Of a DNA stretch of 64,000 nt, positions 1 to 64,000 are shown piece by piece. Source of the stretch: an uncultured bacterium (GTDB lineage Bacteria; CSSED10-310; CAZUFC01); assembly GCA_964619725.1 (NCBI GenBank), contig CAZUFC010000009.1:58815-122814 (forward strand). The letters are read 5' to 3'. The position numbers and the translations under genes are program-made. The number at the start of each line of letters is the position of its first letter. The first letter of the stretch is position 1. The notes under the pieces were generated by a model, which did no database searches, was not told the origin of the DNA, and worked only from the letters and a program-made list of their open reading frames with translations.

Positions 1-905
1 GCGATGATGGGAGTTCCCTGATGCTGAGCCTCCAGAAGCGGCAGGTTAAAACCTTCCCAACGGCTTGGAGAGATGAACACGTCTGCGGCTTTGTATAAAA
101 CCGGCATGACTTCCTTTTCTACATTCGCCAGCGGAAGGATGTTTTTTCTCCTTAAATGCTCCATTTTCGTCTCATCCCCTCTTCCCGCCGCAATAAGCTC
201 AATATCCGGCATTGAAGACAGGGCCGGCGCTATTTCATCCGTCAGTTGCCTCAAGCCTTTGTAAGGTTGAGGGTCCGGGTCCCATTCAAGACGTCCGACG
301 AACAGAACGGCAGTCCTGTCTTCAGCTATCCCCAATTTCTTTCTTAAATCCCGGGCTTCCTCCTCACTCACCCTTTTATAATGATCCGCGCCGTTGTGAA
401 CGACCTCGGTTTCGCCTTGCACTTTTTCCGGAAAACTCTGCCTGATGAAGTCGGAAATAGCGACTGTCCGGTCGTATTCTCCGCTTTTTCCGTAAACATG
501 AGCCGTCCGGTAATAAGTCAGCCAGTCCAGCTCGAAACCCGGCCGTTCGTCGAACCATTTTCCGGGCGGCGTTCCATGTTCCCAGAATATCACCGGTTTG
601 CTCAACGCTCTTCGCCACATATTAAAGGGAGGACTGTGCGCTATCCAGACGTCTCTGTTCTGCCGCTCCAGCCATTGTGTCGCCTCTTTTCTGAACGGCA
701 TGCCGAATGGACGCTCAGCAGATTTTATTTCACCTCTCAAATCGATGACCCTGTAAGGCACGGCATCATACAAAGAATCCTTGCGGCATGTGTAAACGCC
801 CACATCATATCGCTTTTTCGCCAGATGCTGCGCCTGCATGTCCGCAACCAGATCGACGCCGTATCCCAGGAGCATTCTTTCCGTTAGTATTCCTATTTTA
901 TGCAT
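1..905 (-). CDS. GT4 (GT-B) glycosyltransferase, runs off left edge of window
   Basis: Not in ORF track. Manual translation gives an open frame from ATG at 905 (MHKIGILTERMLLGYGVD...) with VLFVGRL and ADVFISPSRWEGFNLPLLEAQHQGTPII (E-x7-E GT4 motif). Confidence 0.88.
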   Translation of the reverse strand, partial: MHKIGILTERMLLGYGVDLVADMQAQHLAKKRYDVGVYTCRKDSLYDAVPYRVIDLRGEIKSAERPFGMPFRKEATQWLERQNRDVWIAHSPPFNMWRRALSKPVIFWEHGTPPGKWFDERPGFELDWLTYYRTAHVYGKSGEYDRTVAISDFIRQSFPEKVQGETEVVHNGADHYKRVSEEEARDLRKKLGIAEDRTAVLFVGRLEWDPDPQPYKGLRQLTDEIAPALSSMPDIELIAAGRGDETKMEHLRRKNILPLANVEKEVMPVLYKAADVFISPSRWEGFNLPLLEAQHQGTPII

Positions 906-922
906 GTGATGTTTGGAGTCCT

Positions 923-1213
923 TCAACTCTGGTCTGAATGGTCTTTCAGCAGGATCAATTCCGTTCTGCAGAGCAGTTCCGGTATTTCTTCAGCTTCCTG
1001 CGGGTCAGCTCCCCACTTGTTCTGCAGTTGTTCCTTTAAATCGGCATCTCCGTAATGTTGTAGGGCATAGAGAAAAGGGGGGTCCAGCCAGAACTGGGAA
1101 CCGTTGTTTTTTATGACTAGTGTGTGCACCGCGCCGGAAAATTCCGCCTGGTCCTGTTCAATCCGGCAATTCAGCACATATTGTTTCTTTGTTTCCCTAT
1201 TATTTCGACACAT
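923..1213 (-). CDS. small hypothetical protein (possibly PqqD-like)
   Basis: Fills the gap between wzt and GT4 on the same strand; ATG at 1213 overlaps the wzt 3' end. Family guess is weak. Confidence 0.4.
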   Translation of the reverse strand: MCRNNRETKKQYVLNCRIEQDQAEFSGAVHTLVIKNNGSQFWLDPPFLYALQHYGDADLKEQLQNKWGADPQEAEEIPELLCRTELILLKDHSDQS

Positions 1214-2420
1214 ATTTCCAGCGAACGGGAATGGATACGCAACCGTATTTTTCTTTGGTGCCGCCTTCCAGGATGGTGAAGGGATAGAGACGTTCATGAT
1301 GATCGTAGGGATGTTCGCAGGAATGGTCGTAAACCACGGTTGAAAAGTAATATGTTCCAGGCATTAGCGGCACGGAGTCTATAATGTGAAGGACTGAGCC
1401 TTCTCCTTCGATGGAGTCTATGACGCAGTCGTTTATTTTTGTATTGGGACCGTTGATGTGAACGCCGTCGTTTCGATGAATGGCGCATCCGAAGACGGGT
1501 TTTTTAATTTTCTTTTTGGCGGAATAGTCGATTTTCACCTGTATGACGTCGCCCGTCTTGAACTGGTATTTTTCACGCATCTTATGATCGTAAAAACGAA
1601 CGCCGGTAATTTCCACCTCCCTCGATCCCCATCGCTCCTCCATTTCCTGCAGTATTTCCTTGTGAGTCACTTCCAGTTCTTCCGCTTTTTCCTGCGTTAC
1701 CATCTGTTTATAAAAATCAATGACCCGTTCCGTGGTCCCTTCAGCCGCCAGTTTTCCTTTGTGCAGCCATACGGCCCTGTCGCACAGAGTTTTAACGGCT
1801 TCCAGATCATGCGAAACCAGGATGATGGTTTTTCCGGCCCTTCTGAATTCCTGTATCTTTTCTATGCATTTGTTGTGGAAAGCCTGATCGCCCACAGCCA
1901 ACACCTCGTCAATGACCAGGATATCCGGGTCCTGGTGCACTGCGATAGCGAATCCCAGTCGCATGTACATTCCGGAACTGTAATGTTTCACCGGGGTTTC
2001 CAGGAACTGCTCCAGTTCTGAAAAGGATACGATTTTCTTATAGTTGCGGTCTATGTCGGAACGGGATAATCCCATGATGGAACCGTTCAGATAGATGTTC
2101 TCGCGCCCGGTCAATTCGGGCTGGAATCCCGCGCCGAGTTCCAGCAGGGCCGAAACGCGTCCCCGGGTGATCACTTCCCCGCGGTCAGGTTTCAATATGC
2201 CGGTTATGACCTTCAACAAAGTCGATTTTCCTGAGCCGTTTTCTCCTATGATACCCAGCATTTCGCCGGGTTTAACTTTAAAACTGATGTCCTGCAGCGC
2301 CCAGAACATCTTTGAACGACGCTTTCCCTTTAAATAATCTATCAGCGCCCAGCGCAGAAAACGGTCCTTCTCCCGGTACATACGAAATTTAACGCCAACA
2401 TCTCGACACTCGAATATCAT
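1200..2420 (-). CDS. wzt: polysaccharide ABC exporter ATP-binding subunit with Wzt C-terminal domain
   Basis: GENGSGKST Walker A, YSSGM signature, LVIDEVLAVGD Walker B, C-terminal beta-rich Wzt_C region. Confidence 0.93.
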   Translation of the reverse strand: MIFECRDVGVKFRMYREKDRFLRWALIDYLKGKRRSKMFWALQDISFKVKPGEMLGIIGENGSGKSTLLKVITGILKPDRGEVITRGRVSALLELGAGFQPELTGRENIYLNGSIMGLSRSDIDRNYKKIVSFSELEQFLETPVKHYSSGMYMRLGFAIAVHQDPDILVIDEVLAVGDQAFHNKCIEKIQEFRRAGKTIILVSHDLEAVKTLCDRAVWLHKGKLAAEGTTERVIDFYKQMVTQEKAEELEVTHKEILQEMEERWGSREVEITGVRFYDHKMREKYQFKTGDVIQVKIDYSAKKKIKKPVFGCAIHRNDGVHINGPNTKINDCVIDSIEGEGSVLHIIDSVPLMPGTYYFSTVVYDHSCEHPYDHHERLYPFTILEGGTKEKYGCVSIPVRWKYVSK

Positions 2421-2421
2421 T

Positions 2422-3213
2422 TTATATCTCTTTTATGAATTTAGGCTCAAGCCGGCAGAAAATCATGTAACCCAATACGAAAACAAGAAATGATATGCCT
2501 CCAGCGAAAACAAAGGATTTCCAGGGCGGAAAAATGCCGTACAGCAAGGCATGCCTGTAAAGCTCCGTGATATCCACCAGGGGGTTCAAACGATAAAAGG
2601 TCAAATAATATTCCGACAGAAAACGTTCGACGTAAGAGAGCGGATAAATGATGGGAACGGCATAAAACCACATGGTCAGTATTATTTCCAGTATGTGAAT
2701 GATGTCTTTGAAAAACACGGTCAGCGCAGAAACGATAAACGCTACGCCCCACGAAAACAGCAGGTGAAACAGTATCACCAGCGGCAGGATATAAAAAACT
2801 CTCGAAACAGGTTGACGGTAAAACAGAAACAGCAATCCCAGCACGATCAGAGACAGCAGCAGGTTGATCAGATTCGATATCGTCGTCGATATGGGTATTA
2901 TTTCACGGGGAAAATAGACCTTCTTCAGCAGGTTCGCATTCTCTATTATGCCGTTGGCCGACATGGAGACGGAATTGGCAAAAAACAGCCAGGGCAACAA
3001 TCCGCACAGCAGAAACAAGGCGAAAGGATAGTCAACTTTTATCCTTATTATGAAGGAGAAAACGAATGTGTAAACGACCATCATCATTAACGGCGTCAGC
3101 AAAGACCACAGAAATCCCAGGAAAGAACTCTTGTATTTCAGTTTCAAATTGCGGATCACGAAGCCGGCGATGAGTTCGCGATATCGCCACAGCAGCAGAA
3201 ATCGACGGATCAT
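2422..3213 (-). CDS. wzm: polysaccharide ABC exporter permease
   Basis: KYKSSFLGFLWSLLTP, LLKKVYFPREI, RLNPL motifs; hydrophobic segments; adjacent to wzt. Confidence 0.93.
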   Translation of the reverse strand: MIRRFLLLWRYRELIAGFVIRNLKLKYKSSFLGFLWSLLTPLMMMVVYTFVFSFIIRIKVDYPFALFLLCGLLPWLFFANSVSMSANGIIENANLLKKVYFPREIIPISTTISNLINLLLSLIVLGLLFLFYRQPVSRVFYILPLVILFHLLFSWGVAFIVSALTVFFKDIIHILEIILTMWFYAVPIIYPLSYVERFLSEYYLTFYRLNPLVDITELYRHALLYGIFPPWKSFVFAGGISFLVFVLGYMIFCRLEPKFIKEI

Positions 3214-6200
3214 TGATTGACCTTCTCCATTATTTCTTCGCCGAATGGCGAGAATTTCTGTATTCGGGCGTTCAGACTGTCCGTCACGTAAAGGTTGCCT
3301 TCTGCGTCAAAGTCTATTCCTATCGGCCAGTTGAATTGTCCGCTTGCCGCTCCTGCGCTCTCCCATACCGCCAGCAGGTTGCCTTCAAGATTGTATATCT
3401 GCAGACGATTATTCCGGCTGTCGGTCGCAACAAGCAAACCGTCAGGACTCATGGCCAGGAAAGGCTCCGAATAAAACTCTTCCCATCCCAGAACATACCA
3501 GTCCGCCTGATGCTTTCCATCTTCGTTAAAAACGGAAATCCTCTGGTTGGCCGTATCCGCCACATAAACCTTTCCGTCATTTCCCAGCTCTATGCCGACC
3601 GGCTCGAATAACTTGCCCGGTTCATCCCCTTTTTCGCCCCAGAACCTGCTGTTCTTTAAATCAGACTCTACCTTGTGCACCCTCTGCAATCCCGTGTCGA
3701 CTATGTACATTACACCCTTTTCGCTCACCGCTACGTCTTTCGGCGCCCACATGTTGTGAGGACTGCGCCATTCCGTTTTAAATTTGCCTTCTGAATCGAA
3801 TATCTGTATGCGATGATTCCACGTGTCGGCGACATAAACATCGCCATTCCCGGCGATTCCCAGTCCTACCGGTGTATGAAATTCTCCCGGTCCTTCGCCT
3901 CTCTTTCCCCATTCCGTTATAAACTGACCGTTTAAATCAAATTTCTGGATACGGTGATTCTGACTGTCCGCTACGTATACATGTCCGTCAGGCGATACGG
4001 CAATATCTTTCGGGTCCTTGAATTCTCCCGCTCCTGAACCGCTCCTTCCCCATATCTTTAAAGCCTTCTTGTCCTCCAGCGTCGTCATACCCTTCTCGTT
4101 GACGACTACGCGTCCCTTTTCCTTCGGTATGATAAGGCTGGGATCACGACGATAGGGCGCGACCTGGTTCTTTTCCATTTCCTGATTTATCTCGAATATG
4201 TTCACCTCATTCCTGTCATAAACCAGTTCACCCAGATTCTTGAATTTCTCCCGTCCGTTCTGATCGTACGAATAAAATTCCTTGTTCTCCAAAGAACCGA
4301 TAAAAACATACCTTACGTCATATTTCCTCAACAAATCATATACTTCCTTCGTGTCCAGACTCTTATACATAGTCCTTACATCATTTGTCCGGTCACCCGA
4401 TTTCTTCCAGCTCCAATCACGCCACAATGCTTCATGATTTCCCCATCCGATCACCGTCGGAAAACCGGTCATAGTCGATACCCGGCCGTGATAACTGTAA
4501 GGCGCTCCAGTCGCCTCCAGCACTACCGGCTCATCCTCCAGGTTCTCCATCATCCACTGAATCGCCTTGTAATCCTGAGGAAAACGTTCCCTTATGTATG
4601 CGAAACCGTTCAATGTAGGACGACCCATCTTCTTCTCAAAATAATCCGTCTTTACTCCTATCGCCTGGATGGGATAAATCATGGACGCAGCGAATAAAAA
4701 AACCGTCCCGAACCGGAATATGTTGGCCCATACCTTCTTGTCGCGCTCTGCAAAGGCGCTGAATACATAATAAAATGAAGCTGCACCCGACAGACTGAGA
4801 AATATCCAGGCTACATAATAAAACTTGAACACCGTATTCATCCGGGCCGCACTGACTCCATAAAAGTCCTTGATGTATACGAATTCGCAACCCAGCAGGA
4901 CGGAAAAAGCCACCAGAATTAACGACATGTTCAGTTTCTCGTGACGCTCTCCTTTATGAAAAAAGAGAAGATATGCCGCCGCCAGAAGCAGAAATGACAA
5001 TAAACTTATCGTGAAATTCTGGAAAATAACGCATGTGCTCAACATCGCCAATACGGAAACGATCAAACCGATGAGCTTGCCCTTCTTTACTAAAGACGAC
5101 CGGTATATCCAGATTACCGCCATGAAAAAAGCCGCCAGAAAAATCAGGAAAAAATGTATGGTTAGAAACTGACCCACCATGGAACGATGATGAGGTTCCA
5201 GAAACTTAAGCTTCGCTGCAGGCGGCGAATAGTGCATGAAAAACGGTAAAAAAAGCACGAAACGTATCAATACGAAAATGATTCCAAGACTCAGAACCCA
5301 ACTGACTGCCGTTTTCACCCTATCAGGTGCCTTCCATGTGGCGTGAACAGGATCATAGTGAAACAGAACCCAACTGACTGCCGTTTTCACCCTTTCAGGA
5401 GACAAAATGCCGACGACGATGAACATCACTCCGGCTAAAAGGAAGTAAGTCGGAAGGTCCCAATAATTGCCGCAGATAAGACTGCCTAAGGAAATCGTGA
5501 AAAACAGAAGCGCAAGTCCGTTCGTTTTTTCCTTTTTTACCCATTCCCACACCGGTTCGCGGACGTTTTTAAAAAACATGAAAAGAAAATGCAAAACCAG
5601 CAGCGAAAGAGGAACGGCCAGCAGATGAGCATGAAGGTCCCCCAGAATGTAACTGAATATAGGCGTTTCATTTATTGTCGCATCCACTTCCTTGGAACCC
5701 GGCGTTCCCGGCGGAATCGTCAACGTCAGTATGTCGGATGCCGGACGGTCCTTGATTAATCCCTCACCTCCGAACAACTTCTTGAAAAATTCCACGAAAT
5801 ACTTGTAAATGTGAGTCTCGCCGTCTACCGTTATCTGATGCTTCGTTATGACGCGAGAACCCTTCCATAACTCCAGCGGACCGAATTTCTTCCCGGACAA
5901 CAGGTACAAAAATCCGTAAAGATTGCCCATGACGTTCAAAAACAAAGCCGCCGCTACGCCGATCAGCCTCTTTCCCGTTAAATTGTAGAGCAGAGAAAAT
6001 GCCGCCGTGATCGCCGAAGCGAATATCATGCATAACGCAAGATTGTAAGCCTTCCAAGGCATAATCGCCGCCAGCTTCAACGGCACAGCCTGCACAAAAT
6101 ATCCGTAATAATAATAATTTATATAATTTTCAGGCCCGGAAAACCATACGTCAGGAGGAGGCAGACTGTCCGTACGCAATATGGCATGAAAAAACGCCAT

Positions 6201-6608
6201 GTCTGGAAATTTCTCCGCCGCATATAAATTCACGTCATAAGATATCTCGGGATTATAAGAACGGATGAACGCAAACAGCAGAAAAGAAACGATGAAAAGT
6301 CCCTCAATCAGATAAATCAGGTTCCGCTTTTCACTGAATAATCCCTTAATGTCCTCGCTGTTCTTCCGGTATATTAAAAATGAAAGACACCCTAAAAGCG
6401 CCAGGATGAGTCCGATGGTCCAACGAGTAAAAGGAAGAATACCAAGAATGGGCAATATCCACACCAAAAAAGAAAGAATTACGGGGCCCAGAATCTTACC
6501 GATCCCATATCCTTCATCCCGCTCCCGGCGAAATATCAACCACGTTATCGGCAACGTCAAAAAATGAATGATCTCAACGACTATTAAAAAAGTAAGCGTT
6601 TCTTTCAT
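3210..6608 (-). CDS. DUF2298 (YYY-motif) polytopic membrane protein fused to C-terminal NHL-repeat beta-propeller
   Basis: EKFPDMAF, INYYYYG, INETPIFSYILGDLHAH, RMNTVFKFY; C-terminal repeats of GEFxxPxDIAV..G.VYVADxxNHRIQKF. Start taken at MKETL (6608); 6635 is an alternative. Confidence 0.85.
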   Translation of the reverse strand: MKETLTFLIVVEIIHFLTLPITWLIFRRERDEGYGIGKILGPVILSFLVWILPILGILPFTRWTIGLILALLGCLSFLIYRKNSEDIKGLFSEKRNLIYLIEGLFIVSFLLFAFIRSYNPEISYDVNLYAAEKFPDMAFFHAILRTDSLPPPDVWFSGPENYINYYYYGYFVQAVPLKLAAIMPWKAYNLALCMIFASAITAAFSLLYNLTGKRLIGVAAALFLNVMGNLYGFLYLLSGKKFGPLELWKGSRVITKHQITVDGETHIYKYFVEFFKKLFGGEGLIKDRPASDILTLTIPPGTPGSKEVDATINETPIFSYILGDLHAHLLAVPLSLLVLHFLFMFFKNVREPVWEWVKKEKTNGLALLFFTISLGSLICGNYWDLPTYFLLAGVMFIVVGILSPERVKTAVSWVLFHYDPVHATWKAPDRVKTAVSWVLSLGIIFVLIRFVLFLPFFMHYSPPAAKLKFLEPHHRSMVGQFLTIHFFLIFLAAFFMAVIWIYRSSLVKKGKLIGLIVSVLAMLSTCVIFQNFTISLLSFLLLAAAYLLFFHKGERHEKLNMSLILVAFSVLLGCEFVYIKDFYGVSAARMNTVFKFYYVAWIFLSLSGAASFYYVFSAFAERDKKVWANIFRFGTVFLFAASMIYPIQAIGVKTDYFEKKMGRPTLNGFAYIRERFPQDYKAIQWMMENLEDEPVVLEATGAPYSYHGRVSTMTGFPTVIGWGNHEALWRDWSWKKSGDRTNDVRTMYKSLDTKEVYDLLRKYDVRYVFIGSLENKEFYSYDQNGREKFKNLGELVYDRNEVNIFEINQEMEKNQVAPYRRDPSLIIPKEKGRVVVNEKGMTTLEDKKALKIWGRSGSGAGEFKDPKDIAVSPDGHVYVADSQNHRIQKFDLNGQFITEWGKRGEGPGEFHTPVGLGIAGNGDVYVADTWNHRIQIFDSEGKFKTEWRSPHNMWAPKDVAVSEKGVMYIVDTGLQRVHKVESDLKNSRFWGEKGDEPGKLFEPVGIELGNDGKVYVADTANQRISVFNEDGKHQADWYVLGWEEFYSEPFLAMSPDGLLVATDSRNNRLQIYNLEGNLLAVWESAGAASGQFNWPIGIDFDAEGNLYVTDSLNARIQKFSPFGEEIMEKVNQ
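5292..5399. repeat. 36-bp direct repeat pair (1 mismatch) separated by a unique 36-bp segment, inside the DUF2298 gene
   Basis: cagaacccaactgactgccgttttcaccct(a/t)tcagg at 5292-5327 and 5364-5399; protein shows P(E/D)RVKTAVSWVL twice. Confidence 0.95.
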
Positions 6609-7006
6609 AGTATTCCCCCTCTTGAAAAACCGCACGGTTTTTCGCCGAAATACTTCTGCGCAGCGGAGTATAACACTATGTCAAGTTCTGTGCAATGACA
6701 GAATTGTCCTTGACATAACCACTGATCGACATGACCGGATCGGCTTTTCATTTCCTCTTCACATCCCACCCTTTTCTCATTTTTCTCCGTCCACGAGCAC
6801 CGATTTTTATCGAATGACAAGGCAATACAACGACAGGACCGAGTCCGGAAGGGACGCCGATTCAAAATTTTTGAATGGACGACCAGGCAAAAAAATATTT
6901 GATTTCCAATCAACGGTAATCCTATAATGCATTGATTAAAAAGGGTTAACCAGTGGTCAAGCCAGGCATCAAATTCAGATTTGCCGATCATTTCAAATTA
7001 CCAAAT

Positions 7007-7039
7007 TCAAAAAATTTGAAAAAAATTCAAATTTTTTGA
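7007..7039. repeat. AT-rich perfect 14-bp inverted repeat (5-nt loop)
   Basis: tcaaaaaatttgaa-aaaaa-ttcaaattttttga, intergenic. Confidence 0.7.
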
Positions 7040-7447
7040 CCCCCGGAATCAAAAATTTGAACTTGAGTGCTCCTAACCCATTCTAAAATCATTCGCAGAT
7101 TTTTAGGCACGAAAAATGCTCCTCTTCTCAGAGTCGGCTTCGGCCCGAATGCAGACAAACTTACGTCCGATGGAAGGCAGGGGGCAGGCTCTGAAAGCCC
7201 ATGCTTCAGCAGCAGGATTCTGCCCGATGAAGTAAAAGTCCGAGCCGAAACCGGACGTGGGGGAGGGCCCGAAAAAAGAGGCGGGATTTATCCTTGTTTT
7301 ACAATAAGTTAAGCCACCCCAGGCGTTCCGTGCTCCCCTTACGGCTCCATTCCTCTCTGGAATCTCAGTTTTCGGCACTTTCCGGCCGTTCAGCGTCGAC
7401 TGTACGGCTCACTCGCTGATACCTCGCAGCATTCGGATAAACTCTGG

Positions 7448-8053
7448 CTACGGCAATATACTTTTAACGAAATGAAACACGCGCCTCACTGCCGGATTCT
7501 TAACGTACCATCCCTTGTTGGCGTGAGGAAAAGGCATGTCCGGAATATCTCTGCCGAGAAAACGGCATAGCTTGCTCCAACCGTCACCTTCTTCCCAATT
7601 GTGGATCAGCAAATCTTCAGGGCGGTCGGAAAAATAACTGATCACTTTCTGGTTGTGCCTTTCATATCTTTGGATGAGTTGTTTTTCATCGACATGGGGA
7701 AAGGGCAACCCGTAAAGAATACGCCGCATTTCGTTCAATTCATCGGAAACTTTAATTTCGTTGTCCAGCATATTTTTATAACTGCGAAACCACTTTTCAG
7801 GGGTTCTTTTCGTCAGGATAAATCGACTGTGCGGAAAAGCCTGGTCGAGTTCCCTGTATAAGATTATCCACGGCCAGTCTTCAAACGAGTCTTTTTTCTC
7901 CGCCAACGCCATGATACGGGATAAATCTTTTTTCGCTACATCTTTTATTAAATGCAGCGCTTTGCTTTGATGATCGTATCCCAGAATTTTGAGACACTCT
8001 CCCAGCGTCGTCGTGCCTGTCCTGGCCCAGCCAATGCCGAAGACCTTTTTCAT
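7448..8053 (-). CDS. sulfotransferase family protein (Sulfotransfer_4-like)
   Basis: N-terminal KVFGIGWARTGTTTL PAPS-binding loop; DWPW, FILTKR, GWSKLCRFLG..P...FPHAN. Confidence 0.85.
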   Translation of the reverse strand: MKKVFGIGWARTGTTTLGECLKILGYDHQSKALHLIKDVAKKDLSRIMALAEKKDSFEDWPWIILYRELDQAFPHSRFILTKRTPEKWFRSYKNMLDNEIKVSDELNEMRRILYGLPFPHVDEKQLIQRYERHNQKVISYFSDRPEDLLIHNWEEGDGWSKLCRFLGRDIPDMPFPHANKGWYVKNPAVRRVFHFVKSILP

Positions 8054-8356
8054 AATGTCCTCTCCCGGTTTCCGTCACATTTTTTTATCTGTTCATTAAC
8101 CTGCAATGCTGATTTCTGCGAAGGCCGCTTAACCGAATAATATCGGCGCTTCCAGCATTAACTTTAATCTTCCTTCGTTTTTTGTCAATGAACAGGACTA
8201 GAATTTCCAGGCGGAGATTCGACACCCTGAGATAAGGACTTTCCATCAAAGTCCACCCTTTTTTCAATCGTGAATTTCTTAAAATTCCGTGAATGTGGTA
8301 AACTCTTCTCGGCTAAAGGATGAATGATTCATTCATCGGGGAGTTGATGGAAAGCC

Positions 8357-9283
8357 ATGTCGAAAGATCACGAAGGACATAGTCACAGCCTGGTCGATAC
8401 GAAGAGTTTAGGCGTTGCGTTTTTGCTCAACTTCGTGTTCACCGTTATAGAGATCATTGGAGCGCTATGGTCGAACAGTACGGCTATCCTTGCGGATGCC
8501 GTTCATGATCTCGGCGATTCTCTGGCGCTGGGATCAGCCTGGTACCTGGAACGCTTTTCCGCTCACAAGGGCGATGACCGTTTTTCTTTCGGATACCGCC
8601 GGTTTTCGTTACTGGGAGTCGTATTAAACACAGCAGTCTTATCTGCCGGCGCCGTTATTGTTCTCACCAGAGCTGTTCCCCGTCTGTTCGATCCAGAACC
8701 GGCCAATGCCCCTGTCATGCTGGGTTTCGCCGTCCTGGGCATTATCATCAATGGAGCGGCTGTCCTTCGGTTACGCAACCGCAAAGGTCTTAACGCCAGA
8801 GTCGTTTTCTGGCATCTCCTGGAAGACGTCCTGGGCTGGGCCGCCATCCTCCTGGTCGGCATAGTCCTCATGTTCCGGGACTTTTATATTCTCGATCCGC
8901 TTCTCTCCATACTCATTACCGCCTATGTCCTCATTAAAATAATGGGCAATTTCAAATCCACATTGAAAATATTTCTTCAAGCCGTCCCGGAAGGCATCAA
9001 TCTCACCTCAATCGAAAATGCCCTTCAAAAAGTCCCCGGCGTATGCAAAGTTCATCATGCGCACATCTGGTCTCTCGACGGCCTGAATCACATTTTCTCC
9101 GCTCGCATACTCCTGGAAAAAAACGAGCAAAAAGATGAAATGATCGCCATAAAAAATGAAATAAGATCAATCCTGAACCGGCTCGGTATTAAACACAACA
9201 CTATTGAGCTGGAATATCCCGGGGAAGAATGCGATATGGATAGCGATATGTGCCGACCGAACGGCGAATGTTTCGATCAATGA
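8357..9283 (+). CDS. cation diffusion facilitator (Zn/Co/Cd efflux, CzcD/ZitB-like)
   Basis: His-rich N-terminus, ADAVHDLGD, FSFGYRR, HLLEDVLGW, C-terminal HIWSLDG. Confidence 0.92.
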   Translation: MSKDHEGHSHSLVDTKSLGVAFLLNFVFTVIEIIGALWSNSTAILADAVHDLGDSLALGSAWYLERFSAHKGDDRFSFGYRRFSLLGVVLNTAVLSAGAVIVLTRAVPRLFDPEPANAPVMLGFAVLGIIINGAAVLRLRNRKGLNARVVFWHLLEDVLGWAAILLVGIVLMFRDFYILDPLLSILITAYVLIKIMGNFKSTLKIFLQAVPEGINLTSIENALQKVPGVCKVHHAHIWSLDGLNHIFSARILLEKNEQKDEMIAIKNEIRSILNRLGIKHNTIELEYPGEECDMDSDMCRPNGECFDQ

Positions 9284-10034
9284 GCCTTCATCAGACATAA
9301 AATCCCAAATTCAATCGGCTCTTCTGTGATAATCTGCTCCTCTCTGCATTTTACCAACAGACTCATCCGGCAAGTGGTTTTCAACAGTTTTTAGTCTCTC
9401 CCACTTCAACACTAAAAATCACCGCGATAGATGAGATATCGGGGCTAAATTACGCAAATTCTGTATTGGCCCTTCATGCTCATGGTGAGTCTCCCCATCT
9501 TCGCGAAAATCCACTTCGGTAAATCGGAAACTCCAACTAAGAAGATTCTTACATCTCAATCGTCATTAAATTAGCCCGGTTCATTTCATTCCCTCATTAC
9601 CAGCTTGTTTTTGTCCGTAAACGGCGAATTTCCCCCAATGCTTCGTCAGGCTGTGAACTTGCTCAGTCAACATATAAGCAAATACCCCTACCGTGCAAAT
9701 CATTGCCTTAAGAAAAATTCGCTCGTTTATGGATCAAAAACCCAAGTGGCTGTCCAGCATTAAATTTTGAATCGAGAATCGAGTTTGTGCACAGACACTA
9801 GCTTGTTGTATCTTGAATACGGACTCCAACCCGTGATGTCGATCAATTGTTAAACGGTTTCTAACCCATAGAATACCAGTCATTTTCTATTGTTGACTCT
9901 CTAATTTTTTTTTGTTATTTTCATTTGAGTTATACTTTTCTGAGTGAATTTGGAGGCACATTATTTATTTTACCTTCAAAAATCTAACATTTAAGGAGAC
10001 AGGACGTGAGCTTAAATTCTGATAAAACAAATAG

Positions 10035-12347
10035 ATGGCTCCCAACTGCCTGAAATTTAACATGAAAGAGCTCAAAGAATTCCTGCAATTAAAAAGGAAT
10101 ATTCAGAATTCAGAATACCTGGCAGATGCTTTCAAAATGGCGGCACGGTTTTTGATGGATGTAATTGGTTTCGAAGAGTTAGGTTTAGTTGTCAAAAAGG
10201 AACAGAAAGGAATTGATTACAGCTTTTACAATTATGATAAGTCGGGTTTTAAGCAATCTTCAACCTTACCCAAATCTATTCAACCATGGAATCAAGCGCC
10301 GGAACTTTTGAAGAAAGCAAACGAACCGGTTACCCTTCTAAGGATTAAAAAAAATTCAAAATCGGAACCAATATGGTTATGCTGTTGTAATGGTGAAACT
10401 TCATTACAGGCTGCTGGAATGCTTGCAGGAAAAATATCGGAAAAAAAACCTGAATTGGAAATCATAAAAGAAATAATGGTTGAGACTTCAACTCTTCTGT
10501 ATTCTCTGTTTCCCGAACCGAGAAGGAGCGATCCAGATAAAGTGATACCTTTCGGAAAGAACGGAGAAGCCGATCCCAGGACTCCTTTTATTGAGAGAAC
10601 GATTAACATGATTACCGAAAAACTTAACCCTAACGCAACAGCAGTGGGAATACTTGATAATACTGAGGAAATGCTGATAGTGCGCCAGAAATGGTCTCGG
10701 GGATTGGAGGGATTCCCTGACGAACTAAAGTTTGTTCCCAGTAAAGGTATAACAGGGAGAGTATTGAGTGAATTAAAGACTGTTATAATTGAAGACATTT
10801 CAAAAATACGCAAGGAGGACCCGCAAGCTTATATTTTAGCTCCTTTTACGGGGGTGCTGTCTTCCATTGCAGCGCCTGTAAAACGAGGAAGAAGATTGTA
10901 TGGTGTATTGGTAGTTGATTCCGCCCGTCGTTCCGCATTCGATGAAAAATCCAGAGAGTACATTACTGAAGCGGCAGAAGAATTGGGAATGCATCTTGCC
11001 CGGATAGAAAATCAGGAACGACAAAGAAGGACGGAAGAGCAAAGAAAAAGTTTCGATCATCTCCATGAAATAATGAGCAGCGTGGCTTTACAGTTAAGTG
11101 AGCTTGCTTCGACTCAAGGTATTTTTGATGAGATTTCAGGAAAGCTTGCAAACGTAATTCCGTGTGACGGTTGCGGAGCTTTTTCTCTTTCTAATGACGG
11201 ATCAACTGTTGAAATAGTCGCCCATCACAACCTTCCAATCCAAAGTTTTCACAGATTCAGAAATCGACTTGCACGAAGCCCGATCGGTGATGTAATCAGA
11301 GAAGGAAAAACATATCTGGAAGCCAATGCTCAGGGTCCAAGAAGCATGCCCGTATTTACGAACCTGTTGAACTGGCTTGAATTCAAGTCATGCATTATCG
11401 TTCCCATTCTACGTGCTGAAAATATGCCTTTAGCTTTGATGGCCATACATGAACAGCCGAATAAATATTCAGATATTCATTTAGGAGAATTGTTGCAGGT
11501 GGCTGGACTCCTGACGGTTATGGAACCCTTACGAAGGTTTGAAGATACAGTTCGACGGATAGCGCCCAGCTTGAATTATGCTTTACTTTCAGCCGGGGCT
11601 CATCATGAAGTGAAAAACGCGTTGCATGTAATGAATCCGGCTTTGTTCGGCTTCAATGAATTACTGGAAAAATCGCCCGAGGAAATCATAAATATTCTAA
11701 AGATCGAAGATCAATTTCAAAAATATAAAAACTGGGCTGCAGATGCATTGAATCAGGAAGAGCAAATAAATCGCTGGATAAGCAATTTAGTCGGTTATTT
11801 AAAGGTATGCGGCGAACAGCGTGTGGAACTTCGGCTTTTCGAGTTAATAGAGCAAGCGATGTCTGCAGTAAGATTCCAGGCGGAAAACAGAAGAGTAAAC
11901 TTAGATATCGATGGTGATGACTCCATAACAATAGTGACTGAACCTGTCAGGTTGAGGCAAGTACTCGTAAATTTGTTATTAAACGCCATATATGCAGCCT
12001 CTATAGGACCTAATAAAGATAATGCAAAAGTGAAATGTCTGTTTTTTCTTTTGGAAAATGATGTTGACGAAGAAATAATTATTGAAATCAACGATAATGG
12101 TCCAGGAATTTCTAAAGGACTAAAAACGAAAATATTTCGTCCTGGTTTTACTACACGAAAAGAGGGGGGGACAGGTCTCGGTCTCTGGATATGTCGCTTG
12201 TTCGTTGATGAGTTGAGAGGGCATCTCGATTTTGAATCAATCATAAATAAAGAAACAACGTTCATAATTAAATTACCGTTAAATTTGGATGACGATTTCT
12301 CATTGTCATCAGGTAGAGGCGGAGGACATATTGATGAATATGGGTAA
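10035..12347 (+). CDS. GAF-GAF sensor histidine kinase (cytoplasmic)
   Basis: Two GAF-like segments (SIAAPV...GVLVVDS...AFD), H-box HHEVKNAL, N-box QVLVNLLLNAI, DNGPGI, FTTR..GGTGLGL; no TM helices seen. Confidence 0.88.
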   Translation: MAPNCLKFNMKELKEFLQLKRNIQNSEYLADAFKMAARFLMDVIGFEELGLVVKKEQKGIDYSFYNYDKSGFKQSSTLPKSIQPWNQAPELLKKANEPVTLLRIKKNSKSEPIWLCCCNGETSLQAAGMLAGKISEKKPELEIIKEIMVETSTLLYSLFPEPRRSDPDKVIPFGKNGEADPRTPFIERTINMITEKLNPNATAVGILDNTEEMLIVRQKWSRGLEGFPDELKFVPSKGITGRVLSELKTVIIEDISKIRKEDPQAYILAPFTGVLSSIAAPVKRGRRLYGVLVVDSARRSAFDEKSREYITEAAEELGMHLARIENQERQRRTEEQRKSFDHLHEIMSSVALQLSELASTQGIFDEISGKLANVIPCDGCGAFSLSNDGSTVEIVAHHNLPIQSFHRFRNRLARSPIGDVIREGKTYLEANAQGPRSMPVFTNLLNWLEFKSCIIVPILRAENMPLALMAIHEQPNKYSDIHLGELLQVAGLLTVMEPLRRFEDTVRRIAPSLNYALLSAGAHHEVKNALHVMNPALFGFNELLEKSPEEIINILKIEDQFQKYKNWAADALNQEEQINRWISNLVGYLKVCGEQRVELRLFELIEQAMSAVRFQAENRRVNLDIDGDDSITIVTEPVRLRQVLVNLLLNAIYAASIGPNKDNAKVKCLFFLLENDVDEEIIIEINDNGPGISKGLKTKIFRPGFTTRKEGGTGLGLWICRLFVDELRGHLDFESIINKETTFIIKLPLNLDDDFSLSSGRGGGHIDEYG

Positions 12348-15300
12348 CGGCATTGGATTTTCTGCAAGAAATGAAGAAAAAATCCTTTTGATTGATGACG
12401 AAGAAAAGGTTCTAAAAACGTGGATTCCCCTAATTCAGGATTGGGGTTATAAAGTTTCTGGCGCCGGAACTTTGGATCAGGCAAGACGTTTGTTGAACAA
12501 CGACCATTTTGATGCAATTGTCCTGGACCTGAGATTAAAGGAAGGGGACAGGGCCGGGCTTGATTTTCTTAAAGAAATCCGCAGAGAATGGCCCAAGATT
12601 GCTGTCCTTGTTCTGACCGGATATGGCAAAGAACTGCTAACTATCAGAGATGCTATGCATCTGGGAGCCGATGAATATTGCGAAAAAGGAGAAGTGCCTG
12701 CCACTATAAGGACTCATCTGAATCGCGCCATAAAACATCAAAACATGAAAAACGAGCTGGAAAGCATCCATAGAGTCCGGGAGGACCAACTTAAAGCATT
12801 GAGCAAACTGACTGAGCAGGTCAGTCGACCAATGGCCGGTGGAGAATTAACGAAAACGTTCGTTGAGTTAGCAATAAAGCACACGGGTTGTAAATACGGA
12901 ACTGCACATCTTGTGGACAAAGACAGGGTTACTATTGAGTATTACTCGCATGGTTTGACTCCGTGCAAACCTGAAGATGTTTTCATCGTCGGAAGAAAAT
13001 GCCCGGCGCTGTCAAACAGACGAATGGACAAAAATGAAGAAATCGACAATTCGAAAAGTTCCAAAAAACATGTCTACTGGATTCATTACAAAGAAAAACC
13101 ACGTTCGCTGTTAGCAATCCCCATGCTCTACAAAAACAATATTATGGGCGTTCTAAGCATTGGCGATGATAAACCTCGCATTTTTAAGCAGGATGAAATA
13201 CGTTTTCTTGAGATTCTTGCTTATCAAGCTGCGATAATTGCCCAAAGCAATTTGGATATCTGGGAAGCAAAAGCGTTAAATGACCTTGACGATAAACTCA
13301 AGTTTTCCTATGATCATCAGGAATATTTAACGAAGACGGCAAACTTCATCATGAAATTTTTTGAAGCAGAAAATTTACTTATATATATTCCTCCTGATAA
13401 TTTCATCTGTTTGCCTGATGAAAAGAAACGGTCCGATTCGCTTCAAAATATGGCAAAGCGAATAGCTTCTGATTCGGGAAGTTCTGAAATATATTCCTGT
13501 CACCATCTACCGCTTCAAGACGGCTTCAAGACAATGCTGGGAGTCCCGTTAAATTTCGGAGATGAGAGATTGGGTTCTTTAGTGCTTGCAGATCGAAAAC
13601 AATCGGCAAACTGGGAATGTCGATTTTCCCGATATGATGAAGCGCTTCTTTTAGAAATGAGTGAATGCCTGGCTGCAGCTATTTCCAGGGAAAGACTTCG
13701 CAATATTGTTGAGCAAAGAAACAGGGAGCTCAAAACGCTGAACAGCATAAACGATGAACTGAATAAAACAAACAATTCTGATCAGGTCATTCGTTTAATA
13801 GCAAAACAGACTAAAGACCTGCTTCGAGCACGTGAGTGCAGCGTTTTTGCTCTTGCTGACCACGAGGACCTCTATAACCTGGCGAGGCAGAAAATTTTTC
13901 CTCTGGAAAAAATTAAAGAACCTACTTTCCTTCTCCGAGCGACTACTGATGAATCATTAAGCGCTCTGGAAGGCAAAGTTTTTTATCAATTCGGCGAATC
14001 ATTGACAGGACGTCTTGCGTTATTACCGGGCTCATATTGTAATAATCATTTGTCGGAAACAGAACATGTTCATCCCAGATATGCTCCGCGCCTGAATTAC
14101 CACCATTTTATGGGTATTTCTCTCCGTTCGACCAGAGGCGATGTTATCGGCGCCATTAAAGTTATGGACAAGCATGACGAGAACGGTGAATTGACGGCAG
14201 ACGGTTTCGAACCTCAGGATGAAGCCCTTCTCCAGGATATTGCATCACAGGCTGCTATTGCCCTGGAAAAAGCCCTCCTTATGGAAAAAATTCAATTAAC
14301 TGAAGAGCGCTGGCGGACCCTGCTCAACTTTACGGACACCCTTCAGCATTCGCTTCGTGAGGAAGAAATATTATATATGTTTCTCACGGGTCTGACGATT
14401 AAGGAAGGTCTTGGCTTCAACAGGGCGATTTTACTGATGCCGGATGAAACGGAAGAAAATCTTCAGGGCAACATGGCAATTGGACCCGCTGATGAAAGTG
14501 ACGCAGAACGTATCTGGAACGAACTGAATGAAATTAATTTCAGTTTTGAAATGGCGAAAAGGACCTATTATGAGCAGGGTTACAATCGGAACAGCCCGAT
14601 TCAACAGTTGGCGAATAATATTTCAGTGCCGTTGGATATTAAAGACGACATTTTTCCGCGCGCGACGTATTATCATGGAAAATCCATAAGGATAGACATG
14701 GAAGTAACCCCTGCAAAAGTCTTCCAGGATTACCTTGAAAAAATTAATACAGGAGCTTTCGCCCTGGCGCCTCTTATTGCAGGCGGTAAAATACTGGGCG
14801 CTATCCATGTCGATAATCGTTTTAATTCGCGTCCGATCACAGATGAAGACATGGATGCTTTAGAAATTTTCACGGCAAAAGCCGCCGGCGCTTTGAATAA
14901 CGCCCGGTCTCTTGAAGAAGCAAGCAAAGCAAGCTATATTGATTTTACTCAAACCGCGCATTCATATGCCGACAACGTTTCTGCAATAAGGAATGTTCTG
15001 TCATCCGCTATGGATTTTGCCGTAAAATCACATCCGACTGACGGAAAACTGATGAAATACCTGGAACGAATTTCGAGCGATATGAATAAATTAGCCCGGG
15101 TATCAAAGAATATTACATTGCTGAGCAGAAGCTCTAAACTTTCACCAAAGCCCATCGATATTAACGAAATTTTGGAAAAGTGGAGTGAATCCAAAACCGA
15201 AAGTATCAGGAAAAGGATAAAGTTATCTATTGATTGCAAAGAGAAGGTCCTCGCCGATTCAAAAAAATTAAAAGGCGTGTTGGATGAATTACTGAATAAC

Positions 15301-15633
15301 GCTTTACGATATTCGCCTGACGACACTAATATTTCGGTCAAAGCTGTAAAAACAGGGAAAGAAATTTTCCAGCAGTTAACATATCCGATTTCAAGACATG
15401 AAAATTGGATTCATCTTTCTGTTGCGGATTCAGGACCTGGTATAAATAATGAAGAAAAAAGAAAGATTTTTTTGCCGCTCGTATCAGATCAGAAAGAACT
15501 CGGAAGAGGCATGGGACTGCCGATAGCAAGAAAAGATATGGAAGATCAGGGCGGATTTTTATTTGAGGAGGGCGTTCCCGGCAAGGGTGCGCGTTTTGTC
15601 ATTTTACTTCCGTTATATCTGAAAGGATGTTAA
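12334..15633 (+). CDS. hybrid REC-(GAF)n-histidine kinase
   Basis: N-terminal receiver (LIDDE, LDLRL, LTGY, K), about four GAF-like segments, ELLNNALRY, DSGPGI, GRGMGL. GGAGGA RBS before ATG 12334. Confidence 0.88.
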   Translation: MNMGNGIGFSARNEEKILLIDDEEKVLKTWIPLIQDWGYKVSGAGTLDQARRLLNNDHFDAIVLDLRLKEGDRAGLDFLKEIRREWPKIAVLVLTGYGKELLTIRDAMHLGADEYCEKGEVPATIRTHLNRAIKHQNMKNELESIHRVREDQLKALSKLTEQVSRPMAGGELTKTFVELAIKHTGCKYGTAHLVDKDRVTIEYYSHGLTPCKPEDVFIVGRKCPALSNRRMDKNEEIDNSKSSKKHVYWIHYKEKPRSLLAIPMLYKNNIMGVLSIGDDKPRIFKQDEIRFLEILAYQAAIIAQSNLDIWEAKALNDLDDKLKFSYDHQEYLTKTANFIMKFFEAENLLIYIPPDNFICLPDEKKRSDSLQNMAKRIASDSGSSEIYSCHHLPLQDGFKTMLGVPLNFGDERLGSLVLADRKQSANWECRFSRYDEALLLEMSECLAAAISRERLRNIVEQRNRELKTLNSINDELNKTNNSDQVIRLIAKQTKDLLRARECSVFALADHEDLYNLARQKIFPLEKIKEPTFLLRATTDESLSALEGKVFYQFGESLTGRLALLPGSYCNNHLSETEHVHPRYAPRLNYHHFMGISLRSTRGDVIGAIKVMDKHDENGELTADGFEPQDEALLQDIASQAAIALEKALLMEKIQLTEERWRTLLNFTDTLQHSLREEEILYMFLTGLTIKEGLGFNRAILLMPDETEENLQGNMAIGPADESDAERIWNELNEINFSFEMAKRTYYEQGYNRNSPIQQLANNISVPLDIKDDIFPRATYYHGKSIRIDMEVTPAKVFQDYLEKINTGAFALAPLIAGGKILGAIHVDNRFNSRPITDEDMDALEIFTAKAAGALNNARSLEEASKASYIDFTQTAHSYADNVSAIRNVLSSAMDFAVKSHPTDGKLMKYLERISSDMNKLARVSKNITLLSRSSKLSPKPIDINEILEKWSESKTESIRKRIKLSIDCKEKVLADSKKLKGVLDELLNNALRYSPDDTNISVKAVKTGKEIFQQLTYPISRHENWIHLSVADSGPGINNEEKRKIFLPLVSDQKELGRGMGLPIARKDMEDQGGFLFEEGVPGKGARFVILLPLYLKGC

Positions 15634-15640
15634 AAGGTCT

Positions 15641-16477
15641 ATGTGCAATAAACTGAGTCTCCTTATCGTAGATGATGATCCCCGTCAACGCGTAACCCTT
15701 CATGAAGGAATCGAGGAAATGGGTATCTTTGATGAAATAACGGCCGTCGATTCTGAGAAGAAAGCTATTGATATTATTGAAAACCAGAAGCTGGCATTCA
15801 ATCTAGTCCTTCTTGACCTGCGGATGCAGAGAAAAGATTCAGGATTAAGATTTCTGAAAAAGTTGAAGAATAATCCGGATTATAAAGATACGGAGGTCAT
15901 CGTTCTTACTGTCGTTGAAGATGTTCCCGTACGAAATGAGGTGATGAGCTCCGGAGCTGATTATTATATAGAAAAGTGCCAGAGTTATGCCCCATTGGAT
16001 ATTATCAGGGAACGCGTGCGAGGTTTATCAGATAAAATAAAATTAAAACGATTGCGGCAGACAATAGAGTCAAATTCAACGGAACTGAATCAAAATAAGG
16101 CATTTGTCGCATTTCCTTACCAGCCATGTTTCGATGATGTTTTTCATTTGATTAAAACTGTTTCATATCAGGCACAAGTACAAACAGTCAGGGCAGACAA
16201 TATATCAAAATCCGTCCCTTTGACTGCTTCAATGTTTAAAGCAATCGAAGAATGTTTGTATTTCATTTGCGACATAACACATTCAAATCCGAATGTTATG
16301 CTGGAGTTGGGATACGCTATGGCGCTTCACCCGGAAAGAGAAATATTGATCTTATGCGATAAAGCCTCTGAACTCCCTGTTGATATTCGCGGATACGTAA
16401 TTCAGAAATATGATCGTATCAGTTTACAGGGAACTCTGAAAGGAATCCTTGAGAATTTTTTTTCGATTCAAAAATAA
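15641..16477 (+). CDS. response regulator: REC fused to nucleoside 2-deoxyribosyltransferase-like (TIR-like fold) domain
   Basis: REC (IVDDD, LDLRM); C-terminal AFVAFPY..FDDVF..I......RAD...ICDITHSNPNVMLELGYAMAL...LPVDI. Confidence 0.8.
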   Translation: MCNKLSLLIVDDDPRQRVTLHEGIEEMGIFDEITAVDSEKKAIDIIENQKLAFNLVLLDLRMQRKDSGLRFLKKLKNNPDYKDTEVIVLTVVEDVPVRNEVMSSGADYYIEKCQSYAPLDIIRERVRGLSDKIKLKRLRQTIESNSTELNQNKAFVAFPYQPCFDDVFHLIKTVSYQAQVQTVRADNISKSVPLTASMFKAIEECLYFICDITHSNPNVMLELGYAMALHPEREILILCDKASELPVDIRGYVIQKYDRISLQGTLKGILENFFSIQK

Positions 16478-16683
16478 TGTTAAGTCCGAATTGAAAATCA
16501 GCCTGCAAATAACTATAAAAGAAAATTGACTATTTCCTGAAAAGCAGGTAATAAAAATAAAAGGGTGGGGCCAGTCGAGTCATCACGTCGACCGATTTTT
16601 AATTTTACTTAGAAATCTTAAAATGACCCCGGGTTGATAAAAACAAAAAATTCTTTTTTCTAATTTTTCTATGCCAGTCAAGA

Positions 16684-18231
16684 ATGGGATTGGGTAGGTG
16701 CATGATGTGCAGTAATTCAGAATTATTTTGCAGCTTCTATTCGTTCAGAAGCAGCATCGAAAGATCAACCGCATTGCTTAATACAGCTTTAATATTAGCT
16801 AAACGAGCTTTCAGAGTAATCGTCATCGATTTCGATCTGGAAGCTCCGGGATTAAGTTTCATCGGCGAGCTTTATCCTGAGGGTGAAATCAAAAAGCAAG
16901 CGGGTGTTCTCGAATATCTTCATTCGTCCCTGGTGGAAAGCAGTGCGCTTGAGATTAAGCAATGTGTCGTTAAACCCGCGGCTTTCCCTGATGGTTGTTA
17001 TTTCATGCCCGCCGGACGTTGGGATAATCAATATGTTAAAAGGTTGAACGAATTGGACCTGGGAAAAAGGCTTGAAACTGATACAAAAACCGTTACCCAA
17101 TTGTTGGAATTATTTCGACAGGAAATTATCGAATACTGCAAGCCTGATATCGTTTTGATAGATTCCAGGACAGGACTTTCCGATGAGGGAGGTCTTTGCG
17201 TCCTTCAAATTACCCAGTATGTGTTCCTTATCGGAGCATTGAGCGTTCAGAATATCGAAGGATTATCTCTGGTCAAGCAACTGATAGAATCATTCAAATT
17301 TAGTAACCGACATTACCTGAAAACCTTTTTGGTCGCTTCACAGGCGCCGGAAGGAGAAGATGTGATTCGGGAAGAGATGTTTCAAGTTATGCACGAGAAG
17401 TTGGGGAAATATCCTGATGTAGTCGTTCCGTATAATCCTCGTTTGGCATTCAAAGAAGAAATCGGCTTTATTCAACGGCCGCATTCGTTATTGGCAAAAG
17501 CTTATGCTTCCATTGCCGATAAGATATGCAGCGTAAGACGAAATGAAAAAGCCGGTATTTTAAAATCAAAGGCTGAAGAAAAAATGGACAGGGGAGATTA
17601 TGAACAAGCCTTGAAAAACATTGATAGGGCGCTTGAATTAATTCCGAATGATCCGGACTCTTTATTCATCAGAATCAAGGCGCTTGAAAGGCTTGGTCAT
17701 ATTAAAGCAGCGGATCAGATGAGAAGAAAAATCTTAAAAGAAAAGGCGATGCCGCCCGAAAAAATAAAGGACCTGGTAAGTGAGATAGCTTCGCTCGACC
17801 GTTGGTATGATGAACTGTCTGAGATACTGAATGAAAATGTAAAGATATACGGAGATACACCGGAAGAACCGATGTTCCGGTTGTTGCGAGCGAAAACAGG
17901 CGCAAGGATCGGCGTTCTTCACTTCAGAGCTCTTGAAGACCTGGATTGGCTGATAGAACGGGGCTTTGAACTCGAAAGCGATCTTATTATAACCAGGGTC
18001 AGACTCCTTAGAAGCTACAATAGAACGGATGAAGCGCTGGAATATCTTGCCGAGTCAGTAAAACGTTATCCGGAGGATCATAAATTGTTAAAAACTCTCG
18101 CTTTATTGCTTGCAGACCTCGATTTGAATGAAGAATCATTGAGAGTTATAAAACATGCTTTAATAGCGATGCCGGATGATGAAGATTTGATAAAAGCCCT
18201 GCAGAGAATGGAACACGAATTTAAAGAATAG
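16684..18231 (+). CDS. ParA/MinD-like (KGGVGR-variant family) ATPase with degenerate P-loop plus C-terminal TPRs
   Basis: FYSFRSSIERSTAL in place of FYSFKGGVGRT; intact IDFDLEAPGL, MPAG, LIDSRTGLSD; TPR helices (YEQALKNIDRALELIPND). True start may be 16702/16705. Confidence 0.8.
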   Translation: MGLGRCMMCSNSELFCSFYSFRSSIERSTALLNTALILAKRAFRVIVIDFDLEAPGLSFIGELYPEGEIKKQAGVLEYLHSSLVESSALEIKQCVVKPAAFPDGCYFMPAGRWDNQYVKRLNELDLGKRLETDTKTVTQLLELFRQEIIEYCKPDIVLIDSRTGLSDEGGLCVLQITQYVFLIGALSVQNIEGLSLVKQLIESFKFSNRHYLKTFLVASQAPEGEDVIREEMFQVMHEKLGKYPDVVVPYNPRLAFKEEIGFIQRPHSLLAKAYASIADKICSVRRNEKAGILKSKAEEKMDRGDYEQALKNIDRALELIPNDPDSLFIRIKALERLGHIKAADQMRRKILKEKAMPPEKIKDLVSEIASLDRWYDELSEILNENVKIYGDTPEEPMFRLLRAKTGARIGVLHFRALEDLDWLIERGFELESDLIITRVRLLRSYNRTDEALEYLAESVKRYPEDHKLLKTLALLLADLDLNEESLRVIKHALIAMPDDEDLIKALQRMEHEFKE

Positions 18232-18666
18232 ATTTTTCCGGCATTGATCAAAAAAGCTTCTTATAAAATTATAAAACGGCGCTTTTCATTTCGGATCGTT
18301 TCATTATTTCCTGAGCGCTCACATCAGGTTGCATCCCGCCCTCCCCAGGATTGACAAGCAGCCGGCAAAGGTTATAATGAAATACCGTTTTCCGATGGGA
18401 ATCGTAAAAGAAAAGCGGCATCCTGATCGCGACAAAAAATAATAGAATTTTCGAGCGTGATGACAGACTGTGTTGAAGGGATTGGATTAAAAAATATGGA
18501 TGCAAGAATGAACGAGGTCTTATCAGATGCGGTTTTATGAAGTCCTGGGGATTTCAGACTTGCCGTAGTTGCCGCCTGACAAAGCGCCTCTAAATGTATG
18601 AAGTTATGAAAATAAATCGTCATGATTTCTGAAGATATGGATGAGAAAAAGACTCACGGGATATAG

Positions 18667-19824
18667 ATGAAGGACAGCGACAAAAAAGGTTATCGACAAA
18701 AGTTAAGAGACAATTTCGTCCGAGGGGATGCAGCTTCACGGACGGATTCGGCGCTTCTTAAACTTTTGTTGACTTATGCCTTTCCGCGAAAAGAGATCGA
18801 ATCGACGACAGAAAGTCTGCTTTCGGAATTCGGAAGTCTTTCTTCATTACTGGAGAGCCCGCTTGAAAGGCTCCTTGAACATAATGAAATAAGTAAAAGA
18901 AATGCCGTGCTTATCAAGCTTGTAGATTGGATTCGAATTCATTATGGTCCGAAAATACGGGAAAAAAGAAGGTATAAAGCGCCGCCCCAGGCCTCACTGT
19001 TTGATGAAGATTCTATTAAAGGCGTTGACCGATCATCTTCAGAAGTTATTAAATCTGATGCCAAAAAGGCAAGACCCAGGAGCGGGACATCTATGTTCGG
19101 AAAGGCCATGCTGAGAGAAGCAATAGAAATCCTGCCCGATCTCCCCGACACCGAATCACTGGAAGAGGTTCATGCTTTTCTTCGTGATAACCTGCATTTC
19201 AGTGCGGAACAGACCCGTCGACGCAACGCCTATTACATAACACGCAGGATGTTTCCAGCCGGTTATGCCGATAAGCCTTTACTTTATTTCGCCAGGGCGT
19301 TTCCTGACAGCAGGGAACTGCGTGATGTTTGTTTTTATCGTTTTCTCAAGGCTGAACCGCTTGAAGTGGAAATAATCGAAAAGCTTATTCTTCCCAGTAT
19401 GGGAGCTGGACGTTTAAACCGTGAAAACATCCGGCTGCTGATTACCGAAAAATATCCTGATGCGCGAAGTACAAAAGATTGCGCCCTGGCAGTCGTCGAT
19501 GCGTTAACTGCTGCAGAAATAGTCAGGTCTGATCGCCGAAAGATTACTTTCTCCTACCGGGACATACCCGTAAAGTCGTTTGCTTTTATTCTGCATAGCG
19601 AGTTTCCTGAACCGGGCATGTATGACATCCGAAAAATCGAAGAAAACCGTTTGGTACGGGCGATGCTCTGGAACCCGGAACGAATTCTCCACGCATTGTA
19701 CGAACTGCGAAATCGCCGACTCATCAGTAAAGTATCGGAAATCGACAACATACGTCAGTTTTCGACGAAGCATAAACTTGCAGATATCGTCGAATTGATA
19801 TTGTCACGAGGTAAGCCATCATGA
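18667..19824 (+). CDS. RadC N-terminal HhH-like domain fused to a putative BrxA-like domain
   Basis: GYRQKLRDNF...LLKLLLTYAFPRK...LLSEFGSLSSLLES resembles the UPF0758/RadC N-terminus; no JAB motif. BrxA-like call rests on position and helical/winged-helix character. Confidence 0.55.
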   Translation: MKDSDKKGYRQKLRDNFVRGDAASRTDSALLKLLLTYAFPRKEIESTTESLLSEFGSLSSLLESPLERLLEHNEISKRNAVLIKLVDWIRIHYGPKIREKRRYKAPPQASLFDEDSIKGVDRSSSEVIKSDAKKARPRSGTSMFGKAMLREAIEILPDLPDTESLEEVHAFLRDNLHFSAEQTRRRNAYYITRRMFPAGYADKPLLYFARAFPDSRELRDVCFYRFLKAEPLEVEIIEKLILPSMGAGRLNRENIRLLITEKYPDARSTKDCALAVVDALTAAEIVRSDRRKITFSYRDIPVKSFAFILHSEFPEPGMYDIRKIEENRLVRAMLWNPERILHALYELRNRRLISKVSEIDNIRQFSTKHKLADIVELILSRGKPS

Positions 19825-20345
19825 AGGCGACCGACATCATCGAGGCCGTTCGTCAAAAGCTGACCGTGCCGACGGGACGTCACTTGTACGGCGTTCTGGG
19901 CTCATACAGGCAGCTTGATTCGTTTGCCGGAAAACTCCGTCAGGCCAGGACTATGGAAGGCATCCCTTTTCCCGGACCCGTAAACGTCAACCGGGGCATT
20001 CTTAACGCCATTCCGGACAGCGAATTCAAAAAACTTGCGGAAAACGAAGCCATACGCCCGGAACCTACGGCCGCTCATGTCGCCAGGGCATTCGAAAAAT
20101 TCCTGAAGGAAAACCTCACCGGCAAAGGACTCCTGGTTCTCGCGAAGCTGGAGATGCTTTTCGCCTACAACATCGAACTGGGACTTCTGCGAACCATGGC
20201 TGCGGATGAAAACAGGGCGCTGCTTCTCCTGCCGGGACGACGGTCTCGCGGCCGGGTCATCATGTTTCATGAAATGGAGCAAGGCGATTATACGCTGCCC
20301 AAAAACCTGATCGCTGAAAATCATCTGTGGGAAATTCGAGAATGA
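19821..20345 (+). CDS. BREX small inactive P-loop-fold protein (BrxF/BrxB-like)
   Basis: VNVNRGIL, LLVLAKLEMLF, LLLLPG pattern recalled from BrxF/DUF1788-like proteins; ATGA-coupled to upstream gene. Confidence 0.6.
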   Translation: MKATDIIEAVRQKLTVPTGRHLYGVLGSYRQLDSFAGKLRQARTMEGIPFPGPVNVNRGILNAIPDSEFKKLAENEAIRPEPTAAHVARAFEKFLKENLTGKGLLVLAKLEMLFAYNIELGLLRTMAADENRALLLLPGRRSRGRVIMFHEMEQGDYTLPKNLIAENHLWEIRE

Positions 20346-20638
20346 AAAACGCCGTCAGAAAAAGACGAACGCAATGGTTTAATTCACGCGATATCCTTAT
20401 TGCTAAAAAAACTGATTCAGAAGAGTTTAAATCCATTATAGCGAAAGAACGATTAAAAGCGGAAACCGATAAAACGCCTGATAAATTTATCGAAAATCTT
20501 CCTGAGATCATGAAAAAATTTGACAAGCACGGAAGCGATTATCCCGAGCATGACAAGCGCGATTTCATTAATCAAACCAGCGGCTGTATGAAGGATAGTC
20601 CGATCAGCCCCGGTGAACAGGGAAATATAGTCGCATGA
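20342..20638 (+). CDS. hypothetical protein
   Basis: ATGA overlap with upstream stop; lies within the operon; no motif recognised. Confidence 0.45.
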   Translation: MKNAVRKRRTQWFNSRDILIAKKTDSEEFKSIIAKERLKAETDKTPDKFIENLPEIMKKFDKHGSDYPEHDKRDFINQTSGCMKDSPISPGEQGNIVA

Positions 20639-20681
20639 GGAGCCTGAAACGACTCGAACTGAAAGATTGGGAACTAGTAAA

Positions 20682-23219
20682 ATGAACAGAAAAAAAAACG
20701 AACCAGAATTACCTTTCCCGAAAAAAATCCCAAAGATGCCGGAAGGGTACTATTCCGGCGATAAACCGAATCCAAACCTCCGGGCTTTCGTGGAACGGCA
20801 TATCGAGGAGCGACCTTATGACCCGGAAACCGACGACTATGACGTGCCGGCCTTCGACAAGCCTATCGAAACCACAAAAGCAACGGCTATCTACAACATG
20901 CACACTTATTGGTCAAAGAAGCCGCATGATGCCATACGCCAATATATAAGACATTACACCAAACCAGGCGATTTGGTTCTCGATCCCTTCTGCGGAGCAG
21001 GAGGTACAGCAATAGCTTCAATAATGGAGGGAAGAAAAACTGTAGTTTCTGATTTGTCTCCATCTGCAACTTTTATAACATCCAATTCACTTCGAATAAT
21101 TGATTGTAATGATTTCAAAAAGGCAGTCATAAAACTTGAGAAAAAAATTGGTTCATCACTTGTGGGGCTTTTCAATTCGCCATGGTGTGACGGTATTGTA
21201 AAATCCGTTATTTATTCAGAACGGTTTAGGTGTTCGAGATGCTTTAAACCATATGCATTTATAGAAGCTAACAAAGGAGAAATTCGTAGATTTCGTGGGC
21301 GTAAGAAGGCAAAAGCAGTATGTCCTAATTGTGGTGAAACACTAAAAACTAATATTGATGAAAGATTAGGTTTCGTGCCGGCAGAGCTTCACATTGCAAA
21401 ATCCATTAAATCAAACAGAACAAAGAAAATTAATGTTATAGGTAATAATTCTGTTGCAAATCGCTTCGCAGTTGTTCCTAGCAATTTACCAGATCGTTTA
21501 TTAGTTAAAATTGATGGAAATATACAGCCACGTCTTTCCAGGAATCTTAAAAAATCAGGTGTGGAAGTTGTGGGTCACTTATTTAGTAAAATTAATATTG
21601 ATGCTCTTTTAAAAATTGAAGAAGGTATTACATTATTACATGAAGTCTCAGAAAGTTCAAAAAGTTTACTTATGTTAGCTTTGCACTCAATTCTTTATAA
21701 CTGTACAAGAATGTATCGTTATCGATTGTATACAACGGGCGGTGGAGGATTTAGCGGTACTTATTATATCCCACATCTTTCCAAGTGTATAAACCCATGG
21801 TCAGCGTTTATTAAAAAATGTTCAGTTCTTGAAAATGCCATTAATGAAATTAATACATCAGATAAGGGTGATTTTGCCAATAGTAAGCTTCCGGTAGTCG
21901 TTTCTTGTGAATGTGCTACAAAAATTTCAGATAAAATACCAGCTGATAGCGTAGATTATGTTTTTACGGATCCTCCATATGGTGGTACATATCATTATGG
22001 AGCACTTAATTTAATCTGGGAAACTTGGCGAGGCTGCAATCTTAATTGGAGGACCCGAGAAATTGTTATTTCTGAAGACGGTTTGCATGATTACCAAGAA
22101 TGGTTGAACAGAATGAGTAAAGCTATGGGTGAAATTTATAAGGTTCTTAAGCCCGGTAGGTGCGTAACACTATGTTTTCATGGAGAAGTTGCTCTGTGGC
22201 AAGCAGTAAATGACATCATGGCAGAAATTGGCTTTTTATCAGATAAAAGAGAGGAATCGTTATTTATTGATACAAAGCAGAAGTCCTATAACCAGTTAAC
22301 AGGTTCTACCTCAAAAAAGCGAGATTTAGTTATAAACTTCAGAAAACCAAAACCCAATGAGTTGATTGGAGTTTTCGATTTCGCTTATGCAGAACATAAT
22401 AAAACCTTCAACGAAAAAGTACGAAAAATTATCTACGATTATCTATGTACAAATCCCGGCAGCACAAAAGACCGCATATACGACCACGTAGTAAGCCGCA
22501 TGGTCCGCAAGGGTGAAATGGAGGCGCACGATTTCGATGCAATCCTTAAAACCGTAGCGGAAGAAGTGACGACTCCGGTGATGAAAAGCCTTTTCGAGAA
22601 GAGGGAACCTGACCTGTTCGGCACACATGAGATAAAAAGGTGGTATCTCAAGGAAAGCGAACTGGCGGAGGTTGATGAAGCCGAGACAGCGAGTGAGGAT
22701 TCTGCGGCTGAAAAATTACGGGAATTTATAGCGAAGAGAAACAGCGAGCATCCGGAAGATGAGGGCGTGCATTACAGCGATCTTTTCGAGCATTACATTT
22801 ACGCAGTCAAAGATACGCCGAGGCGGCGTCTTATCGAGTTTCTTCCGGATTATTTTTATAAAACGGAACAGGGAACCTGGCGATTGCCTGCTTCAGAAGA
22901 AGAGGAGTGCGCTAAGCTTGAAGCCAGGGCAAAAGGATTAGGTCGTCGCATCAAGCGTTACATTGCACAACTCCGACAGGGGGTCCTCATTCCGGAGAAG
23001 GAGCAACCCGGTGATGCAACGCTGGCGGAGTGGATACGCTATTGCAAGCGTTCGGGGATGTATGAGCAGGGAAGATTTTTGTATGAGAAGGGCGGCATTA
23101 ATCCCGAAAACCTGCCGGAGGCGGCAATGGCGGATGTTGAGGAAGATTACCAGGTATGTGTGCGTATGCTGAAGCGCGGAACGGACAGGCCGGGACGCAG
23201 CAGGCGCCGGGAGAGTTAA
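20682..23219 (+). CDS. BREX-associated amino-DNA methyltransferase (PglXI-like)
   Basis: YNMHTYWSKKPH, LDPFCGAGGT (motif I), CxxC...CxxC, DYVFTDPPY (motif IV), VLKPG. Confidence 0.85.
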   Translation: MNRKKNEPELPFPKKIPKMPEGYYSGDKPNPNLRAFVERHIEERPYDPETDDYDVPAFDKPIETTKATAIYNMHTYWSKKPHDAIRQYIRHYTKPGDLVLDPFCGAGGTAIASIMEGRKTVVSDLSPSATFITSNSLRIIDCNDFKKAVIKLEKKIGSSLVGLFNSPWCDGIVKSVIYSERFRCSRCFKPYAFIEANKGEIRRFRGRKKAKAVCPNCGETLKTNIDERLGFVPAELHIAKSIKSNRTKKINVIGNNSVANRFAVVPSNLPDRLLVKIDGNIQPRLSRNLKKSGVEVVGHLFSKINIDALLKIEEGITLLHEVSESSKSLLMLALHSILYNCTRMYRYRLYTTGGGGFSGTYYIPHLSKCINPWSAFIKKCSVLENAINEINTSDKGDFANSKLPVVVSCECATKISDKIPADSVDYVFTDPPYGGTYHYGALNLIWETWRGCNLNWRTREIVISEDGLHDYQEWLNRMSKAMGEIYKVLKPGRCVTLCFHGEVALWQAVNDIMAEIGFLSDKREESLFIDTKQKSYNQLTGSTSKKRDLVINFRKPKPNELIGVFDFAYAEHNKTFNEKVRKIIYDYLCTNPGSTKDRIYDHVVSRMVRKGEMEAHDFDAILKTVAEEVTTPVMKSLFEKREPDLFGTHEIKRWYLKESELAEVDEAETASEDSAAEKLREFIAKRNSEHPEDEGVHYSDLFEHYIYAVKDTPRRRLIEFLPDYFYKTEQGTWRLPASEEEECAKLEARAKGLGRRIKRYIAQLRQGVLIPEKEQPGDATLAEWIRYCKRSGMYEQGRFLYEKGGINPENLPEAAMADVEEDYQVCVRMLKRGTDRPGRSRRRES

Positions 23220-23233
23220 CGGGGTATTTGACG

Positions 23234-24415
23234 ATGAATGAACAACATCGATTGTCTTCAATAAGAATCAAAGGATACCGGCCTTTTGACGATATAGAGG
23301 TGCGTTTGGAGCCTTTACAGGTTATAGCGGGCGCTAACGGATCGGGTAAAACGAGTCTTTTCGAGTTTTTGAGTTTCATTCGTGACGCCTGTTATCATGA
23401 GATTCCCCCGGAAATTATAATGGGAACAACAGGCCGGCAGATTTTTCATAAACCGGGACCGGATAAATTCTGGTGGAGCGCTGAAATAGAAAATGATCAA
23501 AAAACGCCTCTCTGCTATGAGGGTGAATTATTGGGTCCTGTCGGGTCGGCAAAAATAGCGTACGAACGAGTTGCATCGAGGGAACGACCAGCGGAGAGGA
23601 ATAGCAGCGAACATATCTATTTAGACTTTAAAAACGGCGAAGGTTGCGTTCGGTATCCCGGGAAGGGCAAAGATAAAAGGAAGAAGTGGGATTTAAGAAA
23701 ACCTAATCAGTTGGGACTTGGTGCGATCACGGATTCAAGCCTGGTTACTCTTTTTAATTTAAGGGAATATATCCGGAATTGGCGATTTTACGATTCCTTT
23801 CATATCAACGATGAAAAAATCAGAAAATCGGTCCCGACAAGTCAGGAACCTATGCTCCAGGAGGATGCCGGCAATTTAAGCGCAGTGTTGTTCAACCTGA
23901 TGACCGAGCATCCGGAATCTTTCGAAGAGTTAAAATTTGCGATCAGTTCTGCAGTTCCCGGATTCAACGGACTTAATGTAAAAGCGAGAGGAGGTCCCGG
24001 CGAAGTCATTGCGTTTTGGCGTGAGAAGGCCTGCGACACTGAGCTGAGTCTTGCTGATTTGTCTGACGGAACGTTGCGATTTATTGCCTGGGCGACCTTG
24101 TGCGTGATGCCCTCGCCGCCGTCTTTGATTTGTATTGACGATCCTGACCTGGGCGTTCATCCCAGGACTCTTCCTGTTCTCGCCTCCCTGTTTCAAGAGG
24201 CATCGCTGCGTACCCAGATTATTCTTGCGACCCATGCCTCTTATTTTCTTAGCCGTTTTGATTTAAAAAACATTGCGGTAATGAGAAAGATTTCAGGAAA
24301 AAGCTTATTTCTTAAAGCCGGGGATTCTCAAACCTTGCTGGATAACCTTAAGGATTTCGGCGACGATGAGCTTGAAAAGATGCATAGGACGGATGAACTG
24401 GAGGCGCTGGCGTGA
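23234..24415 (+). CDS. AAA_21/AbiEii-like ABC-type ATPase
   Basis: IKGYRPF, GANGSGKT, LSDGTLRF signature, ICIDDPDLGVHP, ILATH. Confidence 0.88.
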   Translation: MNEQHRLSSIRIKGYRPFDDIEVRLEPLQVIAGANGSGKTSLFEFLSFIRDACYHEIPPEIIMGTTGRQIFHKPGPDKFWWSAEIENDQKTPLCYEGELLGPVGSAKIAYERVASRERPAERNSSEHIYLDFKNGEGCVRYPGKGKDKRKKWDLRKPNQLGLGAITDSSLVTLFNLREYIRNWRFYDSFHINDEKIRKSVPTSQEPMLQEDAGNLSAVLFNLMTEHPESFEELKFAISSAVPGFNGLNVKARGGPGEVIAFWREKACDTELSLADLSDGTLRFIAWATLCVMPSPPSLICIDDPDLGVHPRTLPVLASLFQEASLRTQIILATHASYFLSRFDLKNIAVMRKISGKSLFLKAGDSQTLLDNLKDFGDDELEKMHRTDELEALA

Positions 24416-25059
24416 GTGAAGTATTTATTTATGTTGAAGGTCCCAGCGATCAGCGCAGTATGAGGGAACTGTTTGATGAAGTGATGAGAGAATGCGAAAA
24501 AATGGGAACCGTAGTTGATTTTTTCCCGCTGAACGGGAAGGAGCCGCTTTTAAATAAAGGTCCTACAAAGGCATTGAATATTTTGAGGAACCGACCGAAT
24601 TCGTATGTATTCCTCGTCCCTGACCTTTATCCGCCCAACAAGCCGTTCCCGCATGCTGATTTCCAGGAATTGAGAAAAGAATTGAAGGCAAGATTCAACC
24701 GTGAAATTGAAAGAAAAGCCTGCGATGAGAGGCTTGCAGACCGCTTTTTCGTGCATTGTTTTAAACATGATCTTGAAGCGCTGGTTCTCGCCTCGGAAAC
24801 CGCTTTCCTCTCCAGGCTGGATAAGCCCAAGTTCTCTCGATCCTGGACCAGACCCGTTGAAAACCAGGACAGTAATAATCCGCCGAAACGCATTGTTGAA
24901 GCGCTGTTCAGAGATGCAGGCATGATATACAGGGACGTTGCGGATGCGCCCTGGATTCTGAAACGTTCCAGCCTGAATGAATTATGCGATAAATGCCCTC
25001 AGAATTTTAAACCCTTTGCGGTGGATATATTCCGTTTAATTGGAAGGAAGATATCATGA
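24412..25059 (+). CDS. DUF4276-family (TOPRIM-like) partner of the ATPase
   Basis: IYVEGPSD, HDLEALVLA, PVEN...PPK, KCPQNF; GTGA overlap with the ATPase. Confidence 0.75.
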   Translation: MSEVFIYVEGPSDQRSMRELFDEVMRECEKMGTVVDFFPLNGKEPLLNKGPTKALNILRNRPNSYVFLVPDLYPPNKPFPHADFQELRKELKARFNREIERKACDERLADRFFVHCFKHDLEALVLASETAFLSRLDKPKFSRSWTRPVENQDSNNPPKRIVEALFRDAGMIYRDVADAPWILKRSSLNELCDKCPQNFKPFAVDIFRLIGRKIS

Positions 25060-28000
25060 GCCAGGCAGACAGTTTGACATTCAGAAACAATTTAAACGAA
25101 ATATGCGATGTTCCCGACAGGATTATTTCTGTTTATTCGCTGGAAAAGCATGTATGGGCTGATTCGAATTCCGAGGCAAGCCGAAAAGCGCGTCGTCCGG
25201 AGCTTCGCACAATCGAGGAATTCCAGTTCGCTCCTGTTCGTTCTTTTATGACTGACGTATTCCGCAACATGGCCGCTCCATGGAAAAGGGAGCGCAGGGA
25301 GAACCCAATCGGACAGGGATATTGGGTTCAGGCGGAGTTCGGTTCCGGCAAATCGCATCTGCTTTGCTGTCTGTCAGGGCTGGCCCTGGGACGTGAAGAA
25401 GCCTGGGACATTCTGAACAAAAAGGAGAAGGATTCAGGTCGAGGCAAGCGGGAATCACTTTACCGGTTCTGGGAGGAAGGTATCAGCTCTAAAAGCCGGA
25501 AATCAAAGGGAATATTTGTCGTGGTCAGCACATTGGTAGGCTCCGGCGGCGGAGCGATTGGATTGTCTGATAAAGGACGTCGTCTTTCCGATTATATCCT
25601 GGAAGCTGTGAAGAATCAGATAAATATCGAGCTGGGGAAGAACGTTTCGCTGTATCCGGCGGAGTTGCTGGCAGACCGTTTCGTTAGTGAGGACCTGGAG
25701 CGCTACCGGAAGGACCTGGCAACTTTTTTTCGTGATCCGAGATATTTTGAGGAGGATGAATCAGAGGAAGTGGACGAATTTATCCGCACGATACAGCAAG
25801 ATGATACGCCGGAATATAAGCGAAGCTGCGGCAACAAATTATGGCGTTTTTATACGGAGTATCTGAAGGTTCAGCCGCAGATTGCCGCCGAGACGGAAGA
25901 TATTCTGAAGCATATGGCGGAGACGATATTGGCCGAAGGGTACAGCGGCATTTTGCTGGTTTTGGACGAGGTGTCCTTGTTCATGAAGGACCGTGACGAC
26001 GGGCAGCGGGCCGATGATGAAAAGACCCTTGTAGTTTTATCGAATCGCCTGGCCAAAATTCACAATCTTCCTGTCTGGACGGTCTGTTCTGCGCAGCAGG
26101 CGATCGAAAGCAAAATGGGAGTAAAGAACATAATCGCAGATGACCGTTTAAAGCTTGTCAAGCTGCTTGAGGAGGACCGGGATTATTATGACATTGTACT
26201 TTCGCGAGTACGAGAAATAAAAAACGAAAAGGCTATCGGCAGCTATTACCTTCACTATAAACGAGGATTCACCTGGCCCGGCAGTATAGGCGAGTCGGAA
26301 TTCCGTCATTTTTTTCCTTTCCACAAACCTGCTATTGAGATATTGAAAGCCATTACCTATGAGCTGACTACGGCGCGTTCCGCCATTCATTTCATGCATC
26401 AGACCCTTAAACATCAGATAAAAAATAAGGGGAATGAAATAATAAGGCTGTGGGAGCTTTTCGATGAAACGGTGCGATATGAGGAGGACCCGAGCGGCGT
26501 TCATGCTGGACTGGTCGCGATCAAGACGAAACGTGAGTCGGATTACCGGGTTTATGAGGTATGCAAGCGACAGATCGACAATTTGACCAGGGGATACCTG
26601 AAAGTTCACCGAGACAAAGCCGTCAAAGTTCTTCAAACGCTGTTTCTTTACCATATAGCCAGAATGGACCAGCCAGGCGTCACGCCTGAAGATATCGCGA
26701 ATTCTGTGCTTATCGAAAGGGATGCTGATGCTGATCCGACTGAGAATATACAGCATTACGAAAGCATAACGGAAAATTTGAAAAGGGAACTGCGGCAGAT
26801 CGTTCAATCTTTTGATGAGGAGAACAGGCCGAGATACCGGTTTGATCCTGTTTTTACCGTTGTTGATCCGAGGGATGAATTCCGCAAGGCCAGGGATGAA
26901 GCTGAATCGAATGAATTAATGCAGAAGGAGGCGTGGGAGCATCTTCTGGCGCTTGACGAGTGGCCGGTGCGGACCCGTCAGATGACGATCGACCTTTCCA
27001 GCGGCGTAAGGTCGATTTTCCGGGATATAGCGCCGTTCCTGGCGCCCTGGGAAGACCGGAATTCAGCCCGCTCAGGGGACCAGAACCTGGACGTTGTATG
27101 GCAGGGGCGGCAGATTTCCGGGAAAGCAGGGATGCGCGATTTCGGAAGAATGTTTTCCGAGAATCTTCCCTTGCCGGGGATTGAAAGCGATCAGACTGAC
27201 ATGGATTTCGCCGTCTACGCAGGAATGCGTCATGTCAGCAGCAACATCGTATTAAAGCTCATTGAAAGGCGTAAAGACCCGCGTATCCTTCTTTGGACCC
27301 CTGATGAGCTGACACAGAACGAACGTGACAGACTCATCGACTTCGCTGCTTATCGCAAGCTTATTTCCGATTGGCAGGGAAAGGAAACCGAGGATGCAGT
27401 CGCCGTCATCAATTGGGTATCGCACTCACTTCAGTCCGATCTGGCCAATATAATTAAAATCGTCGACAACTCTTATGCCCGCGGCCGAATTGATGCTTTG
27501 AACAATACCCAAATGGAATTTCGGGTTGCCGGAGAACTCGTAAACATCATAACGCCGCTGGTGGATAAAGCGCTGACGGCAGCTTATGTTTCCCGTGACG
27601 TCAAGTTCGATCCCCCTTTCATCTTCCGCAAGGAAGAAGGAGTAAAAGTTATAAACGGTATAGTTAAAACCGGCCGCATTCTCAGGGGCGCCAAACCGAA
27701 CAAGGATATAAGCGCTGCCCAAAATTTCGGCTTCAGTCTGAATATCATGAAAAAAAGCGCGGAGAAGGAGCTTGATTTTTCAGAAAATCCTTACGTTAAT
27801 GATATATGGACATTCATTGACGAAAAACTGACGGATGCCGGTCAAACCATGAAGCTGGAAACTCTGTATAAAAATTTCATGGGTATCGGCGGTCCAAAGG
27901 ACTATGGACTTACCAGGCGCATGGTTCAGATTTACCTTCTCTGCCTGGTACGCGAAGGTCGCGTTCGGGTCGCCCTAGGGCATAAGGCAGGTCTTGCTGA

Positions 28001-29393
28001 TCCCTTAATTGATTATGCGAATATTGCCGGGATTGATTTCTCAGCTAAAACGCTTGATGCTTTTAATGAGATTCAGAAAGTAGCCAAACCGGAAAACTGG
28101 GAAGTATTAAAACCGTATGCAGAGAAACTGCTCGGTATCGTAATACCTGTCATTCATGATGATGCGGAAATTTCTGAATACAGGGCAAGACTGAGGCAGT
28201 TGTTCTCTCAGGAAAAAGAGAGGGGCGCAAGACTGGCGGGACGTGTGCAAAGTCTGTTTGAAACACTCAAGACCGCTAATCCCTATGAACAGGAATTTAA
28301 GCAGGTCGTTGACTTGTTCTCCGCCGAGATCGAGCAAGGAGACGACATAGACCTTATTTTATATGCTTTAAAAGATGCCATGGGTTACCAGGCTTTTGAT
28401 ACGAACAGGCCAGATACTGAAGAAGCGGACGACCTTGCCGGTCGATTAAAGAATTACCATGATATTCGTAATTTTCTCGCATTTGAGAATGAGATTCGGA
28501 CTGCCCATGCCTATTGTTCCATCGACCTGACGGAAACGCGGGAATTAGCCGGCGCTGCAGCGGCTATCGATTCGGTTCGCTTTAAACTGGATAAAATAAA
28601 GGAATTCATTGATTCTGACGTAAAACTGAGGACCGAATTAGTAGGCGCTTTCCCGCCGGTAAAAGGTGAGAAAGGCACAATTTCGGCTATGATACGCGAA
28701 TACTCGTCCGTATATTTGCCTACGCATGAATCCGTCATCAGTCATATCGAAAACAGCCGCAAGCGTGTTGAAAATGTTATTGCGGGAAACGATTTCAAAG
28801 TTTTAGGAATTTTGGACGGAATTACCGCTCTGAAGTCTTCGAGCGCAGATAATCTGGAAAGACTTCTTATACAACTTTACGAGGAAATTTTTGATTGTCC
28901 GTCGCCTTCCCGCAATTCTGTTGAGGAACAATTGCGCAACGATCCGCTGCATGAATGCGGACTATCTTTTGTTAATGCATCGAACTTTGTTCAAAAAGCT
29001 GAACGTGCAGTATCGGATACCCTTGGATTGCTGGATGATGCTTACCGCAAAAGGATGGAAGTTTTCATGAATCCTGCGGTGCGCAAACGTTTGAACCAGG
29101 GAAGTGATGAACCGTTAATCGCTGGTTTACTGGCCTGTGATTCCGTTGAGGAACTTCGAGCTTATTTCGTGAAAACAGCGCCGGTCAATCCTGAAATCGT
29201 GGATATGATTAACAAGTATTTGAAAAAAATCGTTATAAAACGAGTGAAAATGAGTGATTTTAAGCCTGAAACGGGTACGATCGAGAAAGAACAGGTATTG
29301 CAGGTGTCTGAGGAGTTCCGGACCTTTTTAGAAAATAAATTCGGCGACCTGCAAGAGGATGATGACGAGCTTCCCATGCTGCAGTTGGAATAG
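25056..29393 (+). CDS. brxC: large BREX P-loop ATPase (BrxC/PglY-like)
   Basis: AEFGSGKSH Walker A, LLVLDE Walker B, FFPFH; 1445 aa; directly upstream of pglZ. Confidence 0.75.
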   Translation: MSQADSLTFRNNLNEICDVPDRIISVYSLEKHVWADSNSEASRKARRPELRTIEEFQFAPVRSFMTDVFRNMAAPWKRERRENPIGQGYWVQAEFGSGKSHLLCCLSGLALGREEAWDILNKKEKDSGRGKRESLYRFWEEGISSKSRKSKGIFVVVSTLVGSGGGAIGLSDKGRRLSDYILEAVKNQINIELGKNVSLYPAELLADRFVSEDLERYRKDLATFFRDPRYFEEDESEEVDEFIRTIQQDDTPEYKRSCGNKLWRFYTEYLKVQPQIAAETEDILKHMAETILAEGYSGILLVLDEVSLFMKDRDDGQRADDEKTLVVLSNRLAKIHNLPVWTVCSAQQAIESKMGVKNIIADDRLKLVKLLEEDRDYYDIVLSRVREIKNEKAIGSYYLHYKRGFTWPGSIGESEFRHFFPFHKPAIEILKAITYELTTARSAIHFMHQTLKHQIKNKGNEIIRLWELFDETVRYEEDPSGVHAGLVAIKTKRESDYRVYEVCKRQIDNLTRGYLKVHRDKAVKVLQTLFLYHIARMDQPGVTPEDIANSVLIERDADADPTENIQHYESITENLKRELRQIVQSFDEENRPRYRFDPVFTVVDPRDEFRKARDEAESNELMQKEAWEHLLALDEWPVRTRQMTIDLSSGVRSIFRDIAPFLAPWEDRNSARSGDQNLDVVWQGRQISGKAGMRDFGRMFSENLPLPGIESDQTDMDFAVYAGMRHVSSNIVLKLIERRKDPRILLWTPDELTQNERDRLIDFAAYRKLISDWQGKETEDAVAVINWVSHSLQSDLANIIKIVDNSYARGRIDALNNTQMEFRVAGELVNIITPLVDKALTAAYVSRDVKFDPPFIFRKEEGVKVINGIVKTGRILRGAKPNKDISAAQNFGFSLNIMKKSAEKELDFSENPYVNDIWTFIDEKLTDAGQTMKLETLYKNFMGIGGPKDYGLTRRMVQIYLLCLVREGRVRVALGHKAGLADPLIDYANIAGIDFSAKTLDAFNEIQKVAKPENWEVLKPYAEKLLGIVIPVIHDDAEISEYRARLRQLFSQEKERGARLAGRVQSLFETLKTANPYEQEFKQVVDLFSAEIEQGDDIDLILYALKDAMGYQAFDTNRPDTEEADDLAGRLKNYHDIRNFLAFENEIRTAHAYCSIDLTETRELAGAAAAIDSVRFKLDKIKEFIDSDVKLRTELVGAFPPVKGEKGTISAMIREYSSVYLPTHESVISHIENSRKRVENVIAGNDFKVLGILDGITALKSSSADNLERLLIQLYEEIFDCPSPSRNSVEEQLRNDPLHECGLSFVNASNFVQKAERAVSDTLGLLDDAYRKRMEVFMNPAVRKRLNQGSDEPLIAGLLACDSVEELRAYFVKTAPVNPEIVDMINKYLKKIVIKRVKMSDFKPETGTIEKEQVLQVSEEFRTFLENKFGDLQEDDDELPMLQLE

Positions 29394-29405
29394 GAGGAAG
29401 AATCC

Positions 29406-32315
29406 ATGTTCTCGATTTGGACGATTGATAAGCTGGCAGCATTAAAAAATGAAGAGGTTTTGATCGTCAGAGATTCACTTCGACTCCTGGTTATGGCTGA
29501 CGGAGCTCTTCACAGGTTTGCAGCGGATAATGGATTCACAGTAATAGCAGCCTCAACCAATCTGGTATTCAGGGAACTCTACGAGAAAGCAGTAATCTCA
29601 CAAGATACAAAGAAAATCCTTGTCATTGATAGAGCGCCGGTTCGAAGAAGAACTCGCGCTTCAATGATGAAAGCCCCGCCGCCGTTTTATCCCGATTTGC
29701 TATCCAGAACAGGACATGCGGCCAGGATAGACCTGAATCTGCGTCATTTTTTAACAGAAAAAACGGGGGACCCCGGATGGCCACATGAGACCAACGATCC
29801 GCAATTCGCCAGGCTTATTTCCGATAACATAAAAGATGTTTTGAAGGCTCATTCAAGACTGCGCACAGTCGATCCCGCCCGTTTTACTGATCGTGATTTC
29901 AGGACCATAATAGCATTCTCGGCATTAGGCGTACCTGAAGCAGCCTTTAAAAAACCTGAAGCGAAAGACTACTGGCGGATAGGACTGTTCGGGTATCCGG
30001 CGCTTGAGGAGCTTGATGCTCTTATCCCGGAAGTCGCCCAATCAGTTCGCAACGAATTGAGTAAAGCTTCTTCTCCGTTCAAGTGGTTTGCGGATTCACC
30101 TCCTGAATTGGTAATAAAAGCTTTTTATCTTGCTGCAATACTTTCTCAACACTTCGAGCACTGGAAGCTCCTGATACCTACTATTGATCCGGCTCTGAAA
30201 CGTTTCTGCGACATGGACGACAATCTTATCGATTCAGCCGCATGCGAACTTGCATCAATCGATCACAGCCGTGCTGAACACGATATAAAGGAGGTCGAAG
30301 AATCGTTAACCAAAGAAGACATTAAATTTATTCTGCTGGAACAATTGAATATTTTTGACAAAGGCGGATTCGCTGAGATTATCGAAAACGAACGTTATTC
30401 AATTCTTTTACGCTCGCTGGCGTTGTCTGCAGCGCTTGAAAGCGTGCTTTCCCGTGCCCGTTTGCATGATTTCCACGAAAGAGTAGCGAATAAACTGTTT
30501 TCAGAACCTTCCGAAAATTTGTCATGTTTCGTAGAACAGCGTTCTTCGCAGGTGTGGGAAAATTTGAAGACTGCTTATAACCTGGCGATATCGATAATAG
30601 AATATCTGAAATATTTAGACAAAGCCGTCACCGAGATAAAAGTGAAAAAAAGGACCGACTTGACCTTGGATTGGTTTCGTGAAATATGGAACGACAGACG
30701 CGTTAATCGTCTGGAATATTATCTGTCAGCTCTGGATAGGTTGGTTTTTAATGCGGACGTTCTTCCCCGTTCAAAAAAAAATCTGCCGAAAGAATTCTCC
30801 GCAGCCTGGGTTCGTATCAGAAATCATGTCGGGCGTATAGGCGATGACGTGAATAAGACGCTTACATTTTTGAATGAGAGATACCAGGAGATGATTAGGG
30901 AAAAATACAAGAGGTGGGTTGAGCAAGATACTTCTGAAGTATGGTTGACGAGTCGTTTTTTGAGTCGATGTCTAAAACCTCACTGGGACATAAAAAAAGA
31001 AAAAGCGGTTGTATTTGTGTTCGACGGCATGCGTTATGATATATGGGACGAACTTGTAAGACCTATATTCGAGGATCGAATGGAGCTCATAGCGGAATAT
31101 CCCGCCGTATCTCTTCTCCCATCAGAAACCCTAATCAGCAGGAAATCAATTTTTGCAGGCACATTTCCTGACGAATTCAATACGCGAGAAGGCGAGGATT
31201 CTCTCCTGGCCGAAGCAATGAAAAGAGAATTCGGCTATAACGGGAAAGTCGATACGACATATCCTGAAAGCATGGGAACAGGTGAAACCGTAAGGTATAG
31301 CGCGGGAAACATAGAATTTTTTATTTTCGATCTATGCGACAAGGAACTTCATAAAATACCGATGAAAAAAAAGAAAGATGGTCGATATGTTCCCGGTCGG
31401 CCGCTGGCTTTTATTTATCAGCAACATATCAAGGACATCATAGACAACGAGGTTATGGGAATTATTCGTGATTTAACGCCTGATACTAAAGTGTTTATAA
31501 CTGCCGATCACGGTTTCGGGCTTATCGGACGTGAATCTATCCGTATTAATCTCTCCTGGTTAAATGAGCCTGGCGATTGTCATTACCTCAATGCCTGGCT
31601 TAGAAACTCGCTTAGAGATGCCGGCGCGCCGGGAAAGCTTCGTGATCGTGTGTTGGAGTTTCCAGTGGGTGATCTCAGGCTGCCTGATTCCGGGGAAGGT
31701 TTCGATCGATCTCTAAGACGAAACTGGAAAAAGAAATTCGCAACCGTAGTTTTTCCTAAACCAGGTTATGCCCTGGCTCGCCCAAAAGCTAGATTCAAAC
31801 CTGACGCATATTCGCACGGGGGTATTTCCATTCAGGAAATGATCGTACCCATGTTGGCCATGCGAGTAAAAGCTCCGGAAGAGAGTTATCTGATACTTGG
31901 TCATATTCAGGGTCCTGAGGAATTGATTGAGGGTGAGGCGGCTGAATTTAAAATGAGTGTTCGTCGCTCCAAATCCCTCAAGAAAAAAGAAATTAGAATT
32001 GAAGCGCAGGCTGCCTATCGGAACAGGGAGGAAATACCGTCACTGAATACTCAAATTCAATATATTTCTGTTGCCGGCGGTAATGTTGTGTTCCGGTTTA
32101 TACCTGATGCCGGCGATGCAACCGAAGAAGAGCGAAAAAAGGGCATAATGGCTAGAACACTAAGAATAAGCATACTTTATCACGAGGAGAAACGCATGAT
32201 CAGAAAAACACAGTCATTCAGATTCTCTGTATTGCTTAATTCTGAAAAAATAGTCCGTCGAGTGCCCGCACACCTGGGGAAAATACTGGGTCTGACGCCC
32301 AAAAGCATGAGATAA
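29406..32315 (+). CDS. pglZ: PglZ alkaline-phosphatase-fold protein
   Basis: VFVFDGMRYD, LPSETLISR, ITADHG, YSHGGISIQEMIVP. Confidence 0.9.
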   Translation: MFSIWTIDKLAALKNEEVLIVRDSLRLLVMADGALHRFAADNGFTVIAASTNLVFRELYEKAVISQDTKKILVIDRAPVRRRTRASMMKAPPPFYPDLLSRTGHAARIDLNLRHFLTEKTGDPGWPHETNDPQFARLISDNIKDVLKAHSRLRTVDPARFTDRDFRTIIAFSALGVPEAAFKKPEAKDYWRIGLFGYPALEELDALIPEVAQSVRNELSKASSPFKWFADSPPELVIKAFYLAAILSQHFEHWKLLIPTIDPALKRFCDMDDNLIDSAACELASIDHSRAEHDIKEVEESLTKEDIKFILLEQLNIFDKGGFAEIIENERYSILLRSLALSAALESVLSRARLHDFHERVANKLFSEPSENLSCFVEQRSSQVWENLKTAYNLAISIIEYLKYLDKAVTEIKVKKRTDLTLDWFREIWNDRRVNRLEYYLSALDRLVFNADVLPRSKKNLPKEFSAAWVRIRNHVGRIGDDVNKTLTFLNERYQEMIREKYKRWVEQDTSEVWLTSRFLSRCLKPHWDIKKEKAVVFVFDGMRYDIWDELVRPIFEDRMELIAEYPAVSLLPSETLISRKSIFAGTFPDEFNTREGEDSLLAEAMKREFGYNGKVDTTYPESMGTGETVRYSAGNIEFFIFDLCDKELHKIPMKKKKDGRYVPGRPLAFIYQQHIKDIIDNEVMGIIRDLTPDTKVFITADHGFGLIGRESIRINLSWLNEPGDCHYLNAWLRNSLRDAGAPGKLRDRVLEFPVGDLRLPDSGEGFDRSLRRNWKKKFATVVFPKPGYALARPKARFKPDAYSHGGISIQEMIVPMLAMRVKAPEESYLILGHIQGPEELIEGEAAEFKMSVRRSKSLKKKEIRIEAQAAYRNREEIPSLNTQIQYISVAGGNVVFRFIPDAGDATEEERKKGIMARTLRISILYHEEKRMIRKTQSFRFSVLLNSEKIVRRVPAHLGKILGLTPKSMR

Positions 32316-32415
32316 TGACGGTCATACTTAAATTCCAATCAAATTTTTCTCTTTTGAAACCGATGCAATCCGACGTTTTTTTGCCCGGAATCAGCCTGCA
32401 GGAGGAGATATCAGG

Positions 32416-34470
32416 ATGAATCATAAACTGAAAGAGGTCTTCAGGGGTAAAGTCGTCAACAAGGCGCATACTATCAACACGGGGGTTGATGAGTTTCCCC
32501 GGTATGTCCTGGAATACCTGATCGACAACTACTGTTCCGAGGATACTTTTCATAAAGATATGGAAAAAGTCGTGAGAAGATTAAAGGAAACATTTGTGCA
32601 TGGAGCGGAAGCTGAGAAAATCAGGCATTATATCAGAGAACACCGAAGCCATTCAGTAATAGCAAGTCTGGAAGCACGTCTGGTTGAAACGGAGGATAAA
32701 TACTGGGGGTCCATTTCAGCGATAAACGAGAATTTCGTTAATATCCCTGAAAGCATTGTCCGTCAATATCCAATGCTGTTATCTGGCGGAATGTGGGGTA
32801 CGATAGACGTTACCTATGATGAGACCGAGATACATAACAAAAAAATCAGACCTTTTAAAGTTGAAGGATTCACTCCTTTTCAGGTCAGCGTTATAAATGT
32901 GGATGAGTTCATTGAGCGACGACGTGAATTTTCAACGAACGAATGGATAGATATTTTAATTAATTCATGTGGTCTTGATCCATCACGAATGAACCGAAGA
33001 CAAAAATTGCTGTATCTTTGTCGATGCATCCCGCTTGTAGAAACAAACGTTAATATGGTGGAACTGGCGCCCCGGGAGACCGGCAAGACATATCTTTATA
33101 GAAATATATCATACTACGCTCACGTGCTTTCCGGCGGTAAAGCTACTCCAGCCCAATTATTCATAAACTTGAACACAGGCAGAATCGGCGAGGTAGGGGT
33201 TCGGGATGCCGTTGTTTTTGACGAAATTGCGAATACCGACTTTACCGATCCGAAGTCTTTCGTGAGTATAATGCAGGGATATATGCAAGATGCAAAATTC
33301 AGCAGAGGCAAAAAAGAGATACTCGCTTTCGCCAGCTTGGTCTTCGTAGGCAATCTTGATGTCCAAGGTGATTTACCTCATGAGAAGTATTATCATCTCT
33401 TCGAACCGCTGCCGGATTTCCTTCAGGTTATTGCATTTCTGGACCGAATACACGGCTACTTACCCGGATGGGAAATCCCGAAGTTAACCCCTCAAAGTTA
33501 TTCGAAAGATTATGGGTTCATAACGGATTACTTCTGCGAGATAATGCATGAACTGCGGCGGTTTGATTTGTTGGGAAACGTACGGTCAGGATTTGAAATC
33601 GTCGACCATGCCGGCAGAACTCAGGGAATTTCAGGACGAGATCAACGGGCTGTATTAAAAACGACTTCTGGTCTATTGAAGCTTCTTTTTCCCGATGGAC
33701 ATATTACAGATGATGAACTGCAAGAAATCCTCAGTTTATCCTGCGAATTGCGCCAACGAGTGAGAAACCAGCTTCATCTGATCGCTCCGGGTGAATATGA
33801 CAACATCTCTCTGGGCGCACTCATGAAACCGGGTGATAAGAAAATTGTGCCGAAACTTCCCGACAGTCATCGCGTTCAGCGGATTACGATTCCCGATAAA
33901 CCTTCCATTGGAGAGGTTATAGGTTTGGCAGTCGAAGGAGATCATGGTTGTATTCTACATTTTGAGATGCAGGCAACACGAGGGACCGGACGTATCGTGC
34001 CGCTTGGCTCGATACAAAGGGTCATGCGGGAAAGTATTGAAGCGGCGGCTCAGTACATCAGGGCGAAACACGAAGACCTGGGGATAACGGCTGAATGGCG
34101 AAAGAGTTTTGACGTTGCCGTCCTGGCCACTTTTATGGGTGTTCCAAAAGAGGGACCTTCCGCAGGCATTACAATTGTTGCAGGAATTGTGTCAGCATTA
34201 AAAAAAGTCCCGATTAGAAACGATCTCGCTATGACCGGAGAGATAACGATAATGGGCAAGGTCCTGCCTGTCGGAGGTATCCAACAAAAAGTCAGGGCAG
34301 CTTTTGATGCGGGAGTCAAAGAAGTTATTCTGCCTGCTGATAGCCTGAAAGAAGCAGAGGGATTGCCTTCCTATCTGCTTGACGAATTAAAGCTGACTCC
34401 GGTCAATAACATTCAAATGGTATTAGAAAACTCGTTGCTGAATAACAATGTACCAAAAATAAAATCATAA
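32416..34470 (+). CDS. brxL: BREX Lon-like protease/MCM-like AAA+
   Basis: [54 protein letters not shown]...GGIQQK (Ser-Lys dyad). Confidence 0.92.
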
Positions 34471-34650
34471 AATAATACCCGATCAAAATGCAATTATAAT
34501 TGGATAATTTACAACCTTGACGTGGGTGTCTGGCGATATGACGATCAATGTTCCGTTAAATAATCAGCTCATTCCAGCAATAACCCGCCGCCGCTTCATC
34601 AATCGATTTAGAAAATCAAAATCTTCAGGACATTTTCTTTAAAAGTATAT

Positions 34651-36186
34651 TCAATCCGAACAGAGCAACCCTGTTTTATTCTTTAAAGCCAATAAAACGC
34701 TAACAAGAAAAACAAGCAAAATTAAACCCGGGAGATGCACAGCGGGCACTGATGGTTCAGTAGGAACAACAGTGGGCGTCATCGTGGGTTCGGCGGTAAA
34801 GGTATTTGTCGGAACGACCGTGGACGTTTGAGTCGGCGTTTGTGTGTGGGTATTCGTGGGCGCTGTCGTCGGGGAATGTGTCGGCGTAGGCGAACAGGTA
34901 GGGACATACGTCGGGGTAGCTGATACTGGCGGCTGATAATGGAAACCCAGGTCTACCGCAGCGGCATCGCCGGCGCTGTCTGTTCTGACGGTTAAATCAT
35001 CCATGCATACCGTTCCGTCCGCTCCCTTGCAGCATACATCCGCGGCAGTCATATCGCCGGCATCGATGCAGGGACTGTCAGTCGGCTGACCGGCCGCTGT
35101 ATGACTAAGGTAATAATCTCCGTCAGGCCCCGAAACGAATAAAGGGTCCTCATCAATCATCCCGTCGTTCCAGTTGAGCGTGCATCCGCCGCACACTCCG
35201 ACCTCGTTCATACCGCCTTGAACGTTGCTGTAGCTTATGGTCAGCGTTGAATTGACGTCCAGATCGATCTGCTGACCTTCCCATACGGCCGTATTGCCCC
35301 AGAATATGCTGTTCTTTACCGTTATCGTCGACAAGTCGGTGACCAGGCCTCCGCCGCTGTAATCAGCCGTATTGGCGGCGAATGTGCAGCAGTTTATGGT
35401 CGTGGTCGTATAATCATCGAAATAAATGCCGCCTCCCCTGTAACCGGAATTTCCATAAAAAAGGCAATTGTCGATGACCGGCGATGAATGATAGACGCAG
35501 TAAATCCCGGAACCGTCATAATCGGTCCTGTTGCCTGATATGGAACAACAACTTATTTCAGGGCAGGAAAAGTCATCGCAGCATATGCCGCCGCCGTCAT
35601 ATCCTGAATTGGAAGCTATACTGCACCCCGCAATGACGGGCGATGAATAATCGTCGCAATATATTCCGCCGCCGTAATCAAACGCCGTATTGACCGATAT
35701 CGTGCAGCTTAGAATCATCGGCGATGAATACTCGGCACAGTATATTCCCCCGCCGTTTTCAGCCGCACTCCACTGGATCACGCAATTCCTTATCGTGGGA
35801 GATGATTCCCAACAATGTATCGCACCGCCCGCATCATGATACCCATATCGCAGCGTGAATCCCTCCACCACCGCAGTCTCCTCCTCCGCATCGTCGAACA
35901 GAAACGCCCTGTGCCTGTCCGTCGACATCCCTTCACAGTCTATCACGCAATTGCCGGGTCCGTTCTCCGACATTACCGTCAATCCAATGCCGTGGAAATC
36001 AAGATCACGGTTGCGCATGCCGGCGTAAGTCCCGTCTGAAACCAAAACCGTGTCGCCCGCTCCGGCATTGTCTATACCCGCCTGGATCGTCGGCTGATCC
36101 CCGGGTACCTGAATCACCGAGCCCGACGCAATTGATGCAAAAAACGGCACAATGAACATCACTGCAATAATTTTATTCCTTGTCAT
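34651..36186 (-). CDS. secreted right-handed beta-helix protein with T/P linker and C-terminal sorting/TM tail
   Basis: Signal peptide from MTRNK (RBS GGGGAG), VPGDQPTIQAGI, repeated GGGIYC..SSP.I..C.I..N, tail VPAVHLPGLILLVFLVSVLLALKNK. Confidence 0.85.
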   Translation of the reverse strand: MTRNKIIAVMFIVPFFASIASGSVIQVPGDQPTIQAGIDNAGAGDTVLVSDGTYAGMRNRDLDFHGIGLTVMSENGPGNCVIDCEGMSTDRHRAFLFDDAEEETAVVEGFTLRYGYHDAGGAIHCWESSPTIRNCVIQWSAAENGGGIYCAEYSSPMILSCTISVNTAFDYGGGIYCDDYSSPVIAGCSIASNSGYDGGGICCDDFSCPEISCCSISGNRTDYDGSGIYCVYHSSPVIDNCLFYGNSGYRGGGIYFDDYTTTTINCCTFAANTADYSGGGLVTDLSTITVKNSIFWGNTAVWEGQQIDLDVNSTLTISYSNVQGGMNEVGVCGGCTLNWNDGMIDEDPLFVSGPDGDYYLSHTAAGQPTDSPCIDAGDMTAADVCCKGADGTVCMDDLTVRTDSAGDAAAVDLGFHYQPPVSATPTYVPTCSPTPTHSPTTAPTNTHTQTPTQTSTVVPTNTFTAEPTMTPTVVPTEPSVPAVHLPGLILLVFLVSVLLALKNKTGLLCSD

Positions 36187-36546
36187 GTCGACTCCCCTTC
36201 CTTCCCGACAACCGACAGCCAGGTTATTATACTGAATCTTTCCCTTAAAATATTCATCCCCGTCCTCAATCGTCCCCATGAGCCTCCAATATCCATTCTC
36301 ATCATCGTCTCCAGGCAAAAAAAAACGTCTCAACGGGGACTTAATTCAGTGTAAATATTAAGAATGAAAAATCAACTTTAAATTTGAACAGAAAATTATA
36401 ACCACTATTGTTGAGCCAAAGGATAGAATGAGGCTGATACTTTCAAAATGGAAAACATTTTTGAGGACGACGAATTGAACGACAGCATTAAGCGGGGGAT
36501 CGCTGATGCAGAAAATAGCCGTTTGACGACAGAAATCATCAGGGTT

Positions 36547-37707
36547 TCATTCCGCAGCCAGGTAATATCCTTTTCTCGCCCTGATCTTCACTTTTCTCCC
36601 CGGTATTTCCACTTTTATTCTGCGGAATTTTTCATCGCTCCTTCCCGGCCTTTCGGGATAATATGCGATGTAATACATACCTTTCAGGTCTTCTGACGCG
36701 CTGCTCATCATACTTCCCAGGTCATTGGAATCTTTTTGGAATGTTCCGCCTGACAGTTCGCTGAAAAAACGCAGGGGAGCCCGACGGAAGAACTGAAAAA
36801 GATTGAATTGGGAAATATCGCCCCACGGAGCGGTCAATCCCGTCACGTCGACCGTATATACGACCAGGCGACTGTGAGCTGCTATTTTTTCCCATTCTTC
36901 AAGCTGACCGGATGAATCGTGATTCATTCTTCCGTCCATATAGGAACCCGAAGAAATCAGAATGACGTTTTTCCGTCGCTCCACAGTTTGAGTCGCCAGG
37001 GCTATTCTTTGCAGACAATTAAGAATAACGGAGGAATGGCTGTGACCATGCAGTCCGTTAACGTTCATTTTCGCTAAAGGAGTTTTTTCCGGGTCTCCTT
37101 GCGTTACGGTTTGAGTATTTTCAGGCAGAAACGCTTTTTGTCCGACATTGAACATCAGGTCGAACGAGGCGATATAATCATCGAATATGGAAGGATCGGT
37201 TATCCCGTCGGCCAGGATAAGTAATTCTCCCGCATAGGTCACCAGGCTGATGACGTCGCCGGGACGCCAGTTTGCAACCGCGCTTTCACGAAAAGCTTTT
37301 AAACCCTCCTGCATATGCTGAACATTCAACCCATACTGGTCAAAAAAATATATCCATAATATAGATCGCTTCGGAGTCAAATCCTGACTCAGCTCAAACC
37401 CGTCCAAAGTTTTACCCGCAAAATCCCCTCTTTTGAAATGCTCAAATAAAGCAATCTTCTGCTTAACACCGTTTTCGTAAACCTCCACTTCATCAGCCCT
37501 GAGGTCATCCACCGGCTCATCGTTCCCATCCCGGACCGTCATATCAAGCTCAACCAGCTCCACCGTCACTTCAAAATCCGTCTCATCCCCGAAATCGCCC
37601 GCATCACGCTCGCCGGTTATGACTGAAGAAACAAGACAAAATTCCACGGACAAACCCATACAAACGAACATGATAAATTTAAAGAATTTTCCGGTTTTCA
37701 TAATCAT
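36547..37707 (-). CDS. VWA-domain protein (VWFA-related acidobacterial type)
   Basis: VELVELDMTVRD...PVDDL...VYENGVKQKI, RKNVILISSG, C-terminal YYIAYYP...FRRIKVEI...RARKGY. Confidence 0.85.
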   Translation of the reverse strand: MIMKTGKFFKFIMFVCMGLSVEFCLVSSVITGERDAGDFGDETDFEVTVELVELDMTVRDGNDEPVDDLRADEVEVYENGVKQKIALFEHFKRGDFAGKTLDGFELSQDLTPKRSILWIYFFDQYGLNVQHMQEGLKAFRESAVANWRPGDVISLVTYAGELLILADGITDPSIFDDYIASFDLMFNVGQKAFLPENTQTVTQGDPEKTPLAKMNVNGLHGHSHSSVILNCLQRIALATQTVERRKNVILISSGSYMDGRMNHDSSGQLEEWEKIAAHSRLVVYTVDVTGLTAPWGDISQFNLFQFFRRAPLRFFSELSGGTFQKDSNDLGSMMSSASEDLKGMYYIAYYPERPGRSDEKFRRIKVEIPGRKVKIRARKGYYLAAE

Positions 37708-37799
37708 CTTTTCCAAAAATTCGCCATTCCTTCACCGAAAAAGTTCCATTAATTGCTACACATGCATAGGGCAAAATGTTCCATCCGCCCGGAAATCAG

Positions 37800-37975
37800 G
37801 CATTGATCAAAAATGGGCATGTCTGGGTTACAATTTCTCAGCTTGTATCCTTCGTGCTCGCGCTCGTGCTCGTAATCGGGGTCGGTATCGGTATCGGGGA
37901 CGCAACATAATAATTACCAGGAGTTCTGAAATTCTGAAGAATTGTAACCTCAAAAGACGCATTTTTGATCAATGC
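37800..37975. repeat. MITE/REP-like element with 16-bp perfect terminal inverted repeats and central hexamer repeats
   Basis: gcattgatcaaaaatg (37800-37815) / catttttgatcaatgc (37960-37975); inner ggttacaatt/aattgtaacc; core cgtgct-cgcgct-cgtgct-cgtaat-cggggt-cggtat-cggtat. Confidence 0.75.
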
Positions 37976-38393
37976 TAAAATTTGTTACTTTACTCTTAGT
38001 CCAATTGGGCCGTTGGGCATGGGCGAAACATCAGTGACCGGCGGAATTTTCTTTTGATTCTTATGGGCGTCGTTGGTATCCGAGCGCACCTGCGCTGTGC
38101 TGACAGAGAAACCAAACCAGCCGCTCCAGCGGCCCCGTTGCGCTTATGCACGGGGATTACGAACCAACCGAGAAGCTGTCACATATGTTTTCTTACTTGA
38201 AAATCATACAAAAATTCAGTAAAATTCCAACTCAGATGCCGCGGGTATCCGAACCCCCATGTGTATGGAGGAAATCAGTTGAATGGACAATAACTTTTCT
38301 ATGTCGGAGCATCAAATATTCCAACTCTAGTGCGGCGGCGTAGATTTGCTCTAATAATTTAATTCGTTCAGTCAACAAAAAGAGGAGACTTTA

Positions 38394-38612
38394 ATGAAGG
38401 CTGAATTCTCGGTAATCATAGAACCCGCACCCGAGGGAGGCTATTGGGCCATCTGTCCGGAGGTGCCCGGCGCCAATGGACAGGGCGAAACGATAGAGGA
38501 AGTGAAAAATAATTTGCGACAAGCCATTGAATTGATCCTGGAGGATCGTAGAGCGGACATCCTCCGAGGATTACCCGATGATGCAATTCGTGATACGGTA
38601 TCGATTGGATGA
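38394..38612 (+). CDS. hicB: HicB-family antitoxin (short form)
   Basis: EGGYWAICPEVPGANGQGETIEE...NLRQAIELIL; GAGGAG RBS. Confidence 0.88.
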   Translation: MKAEFSVIIEPAPEGGYWAICPEVPGANGQGETIEEVKNNLRQAIELILEDRRADILRGLPDDAIRDTVSIG

Positions 38613-38788
38613 AAAGACGAGAATTGGAGCGGAAATTGAGAATTGCGGGCTGTTATCTGAAGCGGGAAGGCGGCTCTCATAGCCTATGGATCAATCCAAA
38701 GAACGGAGTTATTGAAGCTGTTCCACGGCACACAGAGATCAAAGAACCACTGGCAAAGAAAATCTTAAAGAATCTTAGCGCTGAATGA
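38609..38788 (+). CDS. hicA: HicA-family toxin (59 aa, below ORF-track cutoff)
   Basis: MKRRELERKLRIAGCYLKREGGSHSLWINPKNGVIEAVPRHTEIKEPLAKKILKNLSAE; GSH and VPRH motifs; ATGA overlap with hicB. Confidence 0.9.
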   Translation: MKRRELERKLRIAGCYLKREGGSHSLWINPKNGVIEAVPRHTEIKEPLAKKILKNLSAE

Positions 38789-38882
38789 ATGACCGACCAG
38801 CCGATTGATGATGCCCTCGATGAAAAAAACAGCGGCGGGAGTCGAGACAATTTGTTGCCGCCGTATATTTTAAGATATTTGA

Positions 38883-39908
38883 TCAATCGCTGCCCGAATC
38901 GTTCATCATAAGTATTATTTTTCCGTTCACTTTCTTGTTTTCAATCATTTTATGTGCTTCGGCGGCTTCAGTGAACGGCATCCCGGCATGAATAACGGGT
39001 TTTATCTTTTTTTCTTTCAGCAGCTTGAACAATTCTGTCAGGTCTTCCTTGAACCAGTCGGGATGTTTTTTCTGCAGGGATTCGACGGAATAAAAAAGAG
39101 CGGATTTGCCGTTAGGCAGGAGGTTCCATAATTTAAGCCGCAGAAAATCCAGCGGCACATTACCGCCTTTTCCCAGGGCTGCATCGTAGAAACCATAGGC
39201 AACCAGCGTTCCTTTCGGTCTCAATGCCCGGAAAGACCTTTTAAAATGGTCTCCTCCGACGGCGTCGAAGGCTGCATCAACGCCGTCCCCGGTCTTTTCG
39301 ATTACGACATTGACGAAATCCTCTTTTTCATAGTCTATGGGTACGGCTCCTGCCCCTTTTATCGACTCGTGTTTCGATTCAGCGTCTGTTCCAAACATAT
39401 CCAGGTCATTAAGTTTTCCGAGGCGAAGCAGAGCGGAACCCACTGCGCCGCCGGCCCCGTGAACGAGTATGATTTGTCCCTTTTTAATTTTCGCTGAACG
39501 GTGGAGCATCTGGTAAGCTGTGACATACGGCAGAATAACGCTGACAGCTTCTGCAGGGTCCAGTTCATCCGGTACAGAAACCAGTTCGCTCTCCGGCAGA
39601 CACATATATTCAGAATAAGAACCTGTAACGGTCAGAGCAGCGACTCTATCGCCCTTTTTGAATTTTTTCGCTTCAGTTCCTATTTTATCAACGATTCCCA
39701 CCATATCGTATCCCGGCGAGAAAGGGGGCTTCTGTTTAACCCCCGGATAAATGCCTTTTCTCACCATAATATCGGTAAAAGCGGCCCCCGCAGCCGAGAT
39801 TCTTACTCGGACCTCTCCCGCCAAAGGCTCAGGAAGCTTCTCTTCCTCAACAATCCTCAAAACGTCAGGTCCCCCGTATTCACTTATAATGACTCGTCTG
39901 TAACTCAT
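38883..39908 (-). CDS. medium-chain dehydrogenase/reductase (quinone oxidoreductase-like)
   Basis: YGGPDVL, PGYDMVG, LVHGAGGAVG, GKIIL. Confidence 0.92.
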   Translation of the reverse strand: MSYRRVIISEYGGPDVLRIVEEEKLPEPLAGEVRVRISAAGAAFTDIMVRKGIYPGVKQKPPFSPGYDMVGIVDKIGTEAKKFKKGDRVAALTVTGSYSEYMCLPESELVSVPDELDPAEAVSVILPYVTAYQMLHRSAKIKKGQIILVHGAGGAVGSALLRLGKLNDLDMFGTDAESKHESIKGAGAVPIDYEKEDFVNVVIEKTGDGVDAAFDAVGGDHFKRSFRALRPKGTLVAYGFYDAALGKGGNVPLDFLRLKLWNLLPNGKSALFYSVESLQKKHPDWFKEDLTELFKLLKEKKIKPVIHAGMPFTEAAEAHKMIENKKVNGKIILMMNDSGSD

Positions 39909-40060
39909 CAGCCTGTTTTCTCCCTCCCTCTTGCAGCGCTGAAAGAACCTCTCCCTGTGCGATTATATATTCTACATGAGGACCTATTGCATGAAAAGGA
40001 AAGAGCAGAAACCGGGTGAATCAGCCTCTCAGGGTTCGGTCCACTTTGTCCGTTGAATGT

Positions 40061-41164
40061 TCACGGAGGCGTTGACCAGTCATAACGAATCCGTAAATCG
40101 TTCCTCCTGGAATGCCTGAGATATCCCTCGCGTTGCAGACGACCCGCAATAATGCCCGGAGCGATTCCAACATCAGCCGCAAACTTTTCTATAGATGCCT
40201 TCCCGAATGATCTCCGTCGAATAAAGACGGACCACTTATCAGACGAAACAAGCGTCTCAGCAGCAAAATCGTCAGCTTCATCTTCCATTTTTTTCCTTTC
40301 CCGGTTTCCTTCTTCGCATTCAACTATTACAGTCCGGCGGTCGTGTAAAACAACATGGCCCAGCTCGTGAAATAAACTGAACCAGAAAATGTCAGCCCAT
40401 TTGCCTCTTAACGTCATCATTACTACTATCCTGCCCCGGCCCAATGGAAATACGGCCCCGTTCACATAAGTTCCCGGAAAATGAGGACAAAGAGTGAAAG
40501 CTATTCCGCAATCAGCTAGAAGGCTCGTCAATTTCGGTAAAAAAACTTCCGGCGATTGAAACGTCATTTGCCTTATTTCTTCCAACGAATCTTTTACACG
40601 CTTCTTACTGAACTCTCTGCAAATGATCTTCCCTGCTTTCACTTCTCCCAACCTGAGCCAGGCAGCGACAGCTTCCGGCGACCTTTCCCTTCTGCTCCTG
40701 CCGCAACGGAAAGCAGCGGCATATCTTGCCACATTCTTTACATTATAAAGCGATGTAACCCCAAAAAACTTTTGCAGCGCTTTAACCTTATCTTCTCTTT
40801 TCGTATACTTTTTTACCGCTCCTAACTTTACCAGAGTCGAATAACAGAAAGGTCTGATCAAAAATGATTCTTCTTTCAGGCGTTCTCGTTCCTTCTCCTC
40901 CTGTCGGCGAGCCAGCGCTATACGATAATCCGATTCCAATCCCAACCAGATGTGCGCTGGAACATCCACAACTTTTTCCAGTTGAAGCGACGTACTCGGA
41001 GTAACAGCCTTCTTACCCTTGAAAATTGCGCTTAACTTACTCGCCGGCCTGTTCATTCGACGGGCTAATTCATCCTTCGACATACCCAGTTCATCCAGCA
41101 CTTCCTCCAGATACTCCCCAGGAGGAACAGGCAAATCAGAGCCGTAAGCCTGATCATTCGTCAT
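40061..41164 (-). CDS. higA: HigA-family HTH antitoxin fused to ImmA/IrrE metallopeptidase
   Basis: PPGEYLEEVL...LARRM HTH; FWFSLFHELGH (HExxH), EDEADDFA. Confidence 0.88.
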   Translation of the reverse strand: MTNDQAYGSDLPVPPGEYLEEVLDELGMSKDELARRMNRPASKLSAIFKGKKAVTPSTSLQLEKVVDVPAHIWLGLESDYRIALARRQEEKERERLKEESFLIRPFCYSTLVKLGAVKKYTKREDKVKALQKFFGVTSLYNVKNVARYAAAFRCGRSRRERSPEAVAAWLRLGEVKAGKIICREFSKKRVKDSLEEIRQMTFQSPEVFLPKLTSLLADCGIAFTLCPHFPGTYVNGAVFPLGRGRIVVMMTLRGKWADIFWFSLFHELGHVVLHDRRTVIVECEEGNRERKKMEDEADDFAAETLVSSDKWSVFIRRRSFGKASIEKFAADVGIAPGIIAGRLQREGYLRHSRRNDLRIRYDWSTPP

Positions 41165-41457
41165 AATGCTTGCTCTCCTCCTCAAGTCGCACAATCTCCA
41201 GTTTTGATCCCTCAAGAGTGAAAATAAGCCTGTAAAAACCGGTCAACTTTACCGCCCCATTGATCCTTTCGCGGTCCCTTGAGTTTGTGGCAGCGAAGTC
41301 CCGGTAATCGTCTTAATTCTTCCATATCTTTGGCGTTCCTGATAATATTCACCCTCTGTATGAACTTGCGTGCAACATCCTTTCCGTAAGCCTTTTCAGC
41401 TTCCCTGTGCTGCCTGTATCGCTTTTCAAGTTTTCGGGTCCTGAATCTGATCTCCAT
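41154..41457 (-). pseudogene. higB: HigB/RelE-family toxin with +1 frameshift
   Basis: Removing one G from the G4 run (C4 at 41255-41258) restores ...HKLKGPRKDQW-AVKLTGFYRLIFTLEGSKLEIVRLEEESKHYDE*, overlapping the higA start. Confidence 0.85.
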
Positions 41458-41590
41458 GACATCTGTTCCGTATGCGCTTCAATTCACCCTTCAGGTAAAG
41501 AATAATTTTTTATCCCCGTTAAGTCAAATTTATTTTACCTCATGGGTAAAAAAAGTTATAAAGACAAAACAAATCTCCTTGAAATTACAG

Positions 41591-41737
41591 GCATTGATCG
41601 AAAATGCGTATTTAAAGTTAACAATTCGACAGAATATCCCATCATTTTGTTTCTATTTCGATACCGATTGCGATACAGATTACTGAAACAAGCTGTCAAA
41701 AGTTTTGAAAGAAGTGTAACCCCGGTTTGATCAGTCC
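41591..41737 (+). repeat. ~147-bp dispersed intergenic repeat, copy A
   Basis: gcattgatcgaaaatgcgt...aacaattcgaca...gattactgaaacaa..tgtcaaaagtttt.aaagaag.gtaacc.cggtttgatcagtcc; colinear with 56642-56789. Confidence 0.85.
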
Positions 41738-41839
41738 CTATTTTCCTATGTACGTTAACGGCGAAATACGCCCCATCAACTCAATCCGTGAAACGACCAG
41801 AAAAGCGTCTCTAACCAAAAGGTCCGGAAGCTCCGCTTC

Positions 41840-41885
41840 GTCCGCAAAGTCCGCAATGTCCGCAGGGTCCGCAAGGACCGCAAAA
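41840..41885. repeat. 9-bp tandem repeat (gtccgcaNN x5)
   Basis: gtccgcaaa gtccgcaat gtccgcagg gtccgcaag gaccgcaaa. Confidence 0.8.
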
Positions 41886-42007
41886 TTCCTTCATCCCGGT
41901 CCACATCTCTCAACGCTTTCCAATCCAATAAATCCATACCCAACTCTTGCCAAAAAGACGTCGCCGGTCTATAATCTCCATGAAACATCATTCGAGGGGT
42001 TAATAAT

Positions 42008-45000
42008 ATGCACCGTCATGAAGCATCACAGGAAATACGCTGGCTTCACCTCTCCGATCTGCATTTCGGTTGCAGAGGTCAATCTGAAAGACATCAATTA
42101 AACAGTGAATTTGAAAAAAGCATAAAACAACATTTAAGCCAGGTAGGTCCGCCGCATCTGGTATTCGTGACGGGTGACATCGCCAATACGGGCGGAGTCG
42201 CCTCTGATGCAGAGTATGAAGAGGCGACGGAATTTTTTAACGAACTTCTGAACTGGTTGTCGTCGGAGGAGGGACGAAAACCGCTTCTGGTCCCGGCGCC
42301 GGGCAACCATGATGTGACGCGTCCCGATATGAAAAAAGATATGGATGCGGCGTATAAATACCTGGTCCTGAAACAGATGGACGATAAGAATAATCAGTTC
42401 GTTCAGAACCTGAAAAAAACTCTATGGGAAAGCAAAAATAAAAACGCCTCGTTTATTAAACCTCTCTTTGCCGCGTATGAATCCTGGTTCGATAAACATG
42501 TGTTTCCGCCGCTCCGAGAAGACAATCAAACAGCCGGCTTACACCGTTCATTTTTTCCGGGCGATTACAGTTTCAGATACGAACAAAACGGTTTCCGGCT
42601 GGGGGTGGTAGTCCTGAATTCATCCTGGGTCCAGTTTGACGACGACGATTACAATAAAAAACTTAACTTGCCTCCGCCTCAATTTCATGCTGCTCTGCCC
42701 GACAAAAAGAAACCCCTCCGGTTTTTCGACAGTTGCGATGATTCTCTGCTGCTGATGCATCATCCTCCGGAATGGTTATCGCCAGAGAGTTTAAAGGAAT
42801 TCAATTCCCATATTTACCTTCCCGAACGCTTCGCGGCCTGCCTTCACGGACATCTGCACAAGGGTTTCGTTTCAGTGCGAAGCGTATTCGGCAGCAAAGA
42901 GCGTTGTCCCATCCAGGCGCTTTCACTTTTCGGACTGGAGAATTACGGCACGAGCAATGTAAAAAGAATGTTCGGTTATTACTGGGGAAAAATAAGTAAA
43001 AACCGCGAATTGCGTATCTGGCCGCTGGTGCGGGTGGAACGCGGGAGCGACCGGTATGAATTCGACGTGGATACGAGATTCGAAAACCGTGAAAGCGACG
43101 GTTCTGTCCTGCTGCTGCGGCCGCCGGGAACCGGGTTAACGCACGATCCGCAGCCATTCATAAAACAACCCGCCGACCCGCTTCAATCAGAAATTGAAGA
43201 TTATATCGGATGGGCGAAGGATCACTACAGCGAGCTGGAAATGGTGGGGATCGGAGCCGGCAATTTGCGGCTCTCTTTTGAAGAAGTGTACGTTCCGCTG
43301 GAAATTTCGGTCAGAGAAGTCGATATGGGTAAAGAAGACGGCATGCCCTATCGAAGGTCCCAGGCTTTGAAAAAAACGATCGACGACCTCAGAGTAAAAG
43401 ACATTTTCAGTGAAATCGACGAGAAATATGAGCCGGCCATATTCGGCGAACCGGGCGCGGGCAAAACGACATCTTTGAAGAAACTCCAGCATCTTATTTT
43501 AACGCAAGGTCCGGAAAGCGCAGGATTGCCGAAAGGGACTGTTCCGGTGTTCCTCCGATTGCGCCGTATCGACAGGGAACTCCTGCAGGAACAAAATGAA
43601 CAGGCGCCGGCGCGGTTCATCCAGCAGGAACTGGACATGAACGCGCCGAACTGTTTTAAAAAGGATTTCGGCGAACGGTTATGGAAACGGGGAAATTTAC
43701 TTCTGCTCCTGGACGGACTGGACGAACTGGTGGATGAAGATGCCAGAAGCGCGGCATGCCGATTTATTGAAAATTGTATCCTTTCCAACAAAAGACGGGG
43801 AATCCGTTGCGTAGTGTCGTGCCGGTTAACGGGGTACGGCGGCAAAGTCCGTTTGAGCGGCCGGTTCCTGTGCCTGGACGTCAGACCCCTTAACGATGAA
43901 TTGCAGAAACTTCTGATCAAATCCTGGTTCAAAGCCGCCCGGCGCCAGAGCGTCGTCCTTAAGAGCAAATATCCTGAAGCGGACATAAGATCAGAATCGC
44001 AGGCGGAAGAGTTGATTAAAAGCCTGAAAAGCGAGCAATATTCCGTCCGCCAAATAGGCACACTTGTCGCTAATCCCCTGCTGCTAACCCTGCTCTGTTC
44101 GGTGAACCTGCAGAGAGGAAACATCCCCGTCAGAAGAACGGAATATTACCGCGAATGCATGCTGGTGTTACTCCAGAGATGGCCGCAAGAGAAAGAAAAC
44201 GCTCCGGTTCTCGACATCAATGATGCACTGGAAGTATTGCGAAACCTGGCGTTTATTCTGCATGATTCGGAAAGAAAAGAAGACGTGACGCAAGTGGAAT
44301 TCCGAAATATCGTCCAGCCTCTCTTGCAACATATGAAGCACAGAATCCAGCAACTTCCCCAACCTGAAGATTTGCTCAACTGGTTCCACAAACAGGCGGG
44401 CATACTTTCCCGTTACGCGGAAAATCAGTACGGATTCATGCACCTGGGCATTCAGGAATATCTTACAGCCGTCCATGCAGCCAAGGCGGGTGAACGACAG
44501 GTCAAAGCGCTGGCTCATAAACTAGGCGACGACTGGTGGAAAGAACCCATTCTCCTGATGCTGGGGCTGCCCGAACACAACGTTTTTAAACCTTTCATGA
44601 TCGAAGTCGTCAAATCGGATGCGCTTACCGCCCAACATGATCTGCTCCAGCAATGCCTGAATGAGACCCATGCTCTCGATGCCGATGTCTTTATAGAAGT
44701 TCTGCAGAATGAAAAGGAGTCCACGGAAAAAAAAGAAGCAATCCTGCGCCTTTTCATGAACAGGAATATCCGGGCTGTCGACTCCGCAGCCCAAAACCTG
44801 GTTCATCATTCGGAAAAACGGCTGGCGGAACTCGCAAGACGCTTCTGCCCGGTCGAAGAAATGCCGGCAGCAAGACGGCGAGGGCTGACCGAAAAAGGAC
44901 AAGACTTCACCGATAAAATATGCGGCATCCGGTTCCTCCATGTCCGGGCAGGCCGGTTCAAAATGGGGGATGACAACGGGAATGAATGGGAAAAACCGGA

Positions 45001-45628
45001 GCATCAGGTCAGGCTCTCACCCTACTGGCTGGCGGAAACGCCCGTCACCAATCAGCAATATGAAGTTTTCCTGAAAGCGACGGGATATCAGGAACCGACT
45101 TATTGGAGAGACAGGAAATACTCCGATCCCAGGCAGCCCGTCGTGGGCGTCAACTGGTTCGATGCCTGCGAATTCTGTAAATGGCTGAAAGAAAAAATAA
45201 AACTGGACGTAACTTTGCCCACGGAAGCGCAATGGGAATTCGCTGCCAGAGGAATAGATTCATATACTTATCCCTGGGGCAACAACCTACCAGATGAAAC
45301 AAGAGCCAGCTATAGTAAAAATTCAGGAAATAAACCGGCACCGGTCGGCTCCTTTCCGGCAGGTAAGGGACCCTTCGGACATCTCGATCTGGCCGGTAAT
45401 GTATGGGAATGGTGTTTGGATAGGTGGAGCGAGAACGCGTATGAAAAACGAAAGGAAGAAGTTGCTGATCCGATCACATCTGACGGCGACAAAGATTGGC
45501 GTGCGCTCCGCGGCGGCGGGTGGAGTGATGCTTCGTACCTGCGTTCCTCGTATCGCAACAGGGACCATGCTGGTGACCGGCGCAGGAGCATCGGCTTTCG
45601 TGTCGGGGCGGCGCCGGCGAGCCTTTGA
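42008..45628 (+). CDS. DGR target 1: calcineurin-like metallophosphoesterase - NACHT NTPase - FGE-sulfatase/C-type-lectin domain
   Basis: LHLSDLH, TGDIA, PGNHD, MHHP, HGHLH; GEPGAGKTT, LLLDGLDE, NPLLL, HLGIQEYL; PVTNQQY, LPTEAQWEFAARG, DLAGNVWEWC, RGGGW...IGFRV. Confidence 0.93.
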   Translation: MHRHEASQEIRWLHLSDLHFGCRGQSERHQLNSEFEKSIKQHLSQVGPPHLVFVTGDIANTGGVASDAEYEEATEFFNELLNWLSSEEGRKPLLVPAPGNHDVTRPDMKKDMDAAYKYLVLKQMDDKNNQFVQNLKKTLWESKNKNASFIKPLFAAYESWFDKHVFPPLREDNQTAGLHRSFFPGDYSFRYEQNGFRLGVVVLNSSWVQFDDDDYNKKLNLPPPQFHAALPDKKKPLRFFDSCDDSLLLMHHPPEWLSPESLKEFNSHIYLPERFAACLHGHLHKGFVSVRSVFGSKERCPIQALSLFGLENYGTSNVKRMFGYYWGKISKNRELRIWPLVRVERGSDRYEFDVDTRFENRESDGSVLLLRPPGTGLTHDPQPFIKQPADPLQSEIEDYIGWAKDHYSELEMVGIGAGNLRLSFEEVYVPLEISVREVDMGKEDGMPYRRSQALKKTIDDLRVKDIFSEIDEKYEPAIFGEPGAGKTTSLKKLQHLILTQGPESAGLPKGTVPVFLRLRRIDRELLQEQNEQAPARFIQQELDMNAPNCFKKDFGERLWKRGNLLLLLDGLDELVDEDARSAACRFIENCILSNKRRGIRCVVSCRLTGYGGKVRLSGRFLCLDVRPLNDELQKLLIKSWFKAARRQSVVLKSKYPEADIRSESQAEELIKSLKSEQYSVRQIGTLVANPLLLTLLCSVNLQRGNIPVRRTEYYRECMLVLLQRWPQEKENAPVLDINDALEVLRNLAFILHDSERKEDVTQVEFRNIVQPLLQHMKHRIQQLPQPEDLLNWFHKQAGILSRYAENQYGFMHLGIQEYLTAVHAAKAGERQVKALAHKLGDDWWKEPILLMLGLPEHNVFKPFMIEVVKSDALTAQHDLLQQCLNETHALDADVFIEVLQNEKESTEKKEAILRLFMNRNIRAVDSAAQNLVHHSEKRLAELARRFCPVEEMPAARRRGLTEKGQDFTDKICGIRFLHVRAGRFKMGDDNGNEWEKPEHQVRLSPYWLAETPVTNQQYEVFLKATGYQEPTYWRDRKYSDPRQPVVGVNWFDACEFCKWLKEKIKLDVTLPTEAQWEFAARGIDSYTYPWGNNLPDETRASYSKNSGNKPAPVGSFPAGKGPFGHLDLAGNVWEWCLDRWSENAYEKRKEEVADPITSDGDKDWRALRGGGWSDASYLRSSYRNRDHAGDRRRSIGFRVGAAPASL
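45501..45622 (+). repeat. DGR variable region VR1
   Basis: Aligns to TR with 9 substitutions at TR adenines, 2 T>G changes (each immediately 5' of an AAC) and a 3-nt indel near the 5' end. Confidence 0.95.
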
Positions 45629-45655
45629 TTCTTTTGATTCATTGTTTTCCGGGGT

Positions 45656-45674
45656 CCAGGGGCGAAGCCCCTGG
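45656..45674 (+). promoter_or_regulatory. DGR target-recognition hairpin/cruciform downstream of VR1
   Basis: ccaggggc-GAA-gcccctgg: 8-bp GC-rich stem with 3-nt loop, 27 nt after the stop codon. Confidence 0.85.
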
Positions 45675-45685
45675 TCGCTGCAAAT

Positions 45686-45759
45686 GACATTTTTCGACAC
45701 TTTTATTGTCGTTTTGTCATGCTATAAAAGACAAATTGACGAACTTTTGTTATTTTGTT
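45686..45759. promoter_or_regulatory. GACA/TGTC box array (putative operator) downstream of VR1 and upstream of the HTH gene
   Basis: GACA-N6-GACA-N7-TGTC-N4-TGTC, then GACA-N4-GACG-N6-TGTT-N4-TGTT (45730-45759). Confidence 0.55.
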
Positions 45760-45804
45760 ATCTTGATTTGATAATTTAACTCTCTTTATTCGAAAGGGAT
45801 CATA

Positions 45805-46425
45805 ATGAAATTAAAGCTTTCCGAAGCCGCCAGAACGATGGGTAAAACCCGGCGGCAAGTGCGGTATCTGATTAAAAAGGATCGTTTGAAAGCGCACAAA
45901 GAAGGCGGAAGATGGTTCGTCGACTCACGCGACTTACCGATGACCGATGCGCAACGTTCAGCCTCGGCAGACAGGTCGCGGCTGGTTAAGGAAACACTGG
46001 AACAGTCTCTTGATGAAATTAATTCAGTTCTTACGAAAACGGATAAAAAATTTTATTCCATTCGCGATCTTCGGGCTTACCAGGCGGGTGAATCTGTCTA
46101 CAGGACAATGGTTCAGCGGTTTGGAGGAGATGATGAAGGCGTAAGGATGTTCAAGGATTCTTTGATATCGCTCTGTTACGGTTGCCACAGTTTTCACCCG
46201 GAGGAAAAGGCTGCCCATTATTCTGCAGCCAGGAAAGCTGCCGCTGCGACAGTGATTCATGTTTTACTGGACGGCGAAAACGAGGACGCGGTAAGGCAAA
46301 AAACGGCATCCATGATTGAACAGAGTTATATTCCGCGTCTTACCAGTCTGATCAGAACGTCGGAGAGAAAATCAAAGTCCTTTCGATTCAAGCAGTTCGG
46401 AGGGCGTCGGTATCCGGGGAGTTAA
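45805..46425 (+). CDS. DGR accessory: excisionase/MerR-like HTH (HTH_17) fused to a four-helix-bundle-like domain
   Basis: LSEAARTMGKTRRQVRYLIKKDRLKAHKEGGRWFV; C-terminal YSIRDLRAYQ...GCHSFHPEEKAAHYSAARKAA resembles the IVP/Avd four-helix-bundle pattern. Confidence 0.7.
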   Translation: MKLKLSEAARTMGKTRRQVRYLIKKDRLKAHKEGGRWFVDSRDLPMTDAQRSASADRSRLVKETLEQSLDEINSVLTKTDKKFYSIRDLRAYQAGESVYRTMVQRFGGDDEGVRMFKDSLISLCYGCHSFHPEEKAAHYSAARKAAAATVIHVLLDGENEDAVRQKTASMIEQSYIPRLTSLIRTSERKSKSFRFKQFGGRRYPGS

Positions 46426-46427
46426 TA

Positions 46428-46766
46428 ATGGAATACCTTTCATCGCCTGTTTATCGGGATACTTTTGCTCTGTTCGGAGTTATTCTGGAGGAATTCGACG
46501 TGGAGAAAGGATATCCCTTTTTCCGGAAGGCATTGATGGAAAAGGCGGCGTATTTGCTCGAAGTGATTGTAAAAACATTCGATATTGCCGACAGAACCGA
46601 TTTTTTGATCGAAGCTGACGAAACATTAAAAATTTTAAGGTCTTATTTGTCGATGTCTTATGAACTTCAAATAATTTCCGAAGACGACTACCTGGCTTTT
46701 GCTGAACAGACGGATTCAATAGGACGACAAATAGGCGGTTGGCTTAAAAAAGAAAAATTGGTATAA
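46428..46766 (+). CDS. avd: DGR accessory variability determinant (Avd-like four-helix bundle)
   Basis: 112 aa, helical, C-terminal IGRQIGGWLK motif; directly upstream of TR. Confidence 0.88.
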   Translation: MEYLSSPVYRDTFALFGVILEEFDVEKGYPFFRKALMEKAAYLLEVIVKTFDIADRTDFLIEADETLKILRSYLSMSYELQIISEDDYLAFAEQTDSIGRQIGGWLKKEKLV

Positions 46767-46791
46767 ACAGTTTGAGGGCTCGTCCGGAAAA

Positions 46792-46926
46792 GTCCCTTTA
46801 TGTGCGCTCCGCGGCGGCGGCTTTTGGAATGATGCTTCTAACCTGCGTTCCTCGTATCGCAACAGGAACCATGCTGATAACCGTAACAGGAACATCGGCT
46901 TTCGTGTCGGGGCGGCGCCGGCGAAC
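46792..46926 (+). ncRNA. DGR template repeat (TR)
   Basis: Non-coding AAC-rich copy of both VRs (reads VPLCALRGGGFWNDASNLRSSYRNRNHADNRNRNIGFRVGAAPAN); 24 adenines; lies between avd and RT. Confidence 0.95.
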
Positions 46927-47040
46927 ACGCTGATGATTTGGCTTTAATCACCGTGCAGGATGAGTCCTGACGCTAATGCGTCAAATAAGCATCAACCGCC
47001 CGTTCCAGTAATCGAAAGGTGAACGTCCGGGCGGTTTTAT
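46927..47040 (+). other. structured spacer 3' of TR (probable DGR RNA Sp region)
   Basis: Short inverted repeats: cagga/tcctg, tgacgc-taat-gcgtca (46968-46983), aaccgcccg/cgggcggtt (46994-47036) followed by T run. Confidence 0.55.
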
Positions 47041-47096
47041 AATTTTCTGGAAAACGATTCATCGTATAATTCATGAAAAAACGAAATCGGTAAGAA

Positions 47097-48098
47097 ATGA
47101 AAAGACACGGAAGGCTGTTCGACAAAACAGCATCATTAACGAATCTATGGAATGCATGGCGTGAATTCAGAAAAGGAAAACGTGATCGTCCGTCGGTACG
47201 TCGGTTCGAGCTGGACTGCGATCGTAATATAGTTCAATTGAAAAGGCTTTTGAATCAGAATAAGTATCATCACGGTTCCTACCGCCTGTTTTTTGTACGT
47301 GAACCGAAAGTCCGGCTGATAGCGGCGGCTTCAGTAAGAGATCGCGTCGTTCATCATGCCGTTCATCAGATTCTATCGCCTTTGATGGACCCATCGCTTA
47401 TCCATACGACTTTCGCTTGCCTGCCGGAACGAGGCACGCACCGCGCCGCCATCCATTTCATGAATGCACTAAGATCCTTCGATTATGCGCTAATGCTGGA
47501 CATAAGACATTATTTCTTAAGCATTGACCGTAATATTCTTATGACGCTGATGCAACGAAAAATAAAGGATTCCCGTATTCTGGAACTGCTGCAAAATATT
47601 GCTGACAGCGGCGCTTACATCTATCAAATAAAAAAAGTTAAACAAGAATTAAATTTGCCCCGCGATTTCCCGCCTCCAGAGTGCGGCCTGCCGATCGGAA
47701 ACCTGACGAGTCAATGGTGGGGCAACCATTACCTTTCGGGACTGGATCATTTTATTAAAAGGGATTTGAAGATACCTCACATGCAGCGTTACATGGACGA
47801 CCTGGCGCTGTTTCATAATTCCAAAAAAAGACTTAAAAAGGCGTCATCAACGCTGAAAACCTGGCTGATGAACGAACGGCGGCTTTATTTGAAGGAGCCT
47901 TTTGCAGAGGTGCGTTCTTCCAGAGGCAAATTTAATTATCTGGGATTCAGAATTACCCGCGGCGGAATAACCCCTTCCCGGAAATTGATGATTAAGATGC
48001 GGAGGCGGTTGAAACACATCGCGGACAAAGGAGATGCCGAGCTTTTAAAACGTTCGATTGAGTCATACAAAGGCATTTGGAAGTTTTTACATAGTTGA
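47097..48098 (+). CDS. DGR reverse transcriptase
   Basis: MKRHGRLF start, EPKVRLI, RDRVVHHA, LDIRHYFLSI, GLPIGNLTSQ (DGR-type GxxxSQ), RYMDD, YLGF; 333 aa with no maturase/endonuclease domain. Confidence 0.96.
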   Translation: MKRHGRLFDKTASLTNLWNAWREFRKGKRDRPSVRRFELDCDRNIVQLKRLLNQNKYHHGSYRLFFVREPKVRLIAAASVRDRVVHHAVHQILSPLMDPSLIHTTFACLPERGTHRAAIHFMNALRSFDYALMLDIRHYFLSIDRNILMTLMQRKIKDSRILELLQNIADSGAYIYQIKKVKQELNLPRDFPPPECGLPIGNLTSQWWGNHYLSGLDHFIKRDLKIPHMQRYMDDLALFHNSKKRLKKASSTLKTWLMNERRLYLKEPFAEVRSSRGKFNYLGFRITRGGITPSRKLMIKMRRRLKHIADKGDAELLKRSIESYKGIWKFLHS

Positions 48099-48104
48099 CG
48101 ATGT

Positions 48105-48134
48105 GACAAAATGACAATTATTTGTCCGTTTGTC
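48105..48134. promoter_or_regulatory. GACA/TGTC box array downstream of VR2
   Basis: GACA-AAAT-GACA-ATTATT-TGTC-CGTT-TGTC; same 4/6/4 spacing as 45730-45759. Confidence 0.6.
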
Positions 48135-49872
48135 AGCTTAATTGTCCGAACGTATGTCCTTTTTTGTTATTTTTAGCGACCAGGGGCGCCGCCGCGACAC
48201 GAAAGCCGATGCGCCTGAGACGGCGACCAGCATGGTCCCCGCTGCGATACGAGGAACGCAGGTGAGAAGCAACATCCCAAAAGCAGCCGCCGCGGAGCGC
48301 ACATAAAGGGACCCCTTCAAATTCACCGACATCATCCACACACCATTCCCAAACATTACCGGCCATATCAAGATGACCGCCGGGCGCTGCGCCTGCCGGA
48401 TAAATACCGACAGGCGTTGGATGATCGACATTATTGTCGAAATTAGCGCGTTCTTCATCCGGCTCATCATCGCCCCATGGATATTTACCTCCTCCGGGGT
48501 CTGTCGCGGCTTTTTCCCATTCATTACCGGTCGGAAGCCTGAAATTTTCGTTTTTAACTTTCGACAACCAACTGCAATAGGCAGTGGCTTCGTACCATGA
48601 AATGCCGGTAACGGGCCAGTTGGGCGTTTCCAATTGCTCCGTCCACCGGTCCGGTTTACTCCAATTTTCCTTGATTCTAACTTCCCATGAATCGGGCCAG
48701 AATTCCGGGTTATCGTAGCCGTCATTTTTAATGAACTCGTCGTATTCCATGACGGTAACGGGATACTTGCCTAAACGCAACTCGGGCATACCGGGAACCG
48801 GCAGCCAATTTTCATCCCGTTTATGATGGTGAAAACGGGGATCGCCGGCCCTGCCTAATGCTTCGGCAGCCTTGATCCTGGTTTCCACGGGCACTTTTGC
48901 GGCTCCTTCATGTTCAAAAATACCCATGACCAGCGACCTGGCTTCCTGCCAACCGAGGTCAGGGGGCGGATCATATTTGTATGCTCCAAGGACCATTAAA
49001 AGTCTGCCGATGACTCCGACGGCTTCCGCTGCCCTTACCAGTTTTTGCTCCTCCGGCGCGTGTTCGTATGTTTTCAGAATTTTCTCCAGGAAGAAATCCA
49101 GCGTTTTTCGTCTGTCCGGCATTAAGAGCGCGGCGAAATGGTCGACGACTTCTGTCCATTGTCGGTCGTATATTTTTTCCGACAGGACGGTCCACCATCC
49201 TTCCGGGCCGTCGATATTCAGTCGGCCGGTAAGTTCCCTGGCAGCATAATGTTCCTGGAAGGTCAAATGATCGAATCGGAGTTGTTCCTGCCCTTCTTTT
49301 TTTTCTGCCTGGACGATAATGCCGCTTTCCAGCATCTCGAACCGGAGGAATGCTTCAGCCCTGGTAGATGTTAAACTTTCATCGGCATGAAACCGGCTTA
49401 TGAAAGCGTCCGTCAATTGTTCGGCGGCCCAGGGCAGTTCGGCTACCACCCGTTTACCGTCTTTGTGGTCGGTCATCCGAAAGGCCAATGTTTTAAGGCA
49501 TTCCTCGGTAAAAGGCCTGTCGTATTCAAATTCTTCTCTTTTTTCTTCACGAGCTTTCAGCATCCATCGCAACACCGCTTTCAGCAGATCGGCCTTGCCT
49601 TTTGGCAAACGTCTTTCATGCCAGTGTACAACGCAAAGACTGGTCAGCATGACCGGGTTACGGGCCATACGGCGGATATCGGACGACTCGACCTGTCGAA
49701 GAGATTCATCCAGAGGTCTGCCGGGGATCGAACCGAATGCATCCATACTGACGGGATGATGACCCATGGTACGGACGGCCTCGACCACCTTCTCGCGATG
49801 CTGTATTAAATCTTCGCCGGTCGATGATATGAATACTTTTAGAATATTGTGTCTGTTTCGATTCCCAATCAT
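48133..49872 (-). CDS. DGR target 2: truncated DUF4062 - post-NACHT helical region - FGE-sulfatase/CLec (NTPase core missing)
   Basis: KVFISSTGEDL..HREKV...PVSMDAF...ESSD joins directly to IRRMARNPVMLTSLC; HLTFQEHYAA; LPTGNEWEKAA, DMAGNVWEWC. Start taken at ATG 49872. Confidence 0.85.
   Translation of the reverse strand: MIGNRNRHNILKVFISSTGEDLIQHREKVVEAVRTMGHHPVSMDAFGSIPGRPLDESLRQVESSDIRRMARNPVMLTSLCVVHWHERRLPKGKADLLKAVLRWMLKAREEKREEFEYDRPFTEECLKTLAFRMTDHKDGKRVVAELPWAAEQLTDAFISRFHADESLTSTRAEAFLRFEMLESGIIVQAEKKEGQEQLRFDHLTFQEHYAARELTGRLNIDGPEGWWTVLSEKIYDRQWTEVVDHFAALLMPDRRKTLDFFLEKILKTYEHAPEEQKLVRAAEAVGVIGRLLMVLGAYKYDPPPDLGWQEARSLVMGIFEHEGAAKVPVETRIKAAEALGRAGDPRFHHHKRDENWLPVPGMPELRLGKYPVTVMEYDEFIKNDGYDNPEFWPDSWEVRIKENWSKPDRWTEQLETPNWPVTGISWYEATAYCSWLSKVKNENFRLPTGNEWEKAATDPGGGKYPWGDDEPDEERANFDNNVDHPTPVGIYPAGAAPGGHLDMAGNVWEWCVDDVGEFEGVPLCALRGGCFWDVASHLRSSYRSGDHAGRRLRRIGFRVAAAPLVAKNNKKGHTFGQLS
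48185..48312 (-). repeat. DGR variable region VR2
   Basis: Gapless alignment to TR with 13 substitutions at TR adenines and only 2 at non-A positions (ggc>tgc; ggg>gcg near the 3' end). Confidence 0.95.
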
Positions 49873-50171
49873 AGCGCAGCCTTCGTTTTTAAAATCTACT
49901 TTTGCAAATTCATGCTCGGTCGGTTGAAAGATAGCATATTTCCCGCAGGTGAGGCAAGGATTGTGCCGGATGCCCGGTCGCGCCATAATTACTTGATGCC
50001 TGTCGAAAAGTTATCGAAGACAGCAGCAATCGGTATCGCAGGCGAAACAACTATTTTCCCGCAAATTTCAACCAAAAACCTGATGTTTGCTCGCTGAAAT
50101 CATTGCAAATTTGGGGTGTTGAGCAAATATGGGTATTTTGTTGTTTCAGATGGGGCATTCTCAATCTGAAA

Positions 50172-50230
50172 AAGGACGAAGGGACCAAGGGACTTAAGGG
50201 ACCTAAGGGACCTAAGGGACAGAAGGGACT
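50172..50230. repeat. 9-bp tandem repeat (aagggacNN x~6)
   Basis: aagggacc aagggactt aagggacct aagggacct aagggacag aagggact. Confidence 0.8.
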
Positions 50231-50308
50231 CCTGGAAGATACAATCGTTTTTATAAGTAAAAACCTTCATTTGAAAATTAAGCGTTTTGAGAAAGATACG
50301 GAATTTTT

Positions 50309-50520
50309 GGACTGATCGTACCGAGGCTGCATCTTTTCATATAGCCTTTGACTGATAGAAATTTCCATTAAAAACTGATCCCTGCCCTCAATTGCCTGTT
50401 TGAAGACTTCACCGCCGGCTTTTCATCAGTGGCCATTTATTTCTATACCGAGATTGACCCCGATTACCGAAACAAAATTTTAAACGTTTTGAAAAGTGTA
50501 ATCCCGGTTGTTGATCAGTC
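50309..50520. repeat. degenerate member of the dispersed repeat family (two right-type ends in inverted orientation)
   Basis: ggactgatcgtaccgagg... at 50309 and gattaccgaaacaa...cccggttgttgatcagtc ending 50520. Confidence 0.6.
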
Positions 50521-50672
50521 GCAAAAAAACACGTCCGCTGGTCCCGCTTTATCCGCTGAATAATCAGGATTATACTTGACTTAGAATACTCAAAGACGAC
50601 TTTTGTCCAGTGTTTTATTATTGTGCGTCCCGGCATAAAAATTGTGCGGTTTTTATTTATTTCCAAACCGCT

Positions 50673-53600
50673 TCAATCCACACGGATTTTTTCGGAAGAA
50701 GAACTTTCTATGTCACCTGTTCCTACTGTTCTGAGGAAGTATTCGCCTGAGACTTCCTTCTGGGAAAGAGGCAACAGGAAGTTAGTCGCCTCGGTGAAAC
50801 CTGCGGGTCGGCTGCCGTACCATCTTATTTTGTACAGGCGATATCCCTTTATATTTTTTTGTTTGACGGCATCCCAGGCTATTTTTATTTCTGTTTCCGT
50901 TTTGGTCATACGGATGTTTTTCGGGGGCGGCGGAGGATATTCAGCCTTACCGAAAACCGGTTCGCTGAAATCGCTCAGGAGCATATCCGAATCGACGGCG
51001 ACGATACTGTATCGGAATTTATCGCCTGGCTTCACGTTTGTATCCGTAAATTCCCTTTCATGTCCCGGTAACGCAGCATATTCGTAGAGTTCCTTGTTTT
51101 CTTCCGCCCTGAATATCCGGAATTGACTTATTTCCTCGTCGCCGGAGTCATCATATCGCCAGGTCAGCCTTATGATTCCCGCCAGATCACGACTCGCCTG
51201 GAGATCGACCGGTGCGGGAGGATTCTGCCTGGCCCCGGCTTTCACTGTTGCTGAAGGTTCACCTTCTATATTGGCCGTATTGACTGCCGTTATCCTGTAG
51301 TAATATTGCTCGTCGTCCCTTACGGGTATTCCTTCATCGCCCAGGTCTACGTATGAATCAGCTTTTCTGTCGTTGATTTCCGCTATCATTTGAAATTCAT
51401 TTTGCTGCGAGCTTCTTCGATATAAACGGTAACCCCTGACGTCCGGATGCTTATGAGATATCCATTGCAGGCTGATCCTCCTGGCCTGCGGCGCAGCCGC
51501 TCGAAATCCTCCGGGGGGTTCCGGCGGTCCAGCGGTTATTATTTTCACTGTCTCAGAAAAAGGTCCTTTTTGGTCCGAACCGTCAAATGCCGCTATTTTG
51601 TAATAATAGATGGTTTGATCCTGCAATCCCGCGTCGACGAAATCATTCTTTTTCCTTCCCTTTATACGTTGAATCTCTTTAAAATCCGGTTCTTTTTCTT
51701 TTTTCCTTAATATACTATAGCCGAAAGCCCATTTTTCCGGAACTGCAGTCCATTTCAACGACGCCTGACGAACGCGGCCGGATTCGCCGGTCAGCCCTAC
51801 CGGTGAAGATAATGCGCCTCCTATCACGATTTCCACGGGCGGCAGTGTCAGTATTTCGCCGGCGAATTCTTGAATCGACTGAGTTTTCAAAAATAGTTTT
51901 GTTTCAAACAAACCTGAGTAATCAGTCAGTCTTAATTCAGTCTCCATATTATCCCAATCGATAATTTTTTCCGTTTTGCGATAACCTGAGGCAGCATCAC
52001 CGATCAGCAGCCTCCATTCCTGTTTCGGGAATTCACTCTTGAAGCTCCATGTCAGAACCAGCCGGTCATGCTCGATGAATTCATAATCTTGAAGCCTGGG
52101 CCGATTCATACCGCCTTCGAACGTGATCGCTTCGGGATCGGAAAAACCGCTTTCTTTCTCACCGAAAACCGCCTTCATTCTGTAATAATAAACCGTCCCC
52201 TCTTTCAGCCTGTCGAACATCCGTGATCTGTCGATAAAGGTCCTTTGTTCGCTGTCGCTTATTCTCCCGATCAGCTTATAATCGCCGTCATTTTCTTCCG
52301 CCCGGAAAATGATCCATCCCTTGACCTTCTGAAGCTCAGGACAATGCCATTTCAGTTTAAAACTGTATTCATCCGGTTGTTTGATCTCCAGCCCGCAGGG
52401 GCATACCTCATCATCTGAGCCGTCAATGATAGCCGCTTCAATTTTTTCGCCGTCGGCAGGGAAGAGCGTTTCATTTAATCCGTAATCCTCCGTCCTGATG
52501 GAATAGGAAATCGAATCTCCGCTCAGTTCCTTTCCAGGCAGTATTCCATAGAACCGACAGCCGTCGGTACCATGTAAGAACGTATTACCCGTTTTTCCGT
52601 TTACTTCATACCTCAATTCAACTTCCTTTACGCCTGAGTCTTCAATCACTTCGACCTGCACCGGCCAGTCAGCGTATCGCACCATAAATGTCCTGGGAAC
52701 ATGAAAAACCGACGGCGGAGATGATTCTTCCGCTTTAACGGGAATGCTGAAAAAACCTTGTTCCGGCGGCAGGCGAGCTGCATTGCCGTAAATGTCTTCC
52801 GCTTTGATGCAGTATTCGACTTGATCGCAAAGCGTCATCAGCCCGGATGCCGAAAAATGAAAACCATCTCCATCGACGGCAAACGGTTGCGTTACTATTT
52901 TTCCGTCATCCGTTTTAATCTCCGCAAAAACCCTTCCGATTCGACTGTCGTCCCCTATATCCGCATCTAATTCCATCACCCGGCCATACTTGAATTCTTC
53001 CGGCGGATTATGAACTATTTCCGGCGGTTGCAAATCGACCGGCGGCAGGGAAGACCTTCTTTTTGGCTCCGTCAGACTGAAACGCTCCGCCGGCATTCTC
53101 CTCTCCGCTTTAAACTTCAACTCAATAACTTCTGTATCGCCCGGCAATAATGTGAATTCTCTGACTATATCCTTCATACCGCTTTTTACCGCTCGAAGGG
53201 TCCTCTGACCCGCCAGAACATGCTTCAGCACCAACGGGGCTTCTCCCTTGTATTCACCGTCGATCCATACCTGCACGCTCTCTTCGGCCGTCCTGACTGA
53301 AACCGCTCCGGTTACTTTTTCAAGTGAGTTGCGGAATATGTCCATCACTTGCGGAGCAAACAGTTCCGGGTCCGGCCTGTAATCAGGGTCAAGCAACAGC
53401 AATTCTTCAAAATATAACTCCGCCTCATGCTTTTTTCCCAGCCCAATAGAGTTCAAAGCCAGGAAAAAATTGGCCCGGATCAGTTCCTTCTGCGGGAGAG
53501 GCGATTCAGTCCTCAACGTTTTCATCGCCCGCTGCAAATAACCGCCGGCCCTGTCGAAACGGCCTTCTTCAAAGGCTTCTATCCCGTGTTCCAGGAAGGA

Positions 53601-53684
53601 CGAATCGGCTTCCGAAAAAACCGCCGTCGCCGTTAATGCTGTAATTAAAATCAATAAAAGGTAACAACTTGCGTTCTTCTTCAT
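50673..53684 (-). CDS. secreted TPR + PEGA + multiple fibronectin type III domain protein
   Basis: Signal peptide MKKNASCYLLL..., TPR-like helices, PEGA (VWIDGEYKGEAPL), repeated W...GYRLYR...YYYRITAV FN3 units. ORF extends upstream to 53777. Confidence 0.8.
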   Translation of the reverse strand: MKKNASCYLLLILITALTATAVFSEADSSFLEHGIEAFEEGRFDRAGGYLQRAMKTLRTESPLPQKELIRANFFLALNSIGLGKKHEAELYFEELLLLDPDYRPDPELFAPQVMDIFRNSLEKVTGAVSVRTAEESVQVWIDGEYKGEAPLVLKHVLAGQRTLRAVKSGMKDIVREFTLLPGDTEVIELKFKAERRMPAERFSLTEPKRRSSLPPVDLQPPEIVHNPPEEFKYGRVMELDADIGDDSRIGRVFAEIKTDDGKIVTQPFAVDGDGFHFSASGLMTLCDQVEYCIKAEDIYGNAARLPPEQGFFSIPVKAEESSPPSVFHVPRTFMVRYADWPVQVEVIEDSGVKEVELRYEVNGKTGNTFLHGTDGCRFYGILPGKELSGDSISYSIRTEDYGLNETLFPADGEKIEAAIIDGSDDEVCPCGLEIKQPDEYSFKLKWHCPELQKVKGWIIFRAEENDGDYKLIGRISDSEQRTFIDRSRMFDRLKEGTVYYYRMKAVFGEKESGFSDPEAITFEGGMNRPRLQDYEFIEHDRLVLTWSFKSEFPKQEWRLLIGDAASGYRKTEKIIDWDNMETELRLTDYSGLFETKLFLKTQSIQEFAGEILTLPPVEIVIGGALSSPVGLTGESGRVRQASLKWTAVPEKWAFGYSILRKKEKEPDFKEIQRIKGRKKNDFVDAGLQDQTIYYYKIAAFDGSDQKGPFSETVKIITAGPPEPPGGFRAAAPQARRISLQWISHKHPDVRGYRLYRRSSQQNEFQMIAEINDRKADSYVDLGDEGIPVRDDEQYYYRITAVNTANIEGEPSATVKAGARQNPPAPVDLQASRDLAGIIRLTWRYDDSGDEEISQFRIFRAEENKELYEYAALPGHEREFTDTNVKPGDKFRYSIVAVDSDMLLSDFSEPVFGKAEYPPPPPKNIRMTKTETEIKIAWDAVKQKNIKGYRLYKIRWYGSRPAGFTEATNFLLPLSQKEVSGEYFLRTVGTGDIESSSSEKIRVD

Positions 53685-53763
53685 TTGCAGGATATTACGA
53701 TTCACTGGATATTCATATCTATTCATACGGTCAACTCTGAAAGTGTCCTTGAAAACCTTTGCT

Positions 53764-55929
53764 TCAGGGCAGTTCAAAACTCAATGAGGGCTTATCGCCT
53801 TCCTTTATCGTCAGCTCTTTCGTTTTTTCCCCGGCTTTGGGATTTGAAGACGTTATGCTGTAAGCGCCCGGAGGCAGCTTGAATGATACGGGCGTTTGTC
53901 CCATCTTCTCGCCGTTTACGAAAATATAGCTCCATGGCCTGGAATTCACGAAAACGGTGGACAGTTCCGGAAAATCATGCGTTTTTTCCGTCAAACGGTT
54001 TTTACTCACCGTCACTTCATACGTTTTGGAATTGCCCCAGGCATCCTCAAAAACCACGGTATGCCGCCCTGCTGCCACACCATCAAGCGTCACCTCAGTC
54101 TCACCCGCCTTCTCTCCGTCGACGCTAATCTCCGCAAAACGGTTCGACTTCAACTTCAATGTTCCCTCCGGCCTCACCTGCAAGGCTCCGGTAATCTTCG
54201 TTGTCTGTCCGGGAAGAAGACTCACCCGCTCTTCATACGGATCATACCCGTTCTTTTTGAGCACAAGATTGAACTCCAACCGGCCTATATCTTCGATAAC
54301 TTTGAACGATGAATCCGCCGGAGTGGTCCCGAAATGCCGGCCCTCGATGAATATTTCGGCTCCTCCCGGCACAGAAGATAAATTCAAAAGGGAAGCTTCC
54401 GATACCATTTCGACTCGCTTTTGAACCAGTTCATCCGCCGGAATGTCCAAGTTTTCTGTCCAGGTCTGATAACCCGGCATCTTCAGGGATATTTCGTGAA
54501 CTCCAGGCGGTATCATATCCTTTTTGAAAGGGGTGGTTCCTGCGAGACGCTGATCCAGCCATACCATGGCGCCGGAAGGTTCAGAAATAATCCGTAATTT
54601 TCCGCTTTCACTCAAAGGTTCCAGCACATCATCGACAATTTCCCTGGTTTCACCCGCTTCAATTTTCAAATGTAATATGCGGGGCAAATAACCCTCTTTA
54701 ACCAGCGTAATCTTATGCTCACCCGCACCAATCTCAGCTTTCCTCAAGGGCGTCGTTCCTGCAAGGTACCCGTCCGTATAAACTTCAGCGCCGGAAGGTT
54801 CTGTCGTTATAGTGATGAAACCGCGCTTTTCACCGTTGATCATTAAAAAAAAGAATAAAATGAGGGAAAGGATCACAAAGGCGACGCCGGCAGACAATAT
54901 CATCAACGGTCCCTTCTTCCCGGACGTTCCGCCTGAACCTCCCGTATCCGTTTTAGCCGGGACCTCCAAAGTCGATTCATCCGTTCCTCTTTCCGCCCCT
55001 GCTTTTAAAACAGTTTCGCCGTCCCTCCGGGTATCCGTCGAAAGCAGTACCGTCTCATCCTCTGACGACTCAATCGGCTCCTTCTGTATTCCAATATACT
55101 CCTGGCTCCACCGACCCCTCAATTCACAAAGCCTTTCCGCAAATTTTTCGGCAGACTCATACCGGTCCTCCGGTTTCTTCTCCAGCGCCTTGTCCACGAC
55201 TTCTTCAATCTCCGAAGGCAACTCACTGTTTATAAGCGCCGGCGACGGATGCTTTTCAAATACTATCTTGTAAATAATGGAAGGGATATCTTCTCCCTTG
55301 AAAGGTCTTTCCCCCGTCAATAACTCATACAAAACCACGCCCGTCGAAAAAACGTCCGTTCTGCCGTCCACCGGCCTGCCGCTTATCTGCTCCGGCGCCA
55401 TATAACTGGGAGAACCCAGGACGCTGCCCGTATGAGTCATATCAGACGCCAGTATCTTGGCTACCCCGAAATCGGTTATTCTTATTTCATCATTCTCTAG
55501 AACCATTATGTTCGCCGGCTTAACGTCACGGTGGACGATTCCCTGAACGTGAGCATGATGCAATCCCTGGCAGAGCTGTATTACTATGTTCAGGGCGCGG
55601 TTCATATCAAACTTTTCTCCATACTTGATCATTTCCGATAACGCACGTCCCCGAATATACTCCATTACGATATAAAAAATCTCGCCCTCTTCCTGTGCAT
55701 CGAAAATGTTGACTATGCTTCGATGCGACAGTTTGCCGGCCGTCTTCGCCTCCCTGCAGAACCGGCCGATCACGTCGCCGCACGAATCGGTTCCTCGACC
55801 GCCCTCCTGATGTATCGTCTTTATCGCTACGATACGGTTGATGTTGGGATCATACGCCTTGTATACCACACCCATCGCGCCGCGACCGATCTCTTCTCTT
55901 ATTTCATATCTCCCAAGCTTTTTCTGCAT
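53764..55929 (-). CDS. Hanks-type Ser/Thr kinase, TM helix, extracellular PEGA repeats
   Basis: IGRGAMGVVY, VAIK, HRDVKPAN, DFG, YMAPEQ; TM; EPSGA.V..DG...GTTP repeats. Confidence 0.93.
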   Translation of the reverse strand: MQKKLGRYEIREEIGRGAMGVVYKAYDPNINRIVAIKTIHQEGGRGTDSCGDVIGRFCREAKTAGKLSHRSIVNIFDAQEEGEIFYIVMEYIRGRALSEMIKYGEKFDMNRALNIVIQLCQGLHHAHVQGIVHRDVKPANIMVLENDEIRITDFGVAKILASDMTHTGSVLGSPSYMAPEQISGRPVDGRTDVFSTGVVLYELLTGERPFKGEDIPSIIYKIVFEKHPSPALINSELPSEIEEVVDKALEKKPEDRYESAEKFAERLCELRGRWSQEYIGIQKEPIESSEDETVLLSTDTRRDGETVLKAGAERGTDESTLEVPAKTDTGGSGGTSGKKGPLMILSAGVAFVILSLILFFFLMINGEKRGFITITTEPSGAEVYTDGYLAGTTPLRKAEIGAGEHKITLVKEGYLPRILHLKIEAGETREIVDDVLEPLSESGKLRIISEPSGAMVWLDQRLAGTTPFKKDMIPPGVHEISLKMPGYQTWTENLDIPADELVQKRVEMVSEASLLNLSSVPGGAEIFIEGRHFGTTPADSSFKVIEDIGRLEFNLVLKKNGYDPYEERVSLLPGQTTKITGALQVRPEGTLKLKSNRFAEISVDGEKAGETEVTLDGVAAGRHTVVFEDAWGNSKTYEVTVSKNRLTEKTHDFPELSTVFVNSRPWSYIFVNGEKMGQTPVSFKLPPGAYSITSSNPKAGEKTKELTIKEGDKPSLSFELP

Positions 55930-56105
55930 CTTGACGCCCCAGGACTTTTCTGCCCGCAATTCAGAATGCAAAGTTCTAAAAATTCTAAATTTTTCACTAT
56001 TGACTGTCAAGGCGACAGTCAGAATGCATTCGATCCCTTAACCCGAATTGAAAAAATTTGACAAGGCATTAGAATATTCTTATATTTTTGACTAGGAGGC
56101 GTGAC

Positions 56106-56414
56106 GTGGAACTGGGAAAACAGGATGATTATGAAAAAGCAGCGCGATGCATCAAGATGCTGTCCAATCCCACCAGGCTGAAGATACTCTGCACGCTCGA
56201 GGAAGGCCCTAAAAGCGTTCGGGAAATCAACAAAAGAGTCGAAACTACGCAGGCGAATCTTTCACAGCATCTGATACTCATGAGGGACCGGGGCATTTTG
56301 AAGTCATCCAGGACTTCCAATTTCGTGTATTATTCGATCGCGGACCCGAATTTGACGGCCATGTTGCAATTGATAAAGCGTATGTTTTGCTGCGGGACTG
56401 AGCAATCGGACTAA
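56106..56414 (+). CDS. ArsR/SmtB family transcriptional regulator
   Basis: LSNPTRLKIL, SVREI, QANLSQHL, VYYSI; AGGAGG RBS before GTG 56106; C-terminal CC. Confidence 0.9.
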   Translation: MELGKQDDYEKAARCIKMLSNPTRLKILCTLEEGPKSVREINKRVETTQANLSQHLILMRDRGILKSSRTSNFVYYSIADPNLTAMLQLIKRMFCCGTEQSD

Positions 56415-56641
56415 CCCGGATTTCTCATACAAAACCTGTTACGAGCGTCCATATCCCCGCACCTTCACGCGTCAATGAGGATAAAATGGAATTCCAATTC
56501 TGTTTAACATGCGAAATCCTTTTTTAATATGTTACACTGTCGAAGCTGACGAAATAATAATTCATTGGGTTTTTAACGTCCGCCAATACCCCGAAAAGAA
56601 ACCCTGAGCCACGCCTGTCCATAACTCGATTTCATATTCAT

Positions 56642-56789
56642 GCATAGATCAAAAAAGCGTCTTTTGCGGTAACAATTCGACAAAACCTCTCATCATTTCG
56701 ATCCCGCCCCTGATACATATCCCGACCTCGATTACTGAAACAAATTGTCAAAAGTTTTAAAAGAAGCGTAACCTCGGTTTGATCAGTCC
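56642..56789 (+). repeat. ~148-bp dispersed intergenic repeat, copy B
   Basis: Colinear with 41591-41737; variable hexamer-like centre. Confidence 0.85.
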
Positions 56790-56968
56790 TATTCACATTT
56801 TATAGATGGACAAGCGTTGGTTATTCCAGACAAAAAAGATTGCAGATTGCAACTGATCCCCTCCGCAACCTTTGAAAAACCAAAATTTATATAGCTGTTC
56901 TCCGGCAAGGTTGACGTATCCGTTTCTTCCCTGCATACTTCAGAAGTATTGATTTCCGGGAGGAAATA

Positions 56969-58693
56969 ATGAGGAATAAAGCAACGGTATTGTTCACATC
57001 GGTGTTTATAACCTTTTGTTGTTCGTGTCTATCGGCGGCGGTTCTTCGGGTGCCGGAGGATTATCCAACGATACAGGCGGCATTGGATGCGGCATCGGAG
57101 GGCGACACGGCGTTACTGGCGGACGGGACTTATACGGGCGAGCAGAACAGGGACCTTGATTTTCGTGGTAAAGCTGTGACATTGACTTCTTCCGTTCGTG
57201 CTGAGAATTGCGTTATCGATTGTGAGAATGTGGGACGAGGTTTTGTTTTTCAATCCGGGGAAGGTCGTGATGCTGTTTTGCAGCGCGTCACGATCCGGAG
57301 CGGTTATGCATCGGGTGATACGGGATGCGGCGGCGGAATTTTCTGTTCCGGCGCTTCACCGACGATAAAGGAATGCATCGTGACCGGCAATACGGCACAT
57401 GATTACGGAGGCGGCATAGATTGCGCCGGTTCGTCTCCCTTCATTTTATCCTGCTCCATAATGAATAATCATGCGAATGAGGGAGCGGGAATCGATTGTC
57501 GCGATTCCTCCAGTCCCGTCATATCGGGCTGCCTGATAACGGGAAACACCGCAGAATCTTTCGGAGGCGGCGTAATCAGTTACTACTTTTCCTCGCCCCT
57601 GATTTCAAATACCGGTTTTAGTGAAAACAGCGCCGGCATCCTGGGCGGGGCCGTTTATATTCATTTTGCTGAAGCTCAAACCTACAATTGCCGTTTTAAT
57701 GGCAATTCTGCAGCTTACGGAGGCGGCATATTCGCCAGAAACGCCTCTTCGACGGAATTCATCGACAATCTTATAGTAAATAACAGCGCGTCGGCGGAAG
57801 GCGCCGGCATAGCGTGCATGAATTCGTCGCCCGATATCATCAACTGCACTATGGCGTTCAATACAGCCGGATCGGGAACAGGCGGGGCTTGTTTGAACAT
57901 GAACGGCTCGGAACCGGAGATATTCAATTGCATCCTGTGGGGAAATCATCCCGACCAGGTGAGCAATGATCAAATATCAGTCCCGGTCGTTCAGTATTCT
58001 ATTGTGGAAGGCGGGTATGAAGGAGAAGGCAATGTAGACGAGAATCCGCTTTTTATACAGGGTCCTTCAGGGGATTACTATCTGAGTCAAACGGCTGCAG
58101 GACAGGCATCCGACAGTCCCGGCGCCGATTCGGGAGACCGACCGGCTCAAGAGATATGCCTGAACGCTGCGTATGGAACGATATGTCTTGATGAAATGAC
58201 GACCCGAACGGATGAAATTAGCGATGCCGGCACAGTTGATATGGGTTTTCATTACAGGCCATCCTCATATATTACACCTACTCCGGCTCCTTCGGATACT
58301 CCAACCGCTTTCCCGACCGTTACGCATACAGCGACGGATCGATTGGGTGTCGACCTCGATCTTTCCAGGTCCGTTTTCAAAACAGGAGACCTCTTCCTGC
58401 TCACAGCCTCCATAATAAACCAAACATCAATCTCCTATCCCCAAATACCTCTCATCATACTCCTGGACATTTATGGAGAATATTACTGGCATCCGGGTTG
58501 GACCCAGGAATTCGACTATATGATCATCGAAAGGGTCGACCCAGGCGCGATGGATATTCCCGTCCTTTATTTCATCTGGCCTGATGAGGAAAATGAGGGG
58601 ACAGGAGCGCGTTTCTATGGGGGACTGCTTTCAGGCAACTTCCTCTACCTGTTGGGTTATTGGGATATCGCTGAATTCGGGTGGACTTACTGA
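56969..58693 (+). CDS. secreted right-handed beta-helix protein (paralogue of 34651-36186) with a different C-terminal domain
   Basis: VPEDYPTIQAAL, NRDLDF.G, GGGI.C repeats, GDYYLS.TAAGQ..DSP; C-terminal LGVDLDLS...LLDIYGEYY...EFGW. Confidence 0.85.
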   Translation: MRNKATVLFTSVFITFCCSCLSAAVLRVPEDYPTIQAALDAASEGDTALLADGTYTGEQNRDLDFRGKAVTLTSSVRAENCVIDCENVGRGFVFQSGEGRDAVLQRVTIRSGYASGDTGCGGGIFCSGASPTIKECIVTGNTAHDYGGGIDCAGSSPFILSCSIMNNHANEGAGIDCRDSSSPVISGCLITGNTAESFGGGVISYYFSSPLISNTGFSENSAGILGGAVYIHFAEAQTYNCRFNGNSAAYGGGIFARNASSTEFIDNLIVNNSASAEGAGIACMNSSPDIINCTMAFNTAGSGTGGACLNMNGSEPEIFNCILWGNHPDQVSNDQISVPVVQYSIVEGGYEGEGNVDENPLFIQGPSGDYYLSQTAAGQASDSPGADSGDRPAQEICLNAAYGTICLDEMTTRTDEISDAGTVDMGFHYRPSSYITPTPAPSDTPTAFPTVTHTATDRLGVDLDLSRSVFKTGDLFLLTASIINQTSISYPQIPLIILLDIYGEYYWHPGWTQEFDYMIIERVDPGAMDIPVLYFIWPDEENEGTGARFYGGLLSGNFLYLLGYWDIAEFGWTY

Positions 58694-58930
58694 TTTGACT
58701 TTTCGCCGGGCTTCAATAACATGAATAATATCGTGAGTGAGAGTTTTCTCACTGACAGAACTCAACAGGGTCGGAAAGTTTTCTTGTGACTTTAAATTTG
58801 ATTAAGAAGATCGCCGTTGAATTTTCGATATTTCTTTTGGTTTTACCGGCCCGGTACGGAATTGATTGTAATTCATCCGTCATTTGAATTGATGGCGGTA
58901 ACATTTTTTTGATTGTTGGGAGGATTGCAG

Positions 58931-61900
58931 ATGAACCGTCATGGTAGATCGCCGTTATTAAAATTGATGGTCAAGGCGTTAAAAATAACGTCAACGACAG
59001 TTATAATGCAATGCGTTATATTCATTGCCGCATTTCAATCTTCTGCCGGCGCCGATTCAAGAAATAAAAGCTGGTGGAATTCCAACTGGTCCTATTATAA
59101 AGCCTGCAATATCAGTAATGCGTGTAATGATGCACAAATGCATATACAGGTCGGATATGACAGCGATTCATCCAGTTATGACGTTCATTGTTGCGGTCAT
59201 TGCAACAGTGATTTTTCGGATATCCGCTTTATAGACGCCGACGGCAGCACGGAGCTTGATTACTGGATTGAAGACAAAACTGACGGAGATAACGCCCTGA
59301 TCTGGGTTGAAACGCCCTCAGACGCTGAATCCGACGATCAGATATTGATGTATTACGGCAATTCCGGCGCGACGAGCGCAAGCGACGGGGAAGAAACCTG
59401 GTGTTTTTTTGATGATTACACATCTGACACCACAGGCGAATTCACGACACACAATTACGGAAATTACAGCAGCGCCTGGATATATGAAAGACCGTCCTGG
59501 ACAGCCGCGAGCAAACGGGTGAGATATTTAACCGAAGTAAAAGATTATAATGCGAACAGCAGTTACGGAAGGGTCATCAGAACCGGAGGCAGCGCCGATT
59601 ACGATACGTATGGAACTGATGTAGTCGGGAAAGCTTTCTTTACTTATTTCAATGCATCATCAGGCACAATCGACGACCAGGTCAGACTGTATTCGGATAC
59701 GACATGTACTGATGCGGCGTGGGGCTACGAAGGTCATTATTATATATCAGATCATTATATCGTTTTGAACGGTTCTGAAAGAAACGTCGACTCCTATATG
59801 AAAGACTTGACGGCTGACTCGGTGATTTTCGATGAAGTCCTGACCGACCCATCGCCTGACCATGATTACGACATCACGGACCAGATGGTGGCTGGGGCTG
59901 CAGGATGGGGAGAGAGTCATACGTTTAGCTGGAACAGCAGCAAGCAAGCTTTGTATGTGCAATCGAAAAGAAACGATCACGGCGGCGGCGACGTCGAAAT
60001 ATACCAGCATTGGTATGCAGAAGGAAAGGCATGCAATCCCGAACCGGACTGGAGCAGTTTCGGCAGCGAGACATCTCCCGGGACTCAGACGCCTTTGCCG
60101 ACAAACACTTTCAGTCCGACATCGACGCCGACGCTGAGTCCGACTTTATCGCCGACATACAGTCCCACAGACACTCCGACCGACACGCCCACAGATACGC
60201 CAACTCTGTCACCGACCGTCACTTTATCGCCGACGCTGAGTCCAACGCTGTCGCCGACCGTAACCTTATCTCCCACTCTCAGTCCAACGTTTTCCCCGAC
60301 CTGGACGCCGACACACACGCCCACATGCTCACCGACGGACACTCCAACAGATACGCCCACTCTGTCGCCCACCGTCACTTTATCCCCCACTTTCACTCCA
60401 ACATCATCACCGACTGACACGCCGACGCTTACTCCCTCTTTCTCCCCGACAGTCACTCTTTCGCCGACCATGAGTCCTACGCTATCCCCCACAGTCACTT
60501 TATCGCCTACCCTCAGTCCTACGCTGTCCCCGACCAGAACGCCGACACGCACGCCAACATACTCGCCGACCGACACTCCAACAGATACGCCCACTCTGTC
60601 GCCCACCGTCACTTTATCGCCGACGATAACCCTGTCGCCGACATCAAGTCCCACTCAAAGCCCCACGCTGACGCCCACGTTATCGCCTACGGACACGCCG
60701 ACGCTTACGCCGACCGTCACAACTACGCCGACCCGGACGCCGACCGTGCCGGCAACGCATACGCCGACGCCGACGGTTATGGGGACGAAAACGCCCACGC
60801 CGACATTCACGGCGACTTCAACGCCGGCGCCGGACATCGTGCTGCGCAGCCAGGACATCCAGTTCGATCCCTCCTATCCTGCGGAAGATGAAATCGTCAC
60901 GCTTTATGCGACGGCGCACAACTGGGGCGATGAGATTTCCCCGGCCTTCACGGTGCGCTTTTACACGGACGACGGTTCCGGTCCGGTGCAATTGGGCGAT
61001 GACAAGATCGTCGATCCCCTGGCGCCGGATGCTTCGGAAACGTTGACCGAAACCTGGACAGCGGCATGCGGAACGGTCATTTCGGTCGAAGCGGACGTTT
61101 ATGATGAAGTTGCTGAAACGAACGAAACCAACAACGACGGTGCGCGTAACGCGCCGATCATATATTGCGTCGATGCCGTAACGATTACCCTTGAACCGGA
61201 AGAAGAGACCGTTTCGGTAGGGGAAGAGACCGAATTCGCGGTTACAATTGAAAACGGGAATCTGGGTCCGGATACCTTCGACCTGACGGTCAACGGTTCA
61301 TTGCCGGAAAGCTGGTATGAACTGGATGAGAATCCGCTCGTTCTGACTGCCGGCGAGACCGGAGAATCGGTATTAACCGTGACGGTCCCCGACGACTGCG
61401 GGGAGATAGGAACTTACCAGTTCCAGATCGAAGCATCGTCGCAACAGATGACTGAAACCTATGATGCGGCCGGACAGATTGAAGCGACCGGATCGGTTGA
61501 CATAAGCATGCGTCATCCCGGTAACGGCGGAAAAACGGGAAGCCGCGACGTCACTTTAAGCTGGCATACGTCGGTGGAATCCGATTCCACGCTTTATTAT
61601 CGCGAATCGGGAGCCGGCGAATGGACTGAAATAATCGTCGGACAGGGGCATACGCAGCATCAGTGCGAACTGGAATATTTAACCCGAAACACGACATATC
61701 AATGGTATGTTGAAATAGATTCTTTGTGCGGTTCCACGACGTCGAGCACGTGGTCTTTCACCGTGGGCAACGGAGTGGTTTTCGATCAGAATTCCTACCT
61801 GTTCACGGTGGAAAGGGATTACGATCAACGGCGGCAGGTTGCGGTTTACAACGAGGACGTTGTGAGTCACGAGGTCGAGCTTCACATCGAGAATCCGAAC

Positions 61901-63907
61901 GAAGACCTGATCGTGAATTTCGTGGGACCGGGAAGCGAGGATGAAACGGTGATAATTCCGGGCGGCGAAACGGTCGACGTGGAACTGGCTATACACGCGC
62001 AGGACGTCCAGGGCGACGAGGAGTCCAAGCCGGTTGAGATATGTTTCGACAATATAGCGTTGACTCTGACCGCTGATGAAGAGGACGATCCCATCACGGA
62101 CAGCGCTCCGGCGACCATATGCGTAACCTGGCCGGACATCAATTTCACTTTGACAGAGGAATACGCTGACCCCGTATCCCTGGTGAAAACGTGCCGGGTA
62201 ACGAATTCAGGCGATCTTCTGACCGATATGACGGTTACGGCAGAAGGCGAACTTTCCGGGCATGCCATATTCGTTCCCAAAGTGGAACATTACAAGATGG
62301 GCAGCGGCGATCATATAGACTTTTACGTTGAACCGTTGTTTCAACCGGGCGATACGACGCTCACGGGCGAGCTGCTGGGCGAAGCGGCCGGCGTCCAGGA
62401 ACTGCTGCCGGTGATTTTCGACTGCGTTCCGCCTCGGGACATTTTCGAGGTCGTGGTGGCCGAACCCGAATTGTGTTACAGCATGGCGGGATGGTTCTGC
62501 ACAAACAGGCCCCGTATATCCATGCATTTCGACGTATCGCTTGAAATGGAGGAAGTTGTCGCCGCAGCCATATACACTCAGTTCAGGCCCCGTTCCGGCG
62601 TACGGCCGCATTATGTGGACCTGCTGATCAACGGTCATCTGATCGGAGAACTGAACGACATCATACCCGACGGAGTGTACGGTTTTGCGTTCGATCCCGC
62701 TTATTTGAACATCTCTCCCGGAGGTACGGCTTCCAACACATTTTCCATCCATACGCAGCACTTCAACGGAGGCCATTATGTAATATCGTCGAGTTCCCTG
62801 GCGGTTTTGACCCTGGAATCGACGACTCTTTACGTCTGCGCCGACGACCAGGAGCAGGCCGACGACATCGCCGAATCGCTGCCTCATTTCTGCGAAGGCT
62901 ATACCTTCGATCTCGATCCCCGCGTGCAGGACGTGGACATATTAAATGCAGACGAGGAGCCGACGAATGTCTTTTATCCCGGAGAAACGGCCAAAATAAG
63001 AGTGAGGGCCGAGAATCCTCATCCTTTCTACAGCTTCAACACGACGTATACGTTGAAAGTCGATACGGACGGCGATACGGGAACGGCCGAATACGACACC
63101 CATTTGACGGACGAAGACTGGATCACGACGCTGGAGCACAACGCAGACGTGTATCATACCTGGGACTGGACCGTCCCGGAAGGCGCTCCCCATATCCGGG
63201 TGACCGTGGAAGCCCATGAAACGGCTGATTACGCGAACTGCTGGGATTGCCCGGACTACGACTGGAGCTTTCACGTGGGAGGCGGCATCACGGGTTACGT
63301 CAGAGAAGCGAACAACCTGTCGCCTATCGAGGGAGCCACGGTGACGGCTTCCGGCGGTTATTCCGATCCCGACGGCACAGACTCCAGCGGATATTACGAA
63401 ATTCTGCGCATACCCAACGACGTTTATAACGTGACGGCCGGGGCCCAGGGATTCGTTCCTCAGACATTGCACGATCTGAACGTCCAGAGCGAAATACTGG
63501 TCAACCGGGATTTCGAGCTCCTTACTCCCACAGCCACATGCACTCCAACCATTACGAACACGCCGACCATCACCAATACGCCGACGCTATCGCCCACGCC
63601 TACACTTTCGCCCACTCAAACAGCAACCTCCACTCCCACCCTGTCAGCTACGCCGACAATATCCCCCACTCAAACATCTTCGCCCACAATGACCCCGACC
63701 ATATCACCTACCAACACTTCCACTCCAACACACACTGCAACCGATACTCCTACTGAAACTCCCGTTTCTCCCTCTCCGACCGTTTCACCTACGCAGACCC
63801 CAGCCCCTGTGCCGGCATCAGGCCCCGCGACTCTCAGCATAATGCTGCTTCTTATGGGCGCTGCCATGACCTGGCGGTTCCGCTCAAAAACAGGGTATAA
63901 AAAGTAA
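58931..63907 (+). CDS. large surface protein: DUF2341, S/T/P-rich stalk, CARDB/Ig-like, FN3-like, carboxypeptidase-regulatory-like domain, C-terminal sorting/TM tail
   Basis: [15 protein letters not shown]...LDYWIE...[21 protein letters not shown]; tail [27 protein letters not shown]. Start uncertain (58913/58931/58966). Confidence 0.82.
60070..60832 (+). repeat. coding low-complexity (SPT/TPT)n tetrapeptide-type repeats
   Basis: ~250 aa of TLSP/TPTD/SPTV units with varied synonymous codons; a second tract lies at ~63520-63810. Confidence 0.9.
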
Positions 63908-64000
63908 AACCGGAACTGATCAAAACGAGGGTCAGAAGGTGAAACATTACAACCCTGAATGGTGATTGAATAATTATGCAGGGCATAATCCTGTATATCG

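Follow-up and report, generated by a model that had tools for sequence, protein, structure and literature searches.

DGRs with two targets that act on STAND-CLec proteins have been published, among them DGR 3 and DGR 6 of Thiohalocapsa PB-PSB1 ('clade 5', Dore et al. 2024, PMC10907252), and the same source describes an experimental link between CLec-STAND proteins and defence as non-existent. For the DGR of Bordetella phage BPP-1 (bRT, bAvd and Mtd), deletion of the stem-loop is reported to impair homing 'severely but not completely' (PMC12875486). DUF4062, a domain of the 'Swarozyc'/NIR defence proteins, has been reported as a TIR-like NADase that often occurs beside NACHT (bioRxiv 10.64898/2026.05.01.722283).

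Analysis of 64,000 nt of contig CAZUFC010000009.1 (the window) indicated that it carries a further example of a DGR aimed at STAND-CLec proteins, as published in other bacteria; the first-pass annotation had likewise held that the general idea is not new (PMC10907252). Our reading, to which we give a probability of about 0.85, is that this is a chromosomal, cellular-type DGR targeting STAND/NLR-like proteins, with one sound receptor (target 1, T1), one decaying remnant (target 2, T2) and an HTH gene coding for a third DGR protein.

Layout of the locus and its neighbourhood

The anatomy of the locus was read directly from the window, and the order given in the first-pass annotation, that is T1 with VR1, hairpin, HTH-four-helix-bundle gene, avd, template repeat (TR), RT and a convergent T2 with VR2, agrees with the coordinates.

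41590-41740, no strand assigned: dispersed-repeat copy of about 150 nt, left flank of the cassette
41947-41975, + strand: sigma-70-like promoter match upstream of T1, 11 of 12 positions
42008-45628, + strand: T1, 1206 aa
45805-46425, + strand: HTH accessory gene, 206 aa
46428-46766, + strand: avd, 112 aa
46925-47096, + strand: TR-RT spacer with predicted stem-loops
47097-48098, + strand: RT gene, 333 aa
48133-49986, - strand: T2, 617 aa from the first ATG, convergent to RT
50170-50520, no strand assigned: dispersed-repeat copies, right flank of the cassette

Position 49872, taken earlier as the end of T2, corresponds to Met39, the likelier T2 start judging from the paralogs. The promoter match is regarded as weak because promoter-like sites in the region (12) are not above the number in shuffled sequences (10.1). 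The repeat of the left flank occurs in more than 500 copies across 230 of the 344 contigs, at a depth of up to about 1000. The order target, HTH gene, avd, RT and convergent target was also found in the relatives L017, L018, L020, L023 and L105 and in the paralogous cassette on contig C26.

Where a BREX island had been proposed, at about 7.5 kb, BREX-type genes were found: BrxL ends at 34470, 7.5 kb before T1, and the matches are PglX, PglZ and BrxL (PglX E 1e-79, PglZ E 4e-11, BrxL E 3e-167), while the BrxA, BrxB and BrxC models gave no match at E<=1e-6 in the six ORFs between 8357 and 19824. Other defence genes in the neighbourhood are an HEC-01-like pair and a PD-Lambda-2_B-like gene. The host is a mat bacterium with a genome of 9.2 Mb that carries at least three DGRs having adenine-specific TR/VR pairs. 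Its phylum is sparsely sampled, with only 13 other species in the genome set compared.

Template repeat, VRs and adenine bias

The TR lies in non-coding sequence, and in both T1 and T2 the VR is at the C-terminus of a CLec/FGE-fold protein.

46792-46924, + strand: TR, non-coding, between avd and RT
45501-45620, + strand: VR1, last 40 codons of T1
45604-45619, + strand: GC-only, IMH-like run of 16 nt at the 3' end of VR1, identical to TR 46908-46923
45656-45674, + strand: hairpin CCAGGGGC-GAA-GCCCCTGG, 36 nt after VR1, 8-bp stem by fold prediction
48185-48312, - strand: VR2, C-terminal codons of T2

Alignment of TR with VR2 revealed 15 differences over 128 nt, 13 of them at TR adenines and two at G (46819 and 46910), exactly the counts given earlier; with 22 adenines in the 128 nt compared (46792-46919) the hypergeometric p is 2.1e-10. 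The earlier counts for VR1 also stood. Eight of the nine adenines lie within TR 46802-46924 (+), while the ninth, at 46925, is just beyond the GC run; at the two T sites, 46839 and 46884 (+), T is replaced by G, with a third T, at 46824, contingent on the placement of the indel; and the 3-nt indel is a one-codon deletion relative to TR, 4 nt ahead of the first variable adenine. Over the 100 nt past the indel, adenines account for eight of the ten differences (p 5.8e-5). The TR adenines occupy codon positions 1-2 of AAC/AAT. In VR1 both clear T>G changes fall at third codon positions without altering the amino acid, and each is immediately 5' of a changed adenine; both non-adenine changes in VR2 alter the T2 protein.

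Seven adenines are altered in both VRs, four to the same base and three to different bases, and a further one is altered in VR1 only and six in VR2 only. The VRs thus carry different substitutions, as had been noted, and since their patterns of changed adenines differ, neither VR was copied from the other. Ordinary gene conversion between paralogous C-termini, with an adenine bias by chance, was also considered as a source of the repeats, the FGE domains of T1 and T2 being paralogous (42% identity over 214 aa). This explanation is refuted by the difference counts and retains practically no probability: the p for VR2 is 2e-10, the TR is a non-coding sequence set between avd and RT, and the adenine pattern recurs in the C26 cassette (37 of 37 differences) and between C280 and C25 (19 of 20).

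A search of the whole assembly found no further VRs of this TR. No variation inside VR1 or VR2 was seen in contigs from four runs of one study, contigs being a form of data that hides rare variants, and VR2 positions 48185-48289 were identical in a second sample. Set against the C26 cassette, where none of the 37 differences falls outside adenines, the non-adenine VR changes and the VR1 codon deletion suggest that the present element has perhaps been idle for some time; these non-adenine differences lie at different sites in VR1 and VR2 and therefore arose in the VRs and not in TR. The whole element could accordingly be a fossil, in which both targets were diversified before, homing has ended and T1 is a receptor of fixed specificity, and the non-adenine differences in both VRs, the codon deletion so close to the first variable adenine, the clean C26 cassette and the lack of VR variants in the contigs of four runs would all fit. 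We consider this a possibility to be kept in mind but clearly the lesser one, as RT, Avd, HTH gene, TR, VR1 GC run and VR1 hairpin are intact, the two T>G changes next to changed adenines could be RT errors instead of drift, and rare variants are invisible in contigs.

Hairpin behind the VRs

The stem of the VR1 hairpin was also identified behind both VRs of the C26 cassette and in the relatives L017, L018 (twice), L019 and L022. Folding of the VR2 flank and comparison with the other three VRs of the lineage indicated that the conserved hairpin is absent there. A deletion of about 54 nt has taken from VR2 the last part of the GC-rich element together with the 5' hairpin arm, and the 3' end of VR2 is joined at 48185/48184 to the remaining 3' hairpin arm (CCTGGTCGCT); X1 record 6 and X2 record 15 both read across this junction.

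Target 1

T1 consists of a Metallophos domain (aa 11-285; Pfam E 1.6e-9), NACHT (aa 478-643; PF05729, E 1.3e-10), a helical region and an FGE-sulfatase/CLec domain (aa 977-1199; E 3e-50). Walker A (GEPGAGKT) is at 480, Walker B (LLLLLDGLDE) at 564 and every metallophosphoesterase motif is visible, so that the effector-NACHT-CLec architecture proposed in the first pass is intact, and T1 is the one sound DGR target. Its N-terminus matches NCBIfam DS8_antiphage (E 1.5e-24, below cutoff) and PADLOC PDC-S60 (E 3e-27, partial).

T1 might instead serve in signalling or regulation, as a STAND protein that the DGR tunes and not as an anti-phage receptor, a regulatory role having been proposed for cyanobacterial DGR targets (PMC7517822) and in keeping with the lack of an experimental tie of CLec-STAND proteins to defence reported in PMC10907252. 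We think this unlikely, given that the effector module matches the two anti-phage models, if partially or below cutoff, that PglX, PglZ, BrxL, the HEC-01-like pair and the PD-Lambda-2_B-like gene are nearby, and that sister targets elsewhere in the genome have TIR or DUF4062 (TIR-like NADase) effectors.

Target 2

The description of the locus as a complete two-target DGR acting on NACHT proteins, in the plural, did not hold for T2, in which neither a NACHT match nor a Walker A was found; T2 also fails as a full target in that the VR2 flank is without the conserved hairpin. T2 carries a DUF4062 fragment (aa 50-104), the helical region that follows the NTPase in related proteins and an FGE/CLec domain (aa 386-598, E 1e-41). 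Alignment with paralogs of 1000 and 1008 aa showed that T2 covers DUF4062 profile positions 1-55 of 82 and then jumps past the NTPase; the DUF4062 is regarded as truncated because only these positions are kept. By this comparison T2 derives from a DUF4062-NACHT-FGE protein through an in-frame deletion that removed the last part of DUF4062 and all of the NTPase core. Contigs from two runs (X1 record 7 and X2 record 16) cross the internal junction, between aa 104 and 105 (about 49675/49674), and show no differences there.

The T2 paralogs on C26 also begin with DUF4062, and in the Acidobacteriota relative L019 the DUF4062 piece is still separated from the remainder by about 1.2 kb. The T2 relatives on C26, L017, L018 and L019 are full length, and no second NTPase-less T2 orthologue was seen among them. 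Taken together, the deletion in the protein and the deletion in the VR2 flank indicate one sound target and one decaying target, and T2 is most likely a remnant in decay, into which cDNA now enters inefficiently if at all. Its reading frame nevertheless stays open over 617 codons, the two non-adenine changes in VR2 alter its sequence, and selection could be keeping it.

T2 could also be a selected sensor-only protein, with a DGR-diversified CLec on a helical stalk, that serves full-length NLR-like proteins as decoy, partner or regulator; neither deletion disrupts the reading frame, which is intact, the junction was found in two samples, and decoy copies without activity have been considered for conflict systems of this type (PMC7159879). 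We find this rather unlikely, since the relatives on C26, L017, L018 and L019 offer no NTPase-less orthologue, the second lesion hits the homing element and not the protein sequence, as fits decay, and 55 of 82 DUF4062 positions would hardly fold as a TIR-like domain.

Reverse transcriptase, Avd and spacer

The DGR call itself was upheld by a DGR-type RT, the presence of Avd and adenine-specific differences between TR and VRs. The best solved relative of the RT is 8ub7_A (bRT of the Bordetella phage bRT-Avd complex; E 2.9e-38), 8ub7 being identified as a DGR complex from its Avd chain and title. Grouping with group II intron or retron RTs, named earlier as an outcome that would overturn the call, was not seen in this search of solved structures, the best group II RT scoring 1.1e-14 and a retron-type RT 8.7e-10 against 2.9e-38 for bRT. 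The motifs YMDD (232-235) and IGNLTSQ (200-206) are invariant in three RT paralogs, and an SQ dipeptide in motif 4 is described as typical of DGR RTs (PMC3521204). The closest RTs, with 50-55% identity, are from Phycisphaeraceae, Ca. Multivoradales and Acidobacteriota MAGs, and that of a Chromatiaceae MAG shows 41%.

Avd matches Pfam bAvd (E 1.9e-8; 35.2 bits, below the cutoff of 40), NCBIfam DivGenRetAVD (E 1.2e-9, below cutoff) and the PHROG 'Avd protein of DGR' (E 7e-10), and its profile found the solved structures of bAvd, 4dwl (E 3e-5) and 8ub7_B (E 2e-4). The TR-RT spacer presumably belongs to the DGR RNA; its predicted fold is not significant (z -1.4), and an Rfam search of it gave no match.

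HTH accessory gene

The HTH and four-helix bundle assigned earlier were supported by a structure model (pLDDT 93.4) and a structural search. In the predicted model a winged HTH (aa 1-44) is followed by a long helix and a C-terminal four-helix bundle with an Avd-like fold. HTH_17 matched the protein with E 3e-5 and was found in 72 of 73 family members, the family comprising 352 clusters at E<=1e-10. The best structural matches of the bundle (aa 84-199), compared with the Avd/S23-IVP four-helix-bundle family in mind, were 2gsc (Z 14.4), 2rld (12.0) and Avd 4dwl and 8ub7_B (11.6), Z values of 12-14 being common for helical bundles; these four chains were among the top six of 48,161. Comparison of the bundle with Avd by hhalign detected no sequence relation (probability 0.5%). 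The gene is common only to the closest RT relatives and is kept with those RTs across phyla; the main text of PMC10907252 was found to hold no description of an HTH plus Avd-like gene.

The HTH protein might be dedicated to target-site choice in this DGR sub-lineage: its bundle would associate with the Avd-RT particle and its winged helix would bind the hairpin of conserved sequence (CCAGGGGC/GCCCCTGG) behind each VR, which would select the genes to be rewritten; loss of the VR2 hairpin would then be the retirement of a broken receptor, and T2 may be a frozen sensor-only decoy. We offer this as speculation with a low chance of being correct.

Proposed mechanism and significance

In the preferred reading of one sound and one decaying target, the avd-TR-spacer-RT unit would yield an RNA, from which RT with Avd would copy TR into cDNA, misincorporating opposite adenines. 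The cDNA would replace the last 40 codons of the target gene, guided by the GC-rich VR end and the hairpin behind the VR, and Asn codons at the tip of the C-type-lectin (FGE) fold would thus be recoded. T1 would be a cytoplasmic receptor in which a NACHT switch sits between an N-terminal metallophosphoesterase effector and the variable CLec sensor, and a ligand at the variable tip may lead to NTP-dependent oligomerisation and turn on the phosphoesterase. T2 was diversified earlier, and the effector end, the NTPase and the homing hairpin have disappeared from it since; the HTH gene product, with its Avd-like bundle, would be the third protein of the DGR. Observed are the locus anatomy, the bias towards adenines, the assignment to families and both deletions; what we infer is present activity of the element, activation of the receptor and its role in defence, including the adaptive-like immunity proposed in the first pass.

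The locus is one more well-resolved case of a DGR directed at NLR-like receptors. With a sound and a retired target side by side, it is a natural test case for the cis elements needed by a VR: one deletion took NTPase and effector from T2, and a separate one took the homing hairpin. The HTH plus Avd-like gene is a candidate for an unstudied DGR component. The published picture is unchanged by this locus, its immune role being a presumed one.

Comparison with known systems

The anti-phage metallophosphoesterases DS-8 and PDC-S60 resemble T1 in that T1 aa 11-294 match the first ~240 positions of both models; the match is through the effector module only, and T1 is not a member of either group because it falls far short of the cutoff set for the whole protein (85.8 vs 790 bits). 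T2 and its C26 paralogs, which begin with DUF4062, share this domain with the DUF4062 defence proteins, though in T2 it is truncated. Like bacterial NACHT/Avs antiviral STAND proteins, T1 has a tripartite effector-NTPase-sensor organization with Walker A and B, but its sensor is a DGR-variable CLec and not TPR or other repeats.

The BPP-1 DGR and the present one have a related RT and Avd, adenine-specific mutagenesis, AAC codons in TR, a VR at the C-terminus of a CLec fold and a GC-rich VR end followed by a stem-loop (for BPP-1, PMC12875486). Unlike BPP-1, our element is chromosomal and not of a phage, its targets are cytoplasmic NLR-like proteins and not a tail fibre, its hairpin lies 36 nt after the VR rather than immediately after, and it has an extra HTH accessory gene and two VRs.

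In DGR 3 and DGR 6 of PB-PSB1, as reported in PMC10907252, two targets likewise flank the RT cassette, the targets resemble T1 in carrying the VR on a C-terminal CLec/FGE behind a central NACHT or nSTAND NTPase, and for one PB-PSB1 target a PF00149 'Metallo' domain is listed together with NACHT, as in T1; the PB-PSB1 genome also resembles that of CAZUFC01 in having several DGRs, some loci that are degenerate, and repeats or transposons nearby. The present locus differs in its effectors, a metallophosphoesterase fused directly to NACHT-CLec in T1 and a DUF4062 remnant in T2, in having one target without NTPase and hairpin, and in the added HTH plus Avd-like accessory gene. The central-NTPase, single-CLec target format of clade 5D is found in T1 and in the full-length paralogs and relatives of T2, while T2 itself keeps the CLec only.

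The locus is a diversity-generating retroelement

Searches with the reverse transcriptase (RT, 333 aa) identified an RVT_1 protein (Pfam) whose best match among solved structures was 8ub7_A (E 2.9e-38), by its entry title the ribonucleoprotein of a Bordetella phage diversity-generating retroelement (DGR), with a B chain named Avd; next came group II intron RTs (1.1e-14) and a retron-type RT (8.7e-10). The YMDD motif and the motif 4 form IGNLTSQ were found in the RT, and both were invariant across three RT paralogs of the host genome; according to PMC3521204, an SQ dipeptide is a typical feature of such RTs. The NCBIfam group II intron RT model reached 110 bits (cutoff 300) and was not taken as membership, NCBIfam being without a DGR RT model. 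The Avd protein (112 aa) matched the bAvd models of Pfam, NCBIfam and PHROGs with E values of 1e-8 to 1e-10, at scores under the curated cutoffs, and a profile of seven sequences retrieved bAvd 4dwl (E 3e-5). The element is a DGR, as the first-pass annotation had called it, and its RT sides with 8ub7_A and not with the group II intron or retron RTs.

The components of the cassette, taken from the ORF list and, for the template repeat (TR), from a repeat search, are as follows.

42008-45628, plus strand: target 1 (T1) gene, 1206 codons
45805-46425, plus strand: HTH gene, 206 codons, the accessory gene between T1 and avd
46428-46766: avd, 112 codons
46792-46924: TR, non-coding repeat
47097-48098: RT gene, 333 codons
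48133-49986, minus strand: target 2 (T2) gene, 617 codons, convergent

The repeat search paired the TR as a direct repeat (88%) with the 3' end of the T1 gene (45501-45620) and as an inverted repeat (88%) with the 3' end of the T2 gene (48185-48312), which carry the variable repeats VR1 and VR2, respectively. Alignment of the three copies revealed that VR2 differs from the TR at 15 of 128 positions, of which 13 are TR adenines and two are G (46819 and 46910). Of the adenines that differ in VR1, which is shorter than the TR by one codon, eight lie inside 46802-46924 and one more at 46925; the non-adenine changes of VR1 are T>G at 46839 and 46884, plus a T at 46824 next to the indel. The stretch contains 22 adenines, which gives the adenine bias a hypergeometric p of 2.1e-10 for VR2 and 5.8e-5 for VR1. 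Read in frame, the TR adenines fall on the first and second bases of AAC/AAT codons. The difference counts made at first pass agreed with this alignment to within one site, a discrepancy that arises because the end of the repeat can be set differently. A DGR with TR/VR pairs is thereby confirmed, and the DGR part of the mechanism rests on this anatomy.

Both clear T>G changes of VR1 are synonymous, and each lies directly 5' of a changed adenine (TA>GT at 46839-46840, TAA>GCG at 46884-46886); they may be RT errors made after a mismatch instead of later drift.

No Rfam match was obtained over 41000-50700 at E<=1, no tRNA genes were present within the window, and the counts of a promoter and terminator scan were not above those of shuffled sequences.

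Target 1 is an effector-NACHT-CLec protein

Pfam placed a Metallophos domain at aa 11-285 of T1, NACHT at aa 478-643 and FGE-sulfatase at aa 977-1199. The motifs DxH, GD, GNHD, HH and GHxH, Walker A (GEPGAGKT at 480) and Walker B (LLLLLDGLDE) were read in the sequence; these are the defining motifs of metallophosphoesterases and of NTPases. T1 is a sound effector-NACHT-CLec protein, in agreement with its earlier description. Its effector module resembles the first ~240 positions of two antiphage models, NCBIfam DS8_antiphage (E 1.5e-24) and PADLOC PDC-S60 (E 3e-27), in both cases far under the whole-protein score. The full T1 layout also occurs beside related RTs in three loci outside the host genome (L017, L018 and L105), and another protein of this type (1250 aa) is encoded on contig C23 of the host genome. 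We infer that T1 is activated as a receptor and has a role in immunity.

Target 2 has lost its NTPase

The domains detected by Pfam in T2 were DUF4062 at aa 50-104 (the first 55 of 82 profile positions) and FGE-sulfatase at aa 386-598, with nothing else; neither an NTPase family match (Pfam) nor a Walker A (sequence reading) was found. The first-pass view of a two-target DGR acting on NACHT proteins therefore holds for T1 only, since T2 is not a NACHT protein. DUF4062 was recently reported to be a TIR-like NADase that often stands beside NACHT (bioRxiv 10.64898/2026.05.01.722283).

The closest paralogs of T2 are both targets of a second cassette on host contig C26 (~51% identity; 1000 and 1008 aa), which carry a complete DUF4062 (positions 1/2-81), NACHT and FGE. 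Alignment indicated that T2 tracks these paralogs through the first part of DUF4062 and then continues directly with 'IRRMARNPVMLT', which in the paralogs lies ~390 residues further on, past the NTPase core. In L019, a relative from Acidobacteriota, the two pieces matching T2 sit ~1.2 kb apart. Given the jump past the paralogs' NTPase core and the gap in L019, T2 is an in-frame deletion derivative that lacks the final part of its effector domain and the whole switch.

A conserved hairpin is truncated behind VR2

The two cassettes have four VRs between them. A hairpin, CCAGGGGC-GAA/GGA-GCCCCTGG, stands 35-40 nt downstream of three, namely VR1 and both VRs of the C26 cassette (VRA and VRB). At VR2, GGCGCC runs straight into CCTGGTCGCT, which is the 3' arm of the hairpin with its next five bases; ~54 nt are missing, from the last part of the GC run through the spacer and 5' arm to the loop, and the flank folds no better than shuffled sequences (z +1.7). 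In BPP-1, loss of the stem-loop by deletion left homing 'severely but not completely' impaired (PMC12875486). Because the hairpin is lost there and in view of that deletion effect, VR2 is probably now a poor or dead cDNA acceptor.

Contigs of two runs, taken from different samples within a single study, cross both deletion junctions, the internal one of T2 and that in the VR2 flank, with no differences, so that artefacts of this assembly are not likely.

Of the six closest RT loci in other phyla, four carry the same 8-bp stem: L017, L019, L022 and L018, where it follows each of the two targets. Matches to the hairpin at <=3 substitutions were obtained in 7 of 80 loci, and the three besides these four have imperfect stems. 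Across these MAGs of different phyla the stem CCAGGGGC/GCCCCTGG is conserved in sequence, not merely in structure, and the loop alone varies (L017:9127, L018:6655 and 9122, L019:1004, L022:4454).

Age of the last homing

Since cDNA copies non-adenine positions faithfully, non-adenine differences mark change after homing or rare RT errors, and those of VR1 and VR2 fall at different sites, which indicates that the VRs, not the TR, changed. In the C26 cassette all differences are at adenines (18/18 and 19/19, 37/37 in all), so that, judged by these differences, the element on C9, the contig carrying the window, looks less recently active than its C26 paralog.

The sequencing data were four DNA runs of one microbial-mat study, in the form of assembled contigs. 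No VR variants were found in these contigs, which cannot show rare alleles, so this result has no bearing on activity or expression. The contigs break at repeats around the cassette, and joints across it (e.g. 41662 to 50370), which could be read as an empty site, were rejected as such: they fall within a repeat of hundreds of copies.

The HTH accessory gene

A homologue search with the HTH protein alone returned only the protein itself. A profile of two sequences, built with the C26 paralog (44% identity), retrieved, from 1.84 billion representatives, 707 clusters at E<=0.001, of which 352 reached E<=1e-10. Most members of the family are 175-215 aa long, and among 73 aligned members HTH_17 was matched in 72 and no Pfam family covered the C-terminal part. 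Residues 124-128 contain a nearly invariant G-C-H motif (G126, H128), and K135, R143 and E172 are also conserved in the bundle.

The model based on the 73-sequence alignment (pLDDT 93.4) predicted a winged helix at aa 1-44, followed by a long helix (aa 48-76) and, at aa 90-199, a bundle of four helices. Among 48,161 solved chains, four of the six best structural matches of the bundle were 2gsc (Z 14.4), 2rld (12.0) and Avd in 4dwl and 8ub7_B (11.6); 2gsc and 2rld were also matched by the Avd sequence profile. A profile-profile comparison of the HTH family with Avd (hhalign) gave no relation, and Foldseek against the PDB with a shallow model of the HTH protein gave nothing at E<=0.001. Since no profile relation was obtained and helical bundles easily reach Z scores in the range of 12-14, a predicted Avd-like fold is a lead, not a result.

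HMM searches found the HTH gene in 7 of 81 loci (full length in L017, L018, L021, L023 and L105, partial in L020, weak in L095) and Avd in 74 of 81. Where present, the gene lies between a target and avd; only the closest relatives of the RT have it. A metagenome scan with the two-sequence HTH alignment retrieved one locus, L105 (L105:1881-10224). This metagenome contig has the same cassette order, with matches limited to ~64 aa in Avd and ~60 aa in the RT, and looks like a degenerate locus in which the two NLR-like targets were kept, as was the HTH gene. A literature search on a DGR HTH accessory gene gave no description among the papers listed; the supplements of PMC10907252 (SI Fig. S10/S11, datasets) may contain the HTH gene and effectors of the types found at this locus.

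Genomic context and other DGRs of the host

The window carries BREX-type genes at 20667-34470, namely PglX (850 aa), PglZ and BrxL, plus an HEC-01-like ATPase pair (23156-25059) and the following gene.

25056-29393: 1445-aa gene among the BREX-type genes

No PADLOC model for BrxA, BrxB or BrxC was matched among the six ORFs upstream of these genes. Immediately upstream of T1, a gene on the minus strand (40061-41215) encodes HTH_3 and an M78 (ImmA/IrrE-like) peptidase and matched PADLOC PD-Lambda-2_B (E 6.5e-36) and also CapP.

A dispersed repeat of ~150 nt flanks both the C9 cassette (41590-41740, 50170-50520) and the C26 cassette. It contains runs of GATACC/CGATxC-like units and has no Rfam match. 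Its >500 copies are spread over 230 of the 344 contigs, and its read depth in the mat runs reaches ~1000; a repeat this dense may flank the cassettes by chance.

The host genome, from a microbial mat metagenome, comprises 9.17 Mb in 344 contigs (90.9% complete, 6.5% contamination). DGR-type RT matches were found on C9, C26, C280 and C226, weaker RT matches on C274 and C27, and 21 FGE C-termini were counted. Adenine-specific TR/VR pairs were present on C9, on C26 and from C280 to C25; no further VRs for the C9 TR were found in the assembly. The C26 cassette (L009, C26:26001-38000) has two targets in the same gene order, an RT 59% identical and both hairpins intact. In a third DGR, the TR beside the C280 RT (C280:363-491) matches a VR on C25:73926-74136 with 19 of 20 differences at adenines, which may reflect a remote target or a contig break. 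A TIR-NACHT-FGE protein of 1116 aa (L014:485-3835) and a second FGE protein are encoded on C155, where no RT was seen.

Among the nearest 30 genomes compared, 13 belong to the same phylum and none to the same family or genus; no close copy of the RT was found in them (best E 1.4e-28).

Comparison with known systems

DGR-variable FGS domains were earlier linked to NTP-dependent conflict systems (PMC7159879). Clade 5 DGRs are described chiefly from multicellular bacteria, often with several in one genome, at loci shaped by degenerate loci and repeats; some of their targets carry TIR or peptidase effectors, and one is listed with a PF00149 'Metallo' domain plus NACHT (PMC10907252). Compared with the DGRs in the main account of that study, the C9 locus differs in its direct metallophosphoesterase-NACHT-CLec fusion, in its apparently retired second target and in its accessory gene of HTH plus a possibly Avd-like bundle, three differences that may partly already be in the supplements of the same study. 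The C9 locus is a further member of the DGR-on-STAND-CLec kind reported there (PMC10907252).
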